64,000 bases of DNA from Candidatus Pelethousia sp. (lineage in GTDB: Bacteria; Bacillota; Clostridia; Christensenellales; CAG-138), in contig JAYFPE010000004.1 in NCBI GenBank assembly GCA_034928145.1, forward strand, positions 67,223-131,222, in the 5' to 3' direction. Position 1 is the stretch's first letter. Every line of letters begins with the position of its first letter. This document shows, piece by piece, positions 1 to 64,000 of this stretch. The notes under the pieces were generated by a model. It searched no databases. It was given only the letters and a program-made list of their open reading frames with translations, and was not told the origin of the DNA. A program made the translations under genes and the position numbers.

Positions 1-135
1 GGCAAAGCCCAAAAAGATGCGCTGTACGCTTTCGTTTATGCGCTTGCGGAAGAAAAACACCATGGCGGAACCCAGCGCGGTCATACCAAAGGTGAAGCCC
101 GTGCCGCCGGCAGCCCAAAGTAACGCTTCTTTCAT
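1..135 (-). CDS. ZIP-family (ZupT-like) metal transporter, N-terminal fragment running off the window edge
   Basis: Not in the ORF track because fewer than 60 aa lie in the window. A reverse-strand ATG at 135 gives MKEALLWAAGGTGFTFGMTALGSAMVFFFRKRINESVQRIFLGFA, a hydrophobic N-terminus of ZIP/ZupT style. The frame stays open to position 1. Confidence 0.45.
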   Translation of the reverse strand, partial: MKEALLWAAGGTGFTFGMTALGSAMVFFFRKRINESVQRIFLGFA

Positions 136-186
136 AAAAACAGAACAGTACCCTTTCGTAGAAATTAGCCTAAATAAGCCCCGCGC

Positions 187-2184
187 TTATTGCCAGCCAA
201 TGCGCACCTCCGCGCCAGCCTGGAGCGGATGCAGGAAGCCCACGGCCGCGCCGTTGCATTCCATGATGAGCTGGCCCTGGGGGTTGGCGGGATCCACCCC
301 AGCCTTTTCCAACAGGTTCATGATGAAATAACTCTGCTGCCCCGCGCTAAGCGGCAGGGAGAGGGGCCGCCCATTGAGGGTGATCTCCAGCGCGGCCGGC
401 CCCGCCTTATTTTCGGCGATTTGCGCCGCTTCGTTCTCGGCCAGTTCGGCCTCCTCCCGCGCGGCGGGCGTTTCTTGCGGCGCGGGCTGGGCCGCGGGGA
501 TGGCGGGGAGGGGCCGCACGTCAACCTTATCGCCCTGAACGATGGGCCGGGCCGGATCCGCGATCTCGCCGTTGACCAGCACGGTTGCCAAACCCTCTGC
601 AGGCAGGAAATCCGCCGCGATGGCCGTGGCGGGTTCACCGCTGCGCGCCGGGGTGATAAGGATCGCGTCCCCGGGCCGCACATCGGATTCGATGCTGGCG
701 GGCGCGCCGTTGATAGTGACCACGGCATGCTCGGGCAGACCGCCGCGAACGGTATGCGGCGCGCCGTTGAGGGTGAAGAGCAGGCTGCGGCCCGAGCGGG
801 CAACGAGTTGGGAGGATTTGTAGCCGGCCATCAGCAGCACTTCCATCAGGCGGGTGTGGCTGGCATTCAAAAGCTTGAGGCGGCGGCCGTTCACGGATAC
901 GCCGAAAAACTGGAAGCACTCCTGGGTGATGGCCGTGAGGGCGATGCCCAGGGGCGTAACGAATTCGGGGCCTGTAAGCGCGGGAAAGGCTGCGATATCC
1001 ATCCCCTTAAGGCTGCGGCGGGGGCCCACGGCCACATTCTCCGGGGCGATCTGCAAGCAGGCGGCCAGGGCCTGGCCCAGCCCGGGCACCTGGCTGCCCC
1101 CGCCGATAAGGAACACCGCAGAGGGCGGGCCGCCGTTACACGCGAGGATTTTATCCGCCACGGTACGGGCCAGCAACTCCACCGCAGGCTTGAGGATGCC
1201 GTGAATATCCTGAACCTTCGCCTCGCCGGACAGGCCCAGCACATTTTCATAGTGCAATATCTCCGCGCCGCTTGAGAGATTCTTCTTGAGGCGCTCGGCC
1301 TCGGGGAAATCAACCAAATATTCGCGGATGATGGCTTCGGTAAGCTCATCCCCGGCGATGGTGGCCATATCGTAAGAAGCCACGCGCCCATCCCGGCAGA
1401 TAGCGATATCCGAGGTGCCCGCGCCCACATCCACCAGGGCCAGGTTCAGGAGCCGCAGCTCTCTGGGGATGAGCACATTGATGGCGGCGATGGGCTCAAG
1501 CGTGAGGCTTTGAACCTCCAGCCGGCTCATATCCACGGCCGCGTAAAGCCCCTCGATCACGCTGTAGGGCAGGAAGGCGGCAATCAGCTCCACACCGACC
1601 TCGGAGCAGGTGTGCCCGGCCAGCTGGGAAACGGGCTGGCCGTCCATTGTATATTCCACGATGCTATAGCCCACGCAGTAATAGCTGCCGCCCTGGGGCT
1701 GGCCGCCTTCCTGGCGGAGCTGCTCCTGCGCCAGCTCAATGGCCTCGCCCTCGAGACCCAGCACCATATCCCGCTCCACGATGGAATGGGGCGCCGCCAA
1801 TTCCCGGCGCACGCTCGAGCGCGCCGTGCGCAGCATGCGGCCTGCGGCTGCGATGGATACCCGGCTAAGGGATGTGCGCAGGCGCGCTTCCAATCGGCGC
1901 TGCACCTCGAGGATCAGCCGCCCCACTTGGGCGATATCCTCCACCTGGCCGTCAACCATGGCGCGGCCGGGGTGTTCCATCAGCTCGTAATCCTTCACGC
2001 GAAAACCGTCCGCACCCACGCGTTCCCCTACGATGCCGATCACGGTGCGGGTGCCGATATCCAGGGCGAAGATCAGGTTTTCGCCCTGGGGACGCTTCCT
2101 GGGGCGTTCGCCGCCTGCGGACGGCTTTTTGGAGGATCGGCCCCGTTTGCCGGAACCGGTCTGTGCCTTTGCGCGCTGAGCCAT
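187..2184 (-). CDS. FtsA-like actin-fold ATPase paralogue with a basic N-terminal tail and C-terminal tandem ThiS/MoaD-like repeats
   Basis: 665-aa ORF with GGAGG 8 nt upstream of the ATG. Actin-fold motifs ALDIGTRTVIG, LVDVGAGTSDIA and FLIGGGSQVPG occur in FtsA-like order. The C-terminal ~235 aa has repeated xVNG/LNG ... GDxVxI units. The gene is not adjacent to ftsZ. Confidence 0.75.
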   Translation of the reverse strand: MAQRAKAQTGSGKRGRSSKKPSAGGERPRKRPQGENLIFALDIGTRTVIGIVGERVGADGFRVKDYELMEHPGRAMVDGQVEDIAQVGRLILEVQRRLEARLRTSLSRVSIAAAGRMLRTARSSVRRELAAPHSIVERDMVLGLEGEAIELAQEQLRQEGGQPQGGSYYCVGYSIVEYTMDGQPVSQLAGHTCSEVGVELIAAFLPYSVIEGLYAAVDMSRLEVQSLTLEPIAAINVLIPRELRLLNLALVDVGAGTSDIAICRDGRVASYDMATIAGDELTEAIIREYLVDFPEAERLKKNLSSGAEILHYENVLGLSGEAKVQDIHGILKPAVELLARTVADKILACNGGPPSAVFLIGGGSQVPGLGQALAACLQIAPENVAVGPRRSLKGMDIAAFPALTGPEFVTPLGIALTAITQECFQFFGVSVNGRRLKLLNASHTRLMEVLLMAGYKSSQLVARSGRSLLFTLNGAPHTVRGGLPEHAVVTINGAPASIESDVRPGDAILITPARSGEPATAIAADFLPAEGLATVLVNGEIADPARPIVQGDKVDVRPLPAIPAAQPAPQETPAAREEAELAENEAAQIAENKAGPAALEITLNGRPLSLPLSAGQQSYFIMNLLEKAGVDPANPQGQLIMECNGAAVGFLHPLQAGAEVRIGWQ

Positions 2185-2233
2185 AGGGGCTGCCTCCTCA
2201 TAATTATGCTTGCTAAATATATATTAGTATAAC

Positions 2234-2260
2234 ATATCGGCAGTAAATTTCCCATATTTA
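2234..2260 (-). promoter_or_regulatory. sigma-D (sigma-28) type promoter for the FtsA-like gene
   Basis: The minus strand reads TAAA-tatgggaaatttact-GCCGATAT. This is an exact match to the Bacillus sigma-D consensus TAAA-N15-GCCGATAT and lies about 50 nt upstream of the ATG at 2184. Confidence 0.7.
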
Positions 2261-2333
2261 TCACCTTTTGGCACAAAAGCGGACCGCCCCGGCGTACGGA
2301 CTGGAGGAATCTGTCACAATAGGGTTTATTTTG

Positions 2334-2362
2334 TTGACTTAGGTAGGGCGGGGTTATAAAAT
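2334..2362 (+). promoter_or_regulatory. sigma-A type promoter upstream of flgB
   Basis: TTGACT (2334-2339), a 17-nt spacer, then TAAAAT (2357-2362), about 70 nt upstream of the flgB ATG. Confidence 0.5.
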
Positions 2363-2432
2363 ATAGTAAGGAATATCCATTCGTTACCCCAGGTTTTGTG
2401 GTGGGCCCTTAATCGGCAGGGAGGAGCGCTTT

Positions 2433-2843
2433 ATGATCGAGAAGATGTTCACGCAGGTAGATAAGCTCAACGCGGGCATGGATGCTTCCTGGAAGCGCAG
2501 CGAGGTGATCGCGGGCAACATCACCAACAACGATACCCCGGGCTATAACCGCGCATCCGTAGCCTTCGAGGATTACTACCGCGCGGCCCTGGAGCAGGAC
2601 GCGGGCGGTTCCTTTGCCATGAAGCGCACGCGGGAAAAACATTTTGCGGGCTCTATGGAAACGGAACCGCGCATCGAAGTGCGGGTGGATGAAAGCACCA
2701 CCATGCGCATGGACGATAATAACGTCGATATCGAAAAAGAGATGGCGGATCTAGCTACCAACACGCTGTATTATTATACCCTGCAAAATAAGGTATCCAG
2801 CGAGTTCAACCAGTTGAGCACAGCCATTACGGGAGGTAGGTAA
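2433..2843 (+). CDS. flgB: flagellar basal-body rod protein FlgB
   Basis: 136 aa. The N-terminus has the rod-family signature (AGNITNNDTPGY) and there is a C-terminal heptad region. It is first in a flgB-flgC-fliE order. Confidence 0.9.
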   Translation: MIEKMFTQVDKLNAGMDASWKRSEVIAGNITNNDTPGYNRASVAFEDYYRAALEQDAGGSFAMKRTREKHFAGSMETEPRIEVRVDESTTMRMDDNNVDIEKEMADLATNTLYYYTLQNKVSSEFNQLSTAITGGR

Positions 2844-2845
2844 GC

Positions 2846-3277
2846 ATGTCGTTCCTTAAAAGCATGGATATCAGCGCCTCGGCCCTTACAGCCCAGCGCG
2901 TGCGTATGGACGTGATCGCCGAAAACCTCGCGAACATCAACACCACCCGCACGGCGGAAGGCGAGCCCTACAGGCGGCGCTATGTGGTGATGCAGCAGCG
3001 GGAGGATCAAACCTTTGCCGGCATGCTGGAGCGGGCCAAGGCCACGAGCAACGGCAACGGCGTACGGGTTACCGAAATCCGGGAGGACGAATCCCCCTTC
3101 AAGCTGGATTACGACCCCGATCACCCGGATGCGAACGAAGAGGGCTACGTGCAGATGCCCAATGTCGACCTGGTTGTGGAAATGGTGGATATGATGGCTG
3201 CCACCCGCTCCTACGAAGCCAACATCACCGCCACCAACGCCATCAAATCCATGGCGCTCAAGGCCCTAGAAATCTAA
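2846..3277 (+). CDS. flgC: flagellar basal-body rod protein FlgC
   Basis: 143 aa. Contains ASALTAQRVRMDVIAENLANINTTRT and a C-terminal SYEANITA motif typical of FlgC. Confidence 0.9.
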   Translation: MSFLKSMDISASALTAQRVRMDVIAENLANINTTRTAEGEPYRRRYVVMQQREDQTFAGMLERAKATSNGNGVRVTEIREDESPFKLDYDPDHPDANEEGYVQMPNVDLVVEMVDMMAATRSYEANITATNAIKSMALKALEI

Positions 3278-3290
3278 GGGAGGTTAGGCA

Positions 3291-3608
3291 ATGGCGATCG
3301 ATTCTCTTAATCCCGTTTCCGCGCTGGATGCGGTCAATAATGTTCTGAATGGGCGCGCCGCGGGCACGGCCAACGTATCCGACGATTCCATCCAATTCAA
3401 AGATTTTCTCACCCAAGCCATCGACCAGGCGGAACTGACCTCCGCCGATAACCAGGCTTATACGGACGCGCTGCTCATAGGCGAACTTAACGACCTGCAT
3501 GACGCGCCCATCGCCGCGCGCAAAGCTGAGCTGGCCCTGAGCCTCACGGTGCAGATCCGCGACCGGCTGGTGGATGCCTATACCGAAGTCATGCGCATGC
3601 AGGTTTAG
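3291..3608 (+). CDS. fliE: flagellar hook-basal body complex protein FliE
   Basis: 105 aa. The C-terminal QIRDRLVDAYTEVMRMQV is FliE-like, and the gene sits after flgC. Confidence 0.85.
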   Translation: MAIDSLNPVSALDAVNNVLNGRAAGTANVSDDSIQFKDFLTQAIDQAELTSADNQAYTDALLIGELNDLHDAPIAARKAELALSLTVQIRDRLVDAYTEVMRMQV

Positions 3609-3611
3609 CAT

Positions 3612-4037
3612 ATGCCCATTTCCACGCCCGCGCCCGCCCAGGCCCTGGAGCAAGGGCCGCAGATCGGCCAGATTCTGCTGCTGTTGCTCTATTTGGCGCT
3701 GATATTCGCGGGCGCATATTTTGTTACACGCTTTTTCGCGCGTACTATGCAGCGCGGCGCCTCCTTCCTCCCCGCCAAGGGCGGCAGGCTGGCGCTGGGG
3801 CGGCATATTCGCCTGGTGGATCGGCTTTCGATCGACCGGGAAAAGAGTATCCTGCTGATCGAGGCGGATAGCAAGCGCTATCTTTTGGGCGTGAGCGAGA
3901 ACGCCTTCGCCCTGCTGGAAACGAGCGACGCGCCGCCGGCGGAGGAGGCGGAGCCGCAACGCGCGTCGGTGCCCTTCCGCGATGTTTTTACGGCCTGGAA
4001 AAAGCGGGAGGAGGGTGACCATGCGCCAAAAGAATGA
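3612..4037 (+). CDS. fliO: flagellar biosynthesis protein FliO (FliZ of Bacillus)
   Basis: 141 aa with a single TM (ILLLLLYLALIFAGAYFV) followed by an IRLVDRLSIDREKSILLIEADSKRYLLGVSE block typical of FliO. It lies immediately upstream of and overlaps fliP. Confidence 0.7.
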   Translation: MPISTPAPAQALEQGPQIGQILLLLLYLALIFAGAYFVTRFFARTMQRGASFLPAKGGRLALGRHIRLVDRLSIDREKSILLIEADSKRYLLGVSENAFALLETSDAPPAEEAEPQRASVPFRDVFTAWKKREEGDHAPKE

Positions 4038-4977
4038 CCGCCCCGCCGCCCTGCCTGCCATAAGCGCCAAATTCCACGGCCCTGCCGCGCGCCGCGCCCG
4101 GTGCAGGCGCATCGCCTGCCTGCTGCTTTTGGCGATGCTGGCTGCGGTCGTGTTTGTGATGACGGGCTGCGTATCCGAGGCGGAATTGCAGGCGGCCCTG
4201 GCCGAGCGGGAAGCCGCCGAGGCCGCGGAGACGGCCGAGCCCTTGGAGCCGCTGGAGCCGATGGATGGGGCGGCGGCCGAAGCCGAAGCGGAGGCAGAAG
4301 AGACGCCGGGCATGCTAGGCACGCTCATCAGCATGCTGGGCAGCCGCTCGCAGAGCATGCAGATCGTGGCGCTGCTCACGGTGCTATCCCTCGCGCCCTC
4401 TTTGCTCATCATGCTCACCAGCTTCGTGCGGGTGGTGATGGTGCTCTCCTTTACGCGAAACGCCCTGGGCTTGCAGCAGATGCCCCCAAACCAGGTATTG
4501 GTGGGGCTGGCGCTGTTTTTAACGCTGTTTATCATGGGCCCGGTGGTGGATGAGGTCAAAACCGAAGCCTATATCCCCTATATCACGGAGCAGATTACGC
4601 TGGAGGAAGCGGTGGATCGGGGGGCCGTGCCCGTGCGCGCTTTCATGCTGCGCCAAACCCGCACGGCGGATCTGAATATGTTCTGCTCCTTTGCGGGCGA
4701 GGAGCCGCCCGCCACGGAGGAAGAAGCCTTGGAGGTGCGCATGCGCACGCTGATCCCGGCCTTCCTCACGAGCGAACTCAAGCGCTCCTTTGAGATCGGC
4801 TTCTTCATCTATATCCCCTTTATCGTGATCGATATGATCGTGGCCAGCACGCTGATGGCCATGGGCATGATGATGCTCCCGCCCATTACCATCTCGCTGC
4901 CCTTCAAGGTATTGCTGTTCGTGGTGGTGGATGGCTGGACGCTCACCATGCAGACCCTGGTTTCCGGCTTCCTGTAA
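4021..4977 (+). CDS. fliP: flagellar type III export gate protein FliP, with lipobox-like signal and acidic linker
   Basis: Start chosen at the ATG at 4021 (GGAGGG 5 nt upstream), which is internal to ORF 3982-4977. The conserved core LLTVLSLAPSLLIMLTSFVRVVMVLSFTRNALGLQQMPPNQVL is diagnostic of FliP. Confidence 0.9.
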   Translation: MRQKNDRPAALPAISAKFHGPAARRARCRRIACLLLLAMLAAVVFVMTGCVSEAELQAALAEREAAEAAETAEPLEPLEPMDGAAAEAEAEAEETPGMLGTLISMLGSRSQSMQIVALLTVLSLAPSLLIMLTSFVRVVMVLSFTRNALGLQQMPPNQVLVGLALFLTLFIMGPVVDEVKTEAYIPYITEQITLEEAVDRGAVPVRAFMLRQTRTADLNMFCSFAGEEPPATEEEALEVRMRTLIPAFLTSELKRSFEIGFFIYIPFIVIDMIVASTLMAMGMMMLPPITISLPFKVLLFVVVDGWTLTMQTLVSGFL

Positions 4978-5026
4978 TATCCGCTTGAAAGCGGCGCTGG
5001 AGCGGAAGGCGAAAAGGAGGCGGCCT

Positions 5027-5296
5027 ATGTCCCAATCAATGGTCATAACGGTTTTGCAGGATGCTATCATGGTGGTGCTCAAATGCTCCATGCCCATGAT
5101 GGCCGCGGCGCTGCTGATTGGCGTGGTCGTATCCATCTTCCAGGCCGCGACCCAGATCAGCGAGCAAACGCTGGCCTTTGTGCCCAAGATCATCGGCGTG
5201 TTCCTGGCCATTTTGGTATGCGCGGGGTATATCCTGTCCGAAACCAGCGGCCTGGTCACCCGGCTGTACGGCTACATCGGCCAGATGATCTACTAG
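5027..5296 (+). CDS. fliQ: flagellar export gate protein FliQ
   Basis: 89 aa from an internal ATG (AAGGAGG upstream). The sequence MSQSMVITVLQDAIMVVLKCSMPMMAAALLIGVVVSIFQAATQI matches the FliQ pattern. Confidence 0.9.
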   Translation: MSQSMVITVLQDAIMVVLKCSMPMMAAALLIGVVVSIFQAATQISEQTLAFVPKIIGVFLAILVCAGYILSETSGLVTRLYGYIGQMIY

Positions 5297-5300
5297 CCCT

Positions 5301-6089
5301 ATGGAGACGCTTTCGCGGCTGGCCGCAGGCGGGTTGGATTACGCGCTGCTGCTTTTTATCCGGGTGGCCGGCATGACGCTCTCTTCCCCCATTTTCGGCA
5401 GGGCGAATATCCCGGCCGCGGTGAAGATCAGCTACAGCCTGGCCCTTGCGTATTTCTTTTTTACGGTGCTGCCAACGCCCGCGCCCCTAGCCTATGGCAG
5501 CGTGCCCATTTTCGCTCTGCTGTGCGCCAAGGAGACCCTCGTGGGCCTCATCATGGGCTACCTGCTGACGCTGTTTTTCAGCGTATCCTTTTCTGCAGGC
5601 CAGCTGATCGATATGCAGATGGGTTTTGGCATGGCCAATGTGTTCGACCAGCAGTCCAACGCCAGCATCCCCATGCTGGGCAATCTGCTCAATACCATGA
5701 TGATGTTGGTTTTCATCAGCGTGGGCGGCTTTGAGCGGCTGATCGCGCTTTTGCGGATCACCTTCCTGCACATCCCCGTGGGCGCTGTAACGGTTTCCCC
5801 CGGCATTGCCTGGGTGATCGCGGAGCTGTTTTGCGAGGCCTTTGTGCTGGGGCTGCGCATGGCCCTGCCGGTGGTGATATCGGGCCTGTTGGGCGAGGCG
5901 GCCATGGGCATGCTGGTGCGCACGGTGCCGCAGATGAACGTGTTCGTGATCGGCATGCCGCTCAAGATCATCCTGGGGTTGCTAGTGATTTCCATGGTGC
6001 TGCCCATCTATTCCTCTTTGGCCGGCGGCGTGTTCGAAAGCATGTTCAGCGGCATGGAGCGGGCCTTCTCGGCCCTGATCGGCGCGTAA
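5301..6089 (+). CDS. fliR: flagellar export gate protein FliR
   Basis: 262-aa polytopic membrane protein positioned between fliQ and flhB. Confidence 0.85.
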   Translation: METLSRLAAGGLDYALLLFIRVAGMTLSSPIFGRANIPAAVKISYSLALAYFFFTVLPTPAPLAYGSVPIFALLCAKETLVGLIMGYLLTLFFSVSFSAGQLIDMQMGFGMANVFDQQSNASIPMLGNLLNTMMMLVFISVGGFERLIALLRITFLHIPVGAVTVSPGIAWVIAELFCEAFVLGLRMALPVVISGLLGEAAMGMLVRTVPQMNVFVIGMPLKIILGLLVISMVLPIYSSLAGGVFESMFSGMERAFSALIGA

Positions 6090-6092
6090 GCC

Positions 6093-7169
6093 ATGGCGCA
6101 GGAGGGAAGCGGCGGCGAACGCACGGAAAAGGCAACGCCCAAAAAGCGCAAGGACGCGCGGGAGCGGGGCCAGGTACGCAAAAGCAACGAGCTGGTCACG
6201 GCGTTGATGATGCTGCTGCTCTTTGGGGCGCTGCGCATGCTGGGGCCGGGCATGTGGGAGCGGATGGCCAGTTTCCTTCGGGCGGCGCTTTCGGGGCAGC
6301 TTTTTATGGGGGATGCCCTGGAGGCCGGGGAGGTTCCCCGTCTGCTGGTTCGGGGTTCAATCGAGCTGGCGTGGATCATGCTGCCTTTCCTGGGCGTGGC
6401 CTTTATCGGGGCCGCGGGCGCAAACCTTTTGCAGGTGGGCTTTCTGTTTTCCAGCAAGGCACTAGAGCCCAAGATGGACAGGCTCAACCCTTTAAAAGGG
6501 CTGCAGCGCATTTTTTCCGTGCGCACGCTTTACGAGCTGCTCAAGTCCATCGTTAAGATCATCATCATCAGCTATGTGGCCTATGGCAGATACATGGCAG
6601 CCATGGAGCGTTTTGGGGAAGCCGCCTGGCAGGATCCGGCCCTGGCGGCCGGGTTGATCTTGCTGCTGATAACCGATCTTGGCCTGAGCGTAGGTTTGGC
6701 CCTTTTGGTGATGGCGGGCGTGGACTATTTTTACCAGTGGTGGCGCTACGAAAAAGACCTGCGCATGACCAAATATGAGCTCAAGCTCGAGTACAAGCAG
6801 CAGGAGGGCGACCCGCAGGTGAAGGGCCGCATCAAGCAAAAGCAGCGGCAGATGGCGGCGATGCGCATGATGCAGGCCGTACCCGAGGCGGATGTGGTGA
6901 TTACCAACCCCACCCATTACGCCGTAGCCCTCAAATATGAAGAAACCGCCAAAGCTTCCGCCCCTATCGTTACGGCCAAGGGCCAGGATTATCTGGCGCG
7001 CCGCATCAAGGAGATTGCCAAGGAGAACGGGGTGGAGCTGGTTGAGAATAAAAGCGTGGCCCAAGGGCTGTATAAAATGTGCGAGATCGGCAGCGAGGTT
7101 CCCTTCGAGCTGTACCAGGCCGTAGCGGAGATACTGGCCTATGTGTACAAACTGAAAAAGGGAAGGTAG
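6093..7169 (+). CDS. flhB: flagellar export switch protein FlhB
   Basis: 358 aa. The N-terminal EKTEKATPKKRKDARERGQV motif and the NPTH autocleavage site (VITNPTHYAVAL) are present. Confidence 0.95.
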   Translation: MAQEGSGGERTEKATPKKRKDARERGQVRKSNELVTALMMLLLFGALRMLGPGMWERMASFLRAALSGQLFMGDALEAGEVPRLLVRGSIELAWIMLPFLGVAFIGAAGANLLQVGFLFSSKALEPKMDRLNPLKGLQRIFSVRTLYELLKSIVKIIIISYVAYGRYMAAMERFGEAAWQDPALAAGLILLLITDLGLSVGLALLVMAGVDYFYQWWRYEKDLRMTKYELKLEYKQQEGDPQVKGRIKQKQRQMAAMRMMQAVPEADVVITNPTHYAVALKYEETAKASAPIVTAKGQDYLARRIKEIAKENGVELVENKSVAQGLYKMCEIGSEVPFELYQAVAEILAYVYKLKKGR

Positions 7170-7182
7170 GGGAAGGGACAAT

Positions 7183-9237
7183 ATGACGAAGCTAAAGCCA
7201 CAGGACGTTATTATCGCGGTCGTGCTGCTAAGTATCGTGCTCATCATCATCCTGCCCATACCCACGGCCCTGATGGATGTGCTGCTGGTGGTCAATATCG
7301 CCGTTTCCCTGCTGGTATTGCTGATGACGGTGTATATCACGGAGCCGCTGCAATTCGCCAGCTTCCCCACCATGCTGCTGATCCTAACGCTGTTCCGCCT
7401 TTCGCTGAACATTTCGACTACCACCCTGATCTTGGGCAACAATGGCGATGCGGGCCGCGTGATCCGCACCTTTGCCCAGTTCGTCATCGGCGATAACCTG
7501 GTGGTGGGCGTTATCACTTTTTTCATCATCGTGATCGTGCAGTTCGTGGTCATCACCAGGGGCGCGGAGCGCGTGGCCGAGGTAGCCGCCCGTTTCACGT
7601 TGGACGCCATGCCGGGCAAGCAAATGGCCATCGACGCGGATCTCAACTCCGGCCTAATCGACGAGCAGGGCGCCAAGGATCGCCGCCTCAAGATCCAGCG
7701 CGAAGCGGATTTTTACGGCGCTATGGACGGCTCGAGCAAATTCGTCAAGGGCGACGCGGTGGTCGGCATCCTCATCACGCTGGTCAATATAGTGGGCGGC
7801 CTGATCATCGGCCTGATGGGCGATTCGGGCATGACCACGGCTGAGGTGATCGACACTTACCTCATCGCCAGTGTGGGCGACGGCCTTTGCTCCCAGATCC
7901 CGGCGCTGATGGTTTCCACGGCCATGGGCATTATCGTTACCAGGGCCACGTCGGATAACAACCTGGGGCGGGATCTTGCCAAGCAATTCGGCAGCCAGCC
8001 CTATATCTTCATTATTCTGGCCTGCATGCTGCTGGGCTTTGCCCTTATTCCCGGCATGCCCACGATTCCCATCCTCTTCCTGGCCGCTGGCCTGGGCGCG
8101 CTGGCCTACTTCCTTTTACAGGCGCAAAAAAAGAAAGAGGAGCAAGCGGAGCCTGAGGCCGTGGATGTACACGAGGCCGCGGCGCAGGAGATGCGAAAGC
8201 CCGAAAAGGCCACCTCCCTTTTGCAGGTAGACCTGATCAGCATGGAGCTGGGCTACGGCCTGCTGCCGCTGGTGGATGCTTCCCAGGGCGGGGATCTGTT
8301 GGAGCGGGTGGTGATGATTCGCCGCCAATGCGTAATGGATTTAGGCATCATCGTGCCGGTCATCCGCCTGCGGGACAATATCCAGCTGGGCACCAGCGAG
8401 TATGTGATCAAGATCAAGGGCGTGGAGGTTTCTCGCGGCAAGGTAATGCTGGATCATTTTCTGGCCCTCTCCACAGGCGAGGTGCTGGGCAAGGTCGAGG
8501 GCATCGAAACCGTGGAGCCCACCTTCGGCCTGCCGGCCCTTTGGGTAACGGAAGCCAACCGCGAAAAGGCTGAGCTTTTTGGCTACACCACCATCGACTT
8601 GCCCTCGGTGATCGCCACCCACATGACGGACGTGATCAAGCGCCACAGCGCGGAGCTGCTCACCAGGCAGCAGGTGCAGGTATTGGTAGATAACCTCAAG
8701 GGCCAGCAGCCGGCCCTGGTCGAGGAGGTCGTGCCCAAGCTTTTTTCCCTGGGCGAGCTGCAAAAGGTGCTGGCCGCCCTGCTCAAAGAGAACATCTCCG
8801 TGCGGGATTTGGGCACCATCCTCGAGGCGCTGGCCGACTACGGCCCCATCACGCGCGATACGGAAACGCTGGTGGAATTCGTGCGCCAAGCCCTTGGCCG
8901 GGCCATCTCCAAACGCTTTATCCCGGATGATAAGGGCCATGTGATCACGGTGGACGCGGCCGTGGAGCAGCTTTTGCTCGAGCGGGTGCGCAAGAGCGAA
9001 ACGGGCTCCTATCTGGCCCTCAACCAAAAAGAGATGCAGGGCATCTTCCTAAGCCTGCGCAACGCCACGGAAAAGGTGACGGGCATGGGCCTTACGCCCA
9101 TCGTCGTTACCTCGCCGGCCGCGCGGCGCTATTTCAAAAAGCTGACAGAGCAGATCGCGCCGGATTTTGTGGTGCTTTCTTACAGCGAGATCGGCCAGGA
9201 TACCGAAATCATTTCCGAAGGGATGGTGACCCTCTAG
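7183..9237 (+). CDS. flhA: flagellar export gate protein FlhA
   Basis: 684 aa. Conserved FlhA blocks are present (FPTMLLILTLFRLSLNISTTTLIL, DAMPGKQMAIDADL, FVKGDAV). Confidence 0.95.
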   Translation: MTKLKPQDVIIAVVLLSIVLIIILPIPTALMDVLLVVNIAVSLLVLLMTVYITEPLQFASFPTMLLILTLFRLSLNISTTTLILGNNGDAGRVIRTFAQFVIGDNLVVGVITFFIIVIVQFVVITRGAERVAEVAARFTLDAMPGKQMAIDADLNSGLIDEQGAKDRRLKIQREADFYGAMDGSSKFVKGDAVVGILITLVNIVGGLIIGLMGDSGMTTAEVIDTYLIASVGDGLCSQIPALMVSTAMGIIVTRATSDNNLGRDLAKQFGSQPYIFIILACMLLGFALIPGMPTIPILFLAAGLGALAYFLLQAQKKKEEQAEPEAVDVHEAAAQEMRKPEKATSLLQVDLISMELGYGLLPLVDASQGGDLLERVVMIRRQCVMDLGIIVPVIRLRDNIQLGTSEYVIKIKGVEVSRGKVMLDHFLALSTGEVLGKVEGIETVEPTFGLPALWVTEANREKAELFGYTTIDLPSVIATHMTDVIKRHSAELLTRQQVQVLVDNLKGQQPALVEEVVPKLFSLGELQKVLAALLKENISVRDLGTILEALADYGPITRDTETLVEFVRQALGRAISKRFIPDDKGHVITVDAAVEQLLLERVRKSETGSYLALNQKEMQGIFLSLRNATEKVTGMGLTPIVVTSPAARRYFKKLTEQIAPDFVVLSYSEIGQDTEIISEGMVTL

Positions 9238-9238
9238 T

Positions 9239-11101
9239 ATGGAAACCAAAAAGTACTATGCCGAGGATATGCCAGCCGCGATGGAACAGATCAAGCGGGA
9301 ACTGGGCGCGGACGCGATCATTATAAAAAGCCGCAAAATTAAGCAAAAATATGGCCCGCTGGGCTTGTTGCGCAAAAGCGTATATGAAGTGGTGGTCAGT
9401 TGCGATAAGAACGAGCCGCTCAATAAACGCCGGGAAATAAGCGCCCGGGAAGCCCTCTCCCAGCGCCTCACCCCGCCCGCAAACGATGCGGCCGCCAAAG
9501 CGCCGCTGGAAAAGGCCATCATCGAGCGCACGGCGGAAAAGGCCGCGCCGCAGGAATCTGCACCGCCGCCCGTACAGCCGGAGCGCTTTGCGCAGCTGAT
9601 GCAAAAGACCGTTCGCGGCCTGGTCGACGATGAAGATGATGATATGCTCCGCATTCTTTCCGCAGCCCAGGCGCAGGAGCAGCCCGCAGCCGTTACGCCT
9701 GCGTCCAAGCTGGGGGCCTACGCCACGGGCGCGCAGCAGCCCAAGGCCCCGGTGCGGCCCGCTAACGCGGCGCCCGTGCCCTCCGCCCTGGTGACCCAGG
9801 CATCCGTAAACGCGGCGCCGCTGCCCTCCGCCCTTGTAAGCCACGCGCCCGCAGCGCCTATTGCCTTTGGGCAGCCTGCAGCCGCGCAGGTAATCCCTGC
9901 GCCTGCCTCCGCCACGCTTTCCGTAAGCGATCGCGCGCCCTTGCACGGTTTCGCGTCCGCGAGCGCGCCTGACCCCGTGATGTTCGTGCAGGCCCCTGCC
10001 GCGGTCGAAGCCGCCATGCAGACCCCCGCCGCGCAGGTCCCTGCCGTGCAGGCCCCTGCCGCGCAGGCCCCTGCCGCGCATACTGCTCCCGCGCCGGCTC
10101 CCGCACAGGCGGAGGCGCCGGCCGCGCCTGTCAAGCGGGGGCGGGGCAGGCCCCGCAAGTATCCGCAGACAACGCCAGCGTCCTCGGCGCAAGCCACCCC
10201 CGCCCAGGGCGAGGCGGAAACGCTGGTGCGCCTGGCCACGCTGGAGAAGATGATATTGGATATCCGCCAGAAGCTGGGCGGCCAGGGCGAGCGGCAGGAG
10301 GCGCAAACCGCTGCGGCCAAGGCCAGGCCGGGCAGCGAGCTGAACCTCACAGCCCTGCTGGCGCGCCTGGAGGAGCAGGATGTGGATCAAACCGCGCTCA
10401 CCGCGCTGGAGGCTGCGGCCCGCTTGCGCATGGAGCAGGGTGAGAACGATTACCAAGCCATCTCCGGCGCTTTGGAGCAGATGCTGGGCAAGCCCCGCTA
10501 CATCCGGGCGTCTAAAAACAAGCCCCGCTGCATCATGCTTATCGGCCCCACCGGCGTGGGCAAAACCACAACGCTGGTCAAGCTGGTTTCCTCCTGCATC
10601 TTCGAGCGGGGGGCCAAGGTGGGCATCATCAACGCGGATGTTTTCCGCGTGGGCGCGCAGGATCAACTGGGCACTTACGCCAACATCCTCGACGTGCCCG
10701 TAACCACCATTTACGACTCGCGGGAGATTGTGGAGGCCGTGGCCGCCTTTTCGGAGCTGGATTTCGTCTTTATCGATACCAGCGGCAAGGCCCCGCAGGA
10801 TAAGGCCTACCAGGCGGAGCTGGGCCGGCTCTCCACATTGGGCGATATCCAGGAGACCTACCTCACGGTATCCAGCGCCACCTCCGGCCGGGTGTGCAGG
10901 CAGATCGTGAAGGAATACGAGAACATCGGCCCTTACCGGGTGGTGGTGACCAAGCTCGACGAAAGCGGCAGCTATGGCGCGGCGGTGAACCTCTGCCAGG
11001 CCAGCGGCCAGCCCCTTTCCTATATTACGACCGGACAGAACGTGCCCGAGGATATTTGCCGGGCGCGGGTAGACGAGATCATTGCGAGCCTGCTGAGGTA
11101 A
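9239..11101 (+). CDS. flhF: flagellar SRP-type GTPase FlhF with an expanded low-complexity N-terminal region
   Basis: 620 aa. The G domain has GPTGVGKTTT, DTSGK and TKLDE motifs. Residues ~70-370 are Ala/Pro-rich repeats containing a KRGRGRPRK AT-hook-like motif. Confidence 0.9.
   Translation: METKKYYAEDMPAAMEQIKRELGADAIIIKSRKIKQKYGPLGLLRKSVYEVVVSCDKNEPLNKRREISAREALSQRLTPPANDAAAKAPLEKAIIERTAEKAAPQESAPPPVQPERFAQLMQKTVRGLVDDEDDDMLRILSAAQAQEQPAAVTPASKLGAYATGAQQPKAPVRPANAAPVPSALVTQASVNAAPLPSALVSHAPAAPIAFGQPAAAQVIPAPASATLSVSDRAPLHGFASASAPDPVMFVQAPAAVEAAMQTPAAQVPAVQAPAAQAPAAHTAPAPAPAQAEAPAAPVKRGRGRPRKYPQTTPASSAQATPAQGEAETLVRLATLEKMILDIRQKLGGQGERQEAQTAAAKARPGSELNLTALLARLEEQDVDQTALTALEAAARLRMEQGENDYQAISGALEQMLGKPRYIRASKNKPRCIMLIGPTGVGKTTTLVKLVSSCIFERGAKVGIINADVFRVGAQDQLGTYANILDVPVTTIYDSREIVEAVAAFSELDFVFIDTSGKAPQDKAYQAELGRLSTLGDIQETYLTVSSATSGRVCRQIVKEYENIGPYRVVVTKLDESGSYGAAVNLCQASGQPLSYITTGQNVPEDICRARVDEIIASLLR
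9764..9850 (+). repeat. two ~45-nt in-frame direct repeats inside flhF
   Basis: aacgcggcgcccgtgccctccgccctggtg... is repeated as aacgcggcgccgctgccctccgcccttgta..., encoding NAAPVPSALV / NAAPLPSALV. Confidence 0.7.
10019..10078 (+). repeat. four tandem 15-nt in-frame repeats inside flhF (a further copy at 9989-10003)
   Basis: cagacccccgccgcg / caggtccctgccgtg / caggcccctgccgcg / caggcccctgccgcg, encoding (Q-x-P-A-A)n. Confidence 0.8.
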
Positions 11102-11106
11102 CGGAT

Positions 11107-11961
11107 ATGGACCAAGCGGAAAGCCTGCGCAAATTAGCCAAAGCAAAAGAGAAAAAGGGTCCCACCGTGGCCGCTGTGGCCAGCGGTAAAGGCGGCACGG
11201 GGAAAACCAGCTTTTGCATCAATTTGGCCATCGCCTTAGCCGGGTTGGGCAAATCCGCCATGATTGTGGACGCGGATTTTGGCCTCTCCAATGTGGATGT
11301 TATGCTGGACGCGCACCCAAAGCACAACATCGGCGAGGTGCTCCAGGGCTTGGTGCCCCTTTCGGAGGCCGTATGCAAGGGCCACGGCGGCATTTGGTAT
11401 GTTTCCGGCGGCAGCGGCGAGGAAGCGGTAATGCGCATCCGGCGGGATATGCTCAAAAGCCTGCAAAAGCAGATGGCCGAGTTGGGCGCGGATCTGGACT
11501 ATATCCTGATCGACTGCGGCGCGGGCGTGAATGAAACCATGCTGCGCATGATTGCCAGCGCGGATGAATGCCTGCTGGTAGTCACGCCGGAGCCCACCGC
11601 CATCACGGACGCCTTCGTGCTGCTCAAAACGCTGGCGGCCCGGCAGGAGAAGCTGGCCGTATCCTTTGTGATGAACCGCGCGGATACGCCGCTCGAGGCC
11701 ATGACCATGTCCCGCTACTTCAAAAATATCGTCAGCAAATATCTAGGGTTTGAAATGTATTTCCTGGGCCAGGTGGCCTTTGATAAAAACGTGGTAAATT
11801 CCATCAACAAGCAGATGCCCCTGATGCTCAGCTATCCCAATAGCCCTGCCGCCAAGGATATGCTACGCATCGCCGGCCAATATGCCGATGTGGAGGCCCC
11901 GCGCTCCTCCGGCGGGTTGCCTGGATTTTTTGAAAAGATAGCGATGCGATATGGAAAGTAA
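11107..11961 (+). CDS. flhG: MinD/ParA-type flagellar number regulator FlhG (YlxH/FleN)
   Basis: Internal ATG at 11107. The deviant Walker A motif AVASGKGGTGKTS is present, and the gene follows flhF. Confidence 0.85.
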   Translation: MDQAESLRKLAKAKEKKGPTVAAVASGKGGTGKTSFCINLAIALAGLGKSAMIVDADFGLSNVDVMLDAHPKHNIGEVLQGLVPLSEAVCKGHGGIWYVSGGSGEEAVMRIRRDMLKSLQKQMAELGADLDYILIDCGAGVNETMLRMIASADECLLVVTPEPTAITDAFVLLKTLAARQEKLAVSFVMNRADTPLEAMTMSRYFKNIVSKYLGFEMYFLGQVAFDKNVVNSINKQMPLMLSYPNSPAAKDMLRIAGQYADVEAPRSSGGLPGFFEKIAMRYGK

Positions 11962-12613
11962 CAATCAGAACCGGGCCCTCCCGGAAAAAACCGAATTATC
12001 CGTAGGCGCCCTGGTATCCCTCTTCGTGAACGGCAAGCGCTTGAGCAAGGAAATCCTGGAGCGGCGGGCCGAGCATCTGTTGTTGGGCGCGCTGGAGGAA
12101 AGCTGGGAAGTGCCCTTTCACCACCAAACGGCCTGCCTCGTGCAGATGCTGCCCGATCAGCGAATCCTCTTCGCGGTGCTGCGCTATGAGGAGGGTCGGG
12201 GCCGCGGCTTGGGGCGGCGGGATCTTTTCCGCCTGATCCCCGGCGGTTCCATGTATATCTGGTCCGGCCTCAACAAGATGGCCATGCATGAGTGGTGCCC
12301 TCTTAAGGTATACGATCCCTACCTGACCGAGGAGGTATTGTTGGAGGACCAGGCGTTTTTATTTGCCCTATCCGAAACAGAAGCCAGCATGATGGTGCAC
12401 AAGCCGCTGCCGCTGGGCGCCTTTGCGGATTGTACCTTCGTACTGGATGAGAAGCCGCTGGTCATGCGGGCCGTGCTGGCCCGCTGCGAAGATCTGGATG
12501 GCGGCGCGGGCTACCGGGCCCATTTCATGCTGATCGACCCACAGCTGCAGCCCCTGCTGCGCGAGTTCCTGCTGGAGGAGCAGGCTAGGCGGCTGCAAGC
12601 GGCTGTGATATGA
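11951..12613 (+). CDS. hypothetical protein, possibly a degenerate PilZ/YcgR-like flagellar protein
   Basis: 220 aa, overlapping the flhG stop. Genes between flhG and fliA are, from memory, often PilZ-type. An RRxxxR motif (RRDLFR) is present, but I cannot find a convincing DxSxxG motif. Confidence 0.4.
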   Translation: MESNNQNRALPEKTELSVGALVSLFVNGKRLSKEILERRAEHLLLGALEESWEVPFHHQTACLVQMLPDQRILFAVLRYEEGRGRGLGRRDLFRLIPGGSMYIWSGLNKMAMHEWCPLKVYDPYLTEEVLLEDQAFLFALSETEASMMVHKPLPLGAFADCTFVLDEKPLVMRAVLARCEDLDGGAGYRAHFMLIDPQLQPLLREFLLEEQARRLQAAVI

Positions 12614-12632
12614 TCAAGAAGGAGGAGAGCAT

Positions 12633-13418
12633 ATGGAGGAGCGCTTAAACCTGGCCCACGAGCAGGCGCAGGAACTTTGGCGCCAATTCCAGCAGGACCG
12701 CTCCGTGGAAAATAAAAATAAGCTGGTTATGCACTATCTCTTTTTGGTGCGTGGCATAGCCGGCCGCCTGATGCCCCTCTACAGCGCCCATACCAACTAC
12801 GACGATCTGATTGGCTATGGGGTGCTGGGCTTGATCGACGCTGTGGACAAATTCATCCCTGAGCGCGGCGTCCGTTTTGACGCTTACGCGGCCAAGCGCA
12901 TTCGGGGCGAAATCATCGACAACATGCGAAAGCAGGATTGGGCGTCGGCAAGCCTTAGGAGCCGCATCAAGCAAATCGGCCAGGCCTACGAAACGCTGGG
13001 CTACGAGCAGGATGACGTGGGCGAGGAGAAGGTGGCCGAGGCCCTGGGGCTGGATGTGCAGCAGGTGCGAGCCGCTCTTGAAAAAGCCTATATGTTCAAC
13101 ATGGTCCACTTTGAGGCTATTTTGAACAACGGCGCGGGCGGCGGCGCCTCCGTAGAGAACCTGCTGCCCGAAAACGAAGAGGAAGGGCCCCAGCGCCAGC
13201 TCGAAAAGCAGGAGTTCAAAAAAACGCTGATGGCGGCTATCACCCGCCTTTCCCCCAACGAAAGGCAGGTTATCACCCTCTACTATTACGAAGAACTGAT
13301 GCTCAAGGATATTGCCCAATTGATGCAGGTCACACCGGCGCGGGTCTCCCAGATCCATTCCCGTGCCCTGCTCAAGATACGAACAGAGCTGGAAGGCTAT
13401 ATTCAGCAAGGCGATTAA
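12633..13418 (+). CDS. fliA: flagellar sigma factor FliA / SigD (sigma-28)
   Basis: 261 aa. Region 2 (YDDLIGYGVLGLIDAVDKF, YAAKRIRGEIID) and the region 4 HTH (LKDIAQLMQVTPARVSQIHSRAL) are recognisable. Confidence 0.9.
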   Translation: MEERLNLAHEQAQELWRQFQQDRSVENKNKLVMHYLFLVRGIAGRLMPLYSAHTNYDDLIGYGVLGLIDAVDKFIPERGVRFDAYAAKRIRGEIIDNMRKQDWASASLRSRIKQIGQAYETLGYEQDDVGEEKVAEALGLDVQQVRAALEKAYMFNMVHFEAILNNGAGGGASVENLLPENEEEGPQRQLEKQEFKKTLMAAITRLSPNERQVITLYYYEELMLKDIAQLMQVTPARVSQIHSRALLKIRTELEGYIQQGD

Positions 13419-13521
13419 AGCAAGGCGCATATACGAAGAATATATAAACCAGAACGGCAATTCTCGCAAATAAAGTTCAATGCATTTCAGATAGAACCAT
13501 ATGGAACGGAGGTGGCAGGTC

Positions 13522-15312
13522 ATGAAGCTATTCCGATCGAACAAAGGCGTCGGGCACGAGCAGGCGGCCCCGGAAGAGGCCGCGGCCAAAGAGGCGATCG
13601 ATATTTCCGCGCCGCTAGAGCCTGAGGAAACGCCGCAACAGGCAGATCAGAATGAAGGGGACGAACGGGAACTGACGGAAGCCGATTTTCTCCTGGCCTA
13701 TGAGCCGGAGGGCGTATTTTTGAGCATCGCCGGCGGGCGGCCATTGCGCGTATCGGAACAGGAGCGGCTGGTCCGCTATCTTTCCCGCAAGAAGGTTAAG
13801 CTGCTGGATATGGAAAAGGTGCTGCCTGCCCTCAACGGCGCAGGCGTAGAGCACCTTTGGATCGCGCCGCAGCAGGAGGAGAGCGTTTATGACGAAGCCT
13901 ACGCCCTGACCTTATCCGCAGACATGATGGAAGCCTACGTCACGCTTTCGGCCCCGGAGCCGGGCAAGGGCAAGCGGCTATCCGCGGAGCAAGTGCTCGA
14001 GGAACTGGCCCGGCGCAGCCAGATTACCTACGGGCTGGATCGGGAGGGCTTTCGCGCTTTTTTGGCTGCGCCCGTTTATGACGAGCCCTTCGTGATTGCC
14101 CGTGGCCTGGCTGCGATTCCCGGGGAGGATGGAAGGCTGGATTGGCACATCGAACGGCGGGACGGCATTACCACCTATAAGCTTCGCGACGTGAAGGAGG
14201 ACGAGCAGGTCGATTATAAAAACCTTGACCTGTTCGACCAGGTCAAGCAGGATCAGTTGCTGGTGACCCGGATACCTCCCAAGGAGGGCAAGCCCGGGCG
14301 CACGGTGCTGGGGCGGGAGACTCCGGCGGCACCGGGGAAGAACTACCTCCTGCCACAGGGCAAGAATACCTACATCACCAAAGATGGACTCGAGCTGCGT
14401 GCGGCCCTGGCGGGCCGAGTGGATGAGATAAATGGCCATTTGATCGTGAGCAACGTGTACCACATCCCGGGAGATGTGGATCTGAGCGTGGGCAACATCG
14501 ATTTCGACGGCGACGTGGTGGTGGACGGCAACGTGATCAGCGGCTTCACCATCAAAGCCTCGGGCAGCATTGAGGTCAAAGGCATCGTGGAAGGCTCGGC
14601 CCTGGAGGCTGGGGGCGATATCTTCATCCGCGGCGGCATTCAAGGGGGCGGCAAGGGCATGCTGCAGGCGCAGGAAGGCATCTATGTGCGCTTTGCGGAA
14701 TACGCCACCCTGCAGGCGGGTACCATCGTATCCGCGGAAAGCCTTCTGCACAGCAACGTCAGTTGCCTGGGCCCGGTGGAGGTTGTGGATGGCCGGGGGA
14801 GCATCATCGGCGGCAACGTTTGTGCGGCCACGTATATCGCCGCCCGGTTTTTGGGCAATTCCAGCGGCCGTGCTACGGACTTGCAGGTGGGCCTTTCTCC
14901 AAAGAGCCGGGTGCGCCTGGCGGAGCTGGAGAAGATGACGTTTTCCCTCAAAAAGGTGGTAGAGCGCCTGCAGGTCATTTTACAGGAGAACCCGGACGCC
15001 CCGCCCAAGGGGCAGCGGGAGCAGGAGGCGCGCATGGAGAATGTGCGCAAGCTCCTCCAATATAAAAAACTGATGCTGGATTACGAAGCGGAGCTGGAAG
15101 AACTCAAAGAGAGTATGGATGGGAAAAAGAACGGGGAGGTGCACGCTATGCAAACAGCCTACCCCGGCATATGCATCACCATCGGCCTAGCCAAGAACAG
15201 GCTGACGCAATCCGTGGATTATGCCACTTTCCGGCGGGTAGAGGGGAATATCGAATTTACAAACTGCCGCTTCCGGCCGGAGTTGGTGCGTACAAGAAAA
15301 AGAAGGAGATGA
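13522..15312 (+). CDS. FapA-family (DUF342) protein
   Basis: Start at the ATG at 13522 (GGAGGTG 7 nt upstream). There is a long beta-helix-like repeat region (GDVDLSVGNIDFDGDVVVDGNVISGFTIKASGSIEVKGIVEGSALEAGGDIFIRGGIQGG) and a C-terminal coiled coil, as in FapA/DUF342. Confidence 0.75.
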   Translation: MKLFRSNKGVGHEQAAPEEAAAKEAIDISAPLEPEETPQQADQNEGDERELTEADFLLAYEPEGVFLSIAGGRPLRVSEQERLVRYLSRKKVKLLDMEKVLPALNGAGVEHLWIAPQQEESVYDEAYALTLSADMMEAYVTLSAPEPGKGKRLSAEQVLEELARRSQITYGLDREGFRAFLAAPVYDEPFVIARGLAAIPGEDGRLDWHIERRDGITTYKLRDVKEDEQVDYKNLDLFDQVKQDQLLVTRIPPKEGKPGRTVLGRETPAAPGKNYLLPQGKNTYITKDGLELRAALAGRVDEINGHLIVSNVYHIPGDVDLSVGNIDFDGDVVVDGNVISGFTIKASGSIEVKGIVEGSALEAGGDIFIRGGIQGGGKGMLQAQEGIYVRFAEYATLQAGTIVSAESLLHSNVSCLGPVEVVDGRGSIIGGNVCAATYIAARFLGNSSGRATDLQVGLSPKSRVRLAELEKMTFSLKKVVERLQVILQENPDAPPKGQREQEARMENVRKLLQYKKLMLDYEAELEELKESMDGKKNGEVHAMQTAYPGICITIGLAKNRLTQSVDYATFRRVEGNIEFTNCRFRPELVRTRKRRR

Positions 15313-15318
15313 GCTTGC

Positions 15319-15654
15319 ATGATCAAGGGCATAGATGCGCAGGTCATGACGCAGCGGGTTACGGAATATTCCAAAGACGTGAGCGCCACGCTGCATAGGG
15401 ACGAACTGGCCAACGAGTTTGCGGATCGCATGAACAAGCTCAACGCACAGCAGGAGGCCAAAACCGTTTCCCATCTGGAAAAAGCGGAGCATGCCCGCGT
15501 CAATGTGGATCAGGAGCAGGGCCACGAGCGGCAGGAACAGCGGCGCAGGCAGGATAAGGCCATGCCCGGACAGGCCGAGGCGGCCGCCCGGGAGCCGGAG
15601 CTGCCTGGAATCGGGCCGCGTACGGAACCCCGGCTGCTGGACATCGAGATATAA
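15319..15654 (+). CDS. hypothetical small charged protein in the flagellar operon
   Basis: 111 aa with AGGAG 10 nt upstream. It is tightly packed between the FapA gene and the next ORF. The sequence is Glu/Gln/Arg-rich and I recognise no family. Confidence 0.5.
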   Translation: MIKGIDAQVMTQRVTEYSKDVSATLHRDELANEFADRMNKLNAQQEAKTVSHLEKAEHARVNVDQEQGHERQEQRRRQDKAMPGQAEAAAREPELPGIGPRTEPRLLDIEI

Positions 15655-15656
15655 GA

Positions 15657-16403
15657 TTGAAATTCCACAAGAAGGAGTTTGTTAGCGGAGTGAATTGGCC
15701 GGTCTTCGCCTTGGTAACCTATGTTTTCTTTCTGGCGTTGTTGTTGGCTGCGCTAATCCTGCGGAGCCTGCGTGACACGAAAGGCCGCTACCAAAAGCTG
15801 CTGGAAGAAAAAGAACAAAAGCTCATGGCCATGCAGTTGGATCTGGAGGATACGCTGGAGGCCCTACAGGCGCAGGCAGCTGTGCTGGAAACGGAATGGG
15901 GCGCGGCCCAGCGCCGTTCCCAGGACTCACTGGTATCCGTTCAGCAGCGCTTGCTGGAGATCCAGGGCGGCTTATCCGGCCTGCAAGGACGTATCGCCCG
16001 GCTGGAGCGCGCGCCCGGGCCGCAGGCCGCTGAACCCGCTTTAGCGGTTCGGCAGGCCGAGCTCGTTCCGCCGCAGCCGGCTCAGCGGGAGGGCCCCGTA
16101 CCGGACAGCTCCGGGGTGGATAGCCCCGGAGTGGATAGTCCCGGGGTGGGTAGTCCCGGAGTGGACCGTTCCGGGGTGGAGCGCCCCGGGCTAGAGAACT
16201 TTGATCCGGAGCGCTTCGGGGCGGAAGACGCGACTGAGCTGGAGCAGCCCAGGCAGCGGGCGCTGTCGCTGTTGCAAAGCGGCATGAGTGTGGCCCAGGT
16301 TTCGCGGGAGCTGGGATGCTCCTTTACGGAGGCCACGCTGCTTTTTGACCAATGGCGCAGGGGATATCTCAGGGAGGAACTGGAGGAAGGCCCGCCGGCA
16401 TGA
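15657..16403 (+). CDS. hypothetical single-pass membrane protein with coiled coil, PGVDS-type repeats and a C-terminal HTH-like segment
   Basis: 248-aa ORF with a TTG start (the start is uncertain). TM segment [20 protein letters not shown], followed by a heptad-rich region, then [27 protein letters not shown]. The C-terminal [26 protein letters not shown] resembles a helix-turn-helix. Confidence 0.55.
16111..16190 (+). repeat. five tandem 15-nt in-frame repeats
   Basis: ccggggtggatagcc / ccggagtggatagtc / ccggggtgggtagtc / ccggagtggaccgtt / ccggggtggagcgcc, encoding the PGVDS-type pentapeptides. Confidence 0.85.
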
Positions 16404-16444
16404 GGTTTTCGGGGCTTTTCTTGCAAATTTTCAATGCGAAGGGC

Positions 16445-16472
16445 TAAAGTCTAAGGCGGAAAACTGCGATAT
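16445..16472 (+). promoter_or_regulatory. candidate sigma-D type promoter upstream of the rod and late genes
   Basis: TAAA (16445-16448), a 16-nt spacer, then tGCGATAT (16465-16472). The -10 element matches GCCGATAT at 6 of 8 positions and the spacer is one nt longer than consensus. Confidence 0.45.
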
Positions 16473-16531
16473 AATAATTGAGGTTTAAGAATGCCTCGGG
16501 CAGAATGGCAATGGCAGGAGGAAAAACGCGT

Positions 16532-17293
16532 ATGGTGCGTGGATTATACTTAGCTGGCACCGGCATGCTGGTGCAGCGCAGCAAAATGGACGTAACGACC
16601 AACAATATCGCCAATGCGGATACCTTGGGATATAAGCAGGATACCCTGCTTTCCCGCTCCTTTGAGGATATGCTCATCAGCCGCATGAACGACCCTTCCG
16701 TGCTCAACCAAACCAAGGTGGTAGGCCCACTGGGCACGGGCACCCATATCGACGAGGTATTCACCTCTTTTGAGCAGGGTACGCCGGAGCAGACCGGCCT
16801 TTCCACGGATCTATGCATCGTAGGCAGAGCCTTCTTCGCGGTGGATACCCCGGATGGCGAGCGCTATACCCGGGCGGGCAACTTTACGCTCGACTCGGAG
16901 GGCAACCTGCTCGACGCCAATGGCAACGCCGTTTTGGGCGAGGGCGGAGGCATCCAGCTAACGAGCGACCGCTTCTTTGTAAACAACATGGGCCACATCG
17001 TCGACCTGGATACGGGCGAGCAGGTGGGCGCGTTGCGCCTGGTCGATTTCGATAACCCCGAGAACCTGCGCAAGGCGGGAAACAACTACTTCTACGACTA
17101 CGGCGGAGCCGGCGGCGGGGAAGCCGAGGATTCTCAAGTGATGCAGGGCTACATCGAAACCAGCAATGTCAACATCGCCAGGGAGATGGTGGATATGATC
17201 ATCACCAGCCGGGCTTACGAAACCAACCAGCGCTCTGCCCGCATGATCGACGAAACGTTGGATCGGGCCGTGAACGACATCGCCAAGTTCTAA
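16532..17293 (+). CDS. flagellar basal-body rod protein (FlgF / FlhO-like)
   Basis: Internal ATG at 16532. MVRGLYLAGTGMLVQRSKMDVTTNNIANADTLGYK is present, and the C-terminal GYIETSNVNIAREMVDMIITSRAYE is the rod-family signature. Confidence 0.85.
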   Translation: MVRGLYLAGTGMLVQRSKMDVTTNNIANADTLGYKQDTLLSRSFEDMLISRMNDPSVLNQTKVVGPLGTGTHIDEVFTSFEQGTPEQTGLSTDLCIVGRAFFAVDTPDGERYTRAGNFTLDSEGNLLDANGNAVLGEGGGIQLTSDRFFVNNMGHIVDLDTGEQVGALRLVDFDNPENLRKAGNNYFYDYGGAGGGEAEDSQVMQGYIETSNVNIAREMVDMIITSRAYETNQRSARMIDETLDRAVNDIAKF

Positions 17294-17325
17294 CCGCCCA
17301 AGCGTGAACGAGGAAAGGAAGCAGC

Positions 17326-18093
17326 ATGATCCAATCTACCTATACGGCGCGCGGCGGCCTCATCGCCCAGCAACAGCGCCTGGACATTATCGCCAACAAT
17401 ATGGCGAATCTGAGCACTACGGCCTATAAGGCGGTGCGGGCGGACTTTAAAGACGCCCTCTATCAAACCATGGCGCGCCCCGTGCAGCCCCAGGATGGGC
17501 TGAACCTGCAAAAGGGCACAGGCGTCCTCTTGGGCGCGACCACCCGCGATTTTACCCAGGGTACGCCCCAGATGACGGGCGGCGCGCTCGACCTGATGCT
17601 CAGCGGAGACGGCTTCTTCGCCTTGCAGGATATTGATGGCGAAACCGCCTACACCCGCGACGGCACCTTCGCCCTCTCGGTGGAGGATGGCGGCAACTTC
17701 CTGGTTACCGGGGATGGGCGCTATGTGCTCGATAAAAATGGCCAACCCATCAATATTAAAGATACCTCTACGGACGACCTCTCCATCCAGGCGGACGGTA
17801 CCATGCGGAATACGGCCACAGGCGAGGAATTAGGGCAGCTGGGCATCTTCACCTTCGTCAACCGCCAGGGATTGATGGCTAACTCGGGTAACCGCTTCGA
17901 GCCCACGGATAGCTCCGGCGAGGCCATCGAATCCACGGCCACGGTGCGCCAGGGCTACCTCGAATCCTCCAATGTGGACCTAGCCAGCGAGATGGTGCGC
18001 ATGATCCGCACACAGCGCGTATTCTCCCTCACCTCCCGCGCGCTGACCACGGCGGACCAGATGGATTCCGAGGCCAACCAGATTCGGCGCTAA
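17326..18093 (+). CDS. flgG: flagellar basal-body rod protein FlgG (FlhP-like)
   Basis: 255 aa. Contains the IANNMANLSTTAYK motif and the C-terminal GYLESSNVDLASEMVRMIRTQRVF signature. Confidence 0.85.
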   Translation: MIQSTYTARGGLIAQQQRLDIIANNMANLSTTAYKAVRADFKDALYQTMARPVQPQDGLNLQKGTGVLLGATTRDFTQGTPQMTGGALDLMLSGDGFFALQDIDGETAYTRDGTFALSVEDGGNFLVTGDGRYVLDKNGQPINIKDTSTDDLSIQADGTMRNTATGEELGQLGIFTFVNRQGLMANSGNRFEPTDSSGEAIESTATVRQGYLESSNVDLASEMVRMIRTQRVFSLTSRALTTADQMDSEANQIRR

Positions 18094-18117
18094 GCCGGCC
18101 CAACAGGAGGGTAAAGC

Positions 18118-18552
18118 ATGCAACTGATCAAATGCAAATGGTGCGGCAGGCCCTTCCAGAGCTACGGTCATAATTTCTGCCCACAATGTGTGCAGGAGTT
18201 GGATGAGCAATATAAGCCTGTACGTGATTACCTTTACGACAACCCCAACGCCACCATCGAGGAAGTGATGGAATCGACCGGCGCGGCTGAGCGGGTGATT
18301 CTCTATTACTTGCGGGACGGCCGGCTGCAAATGGCCAACTTGAGCGGCCTGTTGCGTTGCGAGCAATGCGGCGCGCCCATTAACACCGGCCGCTTGTGCG
18401 AAACCTGCACCAGCAAGGTGGAAGAGCGCATCGTTAAGCCCTTGCGGGAACGTATGGCCAAAATGCGCAAACAGGAACAAAATCAGGACGATGCTGCGGG
18501 CAGCAGGATGTATACCTACCAGGAGGAGCGTTTTCGAGGCAGGGACCATTAA
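18118..18552 (+). CDS. zinc-ribbon flagellar operon protein (YvyF-like)
   Basis: 144 aa with CxxC pairs at both ends (CKWCG...CPQC; CEQCG...CETC). It lies directly upstream of flgM, like B. subtilis yvyF. Confidence 0.7.
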   Translation: MQLIKCKWCGRPFQSYGHNFCPQCVQELDEQYKPVRDYLYDNPNATIEEVMESTGAAERVILYYLRDGRLQMANLSGLLRCEQCGAPINTGRLCETCTSKVEERIVKPLRERMAKMRKQEQNQDDAAGSRMYTYQEERFRGRDH

Positions 18553-18613
18553 AGCCAAGCGCTTCATCCCCCGTTTTAGTACAGGGCGTTCAAACAAAAA
18601 AGGAGTGATTACC

Positions 18614-18886
18614 ATGAAAATCGGATCCGTAAACCCCGTCATCGGGCAATATAACCAAATTAAAACGGGGGCCGCGCGCAAGCTGCCTGAAGCCCAGGAC
18701 GCCGCGGATAGCGTAGAGCTTTCCCCGGAGGCGCTGCTTTTTTCCGAAGCCTTTGGCGCGGCGCGTAGGAGCATGCAGGGGGCAACGCCAGGGCAGGAGG
18801 TCAAGATCAACCAAATCATGGAGCAAATGCGCGCGGGCAGCTACCAGGTCGAGATCAAGGATATCTGCGATAAGCTTCTTTCATGA
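18614..18886 (+). CDS. flgM: anti-sigma-28 factor FlgM
   Basis: 90 aa from the internal ATG at 18614 (AGGAG upstream). The C-terminal KINQIMEQMRAGSYQVEIKDICDKLL is FlgM-like, and the gene precedes flgN-flgK. Confidence 0.8.
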   Translation: MKIGSVNPVIGQYNQIKTGAARKLPEAQDAADSVELSPEALLFSEAFGAARRSMQGATPGQEVKINQIMEQMRAGSYQVEIKDICDKLLS

Positions 18887-19398
18887 GGGAGGTTCTTTCA
18901 TTGTATCAGGCGGTGGGTGAGCAGTTGGTTGCCTTGCTGGCTGTTTATGGTCAGCTTTTGCAGCTAGCCCGGGAAAAGGAACCCGTCCTGCAAACCAATA
19001 ACGACCTAGAGGCCCTACGCAGTCTCACCGAGCGCGAGGAGGCTCTGATGGATCAGGCGGCGCAGGTGGAGCGGCTGCGGATGGAAGCCGTGGCGAAGAT
19101 TGCGGAGGGAAAGGGGATAGACCCCGAAGTTCTCACCGTATCCGCCTTAGCGGAACAGGCCGCGCAGCCCGAGCGGGAAGCCCTGCTTGCGGCGGCCGGG
19201 GAGCTGACGGAGGTGCTGCGGCAGTTACGGATGCAAAACGATATGAACAGGCAATTGCTACAGATGAACCTGAGCTTTGCCGCCTTTGTGCTGGATAGTA
19301 CGGCCCGGGAAACAAGCCTGGGCGATACCTACGGCGCCTCCGGCGCTCCGGCGGAGAAAGCCGAAAGCGGCTACCGCCTTTTAGATAGCGAGATATAA
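18883..19398 (+). CDS. flgN: FlgN-family flagellar chaperone
   Basis: 171-aa helical protein with an ATGA overlap with flgM. It sits upstream of flgK, like yvyG/flgN in Bacillus. Confidence 0.7.
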   Translation: MREVLSLYQAVGEQLVALLAVYGQLLQLAREKEPVLQTNNDLEALRSLTEREEALMDQAAQVERLRMEAVAKIAEGKGIDPEVLTVSALAEQAAQPEREALLAAAGELTEVLRQLRMQNDMNRQLLQMNLSFAAFVLDSTARETSLGDTYGASGAPAEKAESGYRLLDSEI

Positions 19399-19451
19399 AG
19401 CCAATATAAGACCGTTTACCCCTTTTTGACCAGAAAACACGAGGTGCGCGC

Positions 19452-21104
19452 ATGAGATCGACCTTTTATGGGCTGGAGATTGCCCGCTCCGGACTCTATA
19501 CTTCCCAGAACGAGCTAAATGTAACGGGGCATAACATCGCCAATGTGGATACCGTGGGCTATACCCGCCAGCGCCTGAATACAGCCTCCCTCGCGCCTGT
19601 TTCCATGAATGTGCAATACGCCCTGGATGCAAAATCCACCACCGGCCGCGGCGTGGAAGCCTTGACGGTGGATCAGGTGCGCAACCTTTTCACGGATGCC
19701 AAATACCGCGAGGAGGCCAGCGCCACCGGCTATTGGAACACCAGGATGAACGAATTCTACATGGTGGAGCAGCTTTACAACTCCGTTTTGGAAACCACCT
19801 CCACCTCCTCCAGCATCGATACCGCCCTAACAAGCTTCAAGACGGCCTTGGATTCTCTGGTCGAAGAGCCTTCCAGCCTGGAAGCGCGCACCAATTTAAT
19901 GACCAAGGCCATGCAGCTCACGGAGACCTTCCGGTATGTTTACGGCAAGCTGGAGGATCAGCACGACAACCTCAACAACTCCGTCGCCGTTACCGTGGGG
20001 CGGATCAACGACATCGCCCAATCCATCGCTAACCTCAACCGCCAGATCCACGGCTACGAGCTCACCGGCGCCAAGGCCAATGACCTGCGTGATTCCCGCA
20101 ACCTCTTGCTCGATGAACTCAGCGGCCTGGTGGATATCGAATATTATGAGAACAGCCAAGGTTACCTTACCGTAACCATCGGCGGTCGCGCGCTGGTAAA
20201 CGGCGTAGAATCCAACAAGCTCGCCGTGGACCCGCAGGGTGCGGATAACCAGATGGATGTGGTAGCCAACGCGGATATCATCCGCAAGCAGTATTCGGTG
20301 GTCTGGGCGGATGGAATGGGCAAGCCCAGCAAGAACCCGGACGACGCCGCGCTGATCCAGAGCGGCGCCTTAAAGGCTTATTTAGACCTTCGGGATGGAA
20401 CCACGGAGGAAACCTACGGTATCCCCTATGTGGCCAACCAGCTCAACGAATTGGCCCGCAAGATCGCAGAGGAGATCAACGAGGTGCATGCGCAGGGCTA
20501 TACCCTGCCCTTTACAGAGGCGGATGCCCTGGGTGCAACGGCGGGGCTGACTCCGCGCATATTGCCGGATGGCACGATATATTATGAATCCACCACAGGG
20601 ATCAACTTCTTCGAGGTGGATAAGGGGGATTACAGCAAGATTAACGCCGGCAGTTTCGCCGTATCGAGCGATATCCAGAAAAACGTCTACCTCATCGCCG
20701 CATCCGGCGAGAAGCTGCCTGTCGAAGGCGTTGATGCCAGCGGCAACCTGGTGGTGACGCAAAACATGCAGCGCGGCAACGCCGAAAACCTCAAAAAGAT
20801 AGCCGCCCTCTTTTCCAAAAAAGATGCGGTTGGCAACCCCGATAACTATTCCGCCCAGCTTAAGCTGCTGGTGACCAACGTGGGCACCCAGCAGGAAAAA
20901 ATCCAAACCATGGAAAGCGCCCAACAGACCCGCATCGCCTCCATCGTGGCGCAGCGGGCATCGGAATCCTCCGTATCCATCGACGAGGAAATGACCAATA
21001 TGATTCGCTTTACCCATGCTTACAACGCCAATGCCCGCATCATGACGGCCATCGATGAGGAGCTAGACACCCTCATCAATAAAATGGGCACAGTCGGCAG
21101 ATAA
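19452..21104 (+). CDS. flgK: hook-associated protein 1 FlgK
   Basis: 550 aa. The N-terminal MRSTFYGLEIARSGLYTSQNELNVTGHNIANVDTVGYTRQ and the C-terminal SVSIDEEMTNMIRFTHAYNANARIM are FlgK-like. Confidence 0.9.
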   Translation: MRSTFYGLEIARSGLYTSQNELNVTGHNIANVDTVGYTRQRLNTASLAPVSMNVQYALDAKSTTGRGVEALTVDQVRNLFTDAKYREEASATGYWNTRMNEFYMVEQLYNSVLETTSTSSSIDTALTSFKTALDSLVEEPSSLEARTNLMTKAMQLTETFRYVYGKLEDQHDNLNNSVAVTVGRINDIAQSIANLNRQIHGYELTGAKANDLRDSRNLLLDELSGLVDIEYYENSQGYLTVTIGGRALVNGVESNKLAVDPQGADNQMDVVANADIIRKQYSVVWADGMGKPSKNPDDAALIQSGALKAYLDLRDGTTEETYGIPYVANQLNELARKIAEEINEVHAQGYTLPFTEADALGATAGLTPRILPDGTIYYESTTGINFFEVDKGDYSKINAGSFAVSSDIQKNVYLIAASGEKLPVEGVDASGNLVVTQNMQRGNAENLKKIAALFSKKDAVGNPDNYSAQLKLLVTNVGTQQEKIQTMESAQQTRIASIVAQRASESSVSIDEEMTNMIRFTHAYNANARIMTAIDEELDTLINKMGTVGR

Positions 21105-21126
21105 GATAACCAAGGAGGAAACCAGC

Positions 21127-22107
21127 ATGCGCATTACCAACGGCATGATCGTGACCAGCTTCCTGTCCAACTTGCAGACCAACCAGGCCAAGATGGACAA
21201 ATATACCGGCCAGCTTTCCAGCGGCCGCAAGATCGTTCGCCTTTCGGATGACCCGGTGGGCGTATACAAATCCCTCACGGCCCGGCAGCGCCTGGCCAGT
21301 TACGAGCAATATCAGCGCAACCTGGTCACCGCGCGCAATTGGTCGGAGCAATGCGAGAGCACCCTGCAGGAGCTGAGCAGCAAGCTGTCCGCCATTAAAA
21401 GCGAGGTCGTCAACGCAGCCTCTACGGGCATTAAAAACGATGGAGACAGGCAGAACATCGCCGTGCTGATGAGCGAGCTAAGGGATACGGTGAAGGACGC
21501 TCTTAATACCGTTGTGGGCGATCAGTATATCTTTGCCGGCTATAATACATCTAACCAACCCCTCACCTTTGCCAAGGATGCGGATGGTAAGGATACCGAT
21601 ATCATCCTCTACAACGGGCTGGATCTTTCCAATATTACGGACGCGGCCAACAAGGCCGCTATCGAGAAGGAGCAGGGCCAGAACATCTCGCTGGAGGTGG
21701 GCTATAGCCTGCAGATGGATATCTCCATAACGGCCATCGACGTGGTGGGCGTGGGCGATAACAACTTTTTCAAAATCATGAACGAGATCATCGGCCTGAT
21801 GAACTCGGATTCCTCCACCGAGGATGTGGCGGGCCAGCTGAGCGGTTACCTGGGCAAGCTGGACGGCGCCCACGAGCGGATCACCTCCTGCCTGGTGAAG
21901 ACCGGGGCAATGACTACCCAGATCGATATTCTGGACGAGCGCTATGCCGAAGATGTGATCAACTATAATGAGATCCGCTCCCAGATCGAGGATATCGATT
22001 CCGCGGAGACCATTATGGATTGGAAAATGGCGGACGCTGTATATAAACAGAGCCTTTCCGCGGGCGCGCGGATCATTATGCCAACGCTGCTGGACTTTTT
22101 AAGATAA
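21127..22107 (+). CDS. flgL: hook-associated protein 3 FlgL
   Basis: 326 aa with a flagellin-like N-terminus (MRITNGMIVTSFLSNLQTNQAKMDKYTGQLSSGRKI). It follows flgK. Confidence 0.9.
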   Translation: MRITNGMIVTSFLSNLQTNQAKMDKYTGQLSSGRKIVRLSDDPVGVYKSLTARQRLASYEQYQRNLVTARNWSEQCESTLQELSSKLSAIKSEVVNAASTGIKNDGDRQNIAVLMSELRDTVKDALNTVVGDQYIFAGYNTSNQPLTFAKDADGKDTDIILYNGLDLSNITDAANKAAIEKEQGQNISLEVGYSLQMDISITAIDVVGVGDNNFFKIMNEIIGLMNSDSSTEDVAGQLSGYLGKLDGAHERITSCLVKTGAMTTQIDILDERYAEDVINYNEIRSQIEDIDSAETIMDWKMADAVYKQSLSAGARIIMPTLLDFLR

Positions 22108-22146
22108 ACGCCTAAGCACAGAATTTATCTGGAAGGGGGGGTTCGT

Positions 22147-22752
22147 TTGCAGGTTTCGGGCTCCAGGCCATATTTGGATATCAAAACGACCAACGCTAAG
22201 GTTGAGATCCATAACGAGCCCCTGCGCCTCAAGGTCGAACGGGAGCCCGCCAGGATGCACGTGCGACGCACGCGCCCCAAAATGAAGGTCAATTGGGAAA
22301 GGGTACGCAACGAATCCGGCCTTAAAACCCCTTCGGCGCAGCGCCGCCACATGCAGCAAGTATACCGCCAGAAGGCCCTCGAGAACATCACCAATATATC
22401 CGGCGAGAACGAGCAGATGAGCAACCTGCAAAACGCTGTATCCGGCGGACCGGAACTGGTGGCTACCGTAGCGCTGGATTCGGTTTTGCATCAGGATATA
22501 CCGGTGGTAGATGTGGCCAATATGCCCCGCTCCATGCCCGATGTGGAGTGGGAAGAGGGCAAGCTTGAGATCGAGTGGGATCCGCCCATCATGGAAATGC
22601 ATTGGGAAGGGAGCCTGCGCCCGGAGATCACCGTTACCCCGCATACGGTGGAGATACGCCTGATCAACGGCGAAACCATTCGTGTGGGCGAGAACGAGGC
22701 CCGCATGCTGGAGCAACAGGGCTACGGCAAGCGGCTGGATGAAAAAATTTAG
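22147..22752 (+). CDS. YviE-like hypothetical protein (DUF6470-type position)
   Basis: 201-aa ORF with a TTG start after a G-rich RBS. It lies between flgL and fliW, exactly where yviE lies in B. subtilis. The family assignment is from synteny only. Confidence 0.55.
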   Translation: MQVSGSRPYLDIKTTNAKVEIHNEPLRLKVEREPARMHVRRTRPKMKVNWERVRNESGLKTPSAQRRHMQQVYRQKALENITNISGENEQMSNLQNAVSGGPELVATVALDSVLHQDIPVVDVANMPRSMPDVEWEEGKLEIEWDPPIMEMHWEGSLRPEITVTPHTVEIRLINGETIRVGENEARMLEQQGYGKRLDEKI

Positions 22753-22769
22753 GGAGAGGAAAGTCACCC

Positions 22770-23279
22770 ATGATTATCGAAACCCATCGGTTCGGGCGCG
22801 TAACCATCAATCCGGATCATATCATCAGTTTCGGCGAGGGGCTGCTCGGCTTTGAACAGCTCAAACGGTACGCGATTATTTTATGCGAGGCCACGGAGCC
22901 CATCCAATGGCTCCAAGCCGTGGATGATCCCACGGTATCGTTGCCCATCATCAATCCCTTCCTCATCAAGCCCGATTATGAGCTGGATGTGGATGATGCC
23001 GAGCTTCACAGCATCGGCACGCCCAGCGTGGAGGAGATCCTCATCGTTAACGCCATGGTGCTGCCCGAGAAGATCCGCGAAGCCACCGTAAACCTTTCAG
23101 CCCCGGTGCTCATCAACCTGCGCACCAAGCAGGGCCGGCAAATCGTTATGGAATATTCCCAGGCCAACGCCATCCGCTACCCGGCCTTTGAAGCCTTAGC
23201 CGCCTATTATCGGGAGCAGGAAGCGCGCAAGCCGGAGAAGAAGGAGCAGGCAGATGTTAGTATTGACCAGAAAACTTGA
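22770..23279 (+). CDS. fliW: flagellar assembly factor FliW
   Basis: 169 aa. FGRVTINPDHIISFGEGLLGFEQLKRY and PIINPFLIKPDYE are characteristic of FliW. It is adjacent to csrA. Confidence 0.9.
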   Translation: MIIETHRFGRVTINPDHIISFGEGLLGFEQLKRYAIILCEATEPIQWLQAVDDPTVSLPIINPFLIKPDYELDVDDAELHSIGTPSVEEILIVNAMVLPEKIREATVNLSAPVLINLRTKQGRQIVMEYSQANAIRYPAFEALAAYYREQEARKPEKKEQADVSIDQKT

Positions 23280-23526
23280 GGAAAGCTTGCTGCTGGGGGG
23301 CGAGATACGCATCACCGTGCTGGGCGTAAACGGCGATAAAGTCCGCCTGGGCATCGATGCGCCCCGCACTGTGAAAATATTGCGCGGGGAAACGGTGGAT
23401 CAGACCCGGGACACCAACCGCCTCGCCGCTTCCTCCGGCATGAATCTGGCGGCCATCTTTAAAGACGCCGCCCAGGCCATGGAGGCGCCCGGAGCGGATC
23501 TTCCCAAAGAGGGGAAGCAGGACTGA
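23254..23526 (+). CDS. csrA: carbon storage regulator CsrA
   Basis: MLVLTRKLEESLLLGGEIRITVLGVNGDKVRLGIDAPRTVKILRGE is canonical CsrA. It overlaps the fliW 3' end by 26 nt. Confidence 0.95.
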   Translation: MLVLTRKLEESLLLGGEIRITVLGVNGDKVRLGIDAPRTVKILRGETVDQTRDTNRLAASSGMNLAAIFKDAAQAMEAPGADLPKEGKQD

Positions 23527-23566
23527 AACGACAACGGCTAACGCCTGCGCGAAAGGAGGGGGGAGC

Positions 23567-24394
23567 ATGCGCATCAACGATACCAGCCTTGAGAGCTTTA
23601 TCAACCGGCAGTACCAGCAGAGCTACAATGAGTATGCAAAATCCGTGCAGCGCATCGTCAGCGGCGAAAAAAGCGCGGCGGACGATCCCGCCGGCTTGGC
23701 TATCTCCGAAAAGATGCGGGCGGATATCAACGGCATGAACCAGGCCTCCCGCAACGTGCAGGATGCGGCCAGCCTCATACAAACCGCGGACGGCGCGATG
23801 TCCTCCATGCACAGCATCCTCCAGCGTATGGGAACCCTTGCCAACCAGGCCGCTACGGGCACCTATACGGGGGAGCAGCGCTTGGCTATGGAAGAGGAAT
23901 ACCGGCAGCTTGCGGCCGAATTGCAGGATATCCAGAAGGATACAAACTTCAACGGCATCAATTTGCTAGACGGAACCATCGGCACTCAAAAGGGCGGCAT
24001 CGTCATCCAGGTTGGCTCCAAAGAAGGGCAAACCATGACCATGTACCTCGAAGGGCTGGATTTGAGCGGCCTTTCCTCCAGCTCCCTGCTGACCCAGGAG
24101 GGGGGGAGCAAGGCCATCGGCATCGTGCAGAGCGCCATCAACGGCCTGAGTACCCAACGCGCCCGGGCGGGCGCCTACCAGAACCGCCTGGAATACAAAC
24201 AAGAGAATCTCGCAACCATGGTCGCCAACCTTGCCGAGGCGGAAAGCCGCATCCGCGATGTAGATATTGCCCAGGAAATGACAAATCTCGTCAACCACCA
24301 GATCAAGATGCAGGTAGCCACCGCCATGCTAGCCCAGGTGCTGACCATGAAACGGCAAAATGTGGCTACGCTATTGGGTATCATGACGGCATAA
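23567..24394 (+). CDS. fliC: flagellin (short, D0/D1-only type)
   Basis: 275 aa. It has a flagellin N-terminal region (RINDTSLES..., ADDPAGLAISEKMRADINGMNQASRNVQDAASLIQTADGAM) and C-terminal region (AGAYQNRLEYKQENL, DVDIAQEMTNLVNHQIKMQ). Confidence 0.95.
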   Translation: MRINDTSLESFINRQYQQSYNEYAKSVQRIVSGEKSAADDPAGLAISEKMRADINGMNQASRNVQDAASLIQTADGAMSSMHSILQRMGTLANQAATGTYTGEQRLAMEEEYRQLAAELQDIQKDTNFNGINLLDGTIGTQKGGIVIQVGSKEGQTMTMYLEGLDLSGLSSSSLLTQEGGSKAIGIVQSAINGLSTQRARAGAYQNRLEYKQENLATMVANLAEAESRIRDVDIAQEMTNLVNHQIKMQVATAMLAQVLTMKRQNVATLLGIMTA

Positions 24395-24437
24395 CCTTTT
24401 AGGGAAAAAGATGGCGGCAGCCGCTTTTGTACGCACG

Positions 24438-24465
24438 GCGGGACGCTTATGCGCCCCGCTTTTAT
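24438..24465 (+). terminator. rho-independent terminator after flagellin
   Basis: GCGGGACGC-ttat-GCGCCCCGC stem (one mismatch) followed by TTTTAT. Confidence 0.6.
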
Positions 24466-24483
24466 ATTAAAAATATAAACGGA

Positions 24484-25056
24484 TTATGCCATGACCAAAG
24501 CGCCGGCAACGCCCGCAAGCACTGTTAATAAAATCGGATTGACTTTAAAGCGTATATTTAGAACCGCAGTCAATAAAAAAATAATGATACAAGCCAAGGA
24601 TAAACTCCCAACCGGATCGATTCGCAAATCCCCTATACTCTTGCATGGCAGCAAAAGGACGTTGGCGGCGATCGTGATTGCGGCGGCCGCAATCAACCCC
24701 ACGGCAGCGGGCTTAATGCCGGATAGCGTGTCCGTTAGCCAAACATTGTCTTTAAAGCGCGCGAAGAAACGCATAATGATAACGGTGAGAATAAAGGATG
24801 GCAAAGATACGCCGGCCGTAGCCGCAATCGCCCCCGGCAGGCCTTGATGCAGATATCCAACATAGGTGGCCGCGTTGATGGCGATGGCGCCGGGAACCAC
24901 CATATCCAATGCATTCAGGTCTGCAAACTGGGCAGGGCTGACAGAAAAGTTCTGTGCTTCCGATAGGATCATGGAAAGCATGGCGTACCCACCCCCAAAG
25001 CTCAAAAAGCCGAGCTTGACAAAGGTATAAAACAGCTTAAAACACTCAAGCAGCAT
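24484..25056 (-). CDS. chrA: chromate transporter family protein (short-chain CHR, C-terminal half-type)
   Basis: Start chosen at the internal ATG (MLLECFKLFYTFVKLGFLSFGGGYAMLSM). It carries the CHR motif LSFGGG...PGA and is paired with an upstream paralogue. Confidence 0.8.
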   Translation of the reverse strand: MLLECFKLFYTFVKLGFLSFGGGYAMLSMILSEAQNFSVSPAQFADLNALDMVVPGAIAINAATYVGYLHQGLPGAIAATAGVSLPSFILTVIIMRFFARFKDNVWLTDTLSGIKPAAVGLIAAAAITIAANVLLLPCKSIGDLRIDPVGSLSLACIIIFLLTAVLNIRFKVNPILLTVLAGVAGALVMA

Positions 25057-25690
25057 CGCTACGCCTCCTATCCCGATGCCGCTTGATGCGCTGATAGATG
25101 CAGCCTGTAACGCCGGAAAGCACAACAACAAGCGGCGCGCCTATGTTCCCGGCAATGACGAGAAGAAAAGCCGCGATCATCAGGATGATGGCGAAGCCGC
25201 TTTTCAAATTATATTTGCCCAAGGAAAAGGCGGCCGAAAGCACCAAGGCGGCGGATGCTGCCCGAATCCCGCGCATAGCGCCCAGAAGCGGGCCTTGCTG
25301 CGGGATCATATTTGCCAGAACGGTAGCCACGACCATCAGGGAAAACGCCGGGAGGATTGCCCCAAATCCCGCCGCAAGCATTCCGAAAAGGCCCGCCGCG
25401 CGGCGCCCAACAAGCGCCGCGCAATTGAGCGCGATTACGCCGGGCATGGTTTGCGAGAGCGTGGCATATTCCATAAATTCGTCCTTGGTTAGAAGCTGAT
25501 ATTTTTCAACCGCATCCCGTTCGATTGCCGGAACAACAGCAAGGCCGCCTGCAAATGTAAAGGTGCTGGCTTTTAAAAAAGTGATAAACAGCGCGAAATG
25601 TTTTCGAAACTTCTTTATATTTTTGCCTTTAAATAAACTCCAACGAGACAATAATCTCCCACCTTCTTCCTTAGGCGCAACACTGCCCAT
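25046..25690 (-). CDS. chrA: chromate transporter family protein (short-chain CHR, N-terminal half-type)
   Basis: 214 aa. FLKASTFTFAGGLAVVPAIERDAVEKYQLLTKDEFMEYATLSQTMPGVIALN is the CHR family pattern. It overlaps the downstream partner by 11 nt. Confidence 0.8.
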   Translation of the reverse strand: MGSVAPKEEGGRLLSRWSLFKGKNIKKFRKHFALFITFLKASTFTFAGGLAVVPAIERDAVEKYQLLTKDEFMEYATLSQTMPGVIALNCAALVGRRAAGLFGMLAAGFGAILPAFSLMVVATVLANMIPQQGPLLGAMRGIRAASAALVLSAAFSLGKYNLKSGFAIILMIAAFLLVIAGNIGAPLVVVLSGVTGCIYQRIKRHRDRRRSDAA

Positions 25691-25925
25691 ATTAAAGACA
25701 TTATAGCCCTTGAAACATCATAAGTAAAATATTATAGTCTTACACGAGTAATATCGGGGATCTTGACCTTGCGGCAGCACCCTCCACAAGGCCGGCATCG
25801 CAGCCGAGCTCGGCTGCGGGGAAATGATAGCGCCCGGTTCGACCGTCGCTCCGGCCGCTGCATCGACTATGGCGCGCTGGAGGCGGAGCGGCAAGGCGTA
25901 AGACCAGCAGCTAAGCGCCGATAAA

Positions 25926-25970
25926 AAGGCGTGCCGTCACGGGGAAACCGTTGCGACACGCCTTTTGCGT
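25926..25970 (-). terminator. bidirectional-looking hairpin terminator downstream of the helicase gene
   Basis: AAAAAGGCGTGCCGTCACGG-ggaaa-CCGTTGCGACACGCCTTTT. The stem is imperfect, with A-run and T-run flanks. Confidence 0.55.
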
Positions 25971-26027
25971 TCTGATTGAGAGACGGGCGTATTAAAAGCC
26001 CTTGCCCTTGGAAGGCCTGCTCGGAGC

Positions 26028-27164
26028 CTAGCAGGCGGCAGTCAGGGAGGGTTCCGCCTGTGTTATCACCGCTTTCGTCTCACGCATGATGGTGCCGAGC
26101 ATGCTTATCTCGTCCGGGCAGATGAAGGTATACGCCGTTCCACACCGGTTGGCGCGGCCTGTGCGGCCAATTCTATGAACGTAACAGTCGCTGCCGTTTG
26201 GCAGATCATAGTTGATCACGATGTCGATATTGCTCACGTCGATGCCGCGCGCCGCCACATCCGTTGCCACGAGAACATCGATCTCACCCGCGCGGAACGC
26301 GGCCATGATACGCTCGCGCTTTTGCTGTTTAACATCGCCATGCAAAGCCTCGGCGCGTATCCCCTGGCGCTTAAGATCCTTACAAAGCTTATCGGCCCTG
26401 TGCTTCATATTGACAAAGACCAAGGAAAGCGTATCGCCGTTACGCTCCAACAGGGATAGCAGCGTATGCTTTTTAGCCCCATTCGCCACGGTCGTATAAA
26501 ATTGCTCCACCGTCTTTACCGTTAGCGTATCCTCTTTAATGGCGATGTGCTGTGCATCGCGCTGATAGCTTCGTGCGATCTCCATGATCTCTTTAGGCAG
26601 CGTAGCGGAGAACAGAACCGTTTGCCGCTGCTGCGGAACAGCCTTCAAGATTCGGTTCAAATCCTGCTTGAAGCCCATATCCAGCATCCTGTCGGCTTCA
26701 TCCAGAACAACGATTTGAATGCCGTCGAGCTTTGCCGTGCGGCGCTGTATATGATCCAGCAGCCTGCCCGGCGTGGCAATGATGATCTGCGGGTTGCGGC
26801 GAAGCGCCGCGAGCTGCTTTTGTATATTTTCACCGCCATAGAGCGTAGCAAGGCGTACATTCTCTTTGTATTTTGTCAGGCTTTTTACAACGCCGGATGT
26901 TTGTATCGCCAGCTCGCGGGTAGGGCTTAATATGAGAACCTGCGCATTTTTATTATTGGTATCTATAAATTCGCACACCGGGATGCCAAACGCGCAGGTT
27001 TTCCCGGTGCCTGTAGGGGCCTGCACAATAAGGTCGCGGCCCGCAAGGAAAGGCTCGATCGCCTTTGCCTGTATCGGCGTTGCCTGCTCAAACCCCATCG
27101 CGCAAATTGCCCGTTGCATGCTGGGAGAGAGTCCGTACTGATCAAAGGTTGCTTTTTCGTTCAT
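26028..27164 (-). CDS. DEAD-box ATP-dependent RNA helicase
   Basis: 378 aa with motifs AQAPTGTGKT-like (VQAPTGTGKTCAF), DEAD (VLDEADRML), SAT (LFSATLP) and HRIGRTGR. Confidence 0.95.
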   Translation of the reverse strand: MNEKATFDQYGLSPSMQRAICAMGFEQATPIQAKAIEPFLAGRDLIVQAPTGTGKTCAFGIPVCEFIDTNNKNAQVLILSPTRELAIQTSGVVKSLTKYKENVRLATLYGGENIQKQLAALRRNPQIIIATPGRLLDHIQRRTAKLDGIQIVVLDEADRMLDMGFKQDLNRILKAVPQQRQTVLFSATLPKEIMEIARSYQRDAQHIAIKEDTLTVKTVEQFYTTVANGAKKHTLLSLLERNGDTLSLVFVNMKHRADKLCKDLKRQGIRAEALHGDVKQQKRERIMAAFRAGEIDVLVATDVAARGIDVSNIDIVINYDLPNGSDCYVHRIGRTGRANRCGTAYTFICPDEISMLGTIMRETKAVITQAEPSLTAAC

Positions 27165-27188
27165 ATAATCTCCTGTGTTTGCGCGTAA

Positions 27189-27224
27189 AGAATCCGCCCG
27201 CCTGTTTCCAGATGGGCGGATTCT
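27189..27224 (-). terminator. hairpin between csp and the helicase gene
   Basis: Perfect 11-bp stem AGAATCCGCCC / GGGCGGATTCT, followed on the minus strand by a short T-rich stretch (CTTTAC). Confidence 0.5.
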
Positions 27225-27236
27225 CTTAACATCAAT

Positions 27237-27452
27237 TTAGGCAGTCCGTACGTTTACCGCGCGGAATTTGCTGCTGTTTTTCGGATCCGCCTCGATATCG
27301 AACGTAACAGCCTGGCCCTCTTGCAGGGTTCTATAACCGCTATCGGAAACAATGGCGGAAAAATGTACGAATACATCCTCTCCGCCCGCGTCATTGGAGA
27401 TAAAGCCAAAGCCCTTTTCCGTGTTGAACCATTTTACCGTACCGCTATGCAT
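27237..27452 (-). CDS. cold-shock protein (CspA family)
   Basis: Internal ATG giving [34 protein letters not shown] (71 aa). GGAGG is present upstream. Confidence 0.95.
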
Positions 27453-27649
27453 GGTGGTACCTCCTAGATAAATATTACATCCGAAAGAATAGAGAAACCT
27501 CGTATTTCTGTAAACCATAAACATCGATTTACACAAATACGAGGTCTATCAATCACTTTAGAACATTCTTAATCTACCATACAATCCTATTCTAGTCAAG
27601 CAGATTTGAAAAAGACACGACTGGAAGCCGTGCCTTATCCGTAAACGTA

Positions 27650-27658
27650 TTATAGCAA
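27650..27658 (-). promoter_or_regulatory. extended -10 promoter candidate for csp, implying a ~190-nt 5' UTR
   Basis: The minus strand reads TGCTATAAT (TGn plus TATAAT). No good -35 element is present. A long leader is typical of cold-shock mRNAs. Confidence 0.4.
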
Positions 27659-27723
27659 ATGAAACGCAACGATATGATGCGATGGGGGAGTGGATCCGCC
27701 ATTGCGCTTCCGTATCATGCCGA

Positions 27724-28947
27724 TTATTGTTCAAACTCCTGCCGGCGCGCGCGTTCGCGCTGCGCCCTGCGCTTCGCGGCCCGCTCTTTACGGCGCTTCT
27801 CCTCCGCCGCGCGGACTGCAAGGAGTACGATAAGCAGGATAAGGAGCAGCGCGCCTGCGCCGCATATGGCGTAAAACAGCGTTGCGTTCACGCTGATTAC
27901 ACCCGACTCCGCGGGCTCTACGGACTGCTGCGGCGCGGGCGCGGGCGTTTCTACAGACTCCTCGGGCGGCAGCGTGGGCTGCACGGGCCGCGCGGGCATC
28001 ACCGCATAGCGCTGGAGGGATTGATCGGATGGGTTATAAGCATAATACCCCACCTCGCCATTGGCATTGCGCGCGTATAGAAGGTAGATATCGCCCTGCG
28101 CATCCTGCGCCTTCCACGCGGTATAATCCTTTTCGTCTATGGTCAGCGTAGTTTCCGCAAAGCCGTCGGGAAGCGGCACGCTGCCGTCGGGTTGCAGGAG
28201 GATATACGTTTTTGAAACGGAGGATACCGTTTTATAGGGGTAGAGCGTATCCGCTTGCGCGTTAAAGATATAATAGCCGCCTACGTCGCCCGAAGCGTTG
28301 GATAAGTAGAAGAGCGTGGGCGCGTCGCTATCGGCTACGATGGCTGCGGCCACCGTTTGATCGTGGTAGGTATATTCCGTCTCCTCATAGTTCGCGGGCA
28401 GCGTCACGTTTTCGAGCGTGCGCCAGATATATAGGCTCTCCGCCGCGCCCTCCACATTTTGCGCCGGAACGCCCTCTTTCGCGTAGTCGATGGGTGGCGG
28501 TGTAGGCGTTGCGGGCGCTGCGGCGACCGTTATATTCACGCTCGCGCTCGCGGCGCCTTCTTCCTTGCCGTCATAGCCCAGCACCTTTTCCAGATTGAAT
28601 TTGACCTCCGCCGTACCTGCCGCCACGGCCGTGAATGTTACACGTGCCGTTAGCGCGTCGGTTCCGCCTTTTTGGGCGGAAGCCATGCTCAAAAAGCCGT
28701 CGGAAGCGCCGCCCGCGCTTTCGGCGTAAGCGAGAAGCGCCGGGTCGTAGGTGAAAATGCCCTCCGCGACGGACATCCCCTTACCGCTCACGGTCACGGT
28801 GATCTCCACCGTATCACCCGCCTGTACGCTCGTTTTGTCCGCTGCGGCGCTTAGGCGCACATCGGCGAGTGCGGATGCCGGCGCGAGAAGCAGAAGCGCC
28901 ACGAGAAGGAACGCGGCCGCCCTTTTATATGCCAAAAAGCCTTTCAT
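27724..28947 (-). CDS. membrane-anchored cohesin-domain protein
   Basis: 407 aa. Signal peptide (LLVALLLLAPASALA), then a cohesin-like module (VRLSAAADKTSVQAGDTVEITVTVSG...GIFTYDPALL...VTFTAVAAGTAEVKF). A Pro/Thr linker leads to a middle domain with an internal duplication (GDVGGYYIFNAQADTLYPY / GEVGYYAYNPSDQSLQRY). The C-terminus has a TM segment and an Arg/Lys/Glu-rich tail. Confidence 0.7.
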   Translation of the reverse strand: MKGFLAYKRAAAFLLVALLLLAPASALADVRLSAAADKTSVQAGDTVEITVTVSGKGMSVAEGIFTYDPALLAYAESAGGASDGFLSMASAQKGGTDALTARVTFTAVAAGTAEVKFNLEKVLGYDGKEEGAASASVNITVAAAPATPTPPPIDYAKEGVPAQNVEGAAESLYIWRTLENVTLPANYEETEYTYHDQTVAAAIVADSDAPTLFYLSNASGDVGGYYIFNAQADTLYPYKTVSSVSKTYILLQPDGSVPLPDGFAETTLTIDEKDYTAWKAQDAQGDIYLLYARNANGEVGYYAYNPSDQSLQRYAVMPARPVQPTLPPEESVETPAPAPQQSVEPAESGVISVNATLFYAICGAGALLLILLIVLLAVRAAEEKRRKERAAKRRAQRERARRQEFEQ

Positions 28948-28961
28948 ACCTCAATACCCCC

Positions 28962-30701
28962 TTAAGCTATCTTTGCATCGCCGTTGATAAAGCGAATGAG
29001 TAGGAGCATGTCGTTTGCGTCCACCGCACCGTTGCGATCGACATCCGCCGCACGCAAGCGCGCGCCCGTAAGGAGCGTGCCGTGCGCGAGGTGGCCGCCA
29101 AGCGCCCCTACGTCCGCGTCGCCTATTTTGCCATCGCCGTCGAGATCGCCGAAGATCACAACGGGCAGGTCAAAGAACTTCTTTCCCTCGCCGTAGGTAA
29201 TGCGCACGAATTGGCCTGTGCATACATCCCCATCCACAGGGTTCCCCTTGGCGCTGACGAGGCTCAGGCTGCCCTCGGAGGAAAGCTTTTTCAAAAACGC
29301 TTCGCCCGAGGTGCCGGCCGAAACGCCGCTTACGCCCCAGGCGCGCACCTTATAGGCGTCGCTTTCCACCTTGGGCGCGGTGTCGTAATCGCCGATGGCG
29401 ATGAGCTCGGTGTTCGCATAATAGAAAGAAAGGATATCCGCATACGGCTGGCCCGCACGCGCGCGCTCCTGCGCGCCGCGCTGCGAAAGGCCCACACCGT
29501 GGCCGTAGCGCCGCTCCGTGAGGAAGAAGCCCGCGTATTCCACGCCGCCGCTGCGGCAAACGCCCGCCTCCGCGCCGCGCATCCGCAGCCGCGTCTTTTT
29601 TGCGGTGAGGCTGCCGGTTTGGCGTTGGAAGCTGCCAAAGCGCAGATCCTCGAGCGCAAGCGTTACCGTCACCTGCCCGCTCTTTTGCGTGCCGCTTTCT
29701 TCATACCCCACCACGAGCGTCACATCCGCCTCGGTATAGCAGCGGCTCGGCGCGTCGTATGTTGGGTTCTTCGGCGTGACCGCCACCGTTTCGAGCAAGA
29801 TCACAGCCCGCCCCGCCGCGCTGTAAGCCGCGCTTTCGAGCGCAAGAAGCACGCCCGCATCCATAAGCTTGCGGGTTTCGCCGCTAAACTTCGCCGGGAT
29901 GAAGGACCGCTCCTCGATGCTCGAGGCGTTCAAAAGGTCATACGGGTCATCAGCGTTGATGTAGTAAGGATAATCATTGGACCAAACATTGCCCGTTCGC
30001 TCGGTTTGCCCGCCATTGGAGGCGGAGTAGAATGATTCGATAATATCCCCCGCGTTGGTGAGCACCTGCCCGGCCGTAGCGTCCACCGCGGCGATGGCGC
30101 GGGCGTTTTTGCTGCTGTAACCGCGGTATACCTGATCCTCCGAGGTGTCCAAAAGATCATAGGCGCGCGTGAGGTATTTGGAAGCCCGCGCAGCGGCGTA
30201 GCCGCGCGCGCACACTGCCTGCGCCTTGAGCGCATCGATGGGGAAAAGGTTGCTCATCTCGTGCGGCACCACGCCGTAGAGATAGTGTTCGATGGGCAGC
30301 GTGTTGATGGCGCGTATCGAGCCCTCATACACATCGAAGGTCATGTTGCCTAAATAGGTGCAGGTGCCGTAGGAGGCGTGTTTGAGGCGGATGTAATCCG
30401 CTTTCCCGCCATAATCGCCGCTCAAAAGCGTAATGGAGGCTGCGGTTATGGTTTTGCCGCCCACCGTGAGGGACACGCGCCCCCCCACCGTTTTCACGGT
30501 AAGCTCATCGGTTCCCACTTCCAGGTCTTTTTGCCCTTCCACGGTGAATTTGCCCACGGGCGTGAATGAAAACTCCTTTTGCTTGCCAATTGAGATGCGC
30601 ACGCGCACATCCGAGCAGAACACCGCCGCGCGCGCGGGCACGGCGGCGCATACGATGATCAGCGCAAGGCTCAGCATAAGCACGGTCCTTACTTTGCGCA
30701 T
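28962..30701 (-). CDS. SpoIID/LytB-domain peptidoglycan enzyme with a C-terminal type-I dockerin
   Basis: Start at the internal ATG at 30701 (GGGAGG 6 nt upstream), giving the signal peptide MRKVRTVLMLSLALIIVCAAVPARA. The SpoIID core is IEHYLYGVVPHEMSNLFPIDALKAQAVCARGYA...SASNGGQTE. The C-terminus has two Ca-binding dockerin repeats, GDLDGDGKIGDADV and ADVDRNGAVDANDM. Confidence 0.85.
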   Translation of the reverse strand: MRKVRTVLMLSLALIIVCAAVPARAAVFCSDVRVRISIGKQKEFSFTPVGKFTVEGQKDLEVGTDELTVKTVGGRVSLTVGGKTITAASITLLSGDYGGKADYIRLKHASYGTCTYLGNMTFDVYEGSIRAINTLPIEHYLYGVVPHEMSNLFPIDALKAQAVCARGYAAARASKYLTRAYDLLDTSEDQVYRGYSSKNARAIAAVDATAGQVLTNAGDIIESFYSASNGGQTERTGNVWSNDYPYYINADDPYDLLNASSIEERSFIPAKFSGETRKLMDAGVLLALESAAYSAAGRAVILLETVAVTPKNPTYDAPSRCYTEADVTLVVGYEESGTQKSGQVTVTLALEDLRFGSFQRQTGSLTAKKTRLRMRGAEAGVCRSGGVEYAGFFLTERRYGHGVGLSQRGAQERARAGQPYADILSFYYANTELIAIGDYDTAPKVESDAYKVRAWGVSGVSAGTSGEAFLKKLSSEGSLSLVSAKGNPVDGDVCTGQFVRITYGEGKKFFDLPVVIFGDLDGDGKIGDADVGALGGHLAHGTLLTGARLRAADVDRNGAVDANDMLLLIRFINGDAKIA

Positions 30702-31040
30702 GATATGCCTCCCATTCTTTCGTATTCGGGGCGTTTCTACAACTGTCTTATTTATATTACCTTTTTTCACTGGCAAAGGTCAACGGCGCCACCCCCCACA
30801 AAGGCCGTTTTCAGGCGCTTGTTCTATGAACTTTTGATGAATTCGATTTTATACAATCTGTTCGCTTTGCGGGATAATGGCGTTTGTGAAAATGGAATTG
30901 CCTTCACAATGGATCTCATGTCGCCTCGGTCCTCAAACGATCCGCTCGAAGCAACTCTTTATATCAATCATATTCTTTATCAAAATTCGACTAAAATAAA
31001 CTGAAATAGCCGGAAAACACCACAATACTCTATAATTCCT

Positions 31041-31066
31041 TAACTTTTCTCGGGGAATCCCGATAT
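31041..31066 (+). promoter_or_regulatory. candidate sigma-D type promoter upstream of the chemoreceptor gene
   Basis: TAAC, a 14-nt spacer, then cCCGATAT (31059-31066). The -10 element is near-consensus but the -35 element and spacing are weaker. It lies ~36 nt upstream of the ATG. Confidence 0.4.
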
Positions 31067-31101
31067 AAGGTACAAAGAAAACTCGGGGGTAATGATTTTT
31101 T

Positions 31102-32814
31102 ATGAAGAGCATTAGGACCAAACTGATTCTTAGCATCTCGATCCTGCTTTTCGTTTCGCTGGCGGCGGTCGTCTTCATTGGACTGCTCAAGAGTTACCAG
31201 GTTAATAATGAGATCACCCAGGTACAATATGAGAATCAATTGAGCGGCGCCAACAACATGCTCAAGGTTTATCTTACCGAGCAGTTTGGTTCATTAACGA
31301 TGAAAGAGGAGGGCATATTGCGCGGCGAGGATGGCCAGGCCATCGACGGGCAATATGAATATCTCGACCGGCTTAGTGAAAACATGGGCGTGGTGGCGAC
31401 CGTGTTTGCCCGCGATGGCAGCAATTTTGTGCGCGCCATCACCAGCGTCAAGGATGCGCAGGACCAGCGGATCATCGGCACGGAGCTGGATACGAGCGGG
31501 CCGGCCTATGCGGCAATCTCGGGAGGCAACAGCTATTATGGCGAGGCCGCCATCATGGGCGCGCAATATATGGCAGCCTATACCCCTATCTATGATGCAA
31601 ACAATCAGGCCATCGGTATTTATTTCGTAGGCGTGCCCATGGAGGAGGTCAATAACGTTCTGAGCACAGGCATGGCCTCTACCATCCGCTCCGTGTTCCT
31701 GCTTTCCGCGGGCGTGTTGGCCCTGGCCATCCTTTTTACGTATTTTATCAGCGGCAGCATCGCCAGGCCCATCCAGACGGTCACGGGTGTGGCGCAGAAG
31801 ATTGCTCAGGGGCAGTTCGACGTGTCTCTCTCGGTAAAATCTAAAGACGAGATCGGCAGGCTGGCCAAGGCTTTCAACCTGACGATCGACCAGCTGGTAA
31901 ACTACCAGGGCTATATAGACGAGATCTCCGACGTTCTGCAACGGGTCTCGCAGGGGGATTTGCAGGCGGAGCTGCGGCGGGAATATGCCGGGCAGTTTAA
32001 AAAGATTAAGGATCACATGGAGGCGCTGCTGCGCAACCTTAACGCCACCCTGTTGCAGATTGGTCAATCCGCGGCCCAGGTGGACGGCGGGGCCGGGCAG
32101 ATCGCGCAGAGCGCGCAGGCCCTCTCCCAAGGCGCCACCGAGCAGGCTAGCTCCTTGGAGGAACTGTTCGCTTCCATTGCGGAGATCGCGCAGCAGGTCA
32201 AGCAAAACGCGGAAAACGCCAAATCCGCGCATGACCGGGCGGAGCAGGCGGGGCAGGAGTTGCAATCGAGCGCCGGCCAGATGCAGGGCATGATCGAGGC
32301 TATGCACAACATCACGCTCAAATCGGCGGAAATCCGCAAGGTCAATAAGATCATTGAGGATATTGCCTTCCAAACGAACATCCTCGCGCTCAACGCGGCC
32401 GTGGAAGCCGCCCGTGCAGGCCAATCCGGCAAGGGCTTCGCCGTTGTGGCGGATGAAGTGCGTACGCTGGCGGCCAAATCCGCAGAGGCGGCCAAGAATA
32501 CCACCCTGCTGATCGGTGAAACCATCGAGGCCGTGGAAAGCGGCTCCGCAATCGCCAACGCCACCGCGCAATCCCTGCGCGAGGCCACCGGTAGCGCCGC
32601 CGAAGCTGTATTCCTAATGGATAAGATCGCGCAGGCCTCCCAGGGCCAGGCGCAGGCGATCGGCCAGATCGACCAAGGCCTGGCGCAGGTTTCAGATGTG
32701 GTGCAAACCAACGCGGCCACAGCCGAGGAAAGCGCGGCTGCGAGCGAGCAACTGTCCGGCCAATCCAACATGCTGGCGGAGCTGATCCGCCAATTCAACC
32801 TCAAGGAGATCTAG
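31102..32814 (+). CDS. methyl-accepting chemotaxis protein (Cache-type sensor, HAMP, MA domain)
   Basis: 570 aa with two TM segments flanking a ~170-aa extracellular domain. The signalling hairpin motif is [39 protein letters not shown]. Confidence 0.95.
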
Positions 32815-32835
32815 CGCGTCACCGCAAATCGTCGG

Positions 32836-32887
32836 GGCCGGGATATGGAACGAAAAAGCTTCGGTTCCAGATCCCGGCCTAGTTTTA
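32836..32887 (+). terminator. rho-independent terminator after the chemoreceptor gene
   Basis: Long imperfect hairpin GGCCGGGATATGGAACGAA-aaagc-TTCGGTTCCAGATCCCGGCC, followed by TAGTTTTAT. Confidence 0.7.
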
Positions 32888-32919
32888 TGCCGTCGCCACC
32901 CTCCGCGGGGTTTTACACG

Positions 32920-32971
32920 GGCGGTCCTGCGGTGGACGGCGGTCCTACGCGAACGGCGGTCCTACGCGGAT
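32920..32971. repeat. three tandem 17-18-nt direct repeats in non-coding DNA
   Basis: ggcggtcctgcggtggac / ggcggtcctacgcgaac / ggcggtcctacgcggat, followed by a partial inverted ggcgggacc. Confidence 0.8.
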
Positions 32972-33454
32972 GGCGGGACCGGGGCCAGCCGTTTGTGATG
33001 ATTGTTAGGGGAGAAGGCCGTTTGTTTTCTTGAGCAGGTGCCGGTTCGCCTTTTTGGCGGCAAAGGGGGAGGCCCTTGGGCCTTTCCGCATGATGACGCA
33101 AAAAGAAATAGGAGGGGTGACGTGGATGCGGGAGCATCCGGGCGATGGGACACAGGACACTGCCGGGAGACCGAATCGCGAACGGCGGGAGAGGAAACGC
33201 GAATATATGATGTAGCGCCGCCCTCGTTCAATGCGGGCGGTGGGGGAGGGCATCCCGGCCTATGGGGATTATGTAGAAACCATGATCCACAGGCAATACT
33301 TCGTTCTTGCGTGCGAATGTAGTTCGTCCCTGCGGCGTATTTATAAACGCGACTACCAGTACAATTTTTATGAATCAACGAGAAGGAAGCCACCCCGCGC
33401 ACACCTCTCGCCCGGGGACACAGAACAAAGTGCTAGAAAAATGGAAAATAGCTA

Positions 33455-33483
33455 TTGACAACCGAAAATAGAAAGAGTATGCT
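33455..33483 (+). promoter_or_regulatory. sigma-A type promoter for the sugar operon leader
   Basis: TTGACA (33455-33460), a 17-nt spacer, then TATGCT (33478-33483). The implied leader is ~345 nt. Confidence 0.55.
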
Positions 33484-33496
33484 TAGCACATAAAAT

Positions 33497-33508
33497 GTGC
33501 CCGGGCAC
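33497..33508. promoter_or_regulatory. perfect palindrome GTGCCCGGGCAC (copy 1), candidate operator
   Basis: Reads tGTGCCCGGGCACg, about 14 nt downstream of the -10 element. Its dyad has a central CG. Confidence 0.45.
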
Positions 33509-33745
33509 GGACTCTGGGTGAAAGCATCTGTTGATAAGCATCCAATATCTGATGCAGTCGGAAATCCCTTAATTGTATTGTTTTAAAAATATCAAGCAGT
33601 TCATTGCGCGAAATGGAAGGATCGCAGGAATCTGTACACAAGCGAATCGGTTTTTTACGAATGGAGCGGGTTGCGGGTCCTTTTGCATAGGTTTATGCAC
33701 AACCGCGCGCTTGGTTAACGGATTTCTCTTTTTTTAAGCAAATTA

Positions 33746-33759
33746 CGTGCCCGGGCACG
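33746..33759. promoter_or_regulatory. perfect 14-bp palindrome CGTGCCCGGGCACG (copy 2), candidate operator
   Basis: The same 13-nt core as copy 1, 249 bp downstream, in otherwise AT-rich leader DNA. Confidence 0.45.
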
Positions 33760-33790
33760 AACGATTCTCACAAAAAGCTGATTCTAAACT

Positions 33791-33807
33791 TGTGCAGCGC
33801 ATGCACA
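33791..33807. promoter_or_regulatory. inverted repeat TGTGCA-n5-TGCACA just upstream of the RBS
   Basis: TGTGCAgcgcaTGCACA with 6-bp arms. It shares a TGTGC half-site with the palindromes at 33497 and 33746. Confidence 0.35.
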
Positions 33808-33835
33808 GGAAATATAATGAATGGAGTGGAAAACG

Positions 33836-34981
33836 ATGAAAAAACTGTTTACTACTATGCTGGCGATCGTGATGATGCTGGCGATGGTCGCTTGTGCGGC
33901 GCAGCCTGCTGTGCAGGAAGCCCCCGCTGCTGAGGCCCCTGCGGCTGCTCCGGCCCCCGCTGCTGAAGCGCCCGCGGCTGCTGAAACGGTAAAAGTAGGC
34001 GTATCCATGCCCACCCAAAGCCTCCAGCGCTGGAATCAGGATGGCTCCAACATGAAGCTCCAACTCGAGGCTGCCGGCTATGAAGTCGATCTGCAGTACG
34101 CAGGCGATAACGACATCCCCACCCAGGTCAGCCAGATCGAAAACATGATCACCGGCGGCTGCAAGGTTCTGGTCATCGCCGCCATTGACGGCTCCGCACT
34201 CACCGAGGTGCTCAAGGAGGCCAAGTCCAACAACATCCCCGTCATCGCCTATGACCGCCTCATCATGAACAGCGACGCCGTATCCTACTACGCCACCTTC
34301 GATAACTTCAAGGTCGGCACCATTCAAGGCACATATATTAAGGATAAGCTGGATCTCGACAACGCGGCCGGCCCCTTCAACATCGAGCTGTTCACCGGCT
34401 CCCCGGATGACAACAACGTTAACTTCTTCTTCGGCGGCGCCATGAGCATCCTCCAGCCCTACATCGACAGCGGCAAGCTGGTCGTCAAATCCGGCCAGAC
34501 TGAAAAGGCCCAGTGCGCCACGGCCAACTGGTCCACCGAAGAATCCCAGAAGCGGATGGAGAACCTGATCACCTCCATGGGCTATGGCCCCGAGGGCACC
34601 AAGCTGGATGCCGTCCTTTCCTCCAACGACTCCGTGGCCAACGGCATTACCAACGCGTTGGTGGCGGCCGGCTACACTGCCGAGAACTTCCCCATCCTCA
34701 CAGGCCAGGATTGCGATAAGCCCGCCATGAAGAACATCCTCGCAGGCACGCAGAGCATGTCTATCTTCAAGGATACCCGTACGTTGGCGAGCCAGGTCGT
34801 GAGCATGGTGAACGCCATCCTCAGCGGCAATAAGCCCGAGATCAACGACACCGAGACCTACGACAACGGCACGGGCATCATCCCCTCCTTCCTCTGCGAC
34901 CCCGTGTTCGCCGATGCCAGCAATTACAAAGAGCTGTTGATCGAGAGCGGCTACTATACCGAGGCGGATCTTGCATCCTAA
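33836..34981 (+). CDS. monosaccharide ABC transporter substrate-binding lipoprotein (CUT2, ChvE/XylF-like)
   Basis: Start at the ATG at 33836 (GGAG upstream). There is a lipobox (LAMVAC) and an Ala/Pro linker. The periplasmic-binding-protein type I core begins VKVGVSMPTQSLQRWNQDG. Confidence 0.85.
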   Translation: MKKLFTTMLAIVMMLAMVACAAQPAVQEAPAAEAPAAAPAPAAEAPAAAETVKVGVSMPTQSLQRWNQDGSNMKLQLEAAGYEVDLQYAGDNDIPTQVSQIENMITGGCKVLVIAAIDGSALTEVLKEAKSNNIPVIAYDRLIMNSDAVSYYATFDNFKVGTIQGTYIKDKLDLDNAAGPFNIELFTGSPDDNNVNFFFGGAMSILQPYIDSGKLVVKSGQTEKAQCATANWSTEESQKRMENLITSMGYGPEGTKLDAVLSSNDSVANGITNALVAAGYTAENFPILTGQDCDKPAMKNILAGTQSMSIFKDTRTLASQVVSMVNAILSGNKPEINDTETYDNGTGIIPSFLCDPVFADASNYKELLIESGYYTEADLAS

Positions 34982-35104
34982 CCTAGGTACGCACAATGCC
35001 GGTATCCGGCCGGCAATCGGGTAAACGCCCCCGCAGGCGGACGGTGGAAGCCGCCCGCCTGCGTCCTGTTTGAATCTATATCTAGAGCAAATGGAGGGAT
35101 CTCT

Positions 35105-36637
35105 TTGGCAGAAGTTTTATTGCAGATGAAGGCCATCACCAAACGCTTTCCGGGCGTGGTCGCGCTGGATAACGTAAACCTCGAGGTGGAGGAAGGCGAG
35201 ATCCATGCCTTGGTGGGCGAGAACGGCGCCGGGAAAAGCACCCTGATGAACGTCCTGTCGGGCATTTATCCCTATGGAAGCTACGAGGGCGAGATCTTCT
35301 ACGAGGGCAGCGAGTGCAAATTCCATGAGATCAAGGATAGCGAAAGCCAGGGCATCGTGGTGATCCATCAGGAGCTGGCGCTGGTGCCTTATCTCACCAT
35401 CGGTGAGAATATGTTCCTGGGCAACGAGCGCGGCAGCGCGGCGCGCATCGATTGGGATGAGACCTTCACCCGGGCGGATGAATTGCTGGCCGTGGTAGGA
35501 TTGCACGAAAACAGCCGTACGCTGGTCAAGGATATTAGCGTGGGCAAGCAGCAGTTGGTCGAGATTGCTAAGGCGCTCTCCAAAAAGGTGAGGCTGCTGA
35601 TCCTCGACGAGCCCACCGCCTCCCTCAACGAGAGCGACAGCAAAAAGCTGCTGGAGCTGCTGCTCAAATTCAAGAGCGAGGGGATGACGTCCATCATTAT
35701 CTCCCATAAGCTCAACGAGATCGCCTACGTGGCGGATAAGATCACCATATTGCGCGATGGCGCTACGATCGAAACCCTTATCAAGGGCGTGGATGATACC
35801 AGCGAGGAACGCATCATCAAAGGAATGGTTGGCCGGGACTTAGCCCACCGCTTCCCCGCGCGGGAGAGCCACATCGGCCCGGTGCGCATGGAGGTGCGCA
35901 ATTGGACTGTTCACCACCCGCTCTATCAGGAGCGCAGGGTATGCGACAACGTATCCTTCAGCGTGCGCAAGGGCGAGGTCGTGGGCCTCTGCGGGCTGAT
36001 GGGGGCCGGCCGCACGGAGCTGGCGATGAGCATCTTCGGCAAAAGTTACGGTACGAATATCAGCGGCGAGATCTATATCGATGAAAAGCCCGTGCAGATG
36101 AACTCCGTCAAACAGGCCATCCACAACAAGCTGGCCTATGTAACGGAGGATCGCAAGGGCAACGGCCTGATCCTCGGCACCCCGATCCGGGAAAACACCA
36201 CCCTTTCGCGCCTTGAGAAGGTGAGCCGTCACCAGGTGATCGATCCGGATAAGGAGATAGCCGCGGCCGAGCACTACAAGGAGAAGCTGCGCACCAAATG
36301 CCCTACCGTGGAGCAGCATGTGGGCAACCTTTCCGGCGGCAACCAGCAAAAGGTGCTGCTCTCGAAGTGGATGTTCGCGGACCCTGAGATTTTGATACTG
36401 GATGAACCCACCCGCGGCATAGACGTGGGTGCGAAATATGAGATCTACTGCATCATCAACCAACTGGTGGATGAAGGTAATTCCGTGGTGATGATCAGCT
36501 CCGAGCTGCCGGAGATCCTCGGCATGTGCGACCGCGTTTTCGTGATGGACGAAGGCAAGATGGTCGCGGAGCTCGACAAAGGCGAGGCGAACCAGGAAAC
36601 CATCATGAGTCACATCCTGCAGAATAAAGGAGCGTAA
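35105..36637 (+). CDS. sugar ABC transporter ATP-binding protein (duplicated ABC, GguA/XylG-like)
   Basis: 510 aa with a TTG start after GGAGGG. It has two nucleotide-binding domains with Walker [10 protein letters not shown], signature LSGGNQQK, and Walker [11 protein letters not shown]. Confidence 0.9.
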
Positions 36638-36642
36638 CCACC

Positions 36643-37818
36643 ATGCTGAGCAAAGCAAAGGATATCCTCAAAAAAAATACGATGCTGATCGCGCTGGGCG
36701 TGGTCATGGTGCTGTTTCAGATGCTGATCGTAGCCGCGGGCAAGGGCTCCCTCTTCGCCCCGGCCAACATCTCCAACCTCATCAGCCAAAATAGCTATGT
36801 GGTGATTCTGGCCACAGGCATGCTGCTATGCATTCTCACCGGCGGCAACATCGACCTTTCCGTAGGCTCCGTGGTCGCCTTGGTCGGGGCTATCGCGGGC
36901 ACGCTGATCGTGAACATGAAGGTCAACATCTACCTTACCATGCTCATCTGCCTGCTTGCCGGCCTGGCCATCGGCTGCTGGCAGGGCTTTTGGATCGCCT
37001 ATGTGCGCATCCCGCCCTTTATCGTAACGCTGGCCGGCATGCTGCTGTGGCGCGGCCTGGCACTGCTGGTGCTCGATGGGCTTACCATCTCCCCTTTCCC
37101 GGAAGTATACCTCAAGTATTTCACCAGCTTCCTGCCCAATGTAGAGGATAAGGCCGTGGTGCTCACGGTAACGCTGATCATAGGCTCTGCGGCCTCCGGC
37201 GTGTACATTCTTTCCCAGATCTTGGGGCGCATTTCCAAGCGGCGCAAGGGCTACGCGGTGGAGAACCTGTTTTGGCAGATCGCCCGCGTGGTGGTGATCT
37301 GTGCTGTGGTGATGGTGGTGAGCTACCTTTTGGGCAAGCACAAGGGCATCCCCGTAGTGTTGATCCTGATGGCCGTGATCGTGCTGGCCTATAGCTACTT
37401 CACCAGCCGCACCGTGCCGGGCCGCCACCTTTATGCCCTGGGCGGCAATGAAAAGGCAGCCAAGCTTTCGGGTGTGGATACCAACTTCACGCTCTTCTTC
37501 GCCTATGCGAATATGGCCTTCCTTTCCGCCGTGGCCGCGCTGGTGGCCGTGGCCCGCTTCAACTCGGCCGCACCCAGCGCCGGCACCAACTATGAGATGG
37601 ATGCCATCGGCGCCTGCTTCATTGGCGGGGCCTCCGCCTATGGCGGCATCGGCACCGTGGGCGGGGCCGTAATCGGCGCGATCTTCATGGGCGTGCTCAA
37701 CAACGGCATGTCCATCCTGGGTGTGGACGCCAACTGGCAAAAGGTCGTAAAGGGCCTGGTGCTGCTGGCGGCCGTGGTCTTTGACGTGCTGAGCAAAAAG
37801 CGCGTCAAGGCATCGTAG
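36643..37818 (+). CDS. sugar ABC transporter permease (GguB/XylH-like)
   Basis: 391-aa polytopic membrane protein following the ATPase gene. The C-terminal GGASAYGGIGTVGGAVIGA pattern is typical of CUT2 permeases. Confidence 0.85.
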   Translation: MLSKAKDILKKNTMLIALGVVMVLFQMLIVAAGKGSLFAPANISNLISQNSYVVILATGMLLCILTGGNIDLSVGSVVALVGAIAGTLIVNMKVNIYLTMLICLLAGLAIGCWQGFWIAYVRIPPFIVTLAGMLLWRGLALLVLDGLTISPFPEVYLKYFTSFLPNVEDKAVVLTVTLIIGSAASGVYILSQILGRISKRRKGYAVENLFWQIARVVVICAVVMVVSYLLGKHKGIPVVLILMAVIVLAYSYFTSRTVPGRHLYALGGNEKAAKLSGVDTNFTLFFAYANMAFLSAVAALVAVARFNSAAPSAGTNYEMDAIGACFIGGASAYGGIGTVGGAVIGAIFMGVLNNGMSILGVDANWQKVVKGLVLLAAVVFDVLSKKRVKAS

Positions 37819-37827
37819 GAGGGCAGA

Positions 37828-39354
37828 ATGCAGTATCTGATTGGCGTAGACATCGGCACCTCGGGCACGAAAACGGTGCTCTTTGACGCAAGCGGCCGGG
37901 AAGTCGCCTCCGCGTCGCAGGAATATCCCCTCTACCAGCCGCAAAACGGCTGGGCCGAACAAGCGCCTGCTGATTGGTGGCGGGCCGCGGCTGCAACCAT
38001 CCGCGCCGCGCTCGAAAAGGGCGGCGTGAATCCCAAAGACGTCAAGGGCGTGGGCCTGGCCGGGCAAATGCACGGCCTGGTGATGCTGGATGAAACCGGC
38101 GAGGTGCTTAGGCCCGCGATCCTCTGGTGCGATGGCCGCACGGGCGAGGAATGCCGCGAGCTGACGGAGCGGGTAGGCAAGGAGAGGCTGATCGCCATCA
38201 CGGCCAACCCCGCTTTGGCGGGATTTACGGGCGGCAAAATCCTCTGGGTGCGCAAGCATGAGCCGGCCCTTTATGAAAAATGCCGCCATATCCTGCTGCC
38301 CAAAGATTATATTCGCTATAAACTCACGGGCCAATTCGCCACGGAGGTATCAGACGCATCCGGCATGAACCTGCTGGATGTGCCCAACCGCTGCTGGTCA
38401 AAGGAAGTGCTGGCCGCTCTTGCTATCGACGAGGGGCTGCTGGCTAGGGTATACGAATCATCGGAGGTAACCGGCGCGGTCAGCCAAGAGGCGGCGGCGC
38501 TGACGGGACTTTGCCCGGGCACGCCCGTGGTGGGCGGCGCCGGGGATAACGCCGCGGCCGCGGTGGGCAACGGCGTGGTCAAGGCCGGCAGGGCCTTTAC
38601 CACTATCGGTACCTCCGGCGTGGTCTTTGCCCACGCAGAGGGCGTTACCATCGACCCGCTGGGGCGCGTGCATACCTTCTGCCACGCCGTGCCGGGCAGT
38701 TGGGCCGTGATGAGCTGCACGCTGGCCGCGGGGCTCTCTCTCAAGTGGTTCCGCGATACGCTCTGCCAGGCAGAGATCGAAACGGCCGCGGGGATGGGCG
38801 TAGATCCTTACGAACTGATGAACGTGCAGGCTGCGCGCTCGCCCATCGGGGCCAATCGGCTGCTGTACCTGCCGTATCTGATGGGCGAACGCTCGCCCCT
38901 GCTTGATGAAAACGCCCGGGGCGCTTTTATCGGCCTTTCCGCCATGCACACGAAATACGACCTTTTGCGCGCAGTGATGGAGGGCGTGGCCTATTCCCAG
39001 CGGCAATGCCTGGATGTGCTGCGCGATATGCGAATCAGCTTGCATGAAATGCTGGCCTGCGGTGGCGGCGGCCGCAGTGCTTTCTGGCGGCAAATGCTGG
39101 CCGATGTTTACGGCTGCCCCGTGAGCACCATCGCCTCCTCGGGTGAGAGCGCCGCCTTGGGCGCGGCCATATTGGCCGGCGTGGGCGCGGGCATCTATTC
39201 CAGCGTGCAGGCCGGCTGCGACGCGCTGATTCGCACCAACGAGCCCCAGCTGCCCGATGCGGCGCGCGGCGCGCAATACGAGCCCTATTACCGCATCTTC
39301 GCCAGCCTCTACCCGGCCCTGCAGGAATCCTACCATGCCTTGGCGGTTCTATGA
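37828..39354 (+). CDS. xylB: xylulokinase
   Basis: 508 aa. MQYLIGVDIGTSGTKTVLFD, GWAEQAPADWW, GQMHGLVMLDETGEVLRPAILWCDGR and YLPYLMGERSP are FGGY-kinase / XylB hallmarks. Confidence 0.85.
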   Translation: MQYLIGVDIGTSGTKTVLFDASGREVASASQEYPLYQPQNGWAEQAPADWWRAAAATIRAALEKGGVNPKDVKGVGLAGQMHGLVMLDETGEVLRPAILWCDGRTGEECRELTERVGKERLIAITANPALAGFTGGKILWVRKHEPALYEKCRHILLPKDYIRYKLTGQFATEVSDASGMNLLDVPNRCWSKEVLAALAIDEGLLARVYESSEVTGAVSQEAAALTGLCPGTPVVGGAGDNAAAAVGNGVVKAGRAFTTIGTSGVVFAHAEGVTIDPLGRVHTFCHAVPGSWAVMSCTLAAGLSLKWFRDTLCQAEIETAAGMGVDPYELMNVQAARSPIGANRLLYLPYLMGERSPLLDENARGAFIGLSAMHTKYDLLRAVMEGVAYSQRQCLDVLRDMRISLHEMLACGGGGRSAFWRQMLADVYGCPVSTIASSGESAALGAAILAGVGAGIYSSVQAGCDALIRTNEPQLPDAARGAQYEPYYRIFASLYPALQESYHALAVL

Positions 39355-39371
39355 TGAGGAAGGAACGAACG

Positions 39372-39995
39372 ATGAAAACGATCTATGATCCCGAATTCCA
39401 GCCCTATGGAAAAGCCATAGCCGGCTATGATACCGCGCCGCTGGTTGCGGCCCTGTGCAACAGCACGCCCCGCCCGCTAGACCATACGGTCTACGTGCCG
39501 TCCGATGCAGCCCTGGAGGCCCTGCCCCTTGCTAAGCAGCTGGCGGATAACGTATTTGGCGGCATGCCCATGCAGTTGGGCTATTGCAACGGCAGCAACC
39601 GCAAGCTCAACTGCTTGGAATACCACCGCTGCAGCGAGGTGAATATCCCGTGCGAGGATATCGTGCTGCTGGTGGCCCCTCTGCAAAAGGTGCGGGATGG
39701 CAAGCTTTCCACCGGCGAGGTGGAAGCATTCCTGGCGCCCGGCGGCGCCATGGTGCTGCTCTATGAGACCACGCTGCACTACGCGCCCTGCAATGGGCCC
39801 GAGAACGACGCCTTCCGGGTAGCCGTTGCCCTGCCTAGGGGCACCAACACGCAAAAGCCCGAGATCCAGCCGCAAACACAAGAGGATAGCCTGCTGTGGG
39901 CGCGCAACAAGTGGCTTATCGCCCACCCGCAAAGCGACGAGGCGAGCCAGGGCGCGTTCATCGGCCTGGAAGGCGAAAACATTACCTTGGCATAA
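39372..39995 (+). CDS. conserved hypothetical protein (possibly the family annotated DUF4867)
   Basis: 207 aa from an internal ATG with a GAGGAAGG RBS. I see no recognisable catalytic motif. The family name is from memory of gene neighbourhoods and is not verified. Confidence 0.5.
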   Translation: MKTIYDPEFQPYGKAIAGYDTAPLVAALCNSTPRPLDHTVYVPSDAALEALPLAKQLADNVFGGMPMQLGYCNGSNRKLNCLEYHRCSEVNIPCEDIVLLVAPLQKVRDGKLSTGEVEAFLAPGGAMVLLYETTLHYAPCNGPENDAFRVAVALPRGTNTQKPEIQPQTQEDSLLWARNKWLIAHPQSDEASQGAFIGLEGENITLA

Positions 39996-40035
39996 GCTGG
40001 CGAAAGGCGCAATCATATAACAGGAGGAGACTGAT

Positions 40036-41502
40036 ATGCAGAACATACCACAGGTCAAGCTTGGCATTATAGCCGTAAGCCGGGATTGCTTTCCCGCCTC
40101 GCTTTCCGCGCGGCGGCGCAGGGCGGTAAAGGAAGCCTACGGCGGCATATACGAATGCACCATCACCGTGGAGAATGAACGGCACGCCCAGGCGGCGGCC
40201 GCGGATGTGAAGGCCGCGGGCTGCAACGCCTTGGTCGTGCTGCTGGGCAACTTCGGCCCGGAAACCGCCGAAACGCTATTGGCGCGCTTTTTCGACGGCC
40301 CGGTGATGTATTTGGCTTCCGCCGAGGGTGACGGCGACCTCTTCGACGGCCGTGGCGACGCCTATTGCGGCATGCTCAACTGCTCCTATAACCTGGGCCT
40401 GCGCTCCCTCAAGGCTTTCATTCCCGCCTACCCGGTGGGCACAGCCGAAGAGATCGCCGCGATGATCGAAGAATTTATGCCCATGGCACGGGCATTGCTG
40501 GGCCTGCGGGAGCTAAAGATTATTACCTTTGGCCCCAGGCCACAGGAGTTCATTGCCTGCAACGGCCCCATCAAGCCCCTGCACGACCTGGGCGTGGAGA
40601 TCGAAGAAAACTCCGAGCTGGACCTGCTGGTGGCCTTCAATAAACATAAGGACGACCCCCGCATCCCCGCCGTGATGGAGGATATGCGCGCCGAGGTGGG
40701 CGAGAACCGCTTCACCGGCGTGCTGCCGCGCCTGGCCCAGTATGAGCTCACCTTGCTGGATTGGATGGAGGAGCACAGGGGCAGCCGCCAGTATGTCGCT
40801 TTCGCCAATAAGTGCTGGCCTGCCTTCCAAACGGAGTTCGGCTTTGTGCCCTGCTATGTGAACAGCCGCTTCACGGCCCGAGGCGTGCCCATTTCCTGCG
40901 AGGTGGATATTTACGGCGCGCTTTCCGAATACATCGGCGTGTGCGTTTCCGGCCAACCGGTCACCCTGCTGGATATCAACAACACCGTGCCGGCCGAAAT
41001 CTATCAGGAGGATATCGAGGGCAAGTATCCCGTGCGCCACGCGGAAACCTTCATGGGCTTCCACTGCGGCAATACCGCCTGCGGCTTGCTCAAAAACCCG
41101 CATATGGGCTACCAGCTCATCATGAAGCGGGGCCTGGAGCCGGATCTGTCCGAGCCCGATATTACCCGCGGCACCATGGAGGGCGACATCAAGCCCGGCG
41201 AAGTCACCTTCTACCGCCTGCAGGGCACGGCGGATTGCCAGCTCAAAGCCTATATCGCCCAAGGGCAGGTGCTGGATGTGCCCAGCCGCAGCTTTGGCAG
41301 CATCGGCGTGTTCGCCATCGAGCAGATGGATAGGTTTTACCGCAATGTGCTGATCGCCAAGCGATATCCGCATCACGGGGCCGTGGCGTTTGGGCATTAT
41401 GGCAAGGTGCTCTTCGACGTGTTCACCTACCTGGGCGTGGAGGATATCGCCTTCAACCAGCCCAAAGGCATGCTCTATAAGGGCGAGAACCCTTACGCAT
41501 AA
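40036..41502 (+). CDS. L-fucose / L-arabinose isomerase family protein
   Basis: 488 aa with GGAGGAG upstream. The N-terminal Rossmann-like region has VKLGIIAVSRDCFP...NALVVLLGNFGPE. Length and layout are consistent with FucI/AraA-family sugar isomerases. Confidence 0.65.
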   Translation: MQNIPQVKLGIIAVSRDCFPASLSARRRRAVKEAYGGIYECTITVENERHAQAAAADVKAAGCNALVVLLGNFGPETAETLLARFFDGPVMYLASAEGDGDLFDGRGDAYCGMLNCSYNLGLRSLKAFIPAYPVGTAEEIAAMIEEFMPMARALLGLRELKIITFGPRPQEFIACNGPIKPLHDLGVEIEENSELDLLVAFNKHKDDPRIPAVMEDMRAEVGENRFTGVLPRLAQYELTLLDWMEEHRGSRQYVAFANKCWPAFQTEFGFVPCYVNSRFTARGVPISCEVDIYGALSEYIGVCVSGQPVTLLDINNTVPAEIYQEDIEGKYPVRHAETFMGFHCGNTACGLLKNPHMGYQLIMKRGLEPDLSEPDITRGTMEGDIKPGEVTFYRLQGTADCQLKAYIAQGQVLDVPSRSFGSIGVFAIEQMDRFYRNVLIAKRYPHHGAVAFGHYGKVLFDVFTYLGVEDIAFNQPKGMLYKGENPYA

Positions 41503-41518
41503 CAAGCATGCAAAAAGC

Positions 41519-41550
41519 GGCGGGCGCGGGACGGGAACCCCGCGCCCGTC
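41519..41550. other. strong GC hairpin after the isomerase gene
   Basis: GGGCGCGGG-acgggaac-CCCGCGCCC, extendable to ~12 bp. It has an A-run upstream but no T-run downstream on the plus strand. Confidence 0.5.
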
Positions 41551-41666
41551 CATACGGGATCGCTGCGGTAAGTATTCGTTGTGATCGCGCATAAAAATAT
41601 GATAAAATGTCTTGTCGATAGTCTCAATGGCCTATCGGCATTGCAACCACAAGGGGGACTAGGCGA

Positions 41667-42695
41667 TTGGCCGTTACCATCAGACAAATTGCGGAGGCGA
41701 CCGGCGTCTCCCGAGGCACGGTAGACCGGGTGCTGCATGGCCGGCCCGGCGTCAAGCCGGAGATTGCGGAGCAGGTACGCAGGGCGGCTGCGGAAATGGG
41801 CTTTGCGCCCAACAAGGCGGGCAAGATACTCGCAGGCAAAAAGCAGCCCATCACCATCGGCTTCTTTTTGCCCGGCAGCGGCAACCCGTTTTTTGAGGAC
41901 GTCGTGCGCGGCATGCGGGATGCGGAGCAGGAGCTTAAGGATTTCGGCGTTTCGGTTTTGCTCGAGGAGGTCGAGGGCTTCAGCCCGCAAGATCATATCG
42001 ACGGCATTCGCCGGCTGGTCGAGGCCGGCTGCACGGCCCTGTGCGTGGCCGCTATCGATACGCAGGAGATCCGTAGCTATATCAACCAGGTCGTGGAGCA
42101 GGGCATACCCGTGATTACGGTGAATACGGACCTGACCGACACCAACCGGCTGTGCTATGTAGGCTGCGATTACAACAAGGGCGGCAGCACGGCCGGCGGC
42201 TTGCTTTCTTTAATTACCAACGAGCCGCTGCACATCCTCATCATCATGGGCTCCTTCAAAATGAAGGGCCATAACGAACGCATGCAGGGCTTTTTGCAAA
42301 AGCTGGATTTAAAGCGCGTGCCGTATGAGGTGGTAGGCCTGTTCGAATCGCAGGATAACGATGATGTGAGTTATGCCCGCACCAAAGCCATGCTCACGCA
42401 GCACAAAGAGGTGAACTGCGTGTATATCACGGCTGCCGGCGCCTACGGCGCGTGCCGCGCCGTGCAGGAAGCGGAATATGAAAAGCGGCCTTTTGTGATC
42501 GCTACGGACGATGTGCCCAGCACGCGGGAAATGCTGCGCGCGGGCGTGGTCAATTTTACCATCTGCCAGGAGCCATACGAGCAGGGCTACCGGCCCGTGC
42601 ACATTATGTTCGATTATTTCATGGCGGATTGCAAGGTGCGCCCCGCCGGCTTTGAGACCTTTACGGTGATCAAGATACCGGAGAATCTGGATTGA
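41667..42695 (+). CDS. LacI-family transcriptional regulator
   Basis: 342 aa with a TTG start. The N-terminal HTH is VTIRQIAEATGVSRGTVDRVLHGRPGVKPEIAEQVRRAAAEMGFAPN, followed by a periplasmic-binding-protein-like sensor domain. Confidence 0.9.
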   Translation: MAVTIRQIAEATGVSRGTVDRVLHGRPGVKPEIAEQVRRAAAEMGFAPNKAGKILAGKKQPITIGFFLPGSGNPFFEDVVRGMRDAEQELKDFGVSVLLEEVEGFSPQDHIDGIRRLVEAGCTALCVAAIDTQEIRSYINQVVEQGIPVITVNTDLTDTNRLCYVGCDYNKGGSTAGGLLSLITNEPLHILIIMGSFKMKGHNERMQGFLQKLDLKRVPYEVVGLFESQDNDDVSYARTKAMLTQHKEVNCVYITAAGAYGACRAVQEAEYEKRPFVIATDDVPSTREMLRAGVVNFTICQEPYEQGYRPVHIMFDYFMADCKVRPAGFETFTVIKIPENLD

Positions 42696-42720
42696 TGCCG
42701 CAAAGTCCCTGTCATTCCCC

Positions 42721-42746
42721 AAAGTGGCCCATGGGCCACTTTTTAT
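42721..42746 (+). terminator. rho-independent terminator after the LacI-family gene
   Basis: AAAGTGGCCCATGGGCCACTTTTTAT: a perfect palindromic stem followed by a T-run. Confidence 0.8.
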
Positions 42747-42900
42747 ATGTCTAAGAAAGCCGCCGATCAAACCAAACGCAGCGGGATAGATTGCATTTTC
42801 AAAGTATGGTAGAATTTATGGGCAAGAACAAATCGATTGCGGCCCATGGTTTTATATGCGATAAGGGGTGTATCATAGCCTTATTTAAGGAAGGAACAGT

Positions 42901-43547
42901 ATGGCGGCTATATTGATGATTAACGTGCCCTATGCGGGGCATACCAACCCAACGTTACCGCTGGCGGAAGCATTGGTACGGAATGGACATAAGGTGTTCT
43001 ACGTTAATGCGGAGGAATTTCGCACCAAAATTGAAAGAACGGGAGCGGAGTTTATTCCGTGTATATCTCTTTGGGGAGCATTATCAGCAATAGAGGATTT
43101 TGCAAAGAATGCATCCGCGCTTTTGGCGGAAAGGATATGTCGGTGATCCTCAATACCGGCAGAATCCGGCCTGAATCGCTTGGCAGGATTCCAGATAATA
43201 TTTACGCATATTCTTTTGTGCCGCAAGTTGAAGTATTGCAACACACGGATGTTTTTCTAACCCATTGTGGAATGAACAGCGTTAACGAAGCGATGCGTTA
43301 CGGCGTGCCGATGGTCGCTATGCCGTTCATCAATGACCAAATCTCGAATGCTAAACGCATCATAGAGCTTGGAATCGGAAAAAGTGTGCGCTCTTTCCCA
43401 AGCAGCGGCAGACAGTTATATAAAACGGTAAAAGATGTGTATTACGATGAACATATGCGAAGCCGTAGCGAGCAAGTGAGGGATATGTTAAAAAGAGAAG
43501 CAGCTTTGGAAGAGGCCGTTAACCAGATTGAAAAGATTTTAGGCTAG
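42901..43547 (+). pseudogene. decayed UDP-glycosyltransferase (macrolide-GT / YjiC-like) with a large internal deletion and frameshift
   Basis: ORF 42901-43146 encodes only the GT-B N-terminal start (INVPYAGHTNPTLPLAEALVRNGHKV...TGAEFIP). ORF 43059-43547, in another frame, resumes at the YISLGS motif and carries the C-terminal UDP-sugar signature (THCGMNSVNEAMRYGVPMVAMPFINDQ). About 165 residues of a ~400-aa enzyme are missing. The region is AT-richer than its flanks. Confidence 0.75.
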
Positions 43548-43736
43548 GGCGTTATCCGTTCATATAATGCCGCAAGCAGCTACTTGTCCTATGTATCCAA
43601 GGGCGCAGGTCATAAAACCGGGCGTCAAAAAACAGGTTTTTTCGGCCGGCGCGCGTTGCACGCGCCTTCAGGCGTTGCCTGCAACAAGGGCTTACCCGTA
43701 TTATGAAATACCCCCGGCTTTGCCGGGGGCGCATTA

Positions 43737-44852
43737 TTATATCCAATCCCAGGCGAACTTTTTCTCCGGGCAGCGGGCCAGGCAGTAGCCGCAGCCCGAG
43801 CAGGCTTTTTGATCCAGAATGATCCTCCCGTCCGCATGACGGGTGATGGCGTCGTAAATGCAGCCCTGGCGGCAAATATCGCAATCCGTGGCGCAGGGCT
43901 TAAGGAGCTTGGCCCGCACGGGCCGGGGGCGGATATCCTCGAAGGGCTGAAGGGTGGAGAGGGCCACCCCCCGGATCTCGGAAAATCCGGCGTGGTCGTG
44001 CTGCTCCATCCAGGATTCCAATCCTTGGAGTACCTGGCCGATTACGTCATAACCCCAGATATGGATGGCGGAGGCGAGTTGGATGGTGGTCGCGCCCAAC
44101 ATGATAAATTCCAGGGCGTGCCTTGCTGTGGAAATGCCGCCGCAGCTGCAAATTTGAAAGGGCGTATATTGCTTGAGCATGGCGGTCGCCGCCAGGGAGA
44201 TGGGGCGAATATTTTCGGATGAATAGCCGCCGAAGGTGGGCATAAAGGTTTGTCTGTTTTCCAGATCAACGCCGCTAAGGCCCTTAAGGCAGTCGATGGC
44301 GGTAACGGCTTTGGCGCCCGCATCGTAAATCGTTTGCAACATTTCCGGGAAGAAACAGGCTTCGTAGGGCAGTTTAACAAACACGGGCAGGTCCGCAGCT
44401 TTCACGGCTGCCTCGACGATGTTAGCTGTGCGCTCGGGGTACGTGCTGTAGGAGCGGTAGCGCGTGCCTACCGGCGCGGAAAGGCTTAGCTCGATGGCGT
44501 CCGCGCCCATGCGCTCCACGCAGGCGGCCAAATAGCGCACTTCCGAGGCCGTTTCGCCCCAGATGCTACAGATGAGCTTGGCCCCATCCTTATCCAACGA
44601 GGCTAGGCCATTCTCCCATTGCTCTAGGTATTGGTGGGAATATAGCTTGACGTTAAAGAGTTGCGTGCCCTGCGCGTGCAGGTACGGGTGCAGGATGGGA
44701 TAGGTCTCCATAGCGATGGTCTCGGTCACCACCGCGCCGGCGCCGGCGTCAATGCATTTGCGCACGCCTTCCGTGCTGCCGGACCAGGGCCCCGCGGCGA
44801 CCATCACGGGATTCTTCAGCACCAGGCCCCCTAATTTAGCGGTCATGTTCAT
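43737..44852 (-). CDS. dihydroorotate / dihydropyrimidine dehydrogenase-like flavoprotein with a C-terminal 2x[4Fe-4S] ferredoxin domain (PreA-like)
   Basis: Start at the internal ATG at 44852 (AAGGGGGA upstream). The N-terminus LVLKNPVMVAAGPWSGSTEG...AGAVVTETI is class-1 DHOD-like, and the C-terminus has CSGCGYCLARCP plus CATDCDICRQGC. A hairpin CCCCGGC-ttt-GCCGGGG lies just downstream (43712-43730). Confidence 0.75.
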   Translation of the reverse strand: MNMTAKLGGLVLKNPVMVAAGPWSGSTEGVRKCIDAGAGAVVTETIAMETYPILHPYLHAQGTQLFNVKLYSHQYLEQWENGLASLDKDGAKLICSIWGETASEVRYLAACVERMGADAIELSLSAPVGTRYRSYSTYPERTANIVEAAVKAADLPVFVKLPYEACFFPEMLQTIYDAGAKAVTAIDCLKGLSGVDLENRQTFMPTFGGYSSENIRPISLAATAMLKQYTPFQICSCGGISTARHALEFIMLGATTIQLASAIHIWGYDVIGQVLQGLESWMEQHDHAGFSEIRGVALSTLQPFEDIRPRPVRAKLLKPCATDCDICRQGCIYDAITRHADGRIILDQKACSGCGYCLARCPEKKFAWDWI

Positions 44853-45023
44853 GCGTGTCCCCCTTAGCCGCCCACATATAAGCCGCCTCCGCCGAAGCGG
44901 CGTGTTTTGGGCGTTTTTGTGTGTTGTTATCGGTTGGAATCGTGCGGGGTCTACGGTGAGCGGCCTCAACAAAGCTACGGCGGTCTTTGCAGATCGGAGG
45001 CCGGCCCAGATTACGTGCGGTCG

Positions 45024-46046
45024 CTAATCGAATATCTCATAGATGAATTTCGTATTGCCGCAAGAATGGCGAACCTTTAGTTTGGGCTGCAGGATGATCT
45101 CCTGCCCGCCTTCTTCGGAAAAGATGCCGTCGATCCGGTCGATCAGCATGCGCGCGGCTACCATGCCCAGCTTCTTATTGGGCAGTTCCAGGGTAGTCAG
45201 CGCGGGGGTGATAAGGGAGGCTGCCGAGGAATCCGAAAGAGCGGCCAACGCCAGATCCGCGGGTATGCGGATGCCGGAAGCCTGGGCAGATTTGATTACG
45301 CCGAAGGCCTGCTCGTCGTTATAGGTGATAACGGCCCTTGGCAGGTTGCCGGATTGGATCATGCGCTGGGCAAAGAAGTACCCGCCCTGCAAGCCTAGGT
45401 CTACCTCGAAACGGCGGCTCTGCACGCATTCGCCCAGATCCGTCACGGCCTGGCTGAAGCCGTCGTAGATCATGGCGGATTCCTCGGGCAGCATATCGTT
45501 TAGCAGCAGGTCGATGGAGCGGTAGCCCATTTTAATGAGGTGGGTAGCCAGGCTATAAACGCCGTCTTTATAGTTGACGCAACAGGAATCATAGCCCAAT
45601 CGGCCCTGTTGCACCCCCACCAGCACCAACGGCAGGGACGTGCCGGTCAGCTCCGCGTAGCGCTGCTCGGAGAGCTTAGGGCCGGCCAGGATGATGCCGT
45701 CCACCTTGCGCTGGAGCACCATGCCGAGGTAATCTCCTTCGACTCTGGCATCGTGGCGCGTACCGCAGATGAACAGGCTGTAGCCCTTGTTGAGGGCCAC
45801 GGTCTCCGCGCCGGACATGACCATTTGGTATTTTTCGGACTCGATATCGGGCACAAAGAGAGCAATGGTCCTGGTTTTACCCAAGTTGAGGCCGCGGGCG
45901 AACCAGTTGGGGGTATAGTTATTGCGCTTCATGACCTCCAGCACACGATCCCGCGTATCCGCCTGCACAACTTCGGGATGGTTCAGCACACGAGATATAG
46001 TAGCCACCGAAACGCCGGCTTCTTTTGCGATCTCCCTGATATTCAA
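45024..46046 (-). CDS. LacI-family transcriptional regulator
   Basis: TTG start at 46046 (GGAGGG 7 nt upstream) gives LNIREIAKEAGVSVATISRVLNHPEVVQADTRDRVLEVMKRNNYTPN. The upstream part of ORF 45024-46169 looks non-coding. Confidence 0.85.
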   Translation of the reverse strand: MNIREIAKEAGVSVATISRVLNHPEVVQADTRDRVLEVMKRNNYTPNWFARGLNLGKTRTIALFVPDIESEKYQMVMSGAETVALNKGYSLFICGTRHDARVEGDYLGMVLQRKVDGIILAGPKLSEQRYAELTGTSLPLVLVGVQQGRLGYDSCCVNYKDGVYSLATHLIKMGYRSIDLLLNDMLPEESAMIYDGFSQAVTDLGECVQSRRFEVDLGLQGGYFFAQRMIQSGNLPRAVITYNDEQAFGVIKSAQASGIRIPADLALAALSDSSAASLITPALTTLELPNKKLGMVAARMLIDRIDGIFSEEGGQEIILQPKLKVRHSCGNTKFIYEIFD

Positions 46047-46340
46047 ACTAAAACCCTCCGCCCCGTGGCCATATCTGTATGGCTGAAAAGCATTTTCTAC
46101 AGTATAACACGCAGCGGGGCCGCAAACAAGCGCGCGGGCGGAAGCAAAAGGGTGCGCACGAAAGTTCACAGTTTTAATAAATGAAACCGCTTACAGGAGG
46201 ACCGCATAAAAATAATAAATCGGGGAATATATGCAGCAATTCCTGCCGGTTTCTCCTGCGGATTGCATAAAAAAACAAAACCCTGCTATGCCGAGGCCCC
46301 TATTGAAAGCTGACCGTGCGATGAATTTTTCTGCGGACTC

Positions 46341-46369
46341 TTGACATTGTCCGGAGAATGCGGTACATT
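46341..46369 (+). promoter_or_regulatory. sigma-A type promoter for the plus-strand catabolic island
   Basis: TTGACA (46341-46346), a 17-nt spacer, then TACATT (46364-46369). Confidence 0.55.
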
Positions 46370-46381
46370 GAAAATACAAAA

Positions 46382-46395
46382 TGTAACCGGTTACT
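46382..46395. promoter_or_regulatory. LacI-type operator candidate TGTAACCGGTTACT
   Basis: Contains the perfect 12-bp palindrome GTAACCGGTTAC with a central CG, the LacI/GalR operator style. It lies 13 nt downstream of the -10 element and faces the divergent LacI-family gene. Confidence 0.6.
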
Positions 46396-46511
46396 TATCT
46401 TGGATCATCAAGCAAACGCTTCGCTCGGAAGCGGCGTCCACAGCAAACAAACGGCTCGGAAAAGAGCATTACCCATCGGCACGGGCCGGTTCAAGGGGAG
46501 AAAGAATTCAT

Positions 46512-46913
46512 ATGACACAAGAAGAAAAGGTATTTGCATTTTTTAAGGAGTGCGGCTCGTTTTTCTTTGCCAGCACAGAAGACGGCGAACCCCGCGTGCG
46601 GCCCTTTGGTTTTAAGATGCTATACGAGGGCAGGTTTTACTTTGGCATGGGCACGCATAAGCCCTCCTATAGGCAAACGGTGGCCAATCCGCATGTCGAG
46701 CTTTGCGCGCTCAAAGCGGACGGCAGCTTCCTGCGGGTGCGGGGCAAAGCAGTTTTGGATATGCGCGAGGGCGTGCAGGCGGAGATGTTCAAGACCTCGC
46801 CCAGCTTGCGCACATTATATAATGAAGAAAACGGCCGCATACAGGCCACCTTCTACCTGGAGGATATCGATGCGCGGGTGTATCGGGATGGCGAATATAC
46901 GCATCTGGATTGA
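46512..46913 (+). CDS. pyridoxamine 5'-phosphate oxidase-like FMN-binding protein
   Basis: 133 aa from the internal ATG at 46512. MTQEEKVFAFFKECGSFFFASTEDGEPRVRPFGFKMLYEGRFYFGMG...HVELCALK resembles the small PNPOx split-barrel family. Confidence 0.65.
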   Translation: MTQEEKVFAFFKECGSFFFASTEDGEPRVRPFGFKMLYEGRFYFGMGTHKPSYRQTVANPHVELCALKADGSFLRVRGKAVLDMREGVQAEMFKTSPSLRTLYNEENGRIQATFYLEDIDARVYRDGEYTHLD

Positions 46914-47054
46914 TCTGCCGTTTTGGTTGGCGCGGACGCGCCCGATCACAGCCACCTATGGATCATTTTAAAGGGCAGGCCGCCGGCGCGGGCGCCGCAT
47001 CGGCGGTTGGCTCTTTCAGTAAAAAACAATAACCAAACAGAGGAGGAAATCGGA

Positions 47055-47729
47055 ATGCTAAAAGACTACGACGTCATTATCGATGAAATGGAAGGTAAAC
47101 TGAGGCCGCCTACCGTAGGGATGGTACCCTATGAGCCCAAGGTGATACCGCTGACCACCGGCGAAGATATGCTGGTGCGCGAGGCTACGCGTGAAGAACT
47201 GGTGATGATCATGGACGCCATCGTGCCCCTGTTCAACCACCCGAAGGATTACTACGATATCGTAGCCGCTCGTATCTACACCGAAATCCTTGGCATGCTG
47301 CGTTATCGCGTGCAGGATGAGTACTTCTTCGTAGGCGCTGTGGATGGCGAGATCGCCGGCATCGTCAACGGTCGCTTGGTCAACGAAAAGGTCGGCATGT
47401 CCTACCACACGATGACGCTCAAGCGCGGCGTGCGCGTAGGCGCGCAGCTGTTTGCCGCCAAGATGGAATACCATTTCGATTTCATGAATCAGGACGAAGT
47501 CTTTATCGTGGCCGAATCCCCCAACGGCTTCAAGCGTTGGATGATCGAGTACGAGCTGGAGCCCCGGTTCGAGTGCCCCCACGAGCTGGGTGGCGTACCC
47601 ACCTTCGTGCTTACGCGCGCACTGTGGGAGAAGCATAAGGCAAATAAGAATGTTGGCATCCGGCCGGCGTTTGAGGACGTGATCGAGGCGAACAAGGTCC
47701 TGCGCATGCCTGCCAAGATCAACGTGTAA
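47055..47729 (+). CDS. hypothetical protein (weak GNAT-like acyltransferase resemblance)
   Basis: 224 aa from the ATG at 47055 (AGGAGG upstream). The central FFVGAVDGEIAGIVNGRL...TLKRGVRVGAQLF is reminiscent of a GNAT beta4-alpha3 region but is not a clean motif match. Confidence 0.5.
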   Translation: MLKDYDVIIDEMEGKLRPPTVGMVPYEPKVIPLTTGEDMLVREATREELVMIMDAIVPLFNHPKDYYDIVAARIYTEILGMLRYRVQDEYFFVGAVDGEIAGIVNGRLVNEKVGMSYHTMTLKRGVRVGAQLFAAKMEYHFDFMNQDEVFIVAESPNGFKRWMIEYELEPRFECPHELGGVPTFVLTRALWEKHKANKNVGIRPAFEDVIEANKVLRMPAKINV

Positions 47730-47750
47730 ATAAAAGGAGGGCAAATCGAA

Positions 47751-48947
47751 ATGCGAGAGGTGGGAATTGTTGGCATAGGCCACACAAAATTCGGCAAATC
47801 ATCGGTGCCGTATTTGGACATGTGCTGCAACGCAGCTTTGCAGGCAATGGATGACGCCGGCGCGAAGACGGGCCGAAAGAACGTGATCGACCAGGTGTTT
47901 GTTGGCACGATGGGCGCAGGCATGGTAAACCGTCTTAGCGGTGCGGCCTCTGCGGTCGTAGATACGCTTAACCTCCGCCCTGCCATGGCGGAAACCGTGG
48001 AGAACGGCCCGGCTTCCGGCGCATCCGCGCTCAAGCTTGGCTATGCGGCCATCGCTTCCGGCCTTTGCGACTGCGTGCTGATCATCGGCGGCGAGGCTAT
48101 GCGCGAAGTCACCGGCTGGGAAGGCACGGATTTCGTGGCGACCATGCTGCACCCCACAGGCGAATATCCCTACGGGCTGACCCTGCCCGCCTTCGCGGGC
48201 ATGTTTACCCGGTTGTGCATGGATAAATACGGCGTAACCAGCCGCGATCTGTCCATCGTATCGGTCAAGAACCATGATAACGCCTGCCTGAACCCCAATG
48301 CGCATATCCACTCCCGGGTGAAACTGGAGCGCATTACGGACGAGCGCTACATCGCGGCCACCAACCCGTTGGTTGCCGATCCGCTGCGTCAATATGATAT
48401 GTGCCCGGTGTCCGACGGCGCGGCGGCCCTGCTGCTGGTAGCCAAGGATAAGCAGGAGGAGCTGGGCTTCGGCCATAAGCCCTTCATCAAGGTGGCTGGT
48501 ATTGCTTCCGCTACCGATACCCATTATGTGGCCAACCGCGAAGAGCCCAGCGACCTATTGGCCGTGCGCCTCTCCGCACAGAAGGCTTACAAGATGGCGG
48601 GTGTGGGCCCGGAGGATATCGACGTGGCCGAGCTGCATGACGCCTTCCAGATCCTCGAGGTTGAAGAATCCGAGGAGACGGGCCTGTTCCCGCGCGGCAC
48701 CGGCCATCTGGCCGCCCGCGAAGGCAGAACTGCCCTGACCGGCGACATGCCCATCAATACCTCGGGCGGCCTCAAGGCAAAGGGGCATCCGCTGGGCGGC
48801 ACGGGCGTCTCGCAGATCGTGGAGCTGGTAAAGCAGCTGCGCGGCGAGGCGGGGGAACGCCAGGTGAAGGACGCCAAGACGGCGCTCGCCGTGAACTTCG
48901 GCGGTTTCGGCAACAACGTGGTTTCCACGGTACTGAAGGCAGAGTAA
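47751..48947 (+). CDS. SCP2-type thiolase-fold protein lacking both catalytic cysteines
   Basis: 398 aa with a thiolase-like layout and a GHP motif (KAKGHPLGG). The nucleophile CxS motif reads P87-A-S (VENGPASG) and the HDCF motif reads HDAF (A298). Confidence 0.8.
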   Translation: MREVGIVGIGHTKFGKSSVPYLDMCCNAALQAMDDAGAKTGRKNVIDQVFVGTMGAGMVNRLSGAASAVVDTLNLRPAMAETVENGPASGASALKLGYAAIASGLCDCVLIIGGEAMREVTGWEGTDFVATMLHPTGEYPYGLTLPAFAGMFTRLCMDKYGVTSRDLSIVSVKNHDNACLNPNAHIHSRVKLERITDERYIAATNPLVADPLRQYDMCPVSDGAAALLLVAKDKQEELGFGHKPFIKVAGIASATDTHYVANREEPSDLLAVRLSAQKAYKMAGVGPEDIDVAELHDAFQILEVEESEETGLFPRGTGHLAAREGRTALTGDMPINTSGGLKAKGHPLGGTGVSQIVELVKQLRGEAGERQVKDAKTALAVNFGGFGNNVVSTVLKAE

Positions 48948-48959
48948 GGGGGTAATAAA

Positions 48960-49325
48960 ATGGAACAGATGTATGCCTATAAATGCACAAAATGCGGCAA
49001 GCTGCACCATCCCCGTTATATCGTTTGCCAAAACCCGGATTGCGACAGCCGCGAATTTGAACAGGTGCCTCTGGAGGGCAAGTGCAAGCTGCTGACTTGG
49101 ACGCGCGTATATAACCTCCCGGAGGGCTACATGATGCCCTGGCTTAACTTTGGCATTGTGGAGTTTGAAAACGGCGTGCGCGCGACCGGCCAGATTGGCT
49201 TTGACGATGGGATCGAGAGCGGCATGGAGCTGGTTTCCACCGTAGGGGTGATCCGCAGCAAGGTCATCAAATACAAGGAAACCGTGGAAGAGCCTGTGTA
49301 CGGGTTCGTCTTCCAAAAGGCTTAA
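48960..49325 (+). CDS. DUF35-type Zn-ribbon / OB-fold protein
   Basis: 121 aa. The N-terminal rubredoxin-like CTKCG...CQNPDC is followed by an OB-fold-like segment. It lies immediately downstream of the thiolase-fold gene, the classical pairing. Confidence 0.75.
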   Translation: MEQMYAYKCTKCGKLHHPRYIVCQNPDCDSREFEQVPLEGKCKLLTWTRVYNLPEGYMMPWLNFGIVEFENGVRATGQIGFDDGIESGMELVSTVGVIRSKVIKYKETVEEPVYGFVFQKA

Positions 49326-49345
49326 TAGCCGGGCGGTAAAGGCGC

Positions 49346-50236
49346 ATGCTAAGGGCGGAGCGGCTATGTGCCGCATGGGAAAGCGCGCTCTTGGCAGGCG
49401 CGACGGAGGGATCGATCCACTCGGTGTTTGACCGGGCGGTGAACATCAACACTGCGGGGGGCATGGTTTCCTTGCTCCCCGCAGAAAAAGGCCTGTATCC
49501 CTGGTCCTGCACCGTGCAAATTAGCGCGCCGTTTTCGGCGCTGGGGTTAAAGCCGGGTATGCGGGCGGCAATCAGCCGCGCCGCGATGCGGGTGGACGAG
49601 GCGGGGTTCGCTGTCGATTTTTCCACCGCGCGGCCTACGAACCTTGATATCTGGCAACTGGCTCTTACCCAACTTCCCACGCAGGAGCGCCTAAGCGCCC
49701 TCAAAGCCCTTCTTTTCGCACAGGGCAGTACCGAGGGGATGCGCTCCCTGGCAGTGGGTGGGGCCGACAATCCTTTCAGCGCGATGATCCGGCCGAGGCT
49801 TTGCGCGCTGCACGCAGCGTTCCTTTCAGGGGAGCCGCAACAGGCGGGGCCGGCGGCCGCGGCGATCGCGGGCTGCGGGCCGGGGCTTACGCCCTCGTCG
49901 GATGATATGCTTTTGGGTTATGTGTGCGCCTTTTACGCACTAGCCCGGCAAGCCGGGCAGGCGCGTGAAGCGGCGCTGGCCATGGGCCGGGCCGCCTGCC
50001 GTGCGGCTGCCGCGAAAACGAACGCGATCAGCGGGGCCTTCCTGCTGCAATGCGGGGAGGGGCTGGCATCCCAAAACATGCTGGATCTTTTCAATGCTCT
50101 TTTTTCAGACGCGCTCGGGGAGCGACTAGAGGCGCCCGCGGGGCGCATCCTTTCCATAGGCGCCGCATCCGGCGCTGATATTCTTACAGGTGTTGTTCTT
50201 TCATTGCAAACTTTGCAAACGCATGGAACGAGGTGA
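49346..50236 (+). CDS. DUF2877-like protein (YlbF-type partner of FdrA)
   Basis: 296-aa Ala-rich protein containing GLTPSSDDMLLGY. Its stop overlaps the fdrA start. The assignment rests mainly on the conserved DUF2877-FdrA-DUF1116 neighbourhood. Confidence 0.55.
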   Translation: MLRAERLCAAWESALLAGATEGSIHSVFDRAVNINTAGGMVSLLPAEKGLYPWSCTVQISAPFSALGLKPGMRAAISRAAMRVDEAGFAVDFSTARPTNLDIWQLALTQLPTQERLSALKALLFAQGSTEGMRSLAVGGADNPFSAMIRPRLCALHAAFLSGEPQQAGPAAAAIAGCGPGLTPSSDDMLLGYVCAFYALARQAGQAREAALAMGRAACRAAAAKTNAISGAFLLQCGEGLASQNMLDLFNALFSDALGERLEAPAGRILSIGAASGADILTGVVLSLQTLQTHGTR

Positions 50237-51816
50237 ACAGATTGGTAAAGCTGGAAGTTCGCAAGAACGCGTATTATGATTCCGTGACCTTGATGATCAT
50301 TTCCAAGGATCTAAAAAAGCTGCCCGGCGTTTCACAGGCGCTGGTGGGCATGGGTACGGATCTCAACCGGGAACTGGCCCATGGCAGCGGCCTGGATGTG
50401 CCCGGCTTTGAGGCCGTAACAGCCAACGATTTCTTTGTAGCCGTCGAATGCGATGACGAGGCGGTCTTCAAAGCCTGCGTGGACAAGGTGGATGAATTGC
50501 TAAACAAGAAATCCGAGTCCAAGCAGGCTTCCTATTCTCCCCCCACGTTGGAGGGGGCGCTCAAAATCGATTCCGCACTGAACATGGCGGTAATCTCCGT
50601 GCCCGGCAAGCATGCGGCGGACGTCGCGCAGAGCTGCCTGGACCGTGACATCAACGTGATGCTCTTTTCGGACAACGTTACCATCGAAGAGGAAAAGGCG
50701 CTCAAGGAATATGCTAGTGCACACGAGCTTTTGGTGATGGGGCCGGATTGCGGCACAGCCATCATCAACCAGGTGCCTCTGGCCTTTGCCAACGTGGTGC
50801 GCAGCGGCAACATCGGCATCGTGGCCGCCAGCGGTACGGGCGCGCAGGAGGTCTCCTCCCTGATCGACCAGTTCGGCGGCGGCATTTCCCAGCTCTTTGG
50901 CACGGGCGGCCGGGATCTTAAAAAAGAGATCGGCGGCCTGATGATGAAGCTTTGCCTGGATGCCCTGATAAACGATCCGGCTACCAAGGTGCTGGTGCTG
51001 GTCTCCAAGCCCCCGGCCAAGGAGATCGCCGAGGAGATCCTCGGCATCGCCCAGGGTGCGGGCAAGCCGGTGGTAGTTTCCTTCATCGGCGGCGACCCGG
51101 AGCAGGTGCGCGCCTATGGCTTAACGCCGGCCCTCTCGCTGGAGGATGCGGCGCAAAAGGCCGTGGCCATCTCGCAGGGCAGGCAGCCGGAGGATTTTCT
51201 GGGCTTTAGCATGGGCGAAGAAAAGGCTGATGCGCTGGCTAAGGAGATTGCGGGCAAATTCGCGCCCGGTCAGCAATACATCCGCGGCTTCTATACCGGC
51301 GGCACCCTGTGTGACGAGGCTATGAAGCTGATGCTGGAGAAACTGGGCCATATTTACAGCAACATTCCCCTTCGAGCCGAGGATAAGCTCGAGAATCCCC
51401 GCAACGGCGATAGTTGCAAGCATACCTTCCTCGATTTCGGCGATGACGAATTCACGGTGGGTCGCCCCCATCCGATGATCGACCCGTCGCTTCGGGCGGA
51501 GCGCGTGGTTCACGACGGGCGCGATCCCGAGTGCGCCATCATCATGACCGATTGCGTCATCGGCTACGGCAGCCATCCGGACCCGGCGGAGGATCTGGCC
51601 GAGGCCATCCGCTCAGCGCGGGCCGAGGCGGAAGCGGCCGGGCGCTACCTGTGCTGCCTCGCCGCTGTTTGCGGCACGGAAGGGGATCCCCAGAGCCTGA
51701 GCAGAACCCGCCAGAAGCTTGAAGACGCGGGCGCTGTGGTGCTGCCTTCCAATGCGCAGGCCACCCGTTTCGCGCTGCGTATCTTGGCGCATCTCAACGG
51801 GGAGGGAACAAAATGA
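50233..51816 (+). CDS. fdrA: FdrA-family protein (succinyl-CoA-synthetase-alpha-like CoA-binding fold)
   Basis: 527 aa with a GTG start. KNAYYDSVTLMIISKDL, NVMLFSDNVTIEEE, VMGPDCGTAIINQVPLAFANVV, GIVAASGTGAQE, VSKPPA and GDDEFTVGRPHPMIDP match my recollection of FdrA. Confidence 0.8.
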   Translation: MNRLVKLEVRKNAYYDSVTLMIISKDLKKLPGVSQALVGMGTDLNRELAHGSGLDVPGFEAVTANDFFVAVECDDEAVFKACVDKVDELLNKKSESKQASYSPPTLEGALKIDSALNMAVISVPGKHAADVAQSCLDRDINVMLFSDNVTIEEEKALKEYASAHELLVMGPDCGTAIINQVPLAFANVVRSGNIGIVAASGTGAQEVSSLIDQFGGGISQLFGTGGRDLKKEIGGLMMKLCLDALINDPATKVLVLVSKPPAKEIAEEILGIAQGAGKPVVVSFIGGDPEQVRAYGLTPALSLEDAAQKAVAISQGRQPEDFLGFSMGEEKADALAKEIAGKFAPGQQYIRGFYTGGTLCDEAMKLMLEKLGHIYSNIPLRAEDKLENPRNGDSCKHTFLDFGDDEFTVGRPHPMIDPSLRAERVVHDGRDPECAIIMTDCVIGYGSHPDPAEDLAEAIRSARAEAEAAGRYLCCLAAVCGTEGDPQSLSRTRQKLEDAGAVVLPSNAQATRFALRILAHLNGEGTK

Positions 51817-53240
51817 GCAAGCTGAACGACCTGTTTACAAAAGATCTGCATGTGGTCAACCTGGGCATCGAATCCTTTGCGGAGGATCTGGCCTCCCAGG
51901 GCAAGAAGATCGTACATGTGAGCTGGAAGCCCGTCGCCGGCGGTGACAAGTTGGCCGCAGGCAACCTGCGCAAGCTCCAGGCCCCTGCCATGCAGGAAAA
52001 GATCAACGCGGCCAATGCGGAGGCTTTGCGCCGCATCCTCGACGCGCAGCCCGTGCTCGTGGGCATGGGCATCGCCCGCGATGTGATCCCCGGCATGACA
52101 GAGGATACCATCCTGCACGCAGGCCCTCCCGTCACCTGGGGGCGCATGTGCGGTCCGCAGCGGGGTGCGGTGATGGGCGGCCTCATTTACGAAGGCCGGG
52201 CTAAAACCCTGGAGGAGGCCGAAAAGCTGGCCGCCTCGGGCAAGATCCATTTCGACCCCTGCCATATGCACAGTGCGGTCGGCCCCATGGCGGGCGTGGT
52301 AACGCCCTCTATGCCGGTGTGGATCATCGAGAACAAGACCTTTGGCAACCGCGCCTATTGCACCATGAACGAGGGCCTGGGCAAGGTGCTGCGCTTTGGC
52401 GCGTGCGACCAGGAGGTTTTCGACAGGCTGCATTGGATGGCGGGCCATCTCTACCCGATTTTGAAGGCTGCTCTGGAGAGCAAGGGCGAGATCGACCTCA
52501 AGCTGCTGGTGGCCCAATGCTTGCAGATGGGCGACGAGGCGCATAACCGTAACAAGGCGGCTACCTCCCTGCTGATCCGCGAATTGGTGGGGCCGATTAT
52601 GGGGCTGGACGCGCCGATCCGCGAAAAGGCGGACGCGATCGCCTTCATCAACAGCAACGATCACACCTTCCTCAACCTCTCCATGCCGGCCATGAAGGCG
52701 ACGATGGATCCCATCTTCGGCATCCCTTACAGCACCATCGTGGCCACTATGTGCCGCAACGGCACGGATTTTGGCATCCGCATCGCCGGCCTCGGGCCGG
52801 ATCAATGGTTCACGGCGCAGGCGGAAATGGTGCAGGGCCTCTACTTCCCGGGCTTCACCGAGGAGGATGCGGCCCGTGACCTGGGCGATTCCTGCATTAC
52901 GGAAACGGCGGGCATCGGCGGCTTCTGCATGGCGGCAGCCCCGGCCATCGTGCAGTTTGTAGGCGGCCAGGTATCGGATGCGGTGAATTATTCGCTGCAG
53001 ATGTACGAGATTACCGAGGGCGAGAGCCGTATCTACAAGATCCCAGCGCTGGATTTCCGCGGCAGCGCTACGGGCATCGACCTGCTGAAGGTGATGCAGA
53101 CCGGCATCCGGCCTATTATCAACACGGGCATCGCGCATAAGGACTACGGCGTGGGCCAGGTGGGCGCGGGTCTGGTGCATCCCCCGGAGGATTGCTTCAA
53201 ACAGGCGCTGGCTGCCTGTGCCAAGGCTTGGACGGAATGA
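51813..53240 (+). CDS. DUF1116 protein (YlbE-like)
   Basis: 475 aa with an ATGA overlap with fdrA. ILHAGPP, CHMHSAVGPMAGV, NRAYCTMNEGLGKVLRFGA, GDSCITETAGIGGF and INTGIAHKDYGVGQVGAG resemble E. coli YlbE. Confidence 0.75.
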   Translation: MSKLNDLFTKDLHVVNLGIESFAEDLASQGKKIVHVSWKPVAGGDKLAAGNLRKLQAPAMQEKINAANAEALRRILDAQPVLVGMGIARDVIPGMTEDTILHAGPPVTWGRMCGPQRGAVMGGLIYEGRAKTLEEAEKLAASGKIHFDPCHMHSAVGPMAGVVTPSMPVWIIENKTFGNRAYCTMNEGLGKVLRFGACDQEVFDRLHWMAGHLYPILKAALESKGEIDLKLLVAQCLQMGDEAHNRNKAATSLLIRELVGPIMGLDAPIREKADAIAFINSNDHTFLNLSMPAMKATMDPIFGIPYSTIVATMCRNGTDFGIRIAGLGPDQWFTAQAEMVQGLYFPGFTEEDAARDLGDSCITETAGIGGFCMAAAPAIVQFVGGQVSDAVNYSLQMYEITEGESRIYKIPALDFRGSATGIDLLKVMQTGIRPIINTGIAHKDYGVGQVGAGLVHPPEDCFKQALAACAKAWTE

Positions 53241-53278
53241 CCGCCCTAAAATCATCATAAATCAAGGAGGAAACACGC

Positions 53279-54079
53279 ATGAGCAAATGGTCTGACATCA
53301 AGATGTACGAGCTTTCGATCCCCATCGGCATCAATACCCCCCCGTGGCCCACTTATGAGCCCCTGCAAATGAAATTCTTCAAGCGGCTTGCCCCCAACGG
53401 CGCAAACGGCCAGCTCTTGACGCACTCCAACCATGTGGGTACACACCTGGACGGCCCGCTGCACTTTGATACCGCCGGCCGCGATATCGCTTCCCTAGAG
53501 CTCACCAAGCTCTGCGCCCCTGGCGCTGTGGTTGATCTGAGCGATCAGGCCGAGGACTGGGGCATCTACACCCCCGCCGATATCGAAAAGCGCGTAGAAG
53601 TAAAAGAGGGCGATATCCTCATTATCAACACCGGCTATCATAAGTACGGCTGGGATTCCCCCACTGCGGACGAGCGCCGCTATATGCTGCGCCACCCCGG
53701 CCCCTCGCTGGATTTTGTCAATTGGGTACGCGAAAAGAAGATCAAGTGGATCGGCGTGGACTGCGGCAGCGCGGACCATCCCATGAACACCAAGATCCGC
53801 GATTGGGAGCCCATGGAAGCCAAGGCCTGTGATGCCGTGTTCCAGAAGCGCTACGGCAAGGCGCTCAACGAGGTTTATCCCTGGCCGGAGCACTATCAGG
53901 CCATGCATATTGAGCTCTTCTGCAAGCCCTATGAGGCCATCCATGCGGAGTGCCTGGGCGGCGAGATCGACAAACTGAGCAACAAGCGCGTTGTAATCGG
54001 CTGCTTCCCCTGGAAGTTGGTAGACGGCGAAAGCTGCATCAGCCGTATCGTCGCGTTTGACGGGTTCGACGACGTTTAA
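53279..54079 (+). CDS. putative cyclase-family metal hydrolase (kynurenine formamidase / isatin hydrolase-like)
   Basis: 266 aa with the family motif HVGTHLDGPLH, and later GVDCGSADHP. Confidence 0.75.
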   Translation: MSKWSDIKMYELSIPIGINTPPWPTYEPLQMKFFKRLAPNGANGQLLTHSNHVGTHLDGPLHFDTAGRDIASLELTKLCAPGAVVDLSDQAEDWGIYTPADIEKRVEVKEGDILIINTGYHKYGWDSPTADERRYMLRHPGPSLDFVNWVREKKIKWIGVDCGSADHPMNTKIRDWEPMEAKACDAVFQKRYGKALNEVYPWPEHYQAMHIELFCKPYEAIHAECLGGEIDKLSNKRVVIGCFPWKLVDGESCISRIVAFDGFDDV

Positions 54080-54088
54080 AAGTATGTA

Positions 54089-54126
54089 CCGAGGGCCGAC
54101 AGCTAGCACTTGCTGCCGGCCCTCGG
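54089..54126 (+). terminator. strong intercistronic hairpin, possibly a partial terminator
   Basis: CCGAGGGCCGACAGC-tagcactt-GCTGCCGGCCCTCGG (14 of 15 bp), followed 6 nt later by GGTTTTGGG. Confidence 0.5.
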
Positions 54127-54174
54127 CAATTGGTTTTGGGATCCCCCACAAAGAGAGCAATGGAGGAATGAAAC

Positions 54175-55380
54175 ATGGCATATGATCTGCTGATCACCAA
54201 CGCGCGTACCCGTGCAAGCAAGGGGGAATTGCTTCAAATTGGCATACAGGATGGCAAAATCGCGGCCATCGCACCCTCGCTCACAGGCGGGGCGGGCCAG
54301 GTGCTCGATGCCGGCGGCGGGTTGGTCACGGAATCCTTCGTTAACGGCCACCTGCACCTGTGCAAGGTCTATACCTTAGAGATGGCTGGCCAGGCCGCAC
54401 TGGGCGAATACCATCATGGCGGCATGGGCGGCGCAATGACTGCTATCGAGCGCGCGGCGGATTTTAAGGCAGCGTACGATGAGAGCTGGATCCTGCCCAA
54501 TGTGCGGCGTGTGTGCGAACTGGCGTTGCATTATGGCAACACCCATATCAGGGCTTTTGCGGATGTGGATTCCAAGGCCCGATTGGAGGGCATTAAGGCG
54601 CTGTTAAAAGCCCGAGAGGAATATAAAGGCAGGGTAGAGCTGCAGGTGGTGGCCTTCCCGCAGGATGGGGTGGAGCGCGAACCCGCCGCGGAAGACTATG
54701 TGAAGCAGGCGCTGGAAATGGGCGCGGATGTGGTGGGCGGTATCCCCTGGATCGAGTTCACCAAGGCGGACGAGCAGGCGCATGTAGATAAAATGTTCGA
54801 TCTGGCGGTGAAATACAATAAAAATGTATCCATGCTGCTGGACGACGTGGGCGATGCGGATGAGAAAACGCTGGAGATGGCTGCTACCCGTGCCATTCAG
54901 GAAGGCTGGCAGGGCCGCATTACGGCGCAGCATTGCCGTGCCATGGCCCTCTACGATGAGAACTATTTCCGCAAACTAGTTTCCCTGCTCAAAAAGGCGG
55001 GCATCGGCCTGGTGGCCGATCCGCACACCGGCCCGCTGCATGCCCGCGTGCGTGACCTGGTAGCGGCCGGTATACCCGTGGCCCTCGGCCAGGATGACGT
55101 GGCGGACGCTTACTATCCCTATGGCCGCTGCAACATGCTGGAGATCGCCTTCCTGGCTTCCCACCTGATGTGGATGACCTCGTTTGAGGATATGGAAACC
55201 CTGTATGATATGATAACCACCTCTGCTGCCAAGGTGCTGGGCATCAAGGGCCATGTGCTGGAGGTGGGCGGCAACGCCGATCTGGTGGTGCTCAAAGCGC
55301 AGGATGTGTATCACGCCATCTGGGAGCATGAAGCGCCGCTGTATGTAATCAAGGACGGCAAGGATGTGACTTCCCGCTAA
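54175..55380 (+). CDS. CodA-family amidohydrolase (cytosine deaminase / AtzC-like) with non-canonical active-site residues
   Basis: 401 aa. It aligns without gaps to E. coli CodA across GADVVGGIPWIEFT...TAQHCRAM. HxH (NGHLHL), Q156, H246 and the DD motif are retained, but the residues aligned with H214 and E217 are Leu221 and Asp224. Confidence 0.8.
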   Translation: MAYDLLITNARTRASKGELLQIGIQDGKIAAIAPSLTGGAGQVLDAGGGLVTESFVNGHLHLCKVYTLEMAGQAALGEYHHGGMGGAMTAIERAADFKAAYDESWILPNVRRVCELALHYGNTHIRAFADVDSKARLEGIKALLKAREEYKGRVELQVVAFPQDGVEREPAAEDYVKQALEMGADVVGGIPWIEFTKADEQAHVDKMFDLAVKYNKNVSMLLDDVGDADEKTLEMAATRAIQEGWQGRITAQHCRAMALYDENYFRKLVSLLKKAGIGLVADPHTGPLHARVRDLVAAGIPVALGQDDVADAYYPYGRCNMLEIAFLASHLMWMTSFEDMETLYDMITTSAAKVLGIKGHVLEVGGNADLVVLKAQDVYHAIWEHEAPLYVIKDGKDVTSR

Positions 55381-55445
55381 GGGGGAGGGGTGAGGCGTCG
55401 CCGGCGCCCTGTCGCGCCGGCCGCCGCCCTTGTGAGGTAAAAGGT

Positions 55446-57764
55446 ATGGCATTTAAGACCATAGGCGCCAGCCCCAAGCGGGTGGATGGCGTAGAAAAAG
55501 TAACGGGTTCTACCCAATATACAGCCGATATGCAGTTCCCAAACCTGCTGCATATTAAGGTGTTGCGCTCCCCCCATGCCCACGCCAGGATATTGAATGT
55601 GGATACGGCGGAGGCTTCGGCTGTGCCGGGCGTGGTGCGGATCGTAACGGGCAAAGACGTGCCCGGTCCCTTTGGGGTGGCCGTGCGCGACCAGGACCCG
55701 ATCGCCAAGAGCAAGGTGCGTTTCGTGGGCGAACCTGTGGCCGCGGTGGTGGCGCGCAGTGAGCGCGAGGCCCTGCGCGCGCTGAAAAAGATTAAAGTTG
55801 AATACGAGCAGCTCCCCTTTGTGCTGGATGCCTGGGAGGCCAAAGACCCTTCCTCGCCTGTGTTGCATGAGGGGCTGATGGATTACTTCGTGCTGCCCTA
55901 TGTGCATCGCGAAGGCCATAATACATATCAGCATTTCAAGGTGCGCAAAGGGAACGCGGAGGCCGCGATGGCCAAGGCGGATTGCGTGGTGGAGGGCGAG
56001 TATACCTTCCCTTCCATCGTGCACACGCAAATGGAGACGCATTGCGCCGTGGCCCGCTACGGCCAGGATGAGTCGATGGTGATGTACGCCACCACCCAGG
56101 CCCCCTTTGTGGTACAGACAACCATTTCGGAGCTGCTGGAGATCCCCTATAACCGCATCCGCGTGGTTGCGCCCTTGTTGGGCGGCGGTTTTGGCGGCAA
56201 GTCGGATATTACGATCGAGGCGCTGGTGGCCTGTGTGGCCAGGCTGGTGCCCGGGCGTTATGTAAGGCTGCTCTTGAGCCGCGAGGAGCTGTTTTGCGGC
56301 ACCACGCACGGCCGCAATGCCAGCTGCCGTTACAGGCTGGGCTTTGATAAGGGCGGCAAGCTGCTGGCCATGATGGGCGAAGGCGCCATGGCGAGCGGCG
56401 GCAACGCGGATTATGCGGTGAACATTCTCACGGGCATGGCTTCGGCAGGCACAGGCCCTTACCGGGTGGATGACCTTAAGCTCGACATGTACGGCGTGTA
56501 TACCAACACCCCGCCCATCGGCGCGGCCCGCGGCTACGGCCACCCGGAGGTACACCTTGCCGTGGAAAGCTTAATGGACGTGGCGGCGGAAAAGCTGGGC
56601 ATCACACCGGCCGCGATTCGGCTGCAAAACCTGCTTAGGGCAGGCTACGCCAACGGCATCGGCCAGGTGATGCACGAAGCCAACGGCAATGTGGTCAGGT
56701 GTACCGAAATCATTGCCGAGAAGCTCTTTGTTGCGCCTAAGCCCGATCTCGGGCCGCATATCACCGTGGGCCGCGGTATGGCATCGTATATGAAAACACC
56801 CTGCATGCCTACCAATACGCCCTCCGGCGCGTTCATCAAGCTGAATTCAGACGGAACCGTTAGCATGTGTACCGGCGCAGTGGATATGGGCCAAGGCCTG
56901 CATACGGCGCTGGCGCAGATCGGCGCGGAAGCGCTTGGCCTGCCCTTTGAAAAGGTGCGTTTCCAATACAGTGTGGATACGCTCACCTCCCCTTACGACT
57001 GGCAGACCGTGGCCAGCCATTCTACCTGGGGCGCCGGCAATGCCGCGATCCTGGCGGCGGAGGATCTCAAGCGCAAGCTACGGGAGGAAGGGGCCAAGGT
57101 GTTCGGCGTGCCCGCCGAAGAAGTAGTCGCCGAGGCGGGCGCGGTGCGCTATCAGGATCGCGCCATCGGCTGGAGCGAATTCGCCACCGGCATCCGCAAT
57201 CCGGATGGCTCGGCCCTCACCAAGCCGGTGATGGGCGAGGGCTACTTCGTACCCGAAGGCATCCAGAACCACGACCCGGAAACGGGCCAGGGCAACGCCG
57301 CCGCGGATTGGACGCTGGGCTGCGTGGGCGCGGAGGTGGCGGTGGATCAGCGCACGGGCGAGGTCACCGTGCTGCGCCTTATCAACGCCATCGACGCCGG
57401 CACTATCATTAACCCGACTCTGGCCAAAGAGCAGGTGAGCGGGGCCATGCTGATGGCAGCGGGCAGCGTGCTGAGCGAGACCGTGGTCTATGATGAAAAA
57501 ACGGGCCGCGTGCGCAACAACACGCTGGTGGATTACAAGATACCCGGCATCGAGGATATCCCCTGTGAAACAGAGGTGATCTTCGTGCAAACGCCGGAGG
57601 ATTCGGGCCCATATGGGGCCAAGGGCATCGGCGAGCACGGCGCCGTGGGTACGGCTCCGGCCCTGCTCAACGCCATTTACGACGCTACGGGCCTCAGGTT
57701 CCATACGCTTCCCGCTTCTGCGGATCGGATCACCGTGCTGCGCAAGGGAGGTGACGCCAGATGA
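55446..57764 (+). CDS. xanthine dehydrogenase-family molybdopterin-binding large subunit
   Basis: 772 aa. Contains KRVDGVEKVTGSTQYTAD, GGGFGGKSD and a C-terminal GAKGIGEHGAVG segment with the catalytic Glu context. Confidence 0.9.
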   Translation: MAFKTIGASPKRVDGVEKVTGSTQYTADMQFPNLLHIKVLRSPHAHARILNVDTAEASAVPGVVRIVTGKDVPGPFGVAVRDQDPIAKSKVRFVGEPVAAVVARSEREALRALKKIKVEYEQLPFVLDAWEAKDPSSPVLHEGLMDYFVLPYVHREGHNTYQHFKVRKGNAEAAMAKADCVVEGEYTFPSIVHTQMETHCAVARYGQDESMVMYATTQAPFVVQTTISELLEIPYNRIRVVAPLLGGGFGGKSDITIEALVACVARLVPGRYVRLLLSREELFCGTTHGRNASCRYRLGFDKGGKLLAMMGEGAMASGGNADYAVNILTGMASAGTGPYRVDDLKLDMYGVYTNTPPIGAARGYGHPEVHLAVESLMDVAAEKLGITPAAIRLQNLLRAGYANGIGQVMHEANGNVVRCTEIIAEKLFVAPKPDLGPHITVGRGMASYMKTPCMPTNTPSGAFIKLNSDGTVSMCTGAVDMGQGLHTALAQIGAEALGLPFEKVRFQYSVDTLTSPYDWQTVASHSTWGAGNAAILAAEDLKRKLREEGAKVFGVPAEEVVAEAGAVRYQDRAIGWSEFATGIRNPDGSALTKPVMGEGYFVPEGIQNHDPETGQGNAAADWTLGCVGAEVAVDQRTGEVTVLRLINAIDAGTIINPTLAKEQVSGAMLMAAGSVLSETVVYDEKTGRVRNNTLVDYKIPGIEDIPCETEVIFVQTPEDSGPYGAKGIGEHGAVGTAPALLNAIYDATGLRFHTLPASADRITVLRKGGDAR

Positions 57765-58615
57765 TCTTAAGCTCTTACAAATACGAAAAGCCCCAAACGC
57801 TCAGCGCTCTGCTGAAGCTCAACGCGCAGGAAGGAACCAAGCTGCTCGCGGGCGGCACGGATATCCTGCTACTTTTAAAAGAGGATCGCATCGACCCCGC
57901 AACGGTGGTTGATATCAAGGGTATTCCTGAACTTAGGGGCATTTGCACCACGGAAGGCGGCATCTTCATCGGCGCAGCGGAAACGGTGCAAGATGTGGTG
58001 GAGCACCCGTTGGTGCAGCCCTACCATGCCCTGGTCGAGGGCGCGGGCCATATCGGCTGCTATGAGATACGCCATCGCGCTACCATCGGCGGCAATATCT
58101 GCAACGGCTCCCCTTCGGCGGATTCCGTGCCCGGGCTGCTGCTCTATGACGCAACGGTATTGTTGGCGAGTCTGGACGGCGAACGGGAGCTGCTTTTGGA
58201 GCAGTTCCTCCTAGGGCCGGGCAAGGTTGATCTAAAGCCGGGCGAGGTGCTCAAAGGCGTGGCGCTCAAAAGGCCCGAGCCGGGCGGCAGGAGCAAATAC
58301 TACCGCCGCAGCCGCGTGAAGGGCATGGATCTTTCGGGCATCAGCGCCGGGGTCTATTGTGAAGGGTATAAGAATTTCCGCATCGCGTTGGGCGCTGCCT
58401 GGCCCACCGTGGCCCGCGCGCACGAGGCGGAAGCGATCCTCAACAGCGGCCCTTATAGCGAGGCGCTGGCCGAGAAGGCGGCCGCCGCCATCGTCAATGA
58501 CATCAATCCGCGCCGCAGTAGCATGCGCGCTTCGCCGGAATACAAAAAAGAGATGATACCGGTGCTAATCAAAATGGCCATTGAGGAGTTGAATCGGGGT
58601 GAGCACTATGCATAA
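57761..58615 (+). CDS. molybdenum hydroxylase FAD-binding medium subunit
   Basis: 284 aa with an ATGA overlap with the large subunit. LLAGGTDILLLLKE and ATIGGNICNGSPSADS are CoxM/XdhB-type FAD-binding motifs. Confidence 0.9.
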   Translation: MILSSYKYEKPQTLSALLKLNAQEGTKLLAGGTDILLLLKEDRIDPATVVDIKGIPELRGICTTEGGIFIGAAETVQDVVEHPLVQPYHALVEGAGHIGCYEIRHRATIGGNICNGSPSADSVPGLLLYDATVLLASLDGERELLLEQFLLGPGKVDLKPGEVLKGVALKRPEPGGRSKYYRRSRVKGMDLSGISAGVYCEGYKNFRIALGAAWPTVARAHEAEAILNSGPYSEALAEKAAAAIVNDINPRRSSMRASPEYKKEMIPVLIKMAIEELNRGEHYA

Positions 58616-59093
58616 GGTGCGGGTCTGTATGCAGGTTAATGGCCTGCGCATTGAAACCGAGGTGGATCCGGCGCAAACGCTTTTGCAGTTTATCCGCGAA
58701 GATTTGGGGCTGACCGGCACCAAGTCCGGCTGTGAAAACGGCGAATGCGGCGCCTGCACGGTGCTGATGGACGGCAAGCCGGTGCGCTCCTGCATCATCC
58801 TGGCCGCGGAGGCCGATGGCAGCGAGATCGTGACGGTGGAAGGCTTAGCCGGCGAGGAAAAGCTTCACCCTGTGCAGCAGGCGTTTATCGACCATAGCGC
58901 TGTGCAATGCGGCTTTTGCATACCGGGCGTGCTGGTGGCTTCCAAGGCCCTGCTGGACCGCCATCCAAACCCTTCTGAGGAAGATGTTTTAGAGGCGCTG
59001 GGCGGGCATCTATGCCGCTGCGGCGGCTACAAGGCCATGAGTGAGGCCGTAAAAACCGCGGCCGGGGCCATGGCGAAGCAGGACGAATCATAA
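58608..59093 (+). CDS. molybdenum hydroxylase [2Fe-2S] small subunit
   Basis: About 161 aa; a GTG at 58599 is an alternative start. CENGECGACTV is the plant-type cluster and CGFCIPG...CRCGGY the second cluster. Confidence 0.9.
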   Translation: MHKVRVCMQVNGLRIETEVDPAQTLLQFIREDLGLTGTKSGCENGECGACTVLMDGKPVRSCIILAAEADGSEIVTVEGLAGEEKLHPVQQAFIDHSAVQCGFCIPGVLVASKALLDRHPNPSEEDVLEALGGHLCRCGGYKAMSEAVKTAAGAMAKQDES

Positions 59094-59179
59094 ACTATCC
59101 CCAAACGCCGGGAACGGAGGATGGGCCGGCGTTAATCGGTGGTCGCACCGAATAAAAAAATAGAAAAGGAGACCTAAGC

Positions 59180-60343
59180 ATGAAAAAGAGCGCAAAAATG
59201 GTGCTGGTGCTGATGCTGTGTGCAATTACGGTGCTGGCCCTGGGCTGCTCAAGCAGCACGGGCGGCAAAGGCGGGGAAATTAAGATCGGCCTGATTTTCT
59301 CGAAGACGGGTGCAACGGCTATCACCGAGGAGTGCATGTACAACGCGGCTATGATGGCTATCGACGAAGTGAACGCCGCGGGCGGCGTGAACGGCAAGCA
59401 GCTTGTCCCGGTATTTGAGGATTATTCTACCGATCCGGCCAAGGCTGCGGACAAAATGAAAAAGCTGATCATGCAGGATCAGGTCGTGGCAACGGTGGGC
59501 CTTTATACCTCCGCAAGCCGCGTAGCGGCCCGCCCGGTGGTGGAGCAGAACAACGGCCTATTGGTCTACCCCACGTTCTATGAAGGTGAAGATCCCTCCC
59601 CCAATCTCATCTACACCGGCACCGTCCTCAACCAGCAAAACGACCTCTTCGTACCCTGGCTGATGGAGAACGTAGGCAAAAAGTTCTTCTTCTTAGGCTC
59701 TGAAACGGTATATGTCTCCTTGATCCACGCCCAGGCGGTGGAAGTCGTAAAGGCCAATGGCGGCGAGATCGTAGGCAACGAGATCGTGCCTTCGGGCAAT
59801 GCCGATTTTGCTTCCGTCATCGCCAAGATTAAAGAGGCTAAGCCGGACGTGATTTATGCCAACCTCAATGGCGATAGCACCGTGGCTTTCTACAAGCAGT
59901 ATAAGAGCTACGGCTTTGATCCCAAAACGATGCCCATCGCCAGCACCATCACGGATGAAGCTTCCGTAGCCGCCATCGGCGACGCGGCTGTGGGCCACTA
60001 CTCCTGCTTCAACTACTTCAACACCATCGAGAGCGAAGCCAACAAGACCTTCGTGGACAATTACGAGAAGAAGTACGGCAACCGCGACGTAACGGCTGTG
60101 GGCGAGGCCAGCTATGATTCCGTGAAGCTGCTGGCTAAGGCGTTGGAAAAAGCGACCGATTACAAGCCCGAGAGCATTATCAAGGCTTTCGAGGGCTTAG
60201 AGCTTGACGCGCCCCAGGGCCCCATCAAGATCGACGCCACAAGCCACCATCTCTGGTGCCGGGGCCGTATCGCCCAGGTAGCGGAGGATGGGACGTTCAA
60301 AGTCGTCTACGAATCCCCCGAGTTAATCGAGCCCAAGCCGTAA
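59180..60343 (+). CDS. UrtA/AmiC/FmdD-like amide-urea ABC substrate-binding lipoprotein
   Basis: 387 aa with a lipobox (LALGCSS). IKIGLIFSKTGATAITE, VNAAGGVNGKQL and YPTFYEGED are typical of the urea / short-chain-amide binding branch of the Liv family. Confidence 0.75.
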   Translation: MKKSAKMVLVLMLCAITVLALGCSSSTGGKGGEIKIGLIFSKTGATAITEECMYNAAMMAIDEVNAAGGVNGKQLVPVFEDYSTDPAKAADKMKKLIMQDQVVATVGLYTSASRVAARPVVEQNNGLLVYPTFYEGEDPSPNLIYTGTVLNQQNDLFVPWLMENVGKKFFFLGSETVYVSLIHAQAVEVVKANGGEIVGNEIVPSGNADFASVIAKIKEAKPDVIYANLNGDSTVAFYKQYKSYGFDPKTMPIASTITDEASVAAIGDAAVGHYSCFNYFNTIESEANKTFVDNYEKKYGNRDVTAVGEASYDSVKLLAKALEKATDYKPESIIKAFEGLELDAPQGPIKIDATSHHLWCRGRIAQVAEDGTFKVVYESPELIEPKP

Positions 60344-60366
60344 GGCCGGGCCTCGCTTAAAATTCC

Positions 60367-60398
60367 GTCCTGGGCGCGGCTGCTGCGGCGCCCAGGAC
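60367..60398 (+). other. perfect 11-bp intercistronic stem-loop between the binding-protein and permease genes
   Basis: GTCCTGGGCGC-ggctgctgcg-GCGCCCAGGAC with no T-run. It is probably an mRNA stabiliser or processing barrier. Confidence 0.6.
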
Positions 60399-60429
60399 AC
60401 CTATGCTCAAAAAAGAAGGGGGTTCCTAT

Positions 60430-61284
60430 ATGCTAGGGCTTCTGATCGCCAATGGCGTCAATTCCTCGGCTTTGCTATTATTATCGGCGCTGGGCCTGGT
60501 CATTATCATGGGCCATATGAAGGTGGTCAACCTCGCCCATGGCGAGCTGATCATGGTAGGCGCCTATGTGACTTATTACACCAGTACGGTATTCAGGCTG
60601 CCTTACGTCTTTTCTATCATCGGCGCATTTCTCGTTACAGGCTTACTGGGCGCCGCCATCGAGCGGCTGGTGATCCGCAAGCTTTACGGCAAGGCTTCGG
60701 AAACGCTGCTGGCCACCTATGCGCTTTCTCTCGTCATTCAGCAAACGGTGCGCTTCCTCAGCGGCCCAGAACTCAAATATGTCAACATCCCGCTGGATGG
60801 TACGCTGGAGTTTGGCGGCGTAACGGTTCCCTATTACAACCTGCTTATTCTGCTGGTTGCCGCGTTCGCCCTGCTTACCACCTGGCTGCTCATTAATAAA
60901 ACCACGCTGGGCAAACAGATCCGCGCCATTACCGAAAACCGTACCATGACCGGCTGCCTGGGTATCAATACGCAGCGCATCGATACCATTACCTTCACCT
61001 ATGGTACTGCGCTCGCAGGTTTGGCGGGCGCCATGCTCGCGCCTATCCGCACGGTTTCCCCGTTTATGGGCGTGCAGTATCTAACGGATGCGTTTTTGAA
61101 CGTGGTCATCGGTGGCTTGGATTCTCTTTTCGGCACGGCTTTCTCCGCCGGTATTATCGGCGAATCCATTACCGTGCTCGGCGGCTACTGGAACGACGTA
61201 GGCGCGAAGATATTGGTATTCTTCATTATCATCATCCTGATCCGCTTCAAGCCGGAGGGCCTGTTCGCAAAGGAGAGGCGATGA
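60430..61284 (+). CDS. UrtB-like ABC permease (Liv/HAAT family)
   Basis: Internal ATG at 60430 (GAAGGGGG upstream). About 284 aa, polytopic, with the LivH-type pattern VNLAHGELIMVGAY. Confidence 0.8.
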   Translation: MLGLLIANGVNSSALLLLSALGLVIIMGHMKVVNLAHGELIMVGAYVTYYTSTVFRLPYVFSIIGAFLVTGLLGAAIERLVIRKLYGKASETLLATYALSLVIQQTVRFLSGPELKYVNIPLDGTLEFGGVTVPYYNLLILLVAAFALLTTWLLINKTTLGKQIRAITENRTMTGCLGINTQRIDTITFTYGTALAGLAGAMLAPIRTVSPFMGVQYLTDAFLNVVIGGLDSLFGTAFSAGIIGESITVLGGYWNDVGAKILVFFIIIILIRFKPEGLFAKERR

Positions 61285-61318
61285 ATTTTCCTCCGTTGCA
61301 CATTGAGAAGGAGGCTAG

Positions 61319-62391
61319 ATGCCTATGCTGCATCAAAAGCTAAAAGCAATACCGGCAAATCGTTACATCGACATGGGGGCTTTCGCCTTGCTGGCCATCT
61401 TCCCGTTGTTGTTTACCCCGTTCCGCACGGAATTAATGGCCAAGGTGCTGGTATATATCATCTTTGCCATCTCCCTGGATCTGCTATGGGGCTATACGGG
61501 GCTGATGAGTATGGGGCACGCCGTGCTTTTCGGCACGGGCGGCTATGTGATCGCCCTCTCCTATACCTTCATCAAGGGCATACCTTGGTATATGCAGCAG
61601 GTGGGGATCGAGAAGACCCCGGCGTTGTTTGTGCCGCTGCAAAACCCTGCCGTCGCCTTTATCGTAGCGCTGGCGATACCGGCGCTCATCGCTTGGTTTA
61701 TCGGCACCTTTATCTTTTCCAGCCGCATTAGCGGAACATTTTTCTCGCTAATCACGCTGGCGCTCGCCCAGATCTTCGAGCTGTTCGTAACGAACCAGCA
61801 CATATATACCAACGGCAGCAATGGTATGGGCGGCCTTGAGCGTTCGCTGCTGGGTAGTGGGCCTATCTCGCTCAATGCGCTATATTATATCCTCTTTGCG
61901 GTGGTACTGTTGGTCTATTTCTTCTGCATCTGGCTCACGAGCACCCGCTTTGGCACGGTTTTGCAGGCCATCCGGGAAAATGAGCCGCGGCTGACTTTCC
62001 TTGGATATAAGCCCAATCGCTTCAAGATCGCCGTATACGTCGTTTCCGGGGTGCTGGCGGGGCTGGCGGGCGTATTGTATATCCCCACCAATGGGTTCAT
62101 TTCCCCTACCGAGGTGGGTCTTACCCTCTCCACGATGCTGCTCGTTTGGGTGGCCATCGGCGGCAGGGGCAACCTGACGGGTGCGATCCTGGGAACGATC
62201 CTCATCAACTGGGCGCAAACGCTGCTTTCTGAGCAGATCGCCGATTACTGGATGCTCATCATGGGCATCGTGGTATTGATCTTCGTGTTCTTCCTGCCCA
62301 ATGGCTTTATCGGCAAGCTGATCGCCACCCAGTATGCGCATGCGGACGCTAAGCGTAAAAACGAAGAAGCGGATCGAAAGGAGGTCTGCTG

Positions 62392-62392
<1 letters not shown>
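61319..62392 (+). CDS. UrtC-like ABC permease (Liv/HAAT family)
   Basis: 357-aa LivM-type protein containing DLLWGYTGLMSMGHAVLFGTGGY. Confidence 0.8.
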
Positions 62393-63143
<751 letters not shown>

Positions 63144-63156
<13 letters not shown>

Positions 63157-63842
63157 AAGGCGTAATGGTCAATTACGGCAAGAGCAAGATCATCACCGGC
63201 GTTTCCTTCGAAGCTGGAACCAAGACGCGCATCGCCATCTTGGGGCGCAATGGCGTAGGCAAGACCACCCTGCTCAAAAGCCTGATCGGCGTGCTGCCGC
63301 TGGAGAGCGGAACGATCTCCTTCGAGGGGCAATGCTTGAACAAAATGTCCCCCTACCAACGGTCTCGGGCCGGGATGGGCTACGTGCCACAGGGCAGGGA
63401 GATCCTTTCCAACCTTACCGTGCGCGAAAACCTGGAGTTGGGTATGCTGGGGCACAAGGGCATCAACTGTGCGCAGCAGATGAAAAAGGTGCTGGATTAC
63501 TTCCCCTCGCTTAATGTGCACCTGGAAAGAAAGGGCGGCGTGCTTTCGGGGGGCCTGCAGCAGCAGCTTGCCATTGCCCGCTGCCTGATGGCCGCTCCTA
63601 AAATCATGCTGTTGGATGAGCCTACCGAAGGCATCCAGCCCAATATTGTGGCAGAGATCGCGGATATCCTCATCTCCATCTCCGAGGAAATGTCCATTAC
63701 CACCATCGTAGTGGAGCAGAACCTCAAGTTTGCCCGCAAACTGGCCGATTCCTACCTGATGATGCAGAAGGGCCAGATTGTGGATCGGGGAAGGACCTGT
63801 GAGTTGACGGAGGAGACAGCCAAGCACTACCTGGCCGTGTAG
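63144..63842 (+). CDS. UrtE-like ABC ATP-binding protein
   Basis: 232 aa with Walker A GRNGVGKTT, signature LSGGLQQQ and Walker B MLLDEPTEG. Confidence 0.85.
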
Positions 63843-64000
63843 GCACATGGTCCGCCCGCCGCAACGCCGAAAAGCAAGCCGCTCGCCTCAAGCGCGGCCG
63901 GCCCTTTTCAGGCGTTAACGGCGGATTTGTAATTTTTGAGCGATATATTTTAAATAGAATAACGAAAGGGTATTTCCTATTCTCACATCTTGCGTTATAA

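Follow-up and report, generated by a model that had tools for sequence, protein, structure and literature searches.

Division FtsA binds the C-terminal peptide of FtsZ and tethers the Z ring; it ends in an amphipathic membrane-targeting helix, and whole FtsA structures carry the 1C subdomain. PilM has an FtsA-like fold and is a cytoplasmic scaffold that binds a short peptide of its membrane partner. The sigma-D consensus of Bacillus subtilis is TAAA-N15-GCCGATAT, and we know of no actin-like protein in the sigma-D regulon of that organism. To our knowledge, the control of flagellar number, flagellar placement and chemoreceptor arrays is poorly understood in Clostridia.

In most Clostridia ftsA lies with ftsZ in the DCW1 cluster (PMC8136486), and in C. 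beijerinckii the two genes adjoin (PMC6362236). In the mbl-flgF-flgG-flgJ locus of Lachnospiraceae, a gene of the actin superfamily shows conserved synteny with those for the flagellum (bioRxiv 10.1101/2025.07.18.665615). The fusion of an actin-like ATPase to beta-grasp domains is not among the architectures described in PMC1779556 or PMC1949818. A full-text literature search found no published description of the FtsA-like/beta-grasp family treated here; the first-pass annotation of this DNA had likewise known of no such protein.

The locus and its protein family

The gene under study encodes a protein of 665 aa and stands back to back with the divergent flgB gene (2433..2843), the arrangement recognised at the first reading. 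All coordinates refer to the window, that is, the whole 64-kb stretch of DNA that was analysed. The gene comprises the following features.

187..2184, minus strand: coding sequence of the 665-aa FtsA-like/beta-grasp protein (open reading frame with ATG start; stop codon at 187..189)
190..396, minus strand: beta-grasp unit C, residues 597-665 (complete ThiS-like domain; modelled, with Foldseek matches)
397..504, minus strand: disordered Pro/Ala/Glu-rich linker, residues 561-596 (pLDDT <50)
505..645, minus strand: partial beta-grasp unit B, residues 514-560 (Ub-Mut7C match at 533-559; shorter than in most homologues)
646..909, minus strand: beta-grasp unit A, residues 426-513 (ThiS-like with an extra hairpin; pLDDT 96-98; Foldseek matches to ubiquitin and ThiS)
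919..2079, minus strand: FtsA-type actin-like ATPase core, residues 36-422 (Foldseek, profile and Pfam matches)
2080..2184, minus strand: basic disordered N-terminal tail, residues 1-35 (11 Lys/Arg, 2 Asp/Glu; pLDDT 40-66)
2193..2199, minus strand: ribosome-binding site GAGGAGG, read from the sequence 8 nt 5' of the ATG

The ribosome-binding site is unchanged in seven related sequences in an alignment of the upstream region. Rfam models run over the whole window (including, for example, a c-di-GMP riboswitch before flgB) gave no match, no tRNA genes were found in the window, and no convincing terminator emerged when the stretch from the stop codon to the ZIP transporter gene downstream was searched and folded as RNA.

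The 665-aa protein belongs to an uncharacterised side branch of the actin-like ATPases of the FtsA/PilM group, one that is large and extends across the Clostridia. The protein is therefore not the singular oddity that it had first seemed: more than 7,900 homologues were found, and the family forms about 533 clusters at 50% identity (533 representatives counted at E<=1e-30). Motile species with a family member include Ruminiclostridium cellulolyticum, R. josui and Anaerotruncus colihominis, and the complete genomes CP141728, OW818645 and OY787533 also carry one. Database names for its members vary among FtsA ("cell division protein FtsA"), MreB ("rod shape-determining protein") and PilM. These labels, borne by thousands of Clostridial proteins, are probably wrong because the proteins form a separate family that falls outside the definitions of FtsA and PilM.

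Promoter region

The sequence between the two divergent genes contains overlapping promoter-like elements, and a candidate cognate sigma factor is encoded in the same window.

2226..2254, minus strand: candidate sigma-A promoter (ATGGGAA at 2254..2248; extended -10 TGtTATACT at 2234..2226)
2234..2260, minus strand: sigma-D/sigma-28-type motif (12/12 positions; -10 ends 49 nt before the ATG)
2334..2362, plus strand: divergent sigma-A-type promoter of the flgB operon, TTGACT-17-TAAAAT (block conserved in relatives including L001)
12633..13418, plus strand: FliA/WhiG (sigma-D) sigma factor gene (TIGR02479, 221.5 bits vs cutoff 189.6)

The sigma-D motif is the sole match in the window at zero or one mismatch, and its position falls within the range of 20-60 nt expected upstream of a gene. 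The exact motif occurred in 0/100 dinucleotide shuffles, while 21/100 contained a match when one mismatch was allowed. A second sigma-D-like site in the window precedes an MCP gene. The fliA-type gene, which also matches Pfam sigma-70 regions 2 and 4, lies about 10 kb from the motif and presumably encodes the factor that reads it; a weak FlgM-like match is found in an open reading frame of the same window.

The conservation of the motif is limited to close relatives. It is retained at 12/12 positions in a 93% relative (L085), at 10/12 in L087, L088, L090 and L091 (89-93% protein identity) and at 7/12 in an 80% relative (L086), a footprint of limited depth as the metagenome scan gave five close relatives. 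Across the family, a strict scan of the upstream regions of 82 orthologues, 450 nt each (CCGATA exact plus at least 3/4 of the -35) returned a single match, which equals background. Sigma-D control as a family-wide trait was dropped because a relaxed, operon-aware scan (score >=9) showed no enrichment, with matches in 4/56 family operons vs 23/269 control intergenic regions. The sigma-D motif thus appears, from these comparisons, to be lineage-specific.

The overlapping element, which has TGGGAA at the -35 position, is a candidate sigma-A promoter by comparison with the sigma-70 consensus. ATGGGAA and TGnTATACT are invariant in 7/7 aligned relatives, L086 with its decayed sigma-D motif among them, and the extended -10 sigma-A-type element is the better conserved of the two. 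The first-pass annotation had stated that an exact sigma-D promoter drives the gene. The exact match and its placement stand, but "drives" is an overstatement because the better conserved sigma-A-type element overlaps the motif. Among orthologues the motif keeps 12/12 or 10/12 positions at 89-93% protein identity and 7/12 at 80%, with no enrichment family-wide. As the motif is lineage-specific and overlapped in this way, sigma-D control of the gene is a plausible proposal. With its perfect sigma-D motif overlying a conserved sigma-A-type promoter, the locus is a clean example in which the recruitment of genes to the flagellar regulon could be studied.

Gene neighbourhoods across the family

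The association with motility receives independent support from the neighbourhoods of orthologues, a comparison that had been suggested at the outset. A flagellar or che gene other than an MCP gene lies within 10 kb at 25/84 species-level loci, and by our own tally a motility, chemotaxis or c-di-GMP gene is the immediate neighbour at about 45/87 loci, an enrichment judged against an estimated, not measured, fraction of the genome near motility genes. At least four clade-specific kinds of arrangement can be told apart. Depending on the clade, the motility neighbours are cheA-W-R-B, cheB, cheW-CZB, MCP genes, an FlhB-C-like gene or flagellin; the c-di-GMP neighbours are a PilZ gene abutting or overlapping the start of the family gene, EAL-HDOD and GGDEF-GAF. 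The same-strand gap to the upstream neighbour is mostly <60 nt, and some of the open reading frames overlap. Large clades adjoin nth/glgA, TrkA or GH26 genes and have no motility neighbour. In the MCP clade, a FliL-like match of the downstream neighbour (23 bits vs cutoff 179) was discarded as unreliable.

Septation, chaining and flagellar placement, suggested at the first reading, are speculation as roles for the 665-aa protein; the genomic context speaks for chemotaxis and c-di-GMP signalling with no less force.

These observations bear on the strongest competing explanation, in which the sigma-D match is recent or fortuitous, transcription starts from the conserved extended -10 sigma-A-type promoter, the adjacency of flgB is local synteny and the protein is an actin-like scaffold with a housekeeping role and no relation to motility. 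The invariance of TGnTATACT and ATGGGAA in seven relatives, set against the 7/12 sigma-D match in L086, is consistent with this explanation, as are the missing family-wide enrichment of the sigma-D motif and the nth, TrkA or GH26 clades without motility genes. However, a chance 12/12 match is very unlikely given the shuffled sequences, the motif stands at the right distance from the start codon, and FliA is encoded in the locus. Moreover, neighbours from motility, chemotaxis or c-di-GMP signalling have come about in at least four arrangements independent of one another, for which simple synteny is insufficient as an explanation. A housekeeping scaffold under sigma-A control is considered unlikely, although it retains an appreciable share of the probability.

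The actin-like core

Residues 36-422 are modelled as a complete FtsA-type actin fold with intact ATP-binding motifs; the AlphaFold model of the whole protein has a pLDDT of 86. In Foldseek searches the core is closest to the FtsA structures 7q6f, 7q6i and 1e4g (TMt 0.80-0.85 over about 400 aligned columns), an overlay on whole FtsA structures in which subdomains are not separately assigned. PilM structures are matched at TM 0.62-0.77 and MreB structures at TM 0.51-0.61. A search of PDB profiles with the family profile also returned FtsA as the best match (6e-20), and Pfam FtsA and PilM_2 both match the protein, PilM_2 at 42 bits vs a gathering cutoff of 27. The motifs DIGT (D42, G44, T45), DVGAGTSD (D252 to D259) and GGGS (G361 to S364) are invariant in 65 homologues. 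The FtsA-style motifs and the Lys/Arg-rich N-terminus reported at the first reading are therefore confirmed; among homologues the N-terminal tail measures 3-64 aa and is mostly rich in Lys/Arg.

FtsA is thus the nearest structural and sequence relative, and many databases give its name to family members, raising the alternative that the 665-aa protein is the real FtsA of the organism, moved away from ftsZ and equipped with extra domains. Against this, the protein scores far under both FtsA equivalog cutoffs: 61.8 bits vs 175.85 for TIGR01174, or about a third, and 39.5 bits vs 409 for PRK09472. Its C-terminus is a beta-grasp domain and not an amphipathic helix. The FtsZ family was not seen among the commonest immediate-neighbour families of the 87 loci, whereas the ftsA of Clostridia mostly lies in DCW1 with ftsZ (PMC8136486) and that of C. 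beijerinckii beside ftsZ (PMC6362236). The first-pass statement that the gene is not beside ftsZ also holds for the Pfam-scanned open reading frames of the 64-kb window, among which no ftsZ was found, and no second FtsA-like gene was present within the 87 loci. The 665-aa protein does not qualify as a division FtsA, and its identification as a relocated one is highly improbable.

Assignment as a PilM-type, ATPase-like platform protein of type IV pilus assembly is less probable still. PilM_2 is matched over its gathering cutoff and some sources annotate family members as PilM, but the score against TIGR01175 is 52.7 bits vs a cutoff of 133, the structural match to PilM is poorer than that to FtsA, and the pilN, pilO, pilB, pilC and pilT families are absent from the commonest neighbour families.

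The beta-grasp tail

Going by profile matches and the predicted structure, residues 426-665 form a tandem array of ThiS/ubiquitin-like beta-grasp domains, of which two are full and one is partial. This C-terminal region measures 241 aa, vs a family median of 295 aa, and in the 93% relative its Pro/Ala/Glu-rich linker has 27 additional residues. Pfam Ub-Mut7C matches the 665-aa protein at E=2.8e-5; among 65 family members, profile matches were obtained to Ub-Mut7C in 55, ThiS in 43 and TGS in 23, and the ThiS matches in homologues are as strong as 2e-14. The AlphaFold model of the C-terminal region (pLDDT 90) is matched in Foldseek by linear tetra-ubiquitin, di-ubiquitin, ISG15 and ThiS (TMt 0.66-0.67); the ThiS matches include 3cwi and 1zud, and a multi-ubiquitin filament of Methylobacterium (9d5b) is matched as well. 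Conserved residues are N432, N473, G474, N492, G505 and D506 in unit A, and N604, D631, P635, G637, N644, G645, G657 and D658 in unit C. The region had originally been read as tandem ThiS/MoaD-like units of the form xVNG...GDxVxI, with profile HMM searches and structure prediction named as the means to check this; both were run, and the Ub-Mut7C and ThiS profiles and the model of residues 426-665 agree on beta-grasp.

The least credible explanation, that the repeats are ThiS/MoaD-like sulfur carriers or a conjugatable bacterial poly-ubiquitin of the Bub/polyUbl type, draws on the ThiS profile matches in homologues and the Foldseek matches to ThiS and 9d5b, but it is very improbable in view of the missing Gly-Gly end in every beta-grasp unit of the protein (which terminates in ...RIGWQ, residues 659-664 being modelled as a beta strand of the beta-grasp domain), the absence of E1, E2, JAB, thiF, thiG, moeB and moaE from the commonest neighbour families, and a negligible match to the PADLOC defence models (E=0.0013), the sole one obtained.

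Proposed role

The explanation that best accounts for these data, and which is regarded as probable though well short of certain, is that the 665-aa protein is an ATPase of the FtsA/PilM side branch that is at least partly co-expressed with late flagellar genes and acts as an ATP-dependent scaffold in motility, chemotaxis or c-di-GMP signalling. Expression of the gene would most likely follow the late flagellar regulon, at least in part, the sigma-D motif being placed for a transcription start about 40 nt before the ATG, while basal or ancestral expression probably comes from the overlapping extended -10 sigma-A-type promoter. Judged from the gene neighbourhoods, the protein would most likely form a scaffold or a short polymer in an ATP-dependent manner, with the beta-grasp modules as docking sites for proteins of motility, chemotaxis or c-di-GMP signalling. 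In this way it would control how flagella or chemoreceptor arrays are assembled or positioned, or how active they are.

A more specific version of this proposal is less probable. It envisages a motility-dedicated actin homologue, an FtsA-like, membrane-proximal, ATP-dependent polymer or scaffold whose poly-ubiquitin-like tail may recruit partners of the PilZ, EAL-HDOD, GGDEF, MCP or CheW type. Responding to c-di-GMP, this polymer or scaffold may determine where flagella or chemoreceptor arrays are placed, or may gate them, and in this lineage it would have been wired into the sigma-D late flagellar regulon. The family is a concrete candidate for a missing organiser of the motility machinery in Clostridia.

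Comparison with known systems

Like FtsA (TIGR01174; PDB 7q6f, 1e4g, 3wqt), the 665-aa protein has the same overall actin fold with the ATP-binding motifs intact, at an identity of 16-21%. It differs in having beta-grasp repeats, about 240 aa in all, in place of the membrane helix of FtsA, and in the extension of its N-terminus by a basic tail. Unlike ftsA, the family gene is not seen with ftsZ but in the company of genes for motility, chemotaxis and c-di-GMP signalling. The Pfam PilM_2 match is shared with PilM, whose scaffold function offers a plausible working analogy; however, the structural match is weaker (TM 0.62-0.77) and no pilus genes are among the commonest neighbour families.

The tail shares the beta-grasp fold and the VNG...GDxhxh signature with ThiS/MoaD and the bacterial polyUbl proteins (Iyer et al. 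2006, PMC1779556), and its tandem array resembles poly-ubiquitin. In contrast to those proteins, it has no terminal Gly-Gly and no E1, JAB or sulfur-transfer partners among the commonest neighbour families, and it is fused to an actin-like ATPase.

The upstream region resembles promoters of the sigma-D/FliA regulon in its 12/12 positions, its fitting distance to the start codon and the cognate sigma factor encoded 10 kb away, but differs from them in that the motif is here lineage-specific and overlapped by a sigma-A-type element. Finally, the mbl locus of Lachnospiraceae is a parallel from within the Firmicutes, since there too an actin-superfamily gene is syntenic with flagellar ones. Unlike the FtsA-like 665-aa protein, however, Mbl is a genuine paralogue of MreB and has no beta-grasp tail.

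The FtsA-like protein and its family

The gene divergent from flgB in the window encodes an uncharacterised, Clostridia-specific FtsA paralogue with a poly-beta-grasp tail. The first-pass annotation had placed here a 665-aa ORF preceded by an exact sigma-D motif, and on re-reading the sequence the ORF, the motif and the orientation relative to flgB were all found, so that the features it described lie where it placed them.

Features of the FtsA-like gene and its immediate surroundings
187..2184, minus strand: FtsA-like gene, 665 aa, ATG start (ORF call)
8 nt 5' of the FtsA-like ATG, minus strand: GAGGAGG (sequence)
2334..2362, plus strand: flgB sigma-A-type promoter, TTGACT-17-TAAAAT, rated good (promoter search)
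2433..2843, plus strand: flgB, divergent from the FtsA-like gene

The FtsA-like stop codon is followed, after 51 nt, by the start of a ZIP-family transporter gene (window 133..186, minus strand), with no recognisable terminator between the two genes. The same downstream neighbor recurs in L085 and L086, relatives with 93% and 80% protein identity, and the two genes may therefore be co-transcribed.

Against the NCBIfam models, the protein falls short of the PilM model TIGR01175 (52.7 bits; cutoff 133) and is no FtsA equivalog by TIGR01174 (61.8 bits; cutoff 175.85) or PRK09472 (39.5; cutoff 409). The window protein fails three of four tested defining features of division FtsA and is not that protein. 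Neither ftsZ nor ftsA was found among the scanned window ORFs; in most Clostridia the two lie together in the DCW1 cluster (PMC8136486).

A word-indexed search gave over 7,900 matches, mostly of 640-800 aa and from Clostridia, and an exhaustive search of 1.84 billion cluster representatives returned 533 at E<=1e-30. Among the named carriers are Anaerotruncus colihominis, Ruminiclostridium josui, R. papyrosolvens, R. sufflavum, Acetivibrio clariflavus, Caproiciproducens galactitolivorans, Petroclostridium xylanilyticum, Caloranaerobacter azorensis, Defluviitalea phaphyphila, Clostridium thermobutyricum and Epulopiscium. The combination of actin core and beta-grasp units is widespread rather than unique. 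Database names for the family range over FtsA, 'FtsA domain-containing', rod shape-determining protein, PilM and DnaK, and the family exposes systematic misannotation. In agreement with the first-pass remark that it knew of no described protein of this kind, no account of the family was found in the literature, including the two Aravind-group beta-grasp surveys and a Firmicutes-wide division-gene survey.

Domain architecture

The FtsA-style actin fold proposed from sequence is upheld by structure prediction. In an AlphaFold2 model built from a 65-sequence alignment (mean pLDDT 86), FtsA structures give the closest superposition for residues 36-422 (target-normalised TM 0.80-0.85, 16-21% identity), ahead of PilM (0.62-0.77), EutJ and MreB. 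Pfam FtsA (PF14450) and PilM_2 match residues 222-387, and the family profile matches PDB FtsA sequences at 6e-20 across the whole core. None of the 65 sequences departs from the phosphate-1 (DIGT), phosphate-2 (DVGAGTSD) or adenosine (GGGS) motif, and nucleotide binding by the actin-like core is therefore expected.

The C-terminal region, modeled separately as residues 426-665 (pLDDT 90), finds its best PDB matches in linear tetra-ubiquitin, di-ubiquitin, ISG15, a bacterial multi-ubiquitin filament and ThiS (3cwi and 1zud, TM 0.66-0.67). Ub-Mut7C, matched at residues 533-559 of the window protein, is found in 55 of 65 family members, ThiS in 43 (best E-value 2e-14) and TGS in 23. The 'two or three' ThiS-like units of the first reading resolve into two full units and one truncated unit.

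Units of the C-terminal region, assigned from secondary structure and conserved motifs
Residues 426-513: full ThiS-like unit, extended by one additional hairpin
Residues 514-560: truncated beta-grasp unit
Residues 561-596: disordered Pro/Ala/Glu linker
Residues 597-665: full beta-grasp unit

The 93% relative carries a 27-aa insertion within the linker, and the family median for the C-terminal region is about 50 aa above the length in the window protein. A sulfur carrier or conjugatable ubiquitin-like protein is ruled out because no beta-grasp unit ends in Gly-Gly; with a protein terminus of RIGWQ, the tail consists of structural beta-grasp modules.

The N-terminal tail (residues 1-35) is a disordered, basic stretch containing 11 Lys/Arg and 2 acidic residues. 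Tails of homologues span 3-64 residues and are usually, though not always, basic. Many of these otherwise variable tails (for example P0036, P0038, P0045 and P0065 in the family alignment) contain the brief conserved sequence K-[VI]-[IV]-K-L-[ED]-K, which is absent from the window protein and might mediate binding to a partner or to the protein itself.

The flagellar locus and the remainder of the window

Following flgB on the plus strand are flgC, fliE, fliO, fliP, fliQ, fliR, flhB, flhA, flhF and flhG, then a 220-aa ORF, a sigma factor of the FliA/WhiG type (12633..13418), FapA and a pair of rod genes; the run closes with YvyF-like and FlgM-like genes, flgN, flgK, flgL, DUF6470, fliW, csrA and flagellin. 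No Pfam or NCBIfam match was obtained for the 220-aa ORF (11951..12613, plus strand) or a 248-aa ORF (15657..16403, plus strand). At 2433..11961, flgB-flgC-fliE joins directly to fliO-P-Q-R-flhB-flhA-flhF-flhG, the locus being devoid of the usual fliF-to-fliN and motAB middle block; the flgB-operon gene order is the same in L001, L085 and L086, as far as each locus reaches.

The remainder of the window is devoted to sugar and purine metabolism. A probable locus for the breakdown of purines or allantoin lies at 49346..58615 (plus strand); this cluster encodes AllH-like and AllG-like (oxamate carbamoyltransferase) proteins, a CoA ligase, a cyclase, an amidohydrolase and molybdoenzyme subunits of the xanthine dehydrogenase type. 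At 27724..30776 (minus strand), a SpoIID-domain protein with a type I dockerin adjoins one whose matches to cohesin and DUF11 are weak, an unusual pairing. Every one of the closest metagenomic relatives (L088-L092, 85-94% identity) was assembled from an ENA 'fermentation metagenome', a hint as to where the window organism lives.

Promoter of the FtsA-like gene

The Bacillus sigma-D consensus TAAA-N15-GCCGATAT occurs exactly at 2260..2234 (minus strand), its -10 element ending 49 nt 5' of the FtsA-like ATG. It is the sole site in the 64-kb window with 0 or 1 mismatch, and an exact motif arose in 0 of 100 dinucleotide shuffles. The encoded sigma factor scores 221.5 bits, above the curated FliA_WhiG cutoff of 189.6, and the machinery for reading sigma-28-type promoters is therefore encoded 10 kb from the gene. 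Sigma-D-like sequences also lie some 35 nt 5' of an MCP gene, where the site is well placed (TTAA-N15-CCCGATAT, 31040..31066, plus strand), and directly before the rod-gene ORF at 16478 (TAAA-N16-TGCGATAT, 16445..16472, plus strand); the flagellin gene at 23567 has no site with <=2 mismatches ahead of it.

The exact motif and the encoded FliA speak for the first-pass claim that a sigma-D promoter drives the gene, but the motif is lineage-specific. The motif matches at 12/12 positions in the window and L085, at 10/12 in L087, L088, L090 and L091 (TAAT...GTCGATAT) and at 7/12 in L086 (TTAG...TAGAATAT). In a 66% relative the FtsA-like gene lies 43 nt after cheW-CZB, and the operon's sigma-D site reaches only 9/12. 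Family-wide scans, both strict and operon-aware, gave no enrichment over control intergenic regions, and sigma-D control does not characterise the family as a whole. At this locus, sigma-D-dependent expression is plausible, and we lean slightly towards it.

ATGGGAA and, immediately downstream, ATATGnTATACT are invariant in seven of seven aligned sequences. Judged by the sigma-70 consensus, TGnTATACT (2234..2226) would be a sigma-A element of the extended -10 kind, TGGGAA lying 17 nt 5' of it. The region is most simply explained by a sigma-A-type promoter of ancestral origin, with the perfect sigma-D site acquired or retained by this lineage.

Gene neighborhoods across the family

Loci were compared from GTDB genomes (80, species-level) and other assemblies (7), immediate neighbors being clustered, matched to Pfam and placed on a neighbor-joining tree of the core domain.

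Recurrent arrangements around the FtsA-like gene
~12 loci, including A. colihominis: divergent cheA-W-R-B, FlhB-C-like, PilZ (~213 aa), FtsA-like, EAL-HDOD, often with MCP/flagellin next
~11 loci: MCP, then FtsA-like gene
~2 loci: cheB, FtsA-like gene, flgN-flgK-flgL-fliW-csrA
~7 loci (the clade of the window, identities as low as 45%): divergent flgB operon, in some cases with cheW-CZB inserted
~25 loci: glgA, nth, FtsA-like gene, GGDEF-GAF or DUF2225
~6 loci: TrkA, TrkA, then FtsA-like gene
~9 loci: FtsA-like gene, then GH26

By our own tally, a motility, chemotaxis or c-di-GMP gene is the immediate neighbor in about 45 of 87 loci. A tblastn search with flagellar and chemotaxis queries placed non-MCP motility genes <=10 kb away in 25 of 84 loci, against a background, estimated from typical gene counts, of 5-8% of a genome lying <=10 kb from flagellar/che clusters. 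Same-strand gaps are mostly <60 nt and some ORFs overlap, these being approximate values from longest-ORF coordinates. In an Oscillospiraceae clade, a four-gene module (FlhB-C-terminal-like of ~100 aa, PilZ of ~213 aa, FtsA-like, EAL-HDOD; L040 9054..13556, also L034, L035, L053, L076 and L081) is divergent from cheA-cheW-cheR-cheB, and its PilZ ORF abuts or overlaps the FtsA-like gene start.

Because the motility and c-di-GMP link recurs in several different arrangements, we take it as genuine guilt-by-association evidence; three sizeable clades are devoid of it. The first-pass interpretation, which suggested that the protein could couple the motile state to other processes, is overall partly supported.

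Proposed function

By inference only, we favor an ATP-dependent scaffold or short polymer, whose ubiquitin-like modules would dock motility, chemotaxis or c-di-GMP signaling partners. The analogy is with FtsA and PilM, which bind short peptides of membrane partners.

Follow-up and report, generated by a model that had tools for sequence, protein, structure and literature searches.

Two adjacent genes, here called gene A and gene B, lie on the minus strand of the window, the 64-kb stretch of DNA analysed as a whole, and the ATG of gene B stands 14 nt past the stop codon of gene A. The initial annotation had described a secreted SpoIID/LytB-domain protein followed by a membrane-anchored protein with a cohesin-like module, and the coordinates, the features of both genes and the 14-nt gap that it gave were all recovered. 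Gene A and its upstream region comprise:

30754..30783, minus strand: candidate sigma-A-type promoter, TTGACC-18 nt-TAATAT (consensus scan)
30708..30713, minus strand: ribosome-binding site GGGAGG of gene A, 6 nt 5' of the ATG (direct sequence reading)
28962..30701, minus strand: gene A, SpoIID/LytB-family enzyme with signal peptide and C-terminal dockerin (579 aa + stop)
30627..30701, minus strand: predicted signal peptide of gene A, residues 1-25, cut after PARA (read from the sequence)
29382..30341, minus strand: SpoIID/LytB catalytic domain, residues ~121-440 (TIGR02669 E 3e-57)
29157..29381, minus strand: small beta-rich module, residues 441-515, between catalytic domain and dockerin
28977..29156, minus strand: type-I dockerin, two Ca-loop/helix repeats, residues 516-575 (Pfam Dockerin_1)

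The open reading frame of gene A spans 28962..30776(-), and the ATG at 30701 is its likely start; the orthologues are 576-585 aa long, one of them carrying the automatic name 'Amidase enhancer precursor'. SpoIID/LytB-family lytic transglycosylases act on the peptide-free (denuded) glycan strands of peptidoglycan. Gene A exceeds the thresholds of both Pfam SpoIID PF08486 (94.5 bits, threshold 23) and TIGR02669 SpoIID_LytB (194.6 bits, threshold 83.3), and the SpoIID structure 4rwr in the PDB matches it at E 1.7e-30, with the glutamate aligned in the GVVxxEM motif. This residue, Glu148 (codon 30258-30260), aligns with the GVxxxEM motif of 4rwr and 5i1t and is invariant, together with YLYGVVPxEMS, in 47/47 orthologues. 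Its catalytic role is taken from C. difficile SpoIID, in which E101 is the catalytic glutamate (PMC6221140). Gene A is predicted on these grounds to be a lytic transglycosylase. The AxA signal-peptidase site is conserved among the orthologues, which share neither a conserved lipobox Cys nor a conserved anchor. Having a cleavable signal peptide and no anchor of its own, the enzyme would need a tether to stay at the cell.

The beta-rich module has no Pfam match; a module of similar sequence pattern also stands before the dockerin of GH73-type enzymes from the distant loci described below. The dockerin scores 35.9 bits against PF00404 (threshold 22.9; residues 518-573, nt ~28983-29150), covering profile positions 2-57 of 57, and matches the dockerin of C. 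thermocellum Xyn10B in the PDB (2ccl_B at 1e-6, also 1ohz_B). Its loop motifs are DLDGDGKIGDAD and DVDRNGAVDAND, and each repeat consists of a Ca-loop followed by a helix. Measured against the EF-hand-like Ca-loops of type-I dockerins, with Asp/Asn at positions 1, 3, 5, 9 and 12, the second loop is canonical; the first departs slightly, with Gly at position 9 followed by Asp at position 10. PF08486 and PF00404 are annotated together in 120/120 of the best 120 homologues, and the dockerin is kept in every gene A orthologue found. With profile scores above threshold and an AxA signal peptide, the description of gene A as a secreted SpoIID/LytB protein with a two-repeat type-I dockerin stands.

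Architecture of the gene B product

Gene B encodes a protein of a different build, with the following features:

27724..28947, minus strand: gene B, 407 aa + stop; cohesin-bearing type-I membrane protein with a tandem-repeat domain, a TM helix and a basic tail
28864..28947, minus strand: predicted signal peptide of gene B, residues 1-28, cut after ALA (conserved AxA site; AF2 helix at residues 4-25)
28522..28863, minus strand: cohesin-fold module, residues 29-142 (Pfam Cohesin E 1.3e-4; Foldseek)
27994..28452, minus strand: conserved middle domain, residues 166-318, built of a tandem pair of beta repeats of ~60 aa, 179-239 and 255-315 (AF2, hhalign)
27886..27993, minus strand: Pro/Thr/Glu-rich disordered stalk, residues 319-354 (pLDDT < 50 in the AF2 model)
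27814..27885, minus strand: transmembrane helix, within residues 355-378 (hydrophobic stretch LFYAICGAGALLLILLIVLLAV; modelled helix from residue 355)
27727..27813, minus strand: basic tail RAAEEKRRKERAAKRRAQRERARRQEFEQ, residues 379-407 (Arg/Lys-rich)

The AF2 model of gene B has a pLDDT of 84, rising above 90 across cohesin residues 31-142. Foldseek matched it to >20 solved cohesins at probability 1.00, 6kgf, 2jh2, 4dh2 and 2xdh among them; the best single-module match of the cohesin was 2vo8 (TM 0.70, rmsd 3.3 A), and other Ig-like folds were returned at similar E-values. Among 38 members of the gene B family, 36 match Pfam Cohesin at E<=0.01 (nine match DUF11), and distant relatives pass the Cohesin threshold with 27.0-37.2 bits. 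The window protein itself scores 22.6 bits against PF00963, below the threshold of 24.1 (E 1.3e-4), with DUF11 tying. The model and these matches support the flattened beta-sandwich (jelly-roll) fold of cohesins for the N-terminal module; the cohesin-like assignment of the initial annotation is supported by the predicted structure and by the family, and is borderline in the protein's own profile score.

The internal duplication suspected in the middle domain was confirmed by hhalign, which aligned residues 179-239 with 255-315 as an internal repeat at a probability of 97% (E 7.8e-11). The domain is modelled with a pLDDT of 88 and a pTM of 0.80, and its mean column conservation (0.76) is the highest in the protein, compared with 0.65 for the cohesin. 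It has no Pfam match and no fold match in the PDB or BFVD, and for want of a recognisable fold relative its mechanism is not readable from the fold. The signal peptide, the C-terminal TM helix and the basic tail are all present as first described and conserved in character, the helix at ~357-378, and the stalk is poorly conserved and variable in length. Most of the 47 orthologues end in an Arg/Lys-rich tail after the TM helix, a few being shorter or cut by the contig end; by the positive-inside rule this tail would lie in the cytoplasm. Gene B has no CAAX-protease match and a single C-terminal TM helix.

Operon structure and genomic context

The initial annotation had made its reading of a dedicated pair depend on conserved adjacency, and gene A with its dockerin lies directly upstream of gene B in 56/56 related loci that retain upstream DNA, of which 52 come from species-level genomes, amid differing flanking genes. 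The intergenic gap measures -4 to 19 nt in 48/49 pairs. The promoter pattern TTGAC(C)-N16-18-TAnnnT recurs at a similar distance in 34/50 orthologous upstream regions; shuffles gave 0.59 on average and 3 at most. Gene A and gene B form a two-gene operon, probably with a housekeeping (sigma-A-type) promoter. Searched with consensus motifs of Bacillus, the same regions yielded a sigma-D motif in 0/50, and motifs for sigma-E, the mother-cell factor, and for sigma-K in 1/50 each, no more than shuffles. Without enrichment of any of the three, a flagellar or a sporulation role is unsupported.

Both roles had been mentioned initially, as speculation. The pair could represent the lineage's sporulation engulfment SpoIID, with gene B substituting for SpoIIM as the anchor: the best PDB matches of gene A are sporulation SpoIID proteins, a germination protease gene (Peptidase_A25) adjoins the pair in the distant locus L064, and SpoIIM, the anchor of the known system, is itself not an enzyme (PMC6221140). 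We consider this very unlikely, however, as gene A scores 120.8 against the sporulation equivalog TIGR02870, whose cut-off is 234.75, the conserved promoter is of the sigma-A type, no sporulation gene was found in the examined parts of the window or of the flanks, and no SpoIIP-like amidase lies next to the pair. Sporulation SpoIID proper was rejected as a class on the equivalog score and the promoter counts.

The flagellar and chemoreceptor neighbours named by the initial annotation are present: flagellar genes occupy 5.3-24.4 kb of the window, with FlgK, FlgL, FliW and flagellin upstream of the pair, and an MCP gene lies close by on the opposite strand. This neighbourhood, with a sigma-D-like motif at 31041-31066(+), would suit a gene A that opens the wall for the flagellar rod in place of FlgJ. 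The motif, however, is on the other strand, in front of the divergent MCP gene to which it belongs, the pair and the flagellar locus have four unrelated genes on the pair's own strand between them, and the flagellar/MCP context is not conserved; the orthologous pairs whose flanks were listed sit among unrelated genes (type II secretion / pilus-type genes, rubrerythrin, aminotransferase, transporter). A role in flagellar passage is contradicted by this context and by the absence of a sigma-D motif upstream of the orthologues; it has hardly any likelihood, and the class of FlgJ-like flagellar wall hydrolases was rejected on the same evidence.

The wider middle-domain family

The family defined by the middle domain of gene B comprises at least 1059 clusters at 50% identity in a library of 1.84 billion proteins, and is found in Christensenellales-like Clostridia and in Lachnospiraceae, including the cultured Lacrimispora brassicae. 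The initial annotation had overlooked that conservation in gene B is highest in this domain and not in the cohesin, and that the domain is the mark of a much wider family of partners of peptidoglycan glycosidases.

In every distant family member examined, the upstream gene encodes a cleaver of peptidoglycan glycan strands, either a SpoIID-dockerin protein (L064, L067) or a GH73-like glucosaminidase, which in many cases bears a dockerin (L061, L062, L063, L072, L083); in L068 the upstream dockerin is present and the enzyme part is cut off. The same logic of enzyme and membrane partner recurs, that is, with GH73 enzymes, and those of the distant branch show a weak match to the SagB model. No dockerin was detectable in five distant loci (L065, L066, L069, L070/L071 and L084), yet the enzyme and partner genes are adjacent there, so that the cohesin-dockerin contact is not the sole functional link in the wider family. 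The tail, basic in the window protein, gives way to acidic Asp/Phe-rich ends in many distant members.

Proposed membrane tethering of a wall enzyme and its relation to known systems

We propose that the operon provides a membrane tether, built on a cohesin-dockerin plug, for a glycan-cleaving wall enzyme, which we regard as probable. Gene A would be exported and, once its signal peptide is removed, become a soluble SpoIID/LytB-family lytic transglycosylase bearing a calcium-binding type-I dockerin. Gene B would sit in the membrane as a type-I protein, with the cohesin and the tandem-repeat domain outside on a flexible Pro/Thr stalk and the basic tail in the cytoplasm. With the gene A dockerin plugged into this cohesin, the enzyme would stay a few nanometres at most from the membrane's outer face, where it would not diffuse off and may act on membrane-proximal (new or inner-layer) peptidoglycan; the middle domain probably has a second function, such as wall binding or positioning and control of the enzyme. 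The most likely function of the pair is therefore membrane tethering, perhaps with control, of a glycan-cleaving wall enzyme in vegetative growth, and its physiological role may lie in vegetative wall growth, turnover or separation. The initial proposal of a dedicated, non-cellulosomal pair tethering a SpoIID-type enzyme is supported by the domain calls, the anchor-free gene A, the adjacency and the lack of further dockerins in the sampled DNA. Counting against the tether are the sub-threshold Cohesin score of gene B with its DUF11 tie, the Gly in the first dockerin loop, the dockerin-less distant loci, and the covariation between dockerin and cohesin columns, which was not enriched (15 top pairs against 13.6 expected) in an alignment of only 47 sequences.

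A related explanation places the weight on another contact. The main task of gene B may be to regulate or scaffold the glycosidase through its middle domain, as SpdC controls SagB, with cohesin and dockerin serving only as an aid to a higher local concentration. Such a reading shares much with tethering, the difference being which contact matters. The superior conservation of the middle domain, the size of the family that it defines and the adjacency that persists in the dockerin-less loci are consistent with it. On the other hand, the clade of the window keeps the dockerin in every orthologue found and Pfam Cohesin in 36/38 family members, a retention that argues for selection on their contact; the middle domain has no fold relative to point to a regulatory mode, and its covariation with the SpoIID domain was not enriched (103 top pairs against 105.5 expected). 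We therefore judge the regulator reading rather unlikely.

The two modules might also not be mutual partners, the dockerin using a cohesin encoded elsewhere or gene B serving a number of dockerin proteins as their general membrane anchor, a part suggested for ruminococcal TM-anchored single-cohesin 'scaffoldins'; published descriptions call such proteins anchoring scaffoldins and give their partners as unknown or multiple (PMC11557425; PMC13463774). This is improbable in view of the strict adjacency and tight spacing across the 56 loci and of the single cohesin. Moreover, a scan for dockerin motifs returned nothing besides DLDGDGKIGDAD/DVDRNGAVDAND in the 64-kb window and none further in 484 kb of related loci (548 kb together), and no glycoside hydrolase was found among the 30 window ORFs scanned, in agreement with the initial annotation. 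A cellulosome or amylosome, which would call for a multi-cohesin scaffoldin and numerous dockerin-bearing carbohydrate-active enzymes, was rejected for the DNA scanned on the same counts, the pair having one cohesin and one dockerin.

Single cohesins and dockerins outside cellulose degradation are known from the glycoside-hydrolase/toxin complexes of C. perfringens (2vo8, 2jh2, 2w1n) and from Archaeoglobus fulgidus (2xdh), whose cohesins are among the best structural matches of the gene B N-terminal module. What they connect are secreted glycoside hydrolases or proteins without an assigned role, whereas the gene A cargo is a predicted peptidoglycan lytic transglycosylase for the cell's own wall, the gene B cohesin belongs to a membrane protein, and both partners are encoded in one conserved operon.

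Among wall enzymes, MltG is a membrane-bound glycosidase that, as proposed for the gene A/B pair, cuts membrane-proximal strands. Bacillus subtilis LytB (CwbA), an amidase enhancer with a SpoIID-like domain encoded in the lytABC operon, is a vegetative wall protein as gene A is predicted to be. LytB is held to the wall by N-terminal wall-binding repeats and, unlike gene A, has no dockerin, cohesin partner or membrane tether.

That glycan-cleaving enzymes are anchored at the membrane is well established from other systems: SpoIIM anchors SpoIID and SpoIIP (PMC6221140), and SagB is scaffolded by SpdC (bioRxiv 10.1101/2020.05.21.109470). The SpoIID-SpoIIP-SpoIIM complex of Bacillus and Clostridioides shares with gene A the enzyme family and the catalytic Glu motif, and its enzyme is kept at the membrane by a protein that is not itself an enzyme (PMC6221140). 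In contrast, gene A falls below the sporulation equivalog cut-off, has a cleaved signal peptide instead of a membrane association of its own, a sigma-A-type promoter and no adjacent amidase partner, and the bitopic cohesin anchor is not SpoIIM-like. In the SagB-SpdC peptidoglycan release complex of Staphylococcus aureus, as proposed for gene A and gene B, a membrane protein keeps a glycan-strand cleaver at the membrane for membrane-proximal strands (bioRxiv 10.1101/2020.05.21.109470). However, SagB carries a TM helix of its own and SpdC, with its eight helices, resembles CAAX proteases, whereas gene B is bitopic, the contact would be a cohesin-dockerin plug and gene A is SpoIID-type, not GH73; a complex of the SagB-SpdC type, a GH73 glucosaminidase with a polytopic CAAX-protease-like partner, was rejected for the last reason, for the single TM helix and for the missing CAAX-protease match, and the resemblance is functional only. 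The anchoring scaffoldins resemble gene B in having one cohesin followed by a C-terminal TM helix, an arrangement presumed to attach dockerin proteins at the membrane, but they are discussed within cellulosome- or amylosome-like systems, and neither a peptidoglycan enzyme partner nor a conserved middle domain has been described for them (PMC11557425; PMC13463774).

More tentatively, the middle domain may mark a large, so far undescribed family of single-pass membrane partners for glycan-strand cleavers of the SpoIID or GH73 type. Such a partner could also position and gate the enzyme at the membrane, its conserved cytoplasmic tail coupling cleavage to cytoplasmic cues, for example from the division or elongation machinery. 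The family would then be a Clostridial counterpart of SagB-SpdC, in which the cohesin-dockerin plug is an interchangeable coupling; we hold this for a possibility somewhat short of even.

To our knowledge, cohesins and dockerins are widespread beyond cellulolytic bacteria, with almost no non-cellulosomal module having an assigned job, and little is known outside Bacillus and Staphylococcus of how Gram-positive anaerobes confine glycan-strand cleavage. The gene A/B pair offers a clear and testable job for a non-cellulosomal cohesin-dockerin, namely to keep an enzyme that cuts the wall at the membrane; a plug and socket familiar from cellulose-degrading complexes would thus probably secure a wall-remodelling enzyme at the cell's own membrane. 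As a natural, minimal, one-to-one pair it would also serve surface display. Relatives in cultured Lachnospiraceae open the tether idea to genetic testing, and a conserved module of enzyme and membrane partner, spread through gut Clostridia with two enzyme classes, would be a new handle on how cleavage is placed.

Domain organization of the secreted enzyme and its membrane partner

The pair consists of an enzyme gene (gene A) and a partner gene (gene B), read in this order:

28962–30701, (-): gene A, 579 aa, start ATG at 30701 with GGGAGG six bases upstream
27724–28947, (-): gene B, 407 aa, ATG 14 nt past the gene A TAA and in another reading frame, with its own purine-rich ribosome-binding site

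The initial annotation described gene A as a secreted SpoIID/LytB protein ending in a type-I dockerin, and profile searches bear this out. The open reading frame extends upstream to a TTG at 30776; the ATG at 30701 is preferred because of the GGGAGG motif and because 579 aa is typical of the orthologues. The protein matches SpoIID (Pfam) at 94.5 bits and SpoIID_LytB (NCBIfam TIGR02669) at 194.6 bits (cut-off 83.3), and residues 518–573 match Dockerin_1 at 35.9 bits against 22.9. Among PDB sequences, the closest to gene A are the sporulation SpoIID structures 4rwr (1.7e-30), 5i1t, and 5txu, and its C-terminus matches the Xyn10B dockerin of C. thermocellum (2ccl_B and 1ohz_B). The catalytic glutamate of C. 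difficile SpoIID is E101 (PMC6221140); its aligned counterpart in gene A, Glu148, is invariant together with the surrounding YLYGVVPxEMS in 47 non-redundant orthologues, and the best 120 homologues of gene A all carry both SpoIID and Dockerin_1. A typical signal peptide occupies the N-terminus; its AxA site (PARA/AVF) is kept across orthologues, and the signal-peptide Cys is not kept as a lipobox among them, so the mature enzyme should be soluble unless something tethers it.

A small uncharacterized beta module (29157–29381, (-)) directly precedes the gene A dockerin. A module of similar pattern, …G.S.G…V.TG..V… followed by GD.[DN]GDG, also precedes the dockerin at the C-termini of the enzymes at three distant loci (L061, L062, and L063), and such a module is present in SpoIID-type and GH73-type enzymes.

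The N-terminal module of gene B had been called cohesin-like. Its Cohesin (Pfam) score of 22.6 bits lies just below the threshold of 24.1 and ties with DUF11. Across 38 diverse members of the gene B family, 36 match Cohesin at E<=0.01 and nine match DUF11, and distant relatives score above the Cohesin threshold (27.0–37.2 bits). The gene B family profile finds only weak cohesin matches among PDB sequences (1aoh, E 0.084). The AF2 model of gene B (pLDDT 84 overall, >90 over residues 31–142) matches many solved cohesins with a Foldseek probability of 1.00, including 2vo8 (TM 0.70, rmsd 3.3 A), 6kgf, 2jh2, 4dh2, and 2xdh. The family profile counts, the distant relatives, and the predicted fold support the identification of the module as a cohesin.

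A short linker joins the cohesin to a beta-rich middle domain (residues ~166–318; model pLDDT 88, pTM 0.80), which had been taken as internally duplicated and whose two halves are indeed homologous (hhalign probability 97%, E 7.8e-11). The middle domain has no match among Pfam and NCBIfam profiles, and Foldseek comparison of its model with the PDB and BFVD gave nothing significant, with best E-values of 0.23 and 0.09, respectively. Residues 319–354 form a disordered Pro/Thr stalk, followed by a single TM helix and a 29-residue Arg/Lys-rich tail, in agreement with the C-terminal helix and basic tail originally noted. Given the cleaved signal peptide and the positive residues after the TM helix, gene B should be a type I membrane protein whose tail is cytoplasmic and whose cohesin and middle domain lie on the outer side of the membrane.

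Conservation, predicted expression, and genomic setting of the pair

Gene B has numerous homologues of ~400 aa with 50–91% identity; 142 of the scored candidates reach E<=0.001. All come from uncultured Clostridia (Christensenellaceae/Christensenellales, Feifaniaceae, Ca. Pelethousia, and similar labels). A locus scan with one genome per species returned 56 loci, four of them cut by a contig end. In each of the other 52, tblastn places the SpoIID part and dockerin directly upstream of gene B on the same strand, as it does in four metagenomic loci. The adjacency that the initial annotation put up for checking is therefore kept in all of these loci with upstream DNA. Of 49 complete pairs, 48 have an intergenic distance between -4 and 19 nt. 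The genes on either side vary by lineage (in one, type II secretion or pilus-type genes and rubrerythrin; in another, an aminotransferase and a solute symporter), which marks the pair as self-contained. Neither the 64-kb window nor 484 kb of related loci holds another dockerin loop motif, which fits, within that DNA, a dedicated one-to-one pair. Covariation between the columns of the two proteins, measured as APC-corrected mutual information, showed no enrichment of dockerin–cohesin pairs (15 against 13.6 expected), from only 47 paired orthologues, an alignment too shallow for this measure.

Two promoter-like elements lie upstream of gene A:

30783–30754, (-): sigma-A-type promoter candidate of gene A, TTGACC, 18 nt, TAATAT
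31041–31066, (+): sigma-D-like motif, TAAC, 15 nt, CCGATAT, 35 nt before the start of a methyl-accepting chemotaxis protein (MCP) gene

With Bacillus consensus sequences, TTGAC(C)-N16-18-TAnnnT was present in 34 of 50 orthologue upstream regions (shuffles: mean 0.59, maximum 3), and sigma-D, sigma-E, and sigma-K consensus sequences in 0, 1, and 1 of the 50. Gene A scores 120.8 against the SpoIID equivalog cut-off of 234.75. The promoter motif and the sub-cut-off score point to vegetative expression of the pair, an indication rather than proof.

A role in flagellar passage or sporulation had been considered conceivable. The pair lies between a flagellar cluster (5301–24394, (+): FliR, FlhB, FlhA, FlhF, FapA, FlgF/G-type rod proteins, FlgK, FlgL, FliW, and flagellin) and a divergent MCP gene (31102–32814). 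The absence of a FlgJ-like hydrolase from the flagellar locus agrees with the scan of window ORFs, in which none was seen, and the sigma-D-like promoter reported for the chemoreceptor gene is present. That motif belongs to the MCP gene, on the strand opposite to the pair, and fits a chemoreceptor in the flagellar regulon. With sigma-D consensus in none of the 50 upstream regions and flanks that vary between lineages, the flagellar role was rejected. The sporulation role was likewise rejected on context, the single sigma-E and sigma-K occurrences, and the equivalog score.

Several other features of the region were recorded. The closest relatives of the genome hosting the flagellar cluster are labelled Christensenellales-like Clostridia. 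Between this cluster and the pair, on the strand of the pair, lie two chromate-transporter genes, a DEAD-box helicase gene, and a cold-shock protein gene; the chromate-transporter (PF02417) half-genes overlap in tandem (24484–25690, (-)), as is typical of split ChrA pairs. An Rfam scan of 27200–31200 found nothing in the operon leader, its sole match being a weak cspA thermoregulator hit (27283–27606, (-); 20.8 bits, E 0.02, where the gathering score is 78) at the leader of the cold-shock-domain gene (27237–27536), which also has a sigma-A-like TTGACT-17-TAGATT with a TG extension (27599–27571). The gap that follows gene B contains no predicted terminator; across the region five were called, no more than expected from shuffles, four of them inside the two coding regions. 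Downstream of the -10 box and ahead of the gene A ribosome-binding site, at 30714–30753 (-), lies a conserved sequence that orthologous loci carry at the equivalent position (L007, L010, L015, L018, L021, L028, and L047). Its consensus is ATGTCGAA(A/T)T and then either CCCGAA or TCGGTT, it reads TTGTAGAAACGCCCCGAATACGAAAG in the window, and it could be an operator or leader element.

The wider middle-domain family

With the middle domain as the sole query, full HMMER retrieved 1059 representative clusters at E<=0.001, 247 of them at E<=1e-10. Nearly all full-length examples inspected have a TM helix and then a variable tail after this domain. The distant members scanned with Pfam are 463–766 aa long, most with a cohesin, a Cadherin-like domain, or both before the middle domain; those named belong to the Lachnospiraceae, among them the cultured Lacrimispora brassicae and Lachnoanaerobaculum. 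Twelve distant loci were examined, two of them near-identical. A metagenome survey of the distant branch gave 15 loci, six of them useful, from one of three alignments; the other two were too divergent to yield search patterns. Where intact, the upstream enzyme in every distant locus examined is of a type that cleaves peptidoglycan glycan strands.

Upstream genes at distant loci
L064, L067: SpoIID with dockerin
L061, L062, L063, L072, L083: GH73-like with dockerin
L068: dockerin present, enzyme part cut by contig end
L065 (Gly/Ser-rich tail), L066 (choline-binding repeats), L069, L070/L071, L084: GH73-like, no dockerin detectable

Matches of the GH73-like regions to the NCBIfam model for SagB glucosaminidase range from E 1e-3 to 1e-13 and score well short of its cut-off, and L083 and L084 are assigned by shared SH3_3 and Cadherin-like architecture only; for L072, the enzyme has further matches to GH73 structures of Atl and AtlE (6fxo and 4pi7). 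L083 comes from Lacrimispora brassicae, and its partner gene encodes a cohesin. Divergent cohesins at these loci are poorly detected by sequence, which limits the comparison of dockerin and cohesin losses.

The pairing of a wall glycosidase with such a membrane protein is thus a general design, and this makes the functional interpretation of the window pair stronger. The cohesin–dockerin plug is frequent in the wider family but not universal. The middle domain probably has its own function. At L066 (6497–8857), the GH73-like enzyme has choline-binding (cell-wall-binding) repeats in place of a dockerin, and its downstream partner still has a cohesin (29.3 bits), which suggests that anchoring modules were swapped in evolution.

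The cytoplasmic tails of many longer members (including P0276, P0278, P0279, P0281, P0296, P0298, and P0299) finish with an acidic run of Asp/Glu that includes Phe/Ile (such as DDDDFDFEDF, DDDDFEFLDL, and DIDFDFDF), and the window gene B has a short basic tail instead. The acidic run looks like a short linear docking motif for a cytoplasmic partner. In at least three loci of Lachnospiraceae relatives (L083 9264–15893, L061 4981–5778, and L070 6183–8645), a stress locus with genes for a GntR-type regulator, McsB, ClpC, and RadA follows shortly downstream of the pair.

Proposed mechanism and relation to known systems

We infer that the gene A enzyme, once secreted, docks through its dockerin to the cohesin of gene B, whose flexible stalk would allow it to reach membrane-proximal peptidoglycan. 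By analogy with characterized SpoIID enzymes, it would cut peptide-free glycan strands and leave anhydro-MurNAc ends (PMC6221140). The analysis itself shows the domain content, secretion signals, operon structure, co-inheritance, and promoter type of the pair and the association with glycosidases across the family; binding, activity, topology, and physiological role are deduced from these features. The pair is neither a cellulosome nor sporulation SpoIID proper, and it is not homologous to SagB–SpdC, but the working principle is similar to those of the latter two: SpoIID/SpoIIP are confined to the membrane via SpoIIM (PMC6221140), and SagB is confined via SpdC, which serves this hydrolase as a scaffold for releasing nascent strands (bioRxiv 10.1101/2020.05.21.109470).

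Each part is of a known kind (SpoIID/LytB domain, type-I dockerin, cohesin), and non-cellulosomal cohesin–dockerin modules are already known. Single cohesins with a C-terminal TM helix have appeared in genome surveys as putative anchoring scaffoldins whose partners are unknown (PMC11557425, PMC13463774). In the literature searched, we found no report linking a dockerin with SpoIID/LytB, GH73, or another peptidoglycan hydrolase, none of a conserved operon joining a wall enzyme to a membrane cohesin, and no description of the middle-domain family. The wider family stands a reasonable chance of being a new class of membrane proteins that partner wall glycosidases.

Follow-up and report, generated by a model that had tools for sequence, protein, structure and literature searches.

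DUF35 proteins are known to act as scaffolds, holding a thiolase-like subunit together with the enzyme of an adjacent step (PMC12329534; PMC12960953). In the archaeal thiolase/HMG-CoA synthase/DUF35 complex, a free-standing DUF35 protein bridges a thiolase with a CxS nucleophile to a third enzyme, the thiolase-fold HMG-CoA synthase, in the context of mevalonate biosynthesis. In the steroid side-chain systems Ltp2-ChsH2 (6ok1) and Sal-Shy, which have no nucleophilic Cys, DUF35 is fused to the MaoC hydratase of the preceding step. The characterised members of this group of aldolases have as their defining feature a catalytic Tyr that opens the xDxF motif (YDHF in TcLtp2, YDCY in CtSal), and also need Tyr344 or the motif Cys, the latter being catalytic in CtSal (PMC12329534). 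PhlABC and MucABC are three-component thiolase-like/DUF35 systems repurposed from the ACAT complex, in which a catalytic Cys (Cys88/Cys87) is acetylated, HDxF is lost, and the third subunit is HMGS-like (PMC12960953).

A second set of described enzymes is relevant because its homologues adjoin the genes studied here. Enzymes of the oxamate-carbamoyltransferase type convert an acyl-urea to carbamoyl phosphate. Their representative in E. coli, AllFGH, phosphorolyses the acyl-urea oxalurate, and its operon is described as allF, allG, allH, and allK, with thiolase-like, DUF35, GNAT, cyclase, and XDH genes missing from the list (PMC11326118).

Genes of the operon and its surroundings

The window, i.e. 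the whole 64,000-nucleotide stretch that was analysed, contains a thiolase-like gene placed between a formerly unannotated gene and a DUF35 gene, followed by homologues of AllH, AllF, and AllG. Features of the region are as follows.

43737..44972, - strand: PreA-like (dihydropyrimidine/dihydroorotate dehydrogenase-type) Fe-S flavoprotein (Pfam DHO_dh and Fer4; NCBIfam PreA 167 bits, below cutoff)
45024..46169, - strand: divergent LacI-family regulator (Pfam)
46341..46369, + strand: promoter-like site TTGACA-17-TACATT before the operon (consensus scan, 10/12)
46509..46913, + strand: PNPOx-like small flavoprotein, first gene of the operon (Pfam PNPOx_N, 35.9 bits)
47052..47729, + strand: GNAT-fold (acyl-CoA N-acyltransferase-like) protein, 225 aa, formerly unannotated (AF2 and Foldseek)
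47751..48947, + strand: Cys-less thiolase-like protein, 398 aa, archaeal ACAT/SCP2-like type (Pfam Thiolase_N and Thiolase_C_1)
48009..48011, + strand: codon CCG of Pro87 at the nucleophilic-Cys position, motif N-G-P-A-S-G (HMMER alignment and DNA reading)
48636..48647, + strand: H296-D297-A298-F299, the HDxF motif, with His kept and the acid/base Cys replaced by Ala298
48783..48791, + strand: G345-H346-P347, the kept GHP motif (KAKGHPLGG aligned to GHP)
48960..49325, + strand: free-standing DUF35 protein, 121 aa, zinc ribbon and OB fold (Pfam zf-ChsH2, NCBIfam BbsA)
49346..50236, + strand: AllH-like (DUF2877) subunit (Pfam AllH, 74.8 bits)
50233..51816, + strand: AllF/FdrA-like subunit, a relative of succinyl-CoA-synthetase alpha (NCBIfam FdrA, 485 bits against a cutoff of 433)
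51813..53240, + strand: AllG-like (DUF1116) subunit (Pfam AllG, 321 bits)
53279..54079, + strand: cyclase-family metal hydrolase (PF04199, arylformamidase-like; Pfam Cyclase, 121 bits)
54087..54128, no strand assigned: 17-bp GC-rich terminator-like hairpin
54175..55380, + strand: cytosine-deaminase-like amidohydrolase (Pfam Amidohydro_3; NCBIfam cytosine deaminase subfamily 272 bits, below cutoff)
55446..59093, + strand: xanthine-dehydrogenase-family molybdenum hydroxylase (Pfam)
59180..63842, + strand: UrtABCDE-like ABC transporter with a diverged binding protein (UrtB and UrtD above cutoff)

All three AllFGH-type subunits are encoded together in the window, in a tight operon spacing with 4-nt overlaps between the AllH stop and the AllF start and between AllF and AllG. 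The AllF/FdrA-like protein combines the Pfam domains CoA_binding and Ligase_CoA, and the cyclase-family protein is a candidate ring-opening hydrolase or amidase. The hairpin that follows it probably marks the operon end. In metagenome run X8, a contig of a close relative (~ 96% identical) jumps from 54168 to 58740. At the other end, promoter-like sites in the region do not exceed in number the expectation from shuffling, and the one listed above is weak evidence. The PNPOx-like gene, absent from 80 related loci, opens the operon in this strain only, and the LacI-family regulator was found only in the closest relatives (L001-L003 among the related loci). No Rfam match was obtained in the whole window, and thus no riboswitch or other RNA element that would reveal the ligand.

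Downstream of the hairpin, the cytosine-deaminase-like amidohydrolase is predicted to be an accessory feeder module. The molybdenum hydroxylase is comprised of Mo (55446-57764), FAD (57761-58615), and 2Fe-2S (58599-59093) subunits; it scores below every NCBIfam equivalog cutoff and is 47% identical to the second Moorella enzyme versus 39% to the first. In the transporter, UrtC and UrtE fall just below their cutoffs and UrtA reaches 343 against a cutoff of 493. Its predicted solute is urea or a urea-like compound.

A thiolase-like protein without catalytic cysteines

The thiolase-like gene has an AGGAGG ribosome-binding site 8 nt 5' of its ATG. The AF2 model of the product (pLDDT 94.8) shows the thiolase alpha-beta-alpha-beta-alpha fold. 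Its best matches are acetoacetyl-CoA thiolase of Methanothermococcus thermolithotrophicus (6esq/6et9) and PFC_04095 of Pyrococcus furiosus (7yvy), with 34-38% identity, TM 0.92, and shared HDxF and GHP motifs. The best curated model, NCBIfam PRK06064, gives 356 bits, below its cutoff of 420. Measured against DUF35-associated ACAT/SCP2-like thiolases, the protein has the fold, the GHP histidine, and an adjacent DUF35 gene, and lacks the nucleophilic Cys, the HDCF Cys, and a score at the curated cutoff.

The initial annotation described changes from CxS to PAS and from HDCF to HDAF with GHP retained, and all three statements are borne out. The codons around Pro87 are gag aac ggc CCG gct tcc ggc, and in HMMER alignments with solved thiolases this residue falls on the nucleophilic Cys (‘ieaaCASG’ in 7yvy and ‘veaaCASG’ in 6esq versus ‘vengPASG’ in the query). 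Ala298 (codon 48642-48644, in gag ctg cat gac GCC ttc) is aligned to the Cys of ‘HDCF’ in 6esq and 6hsj, where the query has ‘HDAF’. Both changes recur in 81 of 81 homologues, and KGHP is invariant. Archaeal thiolases keep the CxS nucleophile, in contrast to the Pro found here, which in the AF2 model occupies the N-cap position of helix 89-102. An acyl-enzyme cannot be formed once Cys87 is replaced by Pro, so that classical thiolysis and Claisen condensation are out, in accordance with the earlier opinion that they are unlikely. Pro also lacks a backbone NH, which would take away half of the second oxyanion hole. In thiolases, the pair of histidines equivalent to His296 and His346 polarises the thioester carbonyl and stabilises the enolate.

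None of the 81 genomic homologues (57-95% identity) departs from P87, H296, A298, or H346, or from the motifs NGPASG, ELHDAF, and KGHP. The homologues come from Bacillota, Coriobacteriales, Treponema, Lentisphaerae, Verrucomicrobiota, and others. Within the four catalytic loops, 78% of positions (29/37) are invariant, compared to 21% in the whole protein, which argues for a working pocket and not for decay, and makes a degenerating pseudogene or pseudoenzyme unlikely. Judged from the sequences, the Cys substitutions are far beyond chance and not accidental. HDAF alone is not unusual, because Ala is also present in the Pyrococcus thiolase 7yvy and in 29 of 78 Cys-containing cluster representatives. 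Family-specific invariant residues in the active-site loops are His134, Tyr139, Asn205, His258, Phe383, Phe386, Asn388, and Asn389; from their loop positions, we infer that these polar and aromatic residues lie near the active site. A catalytic Cys shifted by a few residues, named in the initial annotation as a finding that would refute its view, was rejected. The sole invariant Cys is C218 in the motif CPxSDG, which is shared by half of the Cys-containing relatives, and no replacement was found.

In a neighbour-joining tree, all Pro-type proteins are placed within a clade of 40 leaves, every one of them devoid of the nucleophilic Cys. This clade includes Sulfolobus tokodaii ST0096 (4yzo), which is also among the nearest structures and is 34-35% identical to the query, with TM 0.83 when normalised by the query and 0.91-0.95 when normalised by the target. 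ST0096 has Ser in place of the nucleophile and Met within its HDxF motif, as opposed to Pro and Ala here, and we know of no function assigned to it. The gene in the window is an intact and strongly constrained member of this old Cys-less branch of archaeal-type acetoacetyl-CoA thiolases. A genome scan with one genome per species revealed at least 533 confirmed genomic stretches with relatives. Cultivable carriers are Moorella thermoacetica, Anaerocolumna aminovalerica DSM 1283, and Clostridium magnum. Among distant Pro-type representatives, one occupies a methanogen-like locus without GNAT.

The three-gene module and its metabolic context

The DUF35 partner reported previously is indeed retained, as ORF 48960-49325. 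In addition to its Pfam and NCBIfam assignments, it matches the PDB chains 6esq_E and 7pxp_A, and also 6htj. Its zinc cysteines C9, C12, C23, and C28 (48984-49043) are all invariant in 79 of 79 homologues. The protein encoded 5' of the thiolase-like gene gave no match at the sequence level in Pfam, NCBIfam, or PDB (phmmer). Foldseek matched its AF2 model (pLDDT 90.9) to over 50 GNAT structures, each with probability 1.0 and at target-normalised TM of 0.55-0.66. An invariant G126-x-R-x-G-A segment is located at the beta4-alpha3 position, and some of its UniRef relatives are named ‘N-acetyltransferase domain’ proteins.

The GNAT gene is positioned directly 5' of the thiolase-like gene in 71 of 80 loci, and in 37 of the 38 with long flanks; the DUF35 gene accompanies the thiolase-like gene in all 38. 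GNAT-fold, thiolase-like, and free-standing DUF35 genes, with the thiolase-like gene in the middle, make up a conserved, uncharacterised three-gene module. A metatranscriptome contig of 2250 nt spans the GNAT 3' end, the thiolase-like and DUF35 genes, and the AllH start. We found no paper that describes this module or its gene cluster. The GNAT partner alone comprises about 1,700 protein clusters at 90% identity. An Oscillospiraceae subclade keeps the thiolase-like/DUF35 pair without GNAT. In L066, a small Acetyltransf_1 gene is located 3' of the pair, and hhalign detected no homology between it and the GNAT-fold protein. In one subclade (2 loci), a gene of the FabD-like malonyl-transferase family lies directly 5' of the pair, an observation in favour of malonyl chemistry.

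AllF, AllG, and cyclase genes occur with the trio in 34 of the 38 long-flank loci, and XDH in 25. The permease cluster is found in 20 loci and a PucR regulator in 18. The NCBIfam equivalog model for uracil permease gives 643-650 bits, well over its cutoff of 477, and the Moorella locus includes a carbamate kinase above the NCBIfam cutoff, comparable to AllK of E. coli. Taken together, AllFGH, cyclase, XDH, uracil permease, PucR, and the Moorella carbamate kinase point to anaerobic oxidative pyrimidine/ureide catabolism. Based on gene content, the surrounding operon reads as a putative, uncharacterised anaerobic pathway for oxidative pyrimidine/ureide degradation. The nitrogen-heterocycle cluster of an anaerobic member of Bacillota proposed in the initial annotation is upheld and can be refined accordingly to a pyrimidine/ureide cluster. 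The AllFGH-like enzyme probably acts on an acyl-urea other than the substrate of E. coli AllFGH. In the literature on barbiturase, ureidomalonate, uracil dehydrogenase, and anaerobic molybdenum enzymes, no such pathway was found described, and the paper on the reductive uric-acid pathway makes no reference to thiolase, DUF35, FdrA, or cyclase.

The window itself carries the Urt-like transporter in place of a uracil permease, and a Pfam scan of its ORFs of at least 200 aa did not find carbamate kinase. Both observations speak against a pyrimidine reading. In some phyla the trio is situated among housekeeping genes without XDH or AllFGH (L070 and L074), and L083 is devoid of AllFGH. These contexts indicate that the reaction of the module is not strictly tied to the pyrimidine operon.

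Candidate reactions of the module

The reading that we favour, tentatively and with doubt slightly outweighing belief, is that a malonyl-type intermediate is decarboxylated or cleaved at a C-C bond, without thiolysis and with stabilisation of an enolate, jointly with the GNAT subunit, as the context of a pyrimidine/ureide operon suggests. The malonyl unit would originate from C4-C5-C6 of hydroxylated uracil, as barbiturate, ureidomalonate, or a malonyl or malonamoyl thioester. Using the kept His296/His346 pair for enolate stabilisation, the thiolase-like protein would decarboxylate this unit, or split it in a retro-Claisen reaction driven by water or phosphate, leaving an acetyl unit. DUF35 would bridge it to the GNAT subunit in a complex, and this subunit may shuttle the acyl group between a ureide or amide nitrogen and CoA. 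The ureido part would pass to the AllFGH-like enzyme and carbamate kinase, yielding ATP.

Some observations concern this chemistry directly. Besides the nucleophile, the acid/base Cys is gone, and an enolate needs a proton donor, which is a point against C-C cleavage. The sole precedent for a Cys-less thiolase-like decarboxylase is TbSLP with malonyl-CoA, an extremely slow reaction with a kcat of 0.005 per second, and TbSLP is now suspected to be an aldolase (PMC12329534).

Retro-aldol cleavage of a 3-hydroxyacyl-CoA to an aldehyde or ketone and acetyl- or propionyl-CoA, by a DUF35-held enzyme of the Ltp2/Sal type, was the function assigned in the initial annotation, where loss of both cysteines was regarded as the aldolase hallmark. 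That generalisation did not hold, given that CtSal uses its motif Cys and that the large Cys-less clade is unrelated to steroid aldolases. The protein resembles Ltp2 and Sal in its thiolase fold (TM 0.83 to 6ok1), the missing nucleophilic Cys, and the DUF35 partner, and His296 could in principle serve as a base. However, the catalytic Tyr of YDHF/YDCY is His here, Cys304 of Sal corresponds to Ala298, and Tyr344 of Ltp2 to His346, the latter inferred from an identical 50-residue spacing. By the motif correspondence of PMC12329534, the xDxF Tyr and the second catalytic residue are absent. A MaoC-supplied DUF35 is absent too. DUF35 is a separate protein, and no hydratase or other MaoC-domain gene was present among the scanned window genes or the Pfam-annotated related loci. 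Furthermore, Ltp2 is only the 13th sequence match (E 1e-26) and the 34th structural match, the nearest being archaeal acetoacetyl-CoA thiolases; Ltp2 and Sal are ~ 25% identical to the protein, belong to a different clade, and act in beta-oxidation, as opposed to nucleobase/ureide metabolism. We consider a retro-aldolase highly improbable.

The three-component architecture itself recalls PhlABC and MucABC, which modify CoA-free cyclic 1,3-dicarbonyl rings. By analogy, the module could be a C-acyl transferase or C-deacylase whose target is the acidic C5 of barbiturate or another cyclic 1,3-dicarbonyl, with GNAT taking over from the acyl-Cys and carrying the acyl group to or from CoA. Barbiturate would be the expected product of uracil hydroxylation by the molybdenum enzyme, a planar heterocycle would fit the remodelled pocket with its many Phe, Asn, and His residues, and PhlC and MucB are structural neighbours (TM 0.85-0.87). 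Yet these two have the Cys and lack HDxF, exactly the opposite of the family described here, whose third subunit is a GNAT and not HMGS-like. No catabolic purpose for C-acylation is obvious, and this function appears decidedly improbable. A role limited to scaffolding, in which the thiolase-like and DUF35 proteins only organise or stabilise GNAT or AllFGH and perhaps still bind CoA, is also improbable, if less sharply so. It would explain the absence of both catalytic cysteines, and inactive thiolase-fold subunits such as HMGS-like PhlA and MucA do scaffold related complexes (PMC12960953). In one variant, GNAT would acetylate urea or a ureide to an acyl-urea phosphorolysed by AllFGH, with which the Urt-like, urea-type transporter in the window is consistent. 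Nevertheless, the former catalytic loops are the most conserved part of the protein (78% versus 21% invariant), both oxyanion-hole histidines are invariant across several phyla, and the Oscillospiraceae pair persists with no GNAT to support.

The favoured enolate-stabilising cleavage can be extended to a more specific proposal, which we find rather unlikely in its full form. The trio would then be a new three-component enzyme for Cys-free, CoA-/phosphate-dependent C-N and C-C cleavage of malonyl-urea (barbiturate/ureidomalonate), and together with the AllFGH-type transcarbamylase and carbamate kinase it would provide strict anaerobes with ATP from pyrimidines.

Thiolase/DUF35 complexes are an emerging platform that has been repurposed repeatedly, for mevalonate synthesis, steroid aldolases, and Friedel-Crafts acylases. 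The family presented here would be a fourth solution, with Pro at the nucleophile position, kept oxyanion-hole histidines, and a GNAT third subunit, and in place of mevalonate biosynthesis its setting is nucleobase/ureide catabolism. For the broader Cys-less clade, including the orphan structure 4yzo, it suggests a function that can be tested. The operon represents a concrete candidate for anaerobic oxidative degradation of pyrimidines, from uracil to barbiturate. If this is true, the recently discovered transcarbamylase chemistry of AllFGH would be extended beyond allantoin, and gut Christensenellaceae, Flavonifractor, and the acetogen Moorella would possess a previously undescribed, energy-conserving oxidative pyrimidine pathway.

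Loss of the catalytic cysteines and its conservation

The thiolase-like gene, its DUF35 partner and the upstream gene are arranged as follows:

47052-47729, + strand: GNAT-fold protein (225 aa, predicted fold), directly upstream of the thiolase-like gene
47751-48947, + strand: thiolase-like protein (398 aa; Pfam Thiolase_N and Thiolase_C_1)
48009-48011, + strand: Pro87 codon (CCG)
48642-48644, + strand: Ala298 codon (GCC)
48960-49325, + strand: DUF35 protein (121 aa; Pfam ChsH2-type zinc ribbon, NCBIfam BbsA match)

In HMMER residue-level alignments against solved thiolases, Pro87 falls at the position of the nucleophilic Cys and Ala298 at that of the Cys in HDCF, while KGH346P coincides with the GHP motif. 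The DUF35 protein, encoded after a gap of 12 nt, aligns with its counterpart subunits in the archaeal thiolase/HMGCS complex and in benzoylsuccinyl-CoA thiolase. Alignments, codons and Pfam/NCBIfam matches confirm, at the coordinates given there, the initial annotation, in which Cys was lost from both CxS and HDCF while the DUF35 partner was kept. The nearest NCBIfam model, PRK06064 (an archaeal-type "thiolase domain-containing protein"), is matched below its cutoff (356 vs 420 bits). In the predicted structure, Pro87 occupies the N-cap position of the helix on which Cys is normally found; in thiolases, Pro at the nucleophile position also deprives the second oxyanion hole of one backbone NH. 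The protein is unable to form an acyl-enzyme, and the suggested non-thiolytic function therefore holds. Both His of the enolate-stabilising oxyanion hole (His296/His346) are kept.

Scanning one genome per species revealed at least 533 matched stretches encoding relatives, and the best 80 of them (57-95% identity; 81 sequences in all) were analysed. Carriers among these 80 loci include Christensenellaceae, Oscillospiraceae, Clostridium, Neomoorella and Peptococcaceae in Bacillota, and, beyond this phylum, Coriobacteriales, Treponema, Lentisphaerae, Kiritimatiellae, Verrucomicrobiota and others. N-G-P-A-S-G, E-L-H-D-A-F, K-G-H-P and N-F-G-G-F-G are invariant in 81/81 sequences. Constraint on the protein is strongest in the four loops that were once catalytic, where 29 of 37 positions are invariant vs 21% over the whole protein. 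Family-specific invariant residues in these loops are His134 (Asp in Cys-type relatives), Tyr139, Asn205, His258, Phe383, Phe386, Asn388 and Asn389. A catalytic Cys shifted by a few residues was also considered. The sole invariant Cys is C218, in a CPxSDG motif; many Cys-containing relatives have it too, which rules it out as a relocated nucleophile.

In a set of ~130 sequences, each representing a 50%-identity cluster, the residue at the nucleophile position is Cys (78), Ser (23), Pro (9), Asp (7) or Gly (5), and Ala in HDxF is frequent even where Cys is present. A neighbour-joining tree places every Pro-type sequence within a 40-leaf clade that has no member with Cys and takes in the Ser/Met type, of which the orphan Sulfolobus structure ST0096 (4yzo) is a representative. 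Some Ser/Ala members of the clade carry a C-terminal extension of ~120-150 residues, with a sub-threshold match to OB_ChsH2_C (DUF35 OB-fold) in two of the five examined. Loss of Cys is ancient, fixed and under purifying selection. A Pro-type gene (VENGPASG, HDAF; protein P0123, 46% identity) was also found in a methanogen-like archaeal locus (L086), adjoining a trp operon and followed by a 94-aa ORF, with no GNAT; Pro-type proteins therefore occur outside the bacterial module too.

Gene neighbourhood in the window and in related loci

Pfam, NCBIfam and PDB sequence searches with the 225-aa upstream protein gave no match. Its predicted structure is a GNAT domain (pLDDT 90.9), paired by Foldseek with dozens of GNATs at probability 1.0. 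The gene is as conserved as the thiolase-like gene (~1,700 clusters) and lies immediately upstream of it in 71/80 loci; among the 38 with at least 7 kb of flank on both sides (long loci), 37 show this order. In an Oscillospiraceae subclade, the thiolase-like/DUF35 pair is found without GNAT. Two of its loci (L066, 9035-12068; L057, 8856-11394) have a FabD-like Acyl_transf_1 gene preceding the pair, with a small Acetyltransf_1 gene after the pair in L066. The presence of this malonyl-transferase-family gene at the GNAT position in two loci lends weak support to a malonyl substrate.

Downstream of the DUF35 gene are AllH-, AllF(FdrA)- and AllG-like genes with 4-nt overlaps, and then a cyclase-family hydrolase gene; these accompany the trio of GNAT, thiolase-like and DUF35 genes in 34/38 long loci, and xanthine-dehydrogenase-type (XDH) hydroxylases do so in 25/38. 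Three further recurrent neighbours emerged from clustering: a 2Fe-2S subunit in 23 loci, an NCS2 permease in 20 and a PucR-type regulator in 18; the permease passes the NCBI uracil permease equivalog cutoff (643-650 vs 477 bits). The AllH-like gene (49346-50236) changes far faster than its neighbours: relatives with thiolase-like, AllF and AllG proteins >80% identical have AllH scores of just 140-190 bits, and for those further away the scores are no more than 30-90 bits.

The most complete version of the cluster is that of Moorella thermoacetica (L085; CP017237, 2207016-2227663), a genetically and biochemically tractable acetogen. Its order is AllF, AllG, cyclase, XDH, uracil permease, PucR, GNAT, thiolase-like, DUF35, cytosine-deaminase-like, NCS1 permease, second XDH and carbamate kinase. 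The window hydroxylase is of the second Moorella type.

In the window, the operon's first gene, PNPOx-like, has a promoter-like site ahead of it, a PreA-like gene is divergent upstream, and a strong 17-bp hairpin (54087-54128) follows the cyclase gene. In a metatranscriptome, a 96%-identical strain is represented by a contig running from the GNAT 3' end through the thiolase-like gene and DUF35 to the AllH start, with DNA carry-over possible. In metagenome run X8, a contig of a close relative (~96% identical) joins 54168 straight to 58740 and thus has no amidohydrolase, Mo subunit or FAD subunit genes. Together with the hairpin, this suggests that 54168-58740 is a separately acquired feeder module. 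Further downstream lies a transporter:

59180-63842: UrtABCDE-like ABC transporter; permease UrtB and ATPase UrtD pass urea-transporter cutoffs

The binding protein is far below its cutoff (343 vs 493 bits), and the solute may be a urea derivative, not urea. Most related loci have a uracil permease instead.

Elsewhere in the window, a large flagellar and chemotaxis block (187-25000; FliR/FlhB/FlhA, FlhF, MinD-like ATPase, sigma factor, FapA, rod proteins, FlgK, two flagellins) is unrelated to the thiolase-like finding. One protein (28962-30776, minus strand) unusually combines a SpoIID domain with a type I dockerin domain at its C-terminus, a hint of a cellulosome-related host. ORFs 42901-43146 and 43059-43547 overlap in different frames and are, judging translations by eye, probably N- and C-terminal parts of one glycosyltransferase, a frameshifted pseudogene.

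Pathway context and proposed role

In E. coli, AllFGH is an oxamic transcarbamylase that converts oxalurate (an acyl-urea) and phosphate into carbamoyl phosphate and oxamate, and is coupled to carbamate kinase (PMC11326118). The gene set combines uracil and cytosine uptake, deaminase and molybdenum hydroxylases with a hydrolase for a ring or amide, an acyl-urea transcarbamylase and carbamate kinase. Its best reading is an anaerobic and oxidative route for pyrimidines/ureides, in keeping with the nitrogen-heterocycle cluster originally proposed. Hydroxylated uracil (barbiturate, i.e. malonyl-urea) would be opened to malonyl-ureide, whose ureido part would yield carbamoyl phosphate. Our literature search found no paper describing such a pathway.

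By sequence and fold, the nearest proteins are ACAT of the archaeal thiolase/HMGCS/DUF35 complex, Pyrococcus thiolase 7yvy and ST0096, with Ltp2, TbSLP, PhlC and MucB farther away. Assignment to the Ltp2-type aldolases, as put forward earlier, does not stand. The defining features of the steroid side-chain aldolases Ltp2/Sal are a catalytic Tyr in YDHF/YDCY, Tyr344 or a motif Cys, and a DUF35 domain fused to MaoC hydratase (PMC12329534), and the thiolase-like protein has none of these. In the C-acyltransferase subunits PhlC and MucB, Cys is kept, HDxF is lost and the partner is an HMGS-like subunit (PMC12960953); the present family is the mirror image, with Cys lost, HDxF kept and GNAT as partner. 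It thus follows the style of these repurposed complexes, yet belongs to none, and the Pro-type, GNAT-partnered, Cys-less ACAT-like enzyme is a new variant.

DUF35 proteins have a documented scaffold role, holding a thiolase-like subunit against the enzyme that carries out a neighbouring step (PMC12329534; PMC12960953). Considering this role, the lost acyl-enzyme, the kept His pair, the constrained loops and their new residues, we propose that GNAT and thiolase-like subunits may form a DUF35-bridged complex. GNAT would shift an acyl group between ureide or amide nitrogen and CoA, and His296/His346 of the thiolase-like subunit would stabilise the enolate in a non-thiolytic C-C cleavage (decarboxylation or retro-Claisen), turning a malonyl into an acetyl unit. 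That the protein is a functional subunit of a conserved module and pathway context is likely, and it is probably catalytic but non-thiolytic. Counting against the proposed role, the trio lies among housekeeping genes in some loci and lacks AllFGH in others. Specific malonyl cleavage is a tentative and rather doubtful assignment, and the very weak decarboxylase precedent of TbSLP argues against it (PMC12329534).

The analysis brings to light an enzyme module that is widespread yet uncharacterised, together with a candidate pathway for pyrimidines in anaerobes, and cultivable hosts of the module exist that are open to direct tests.
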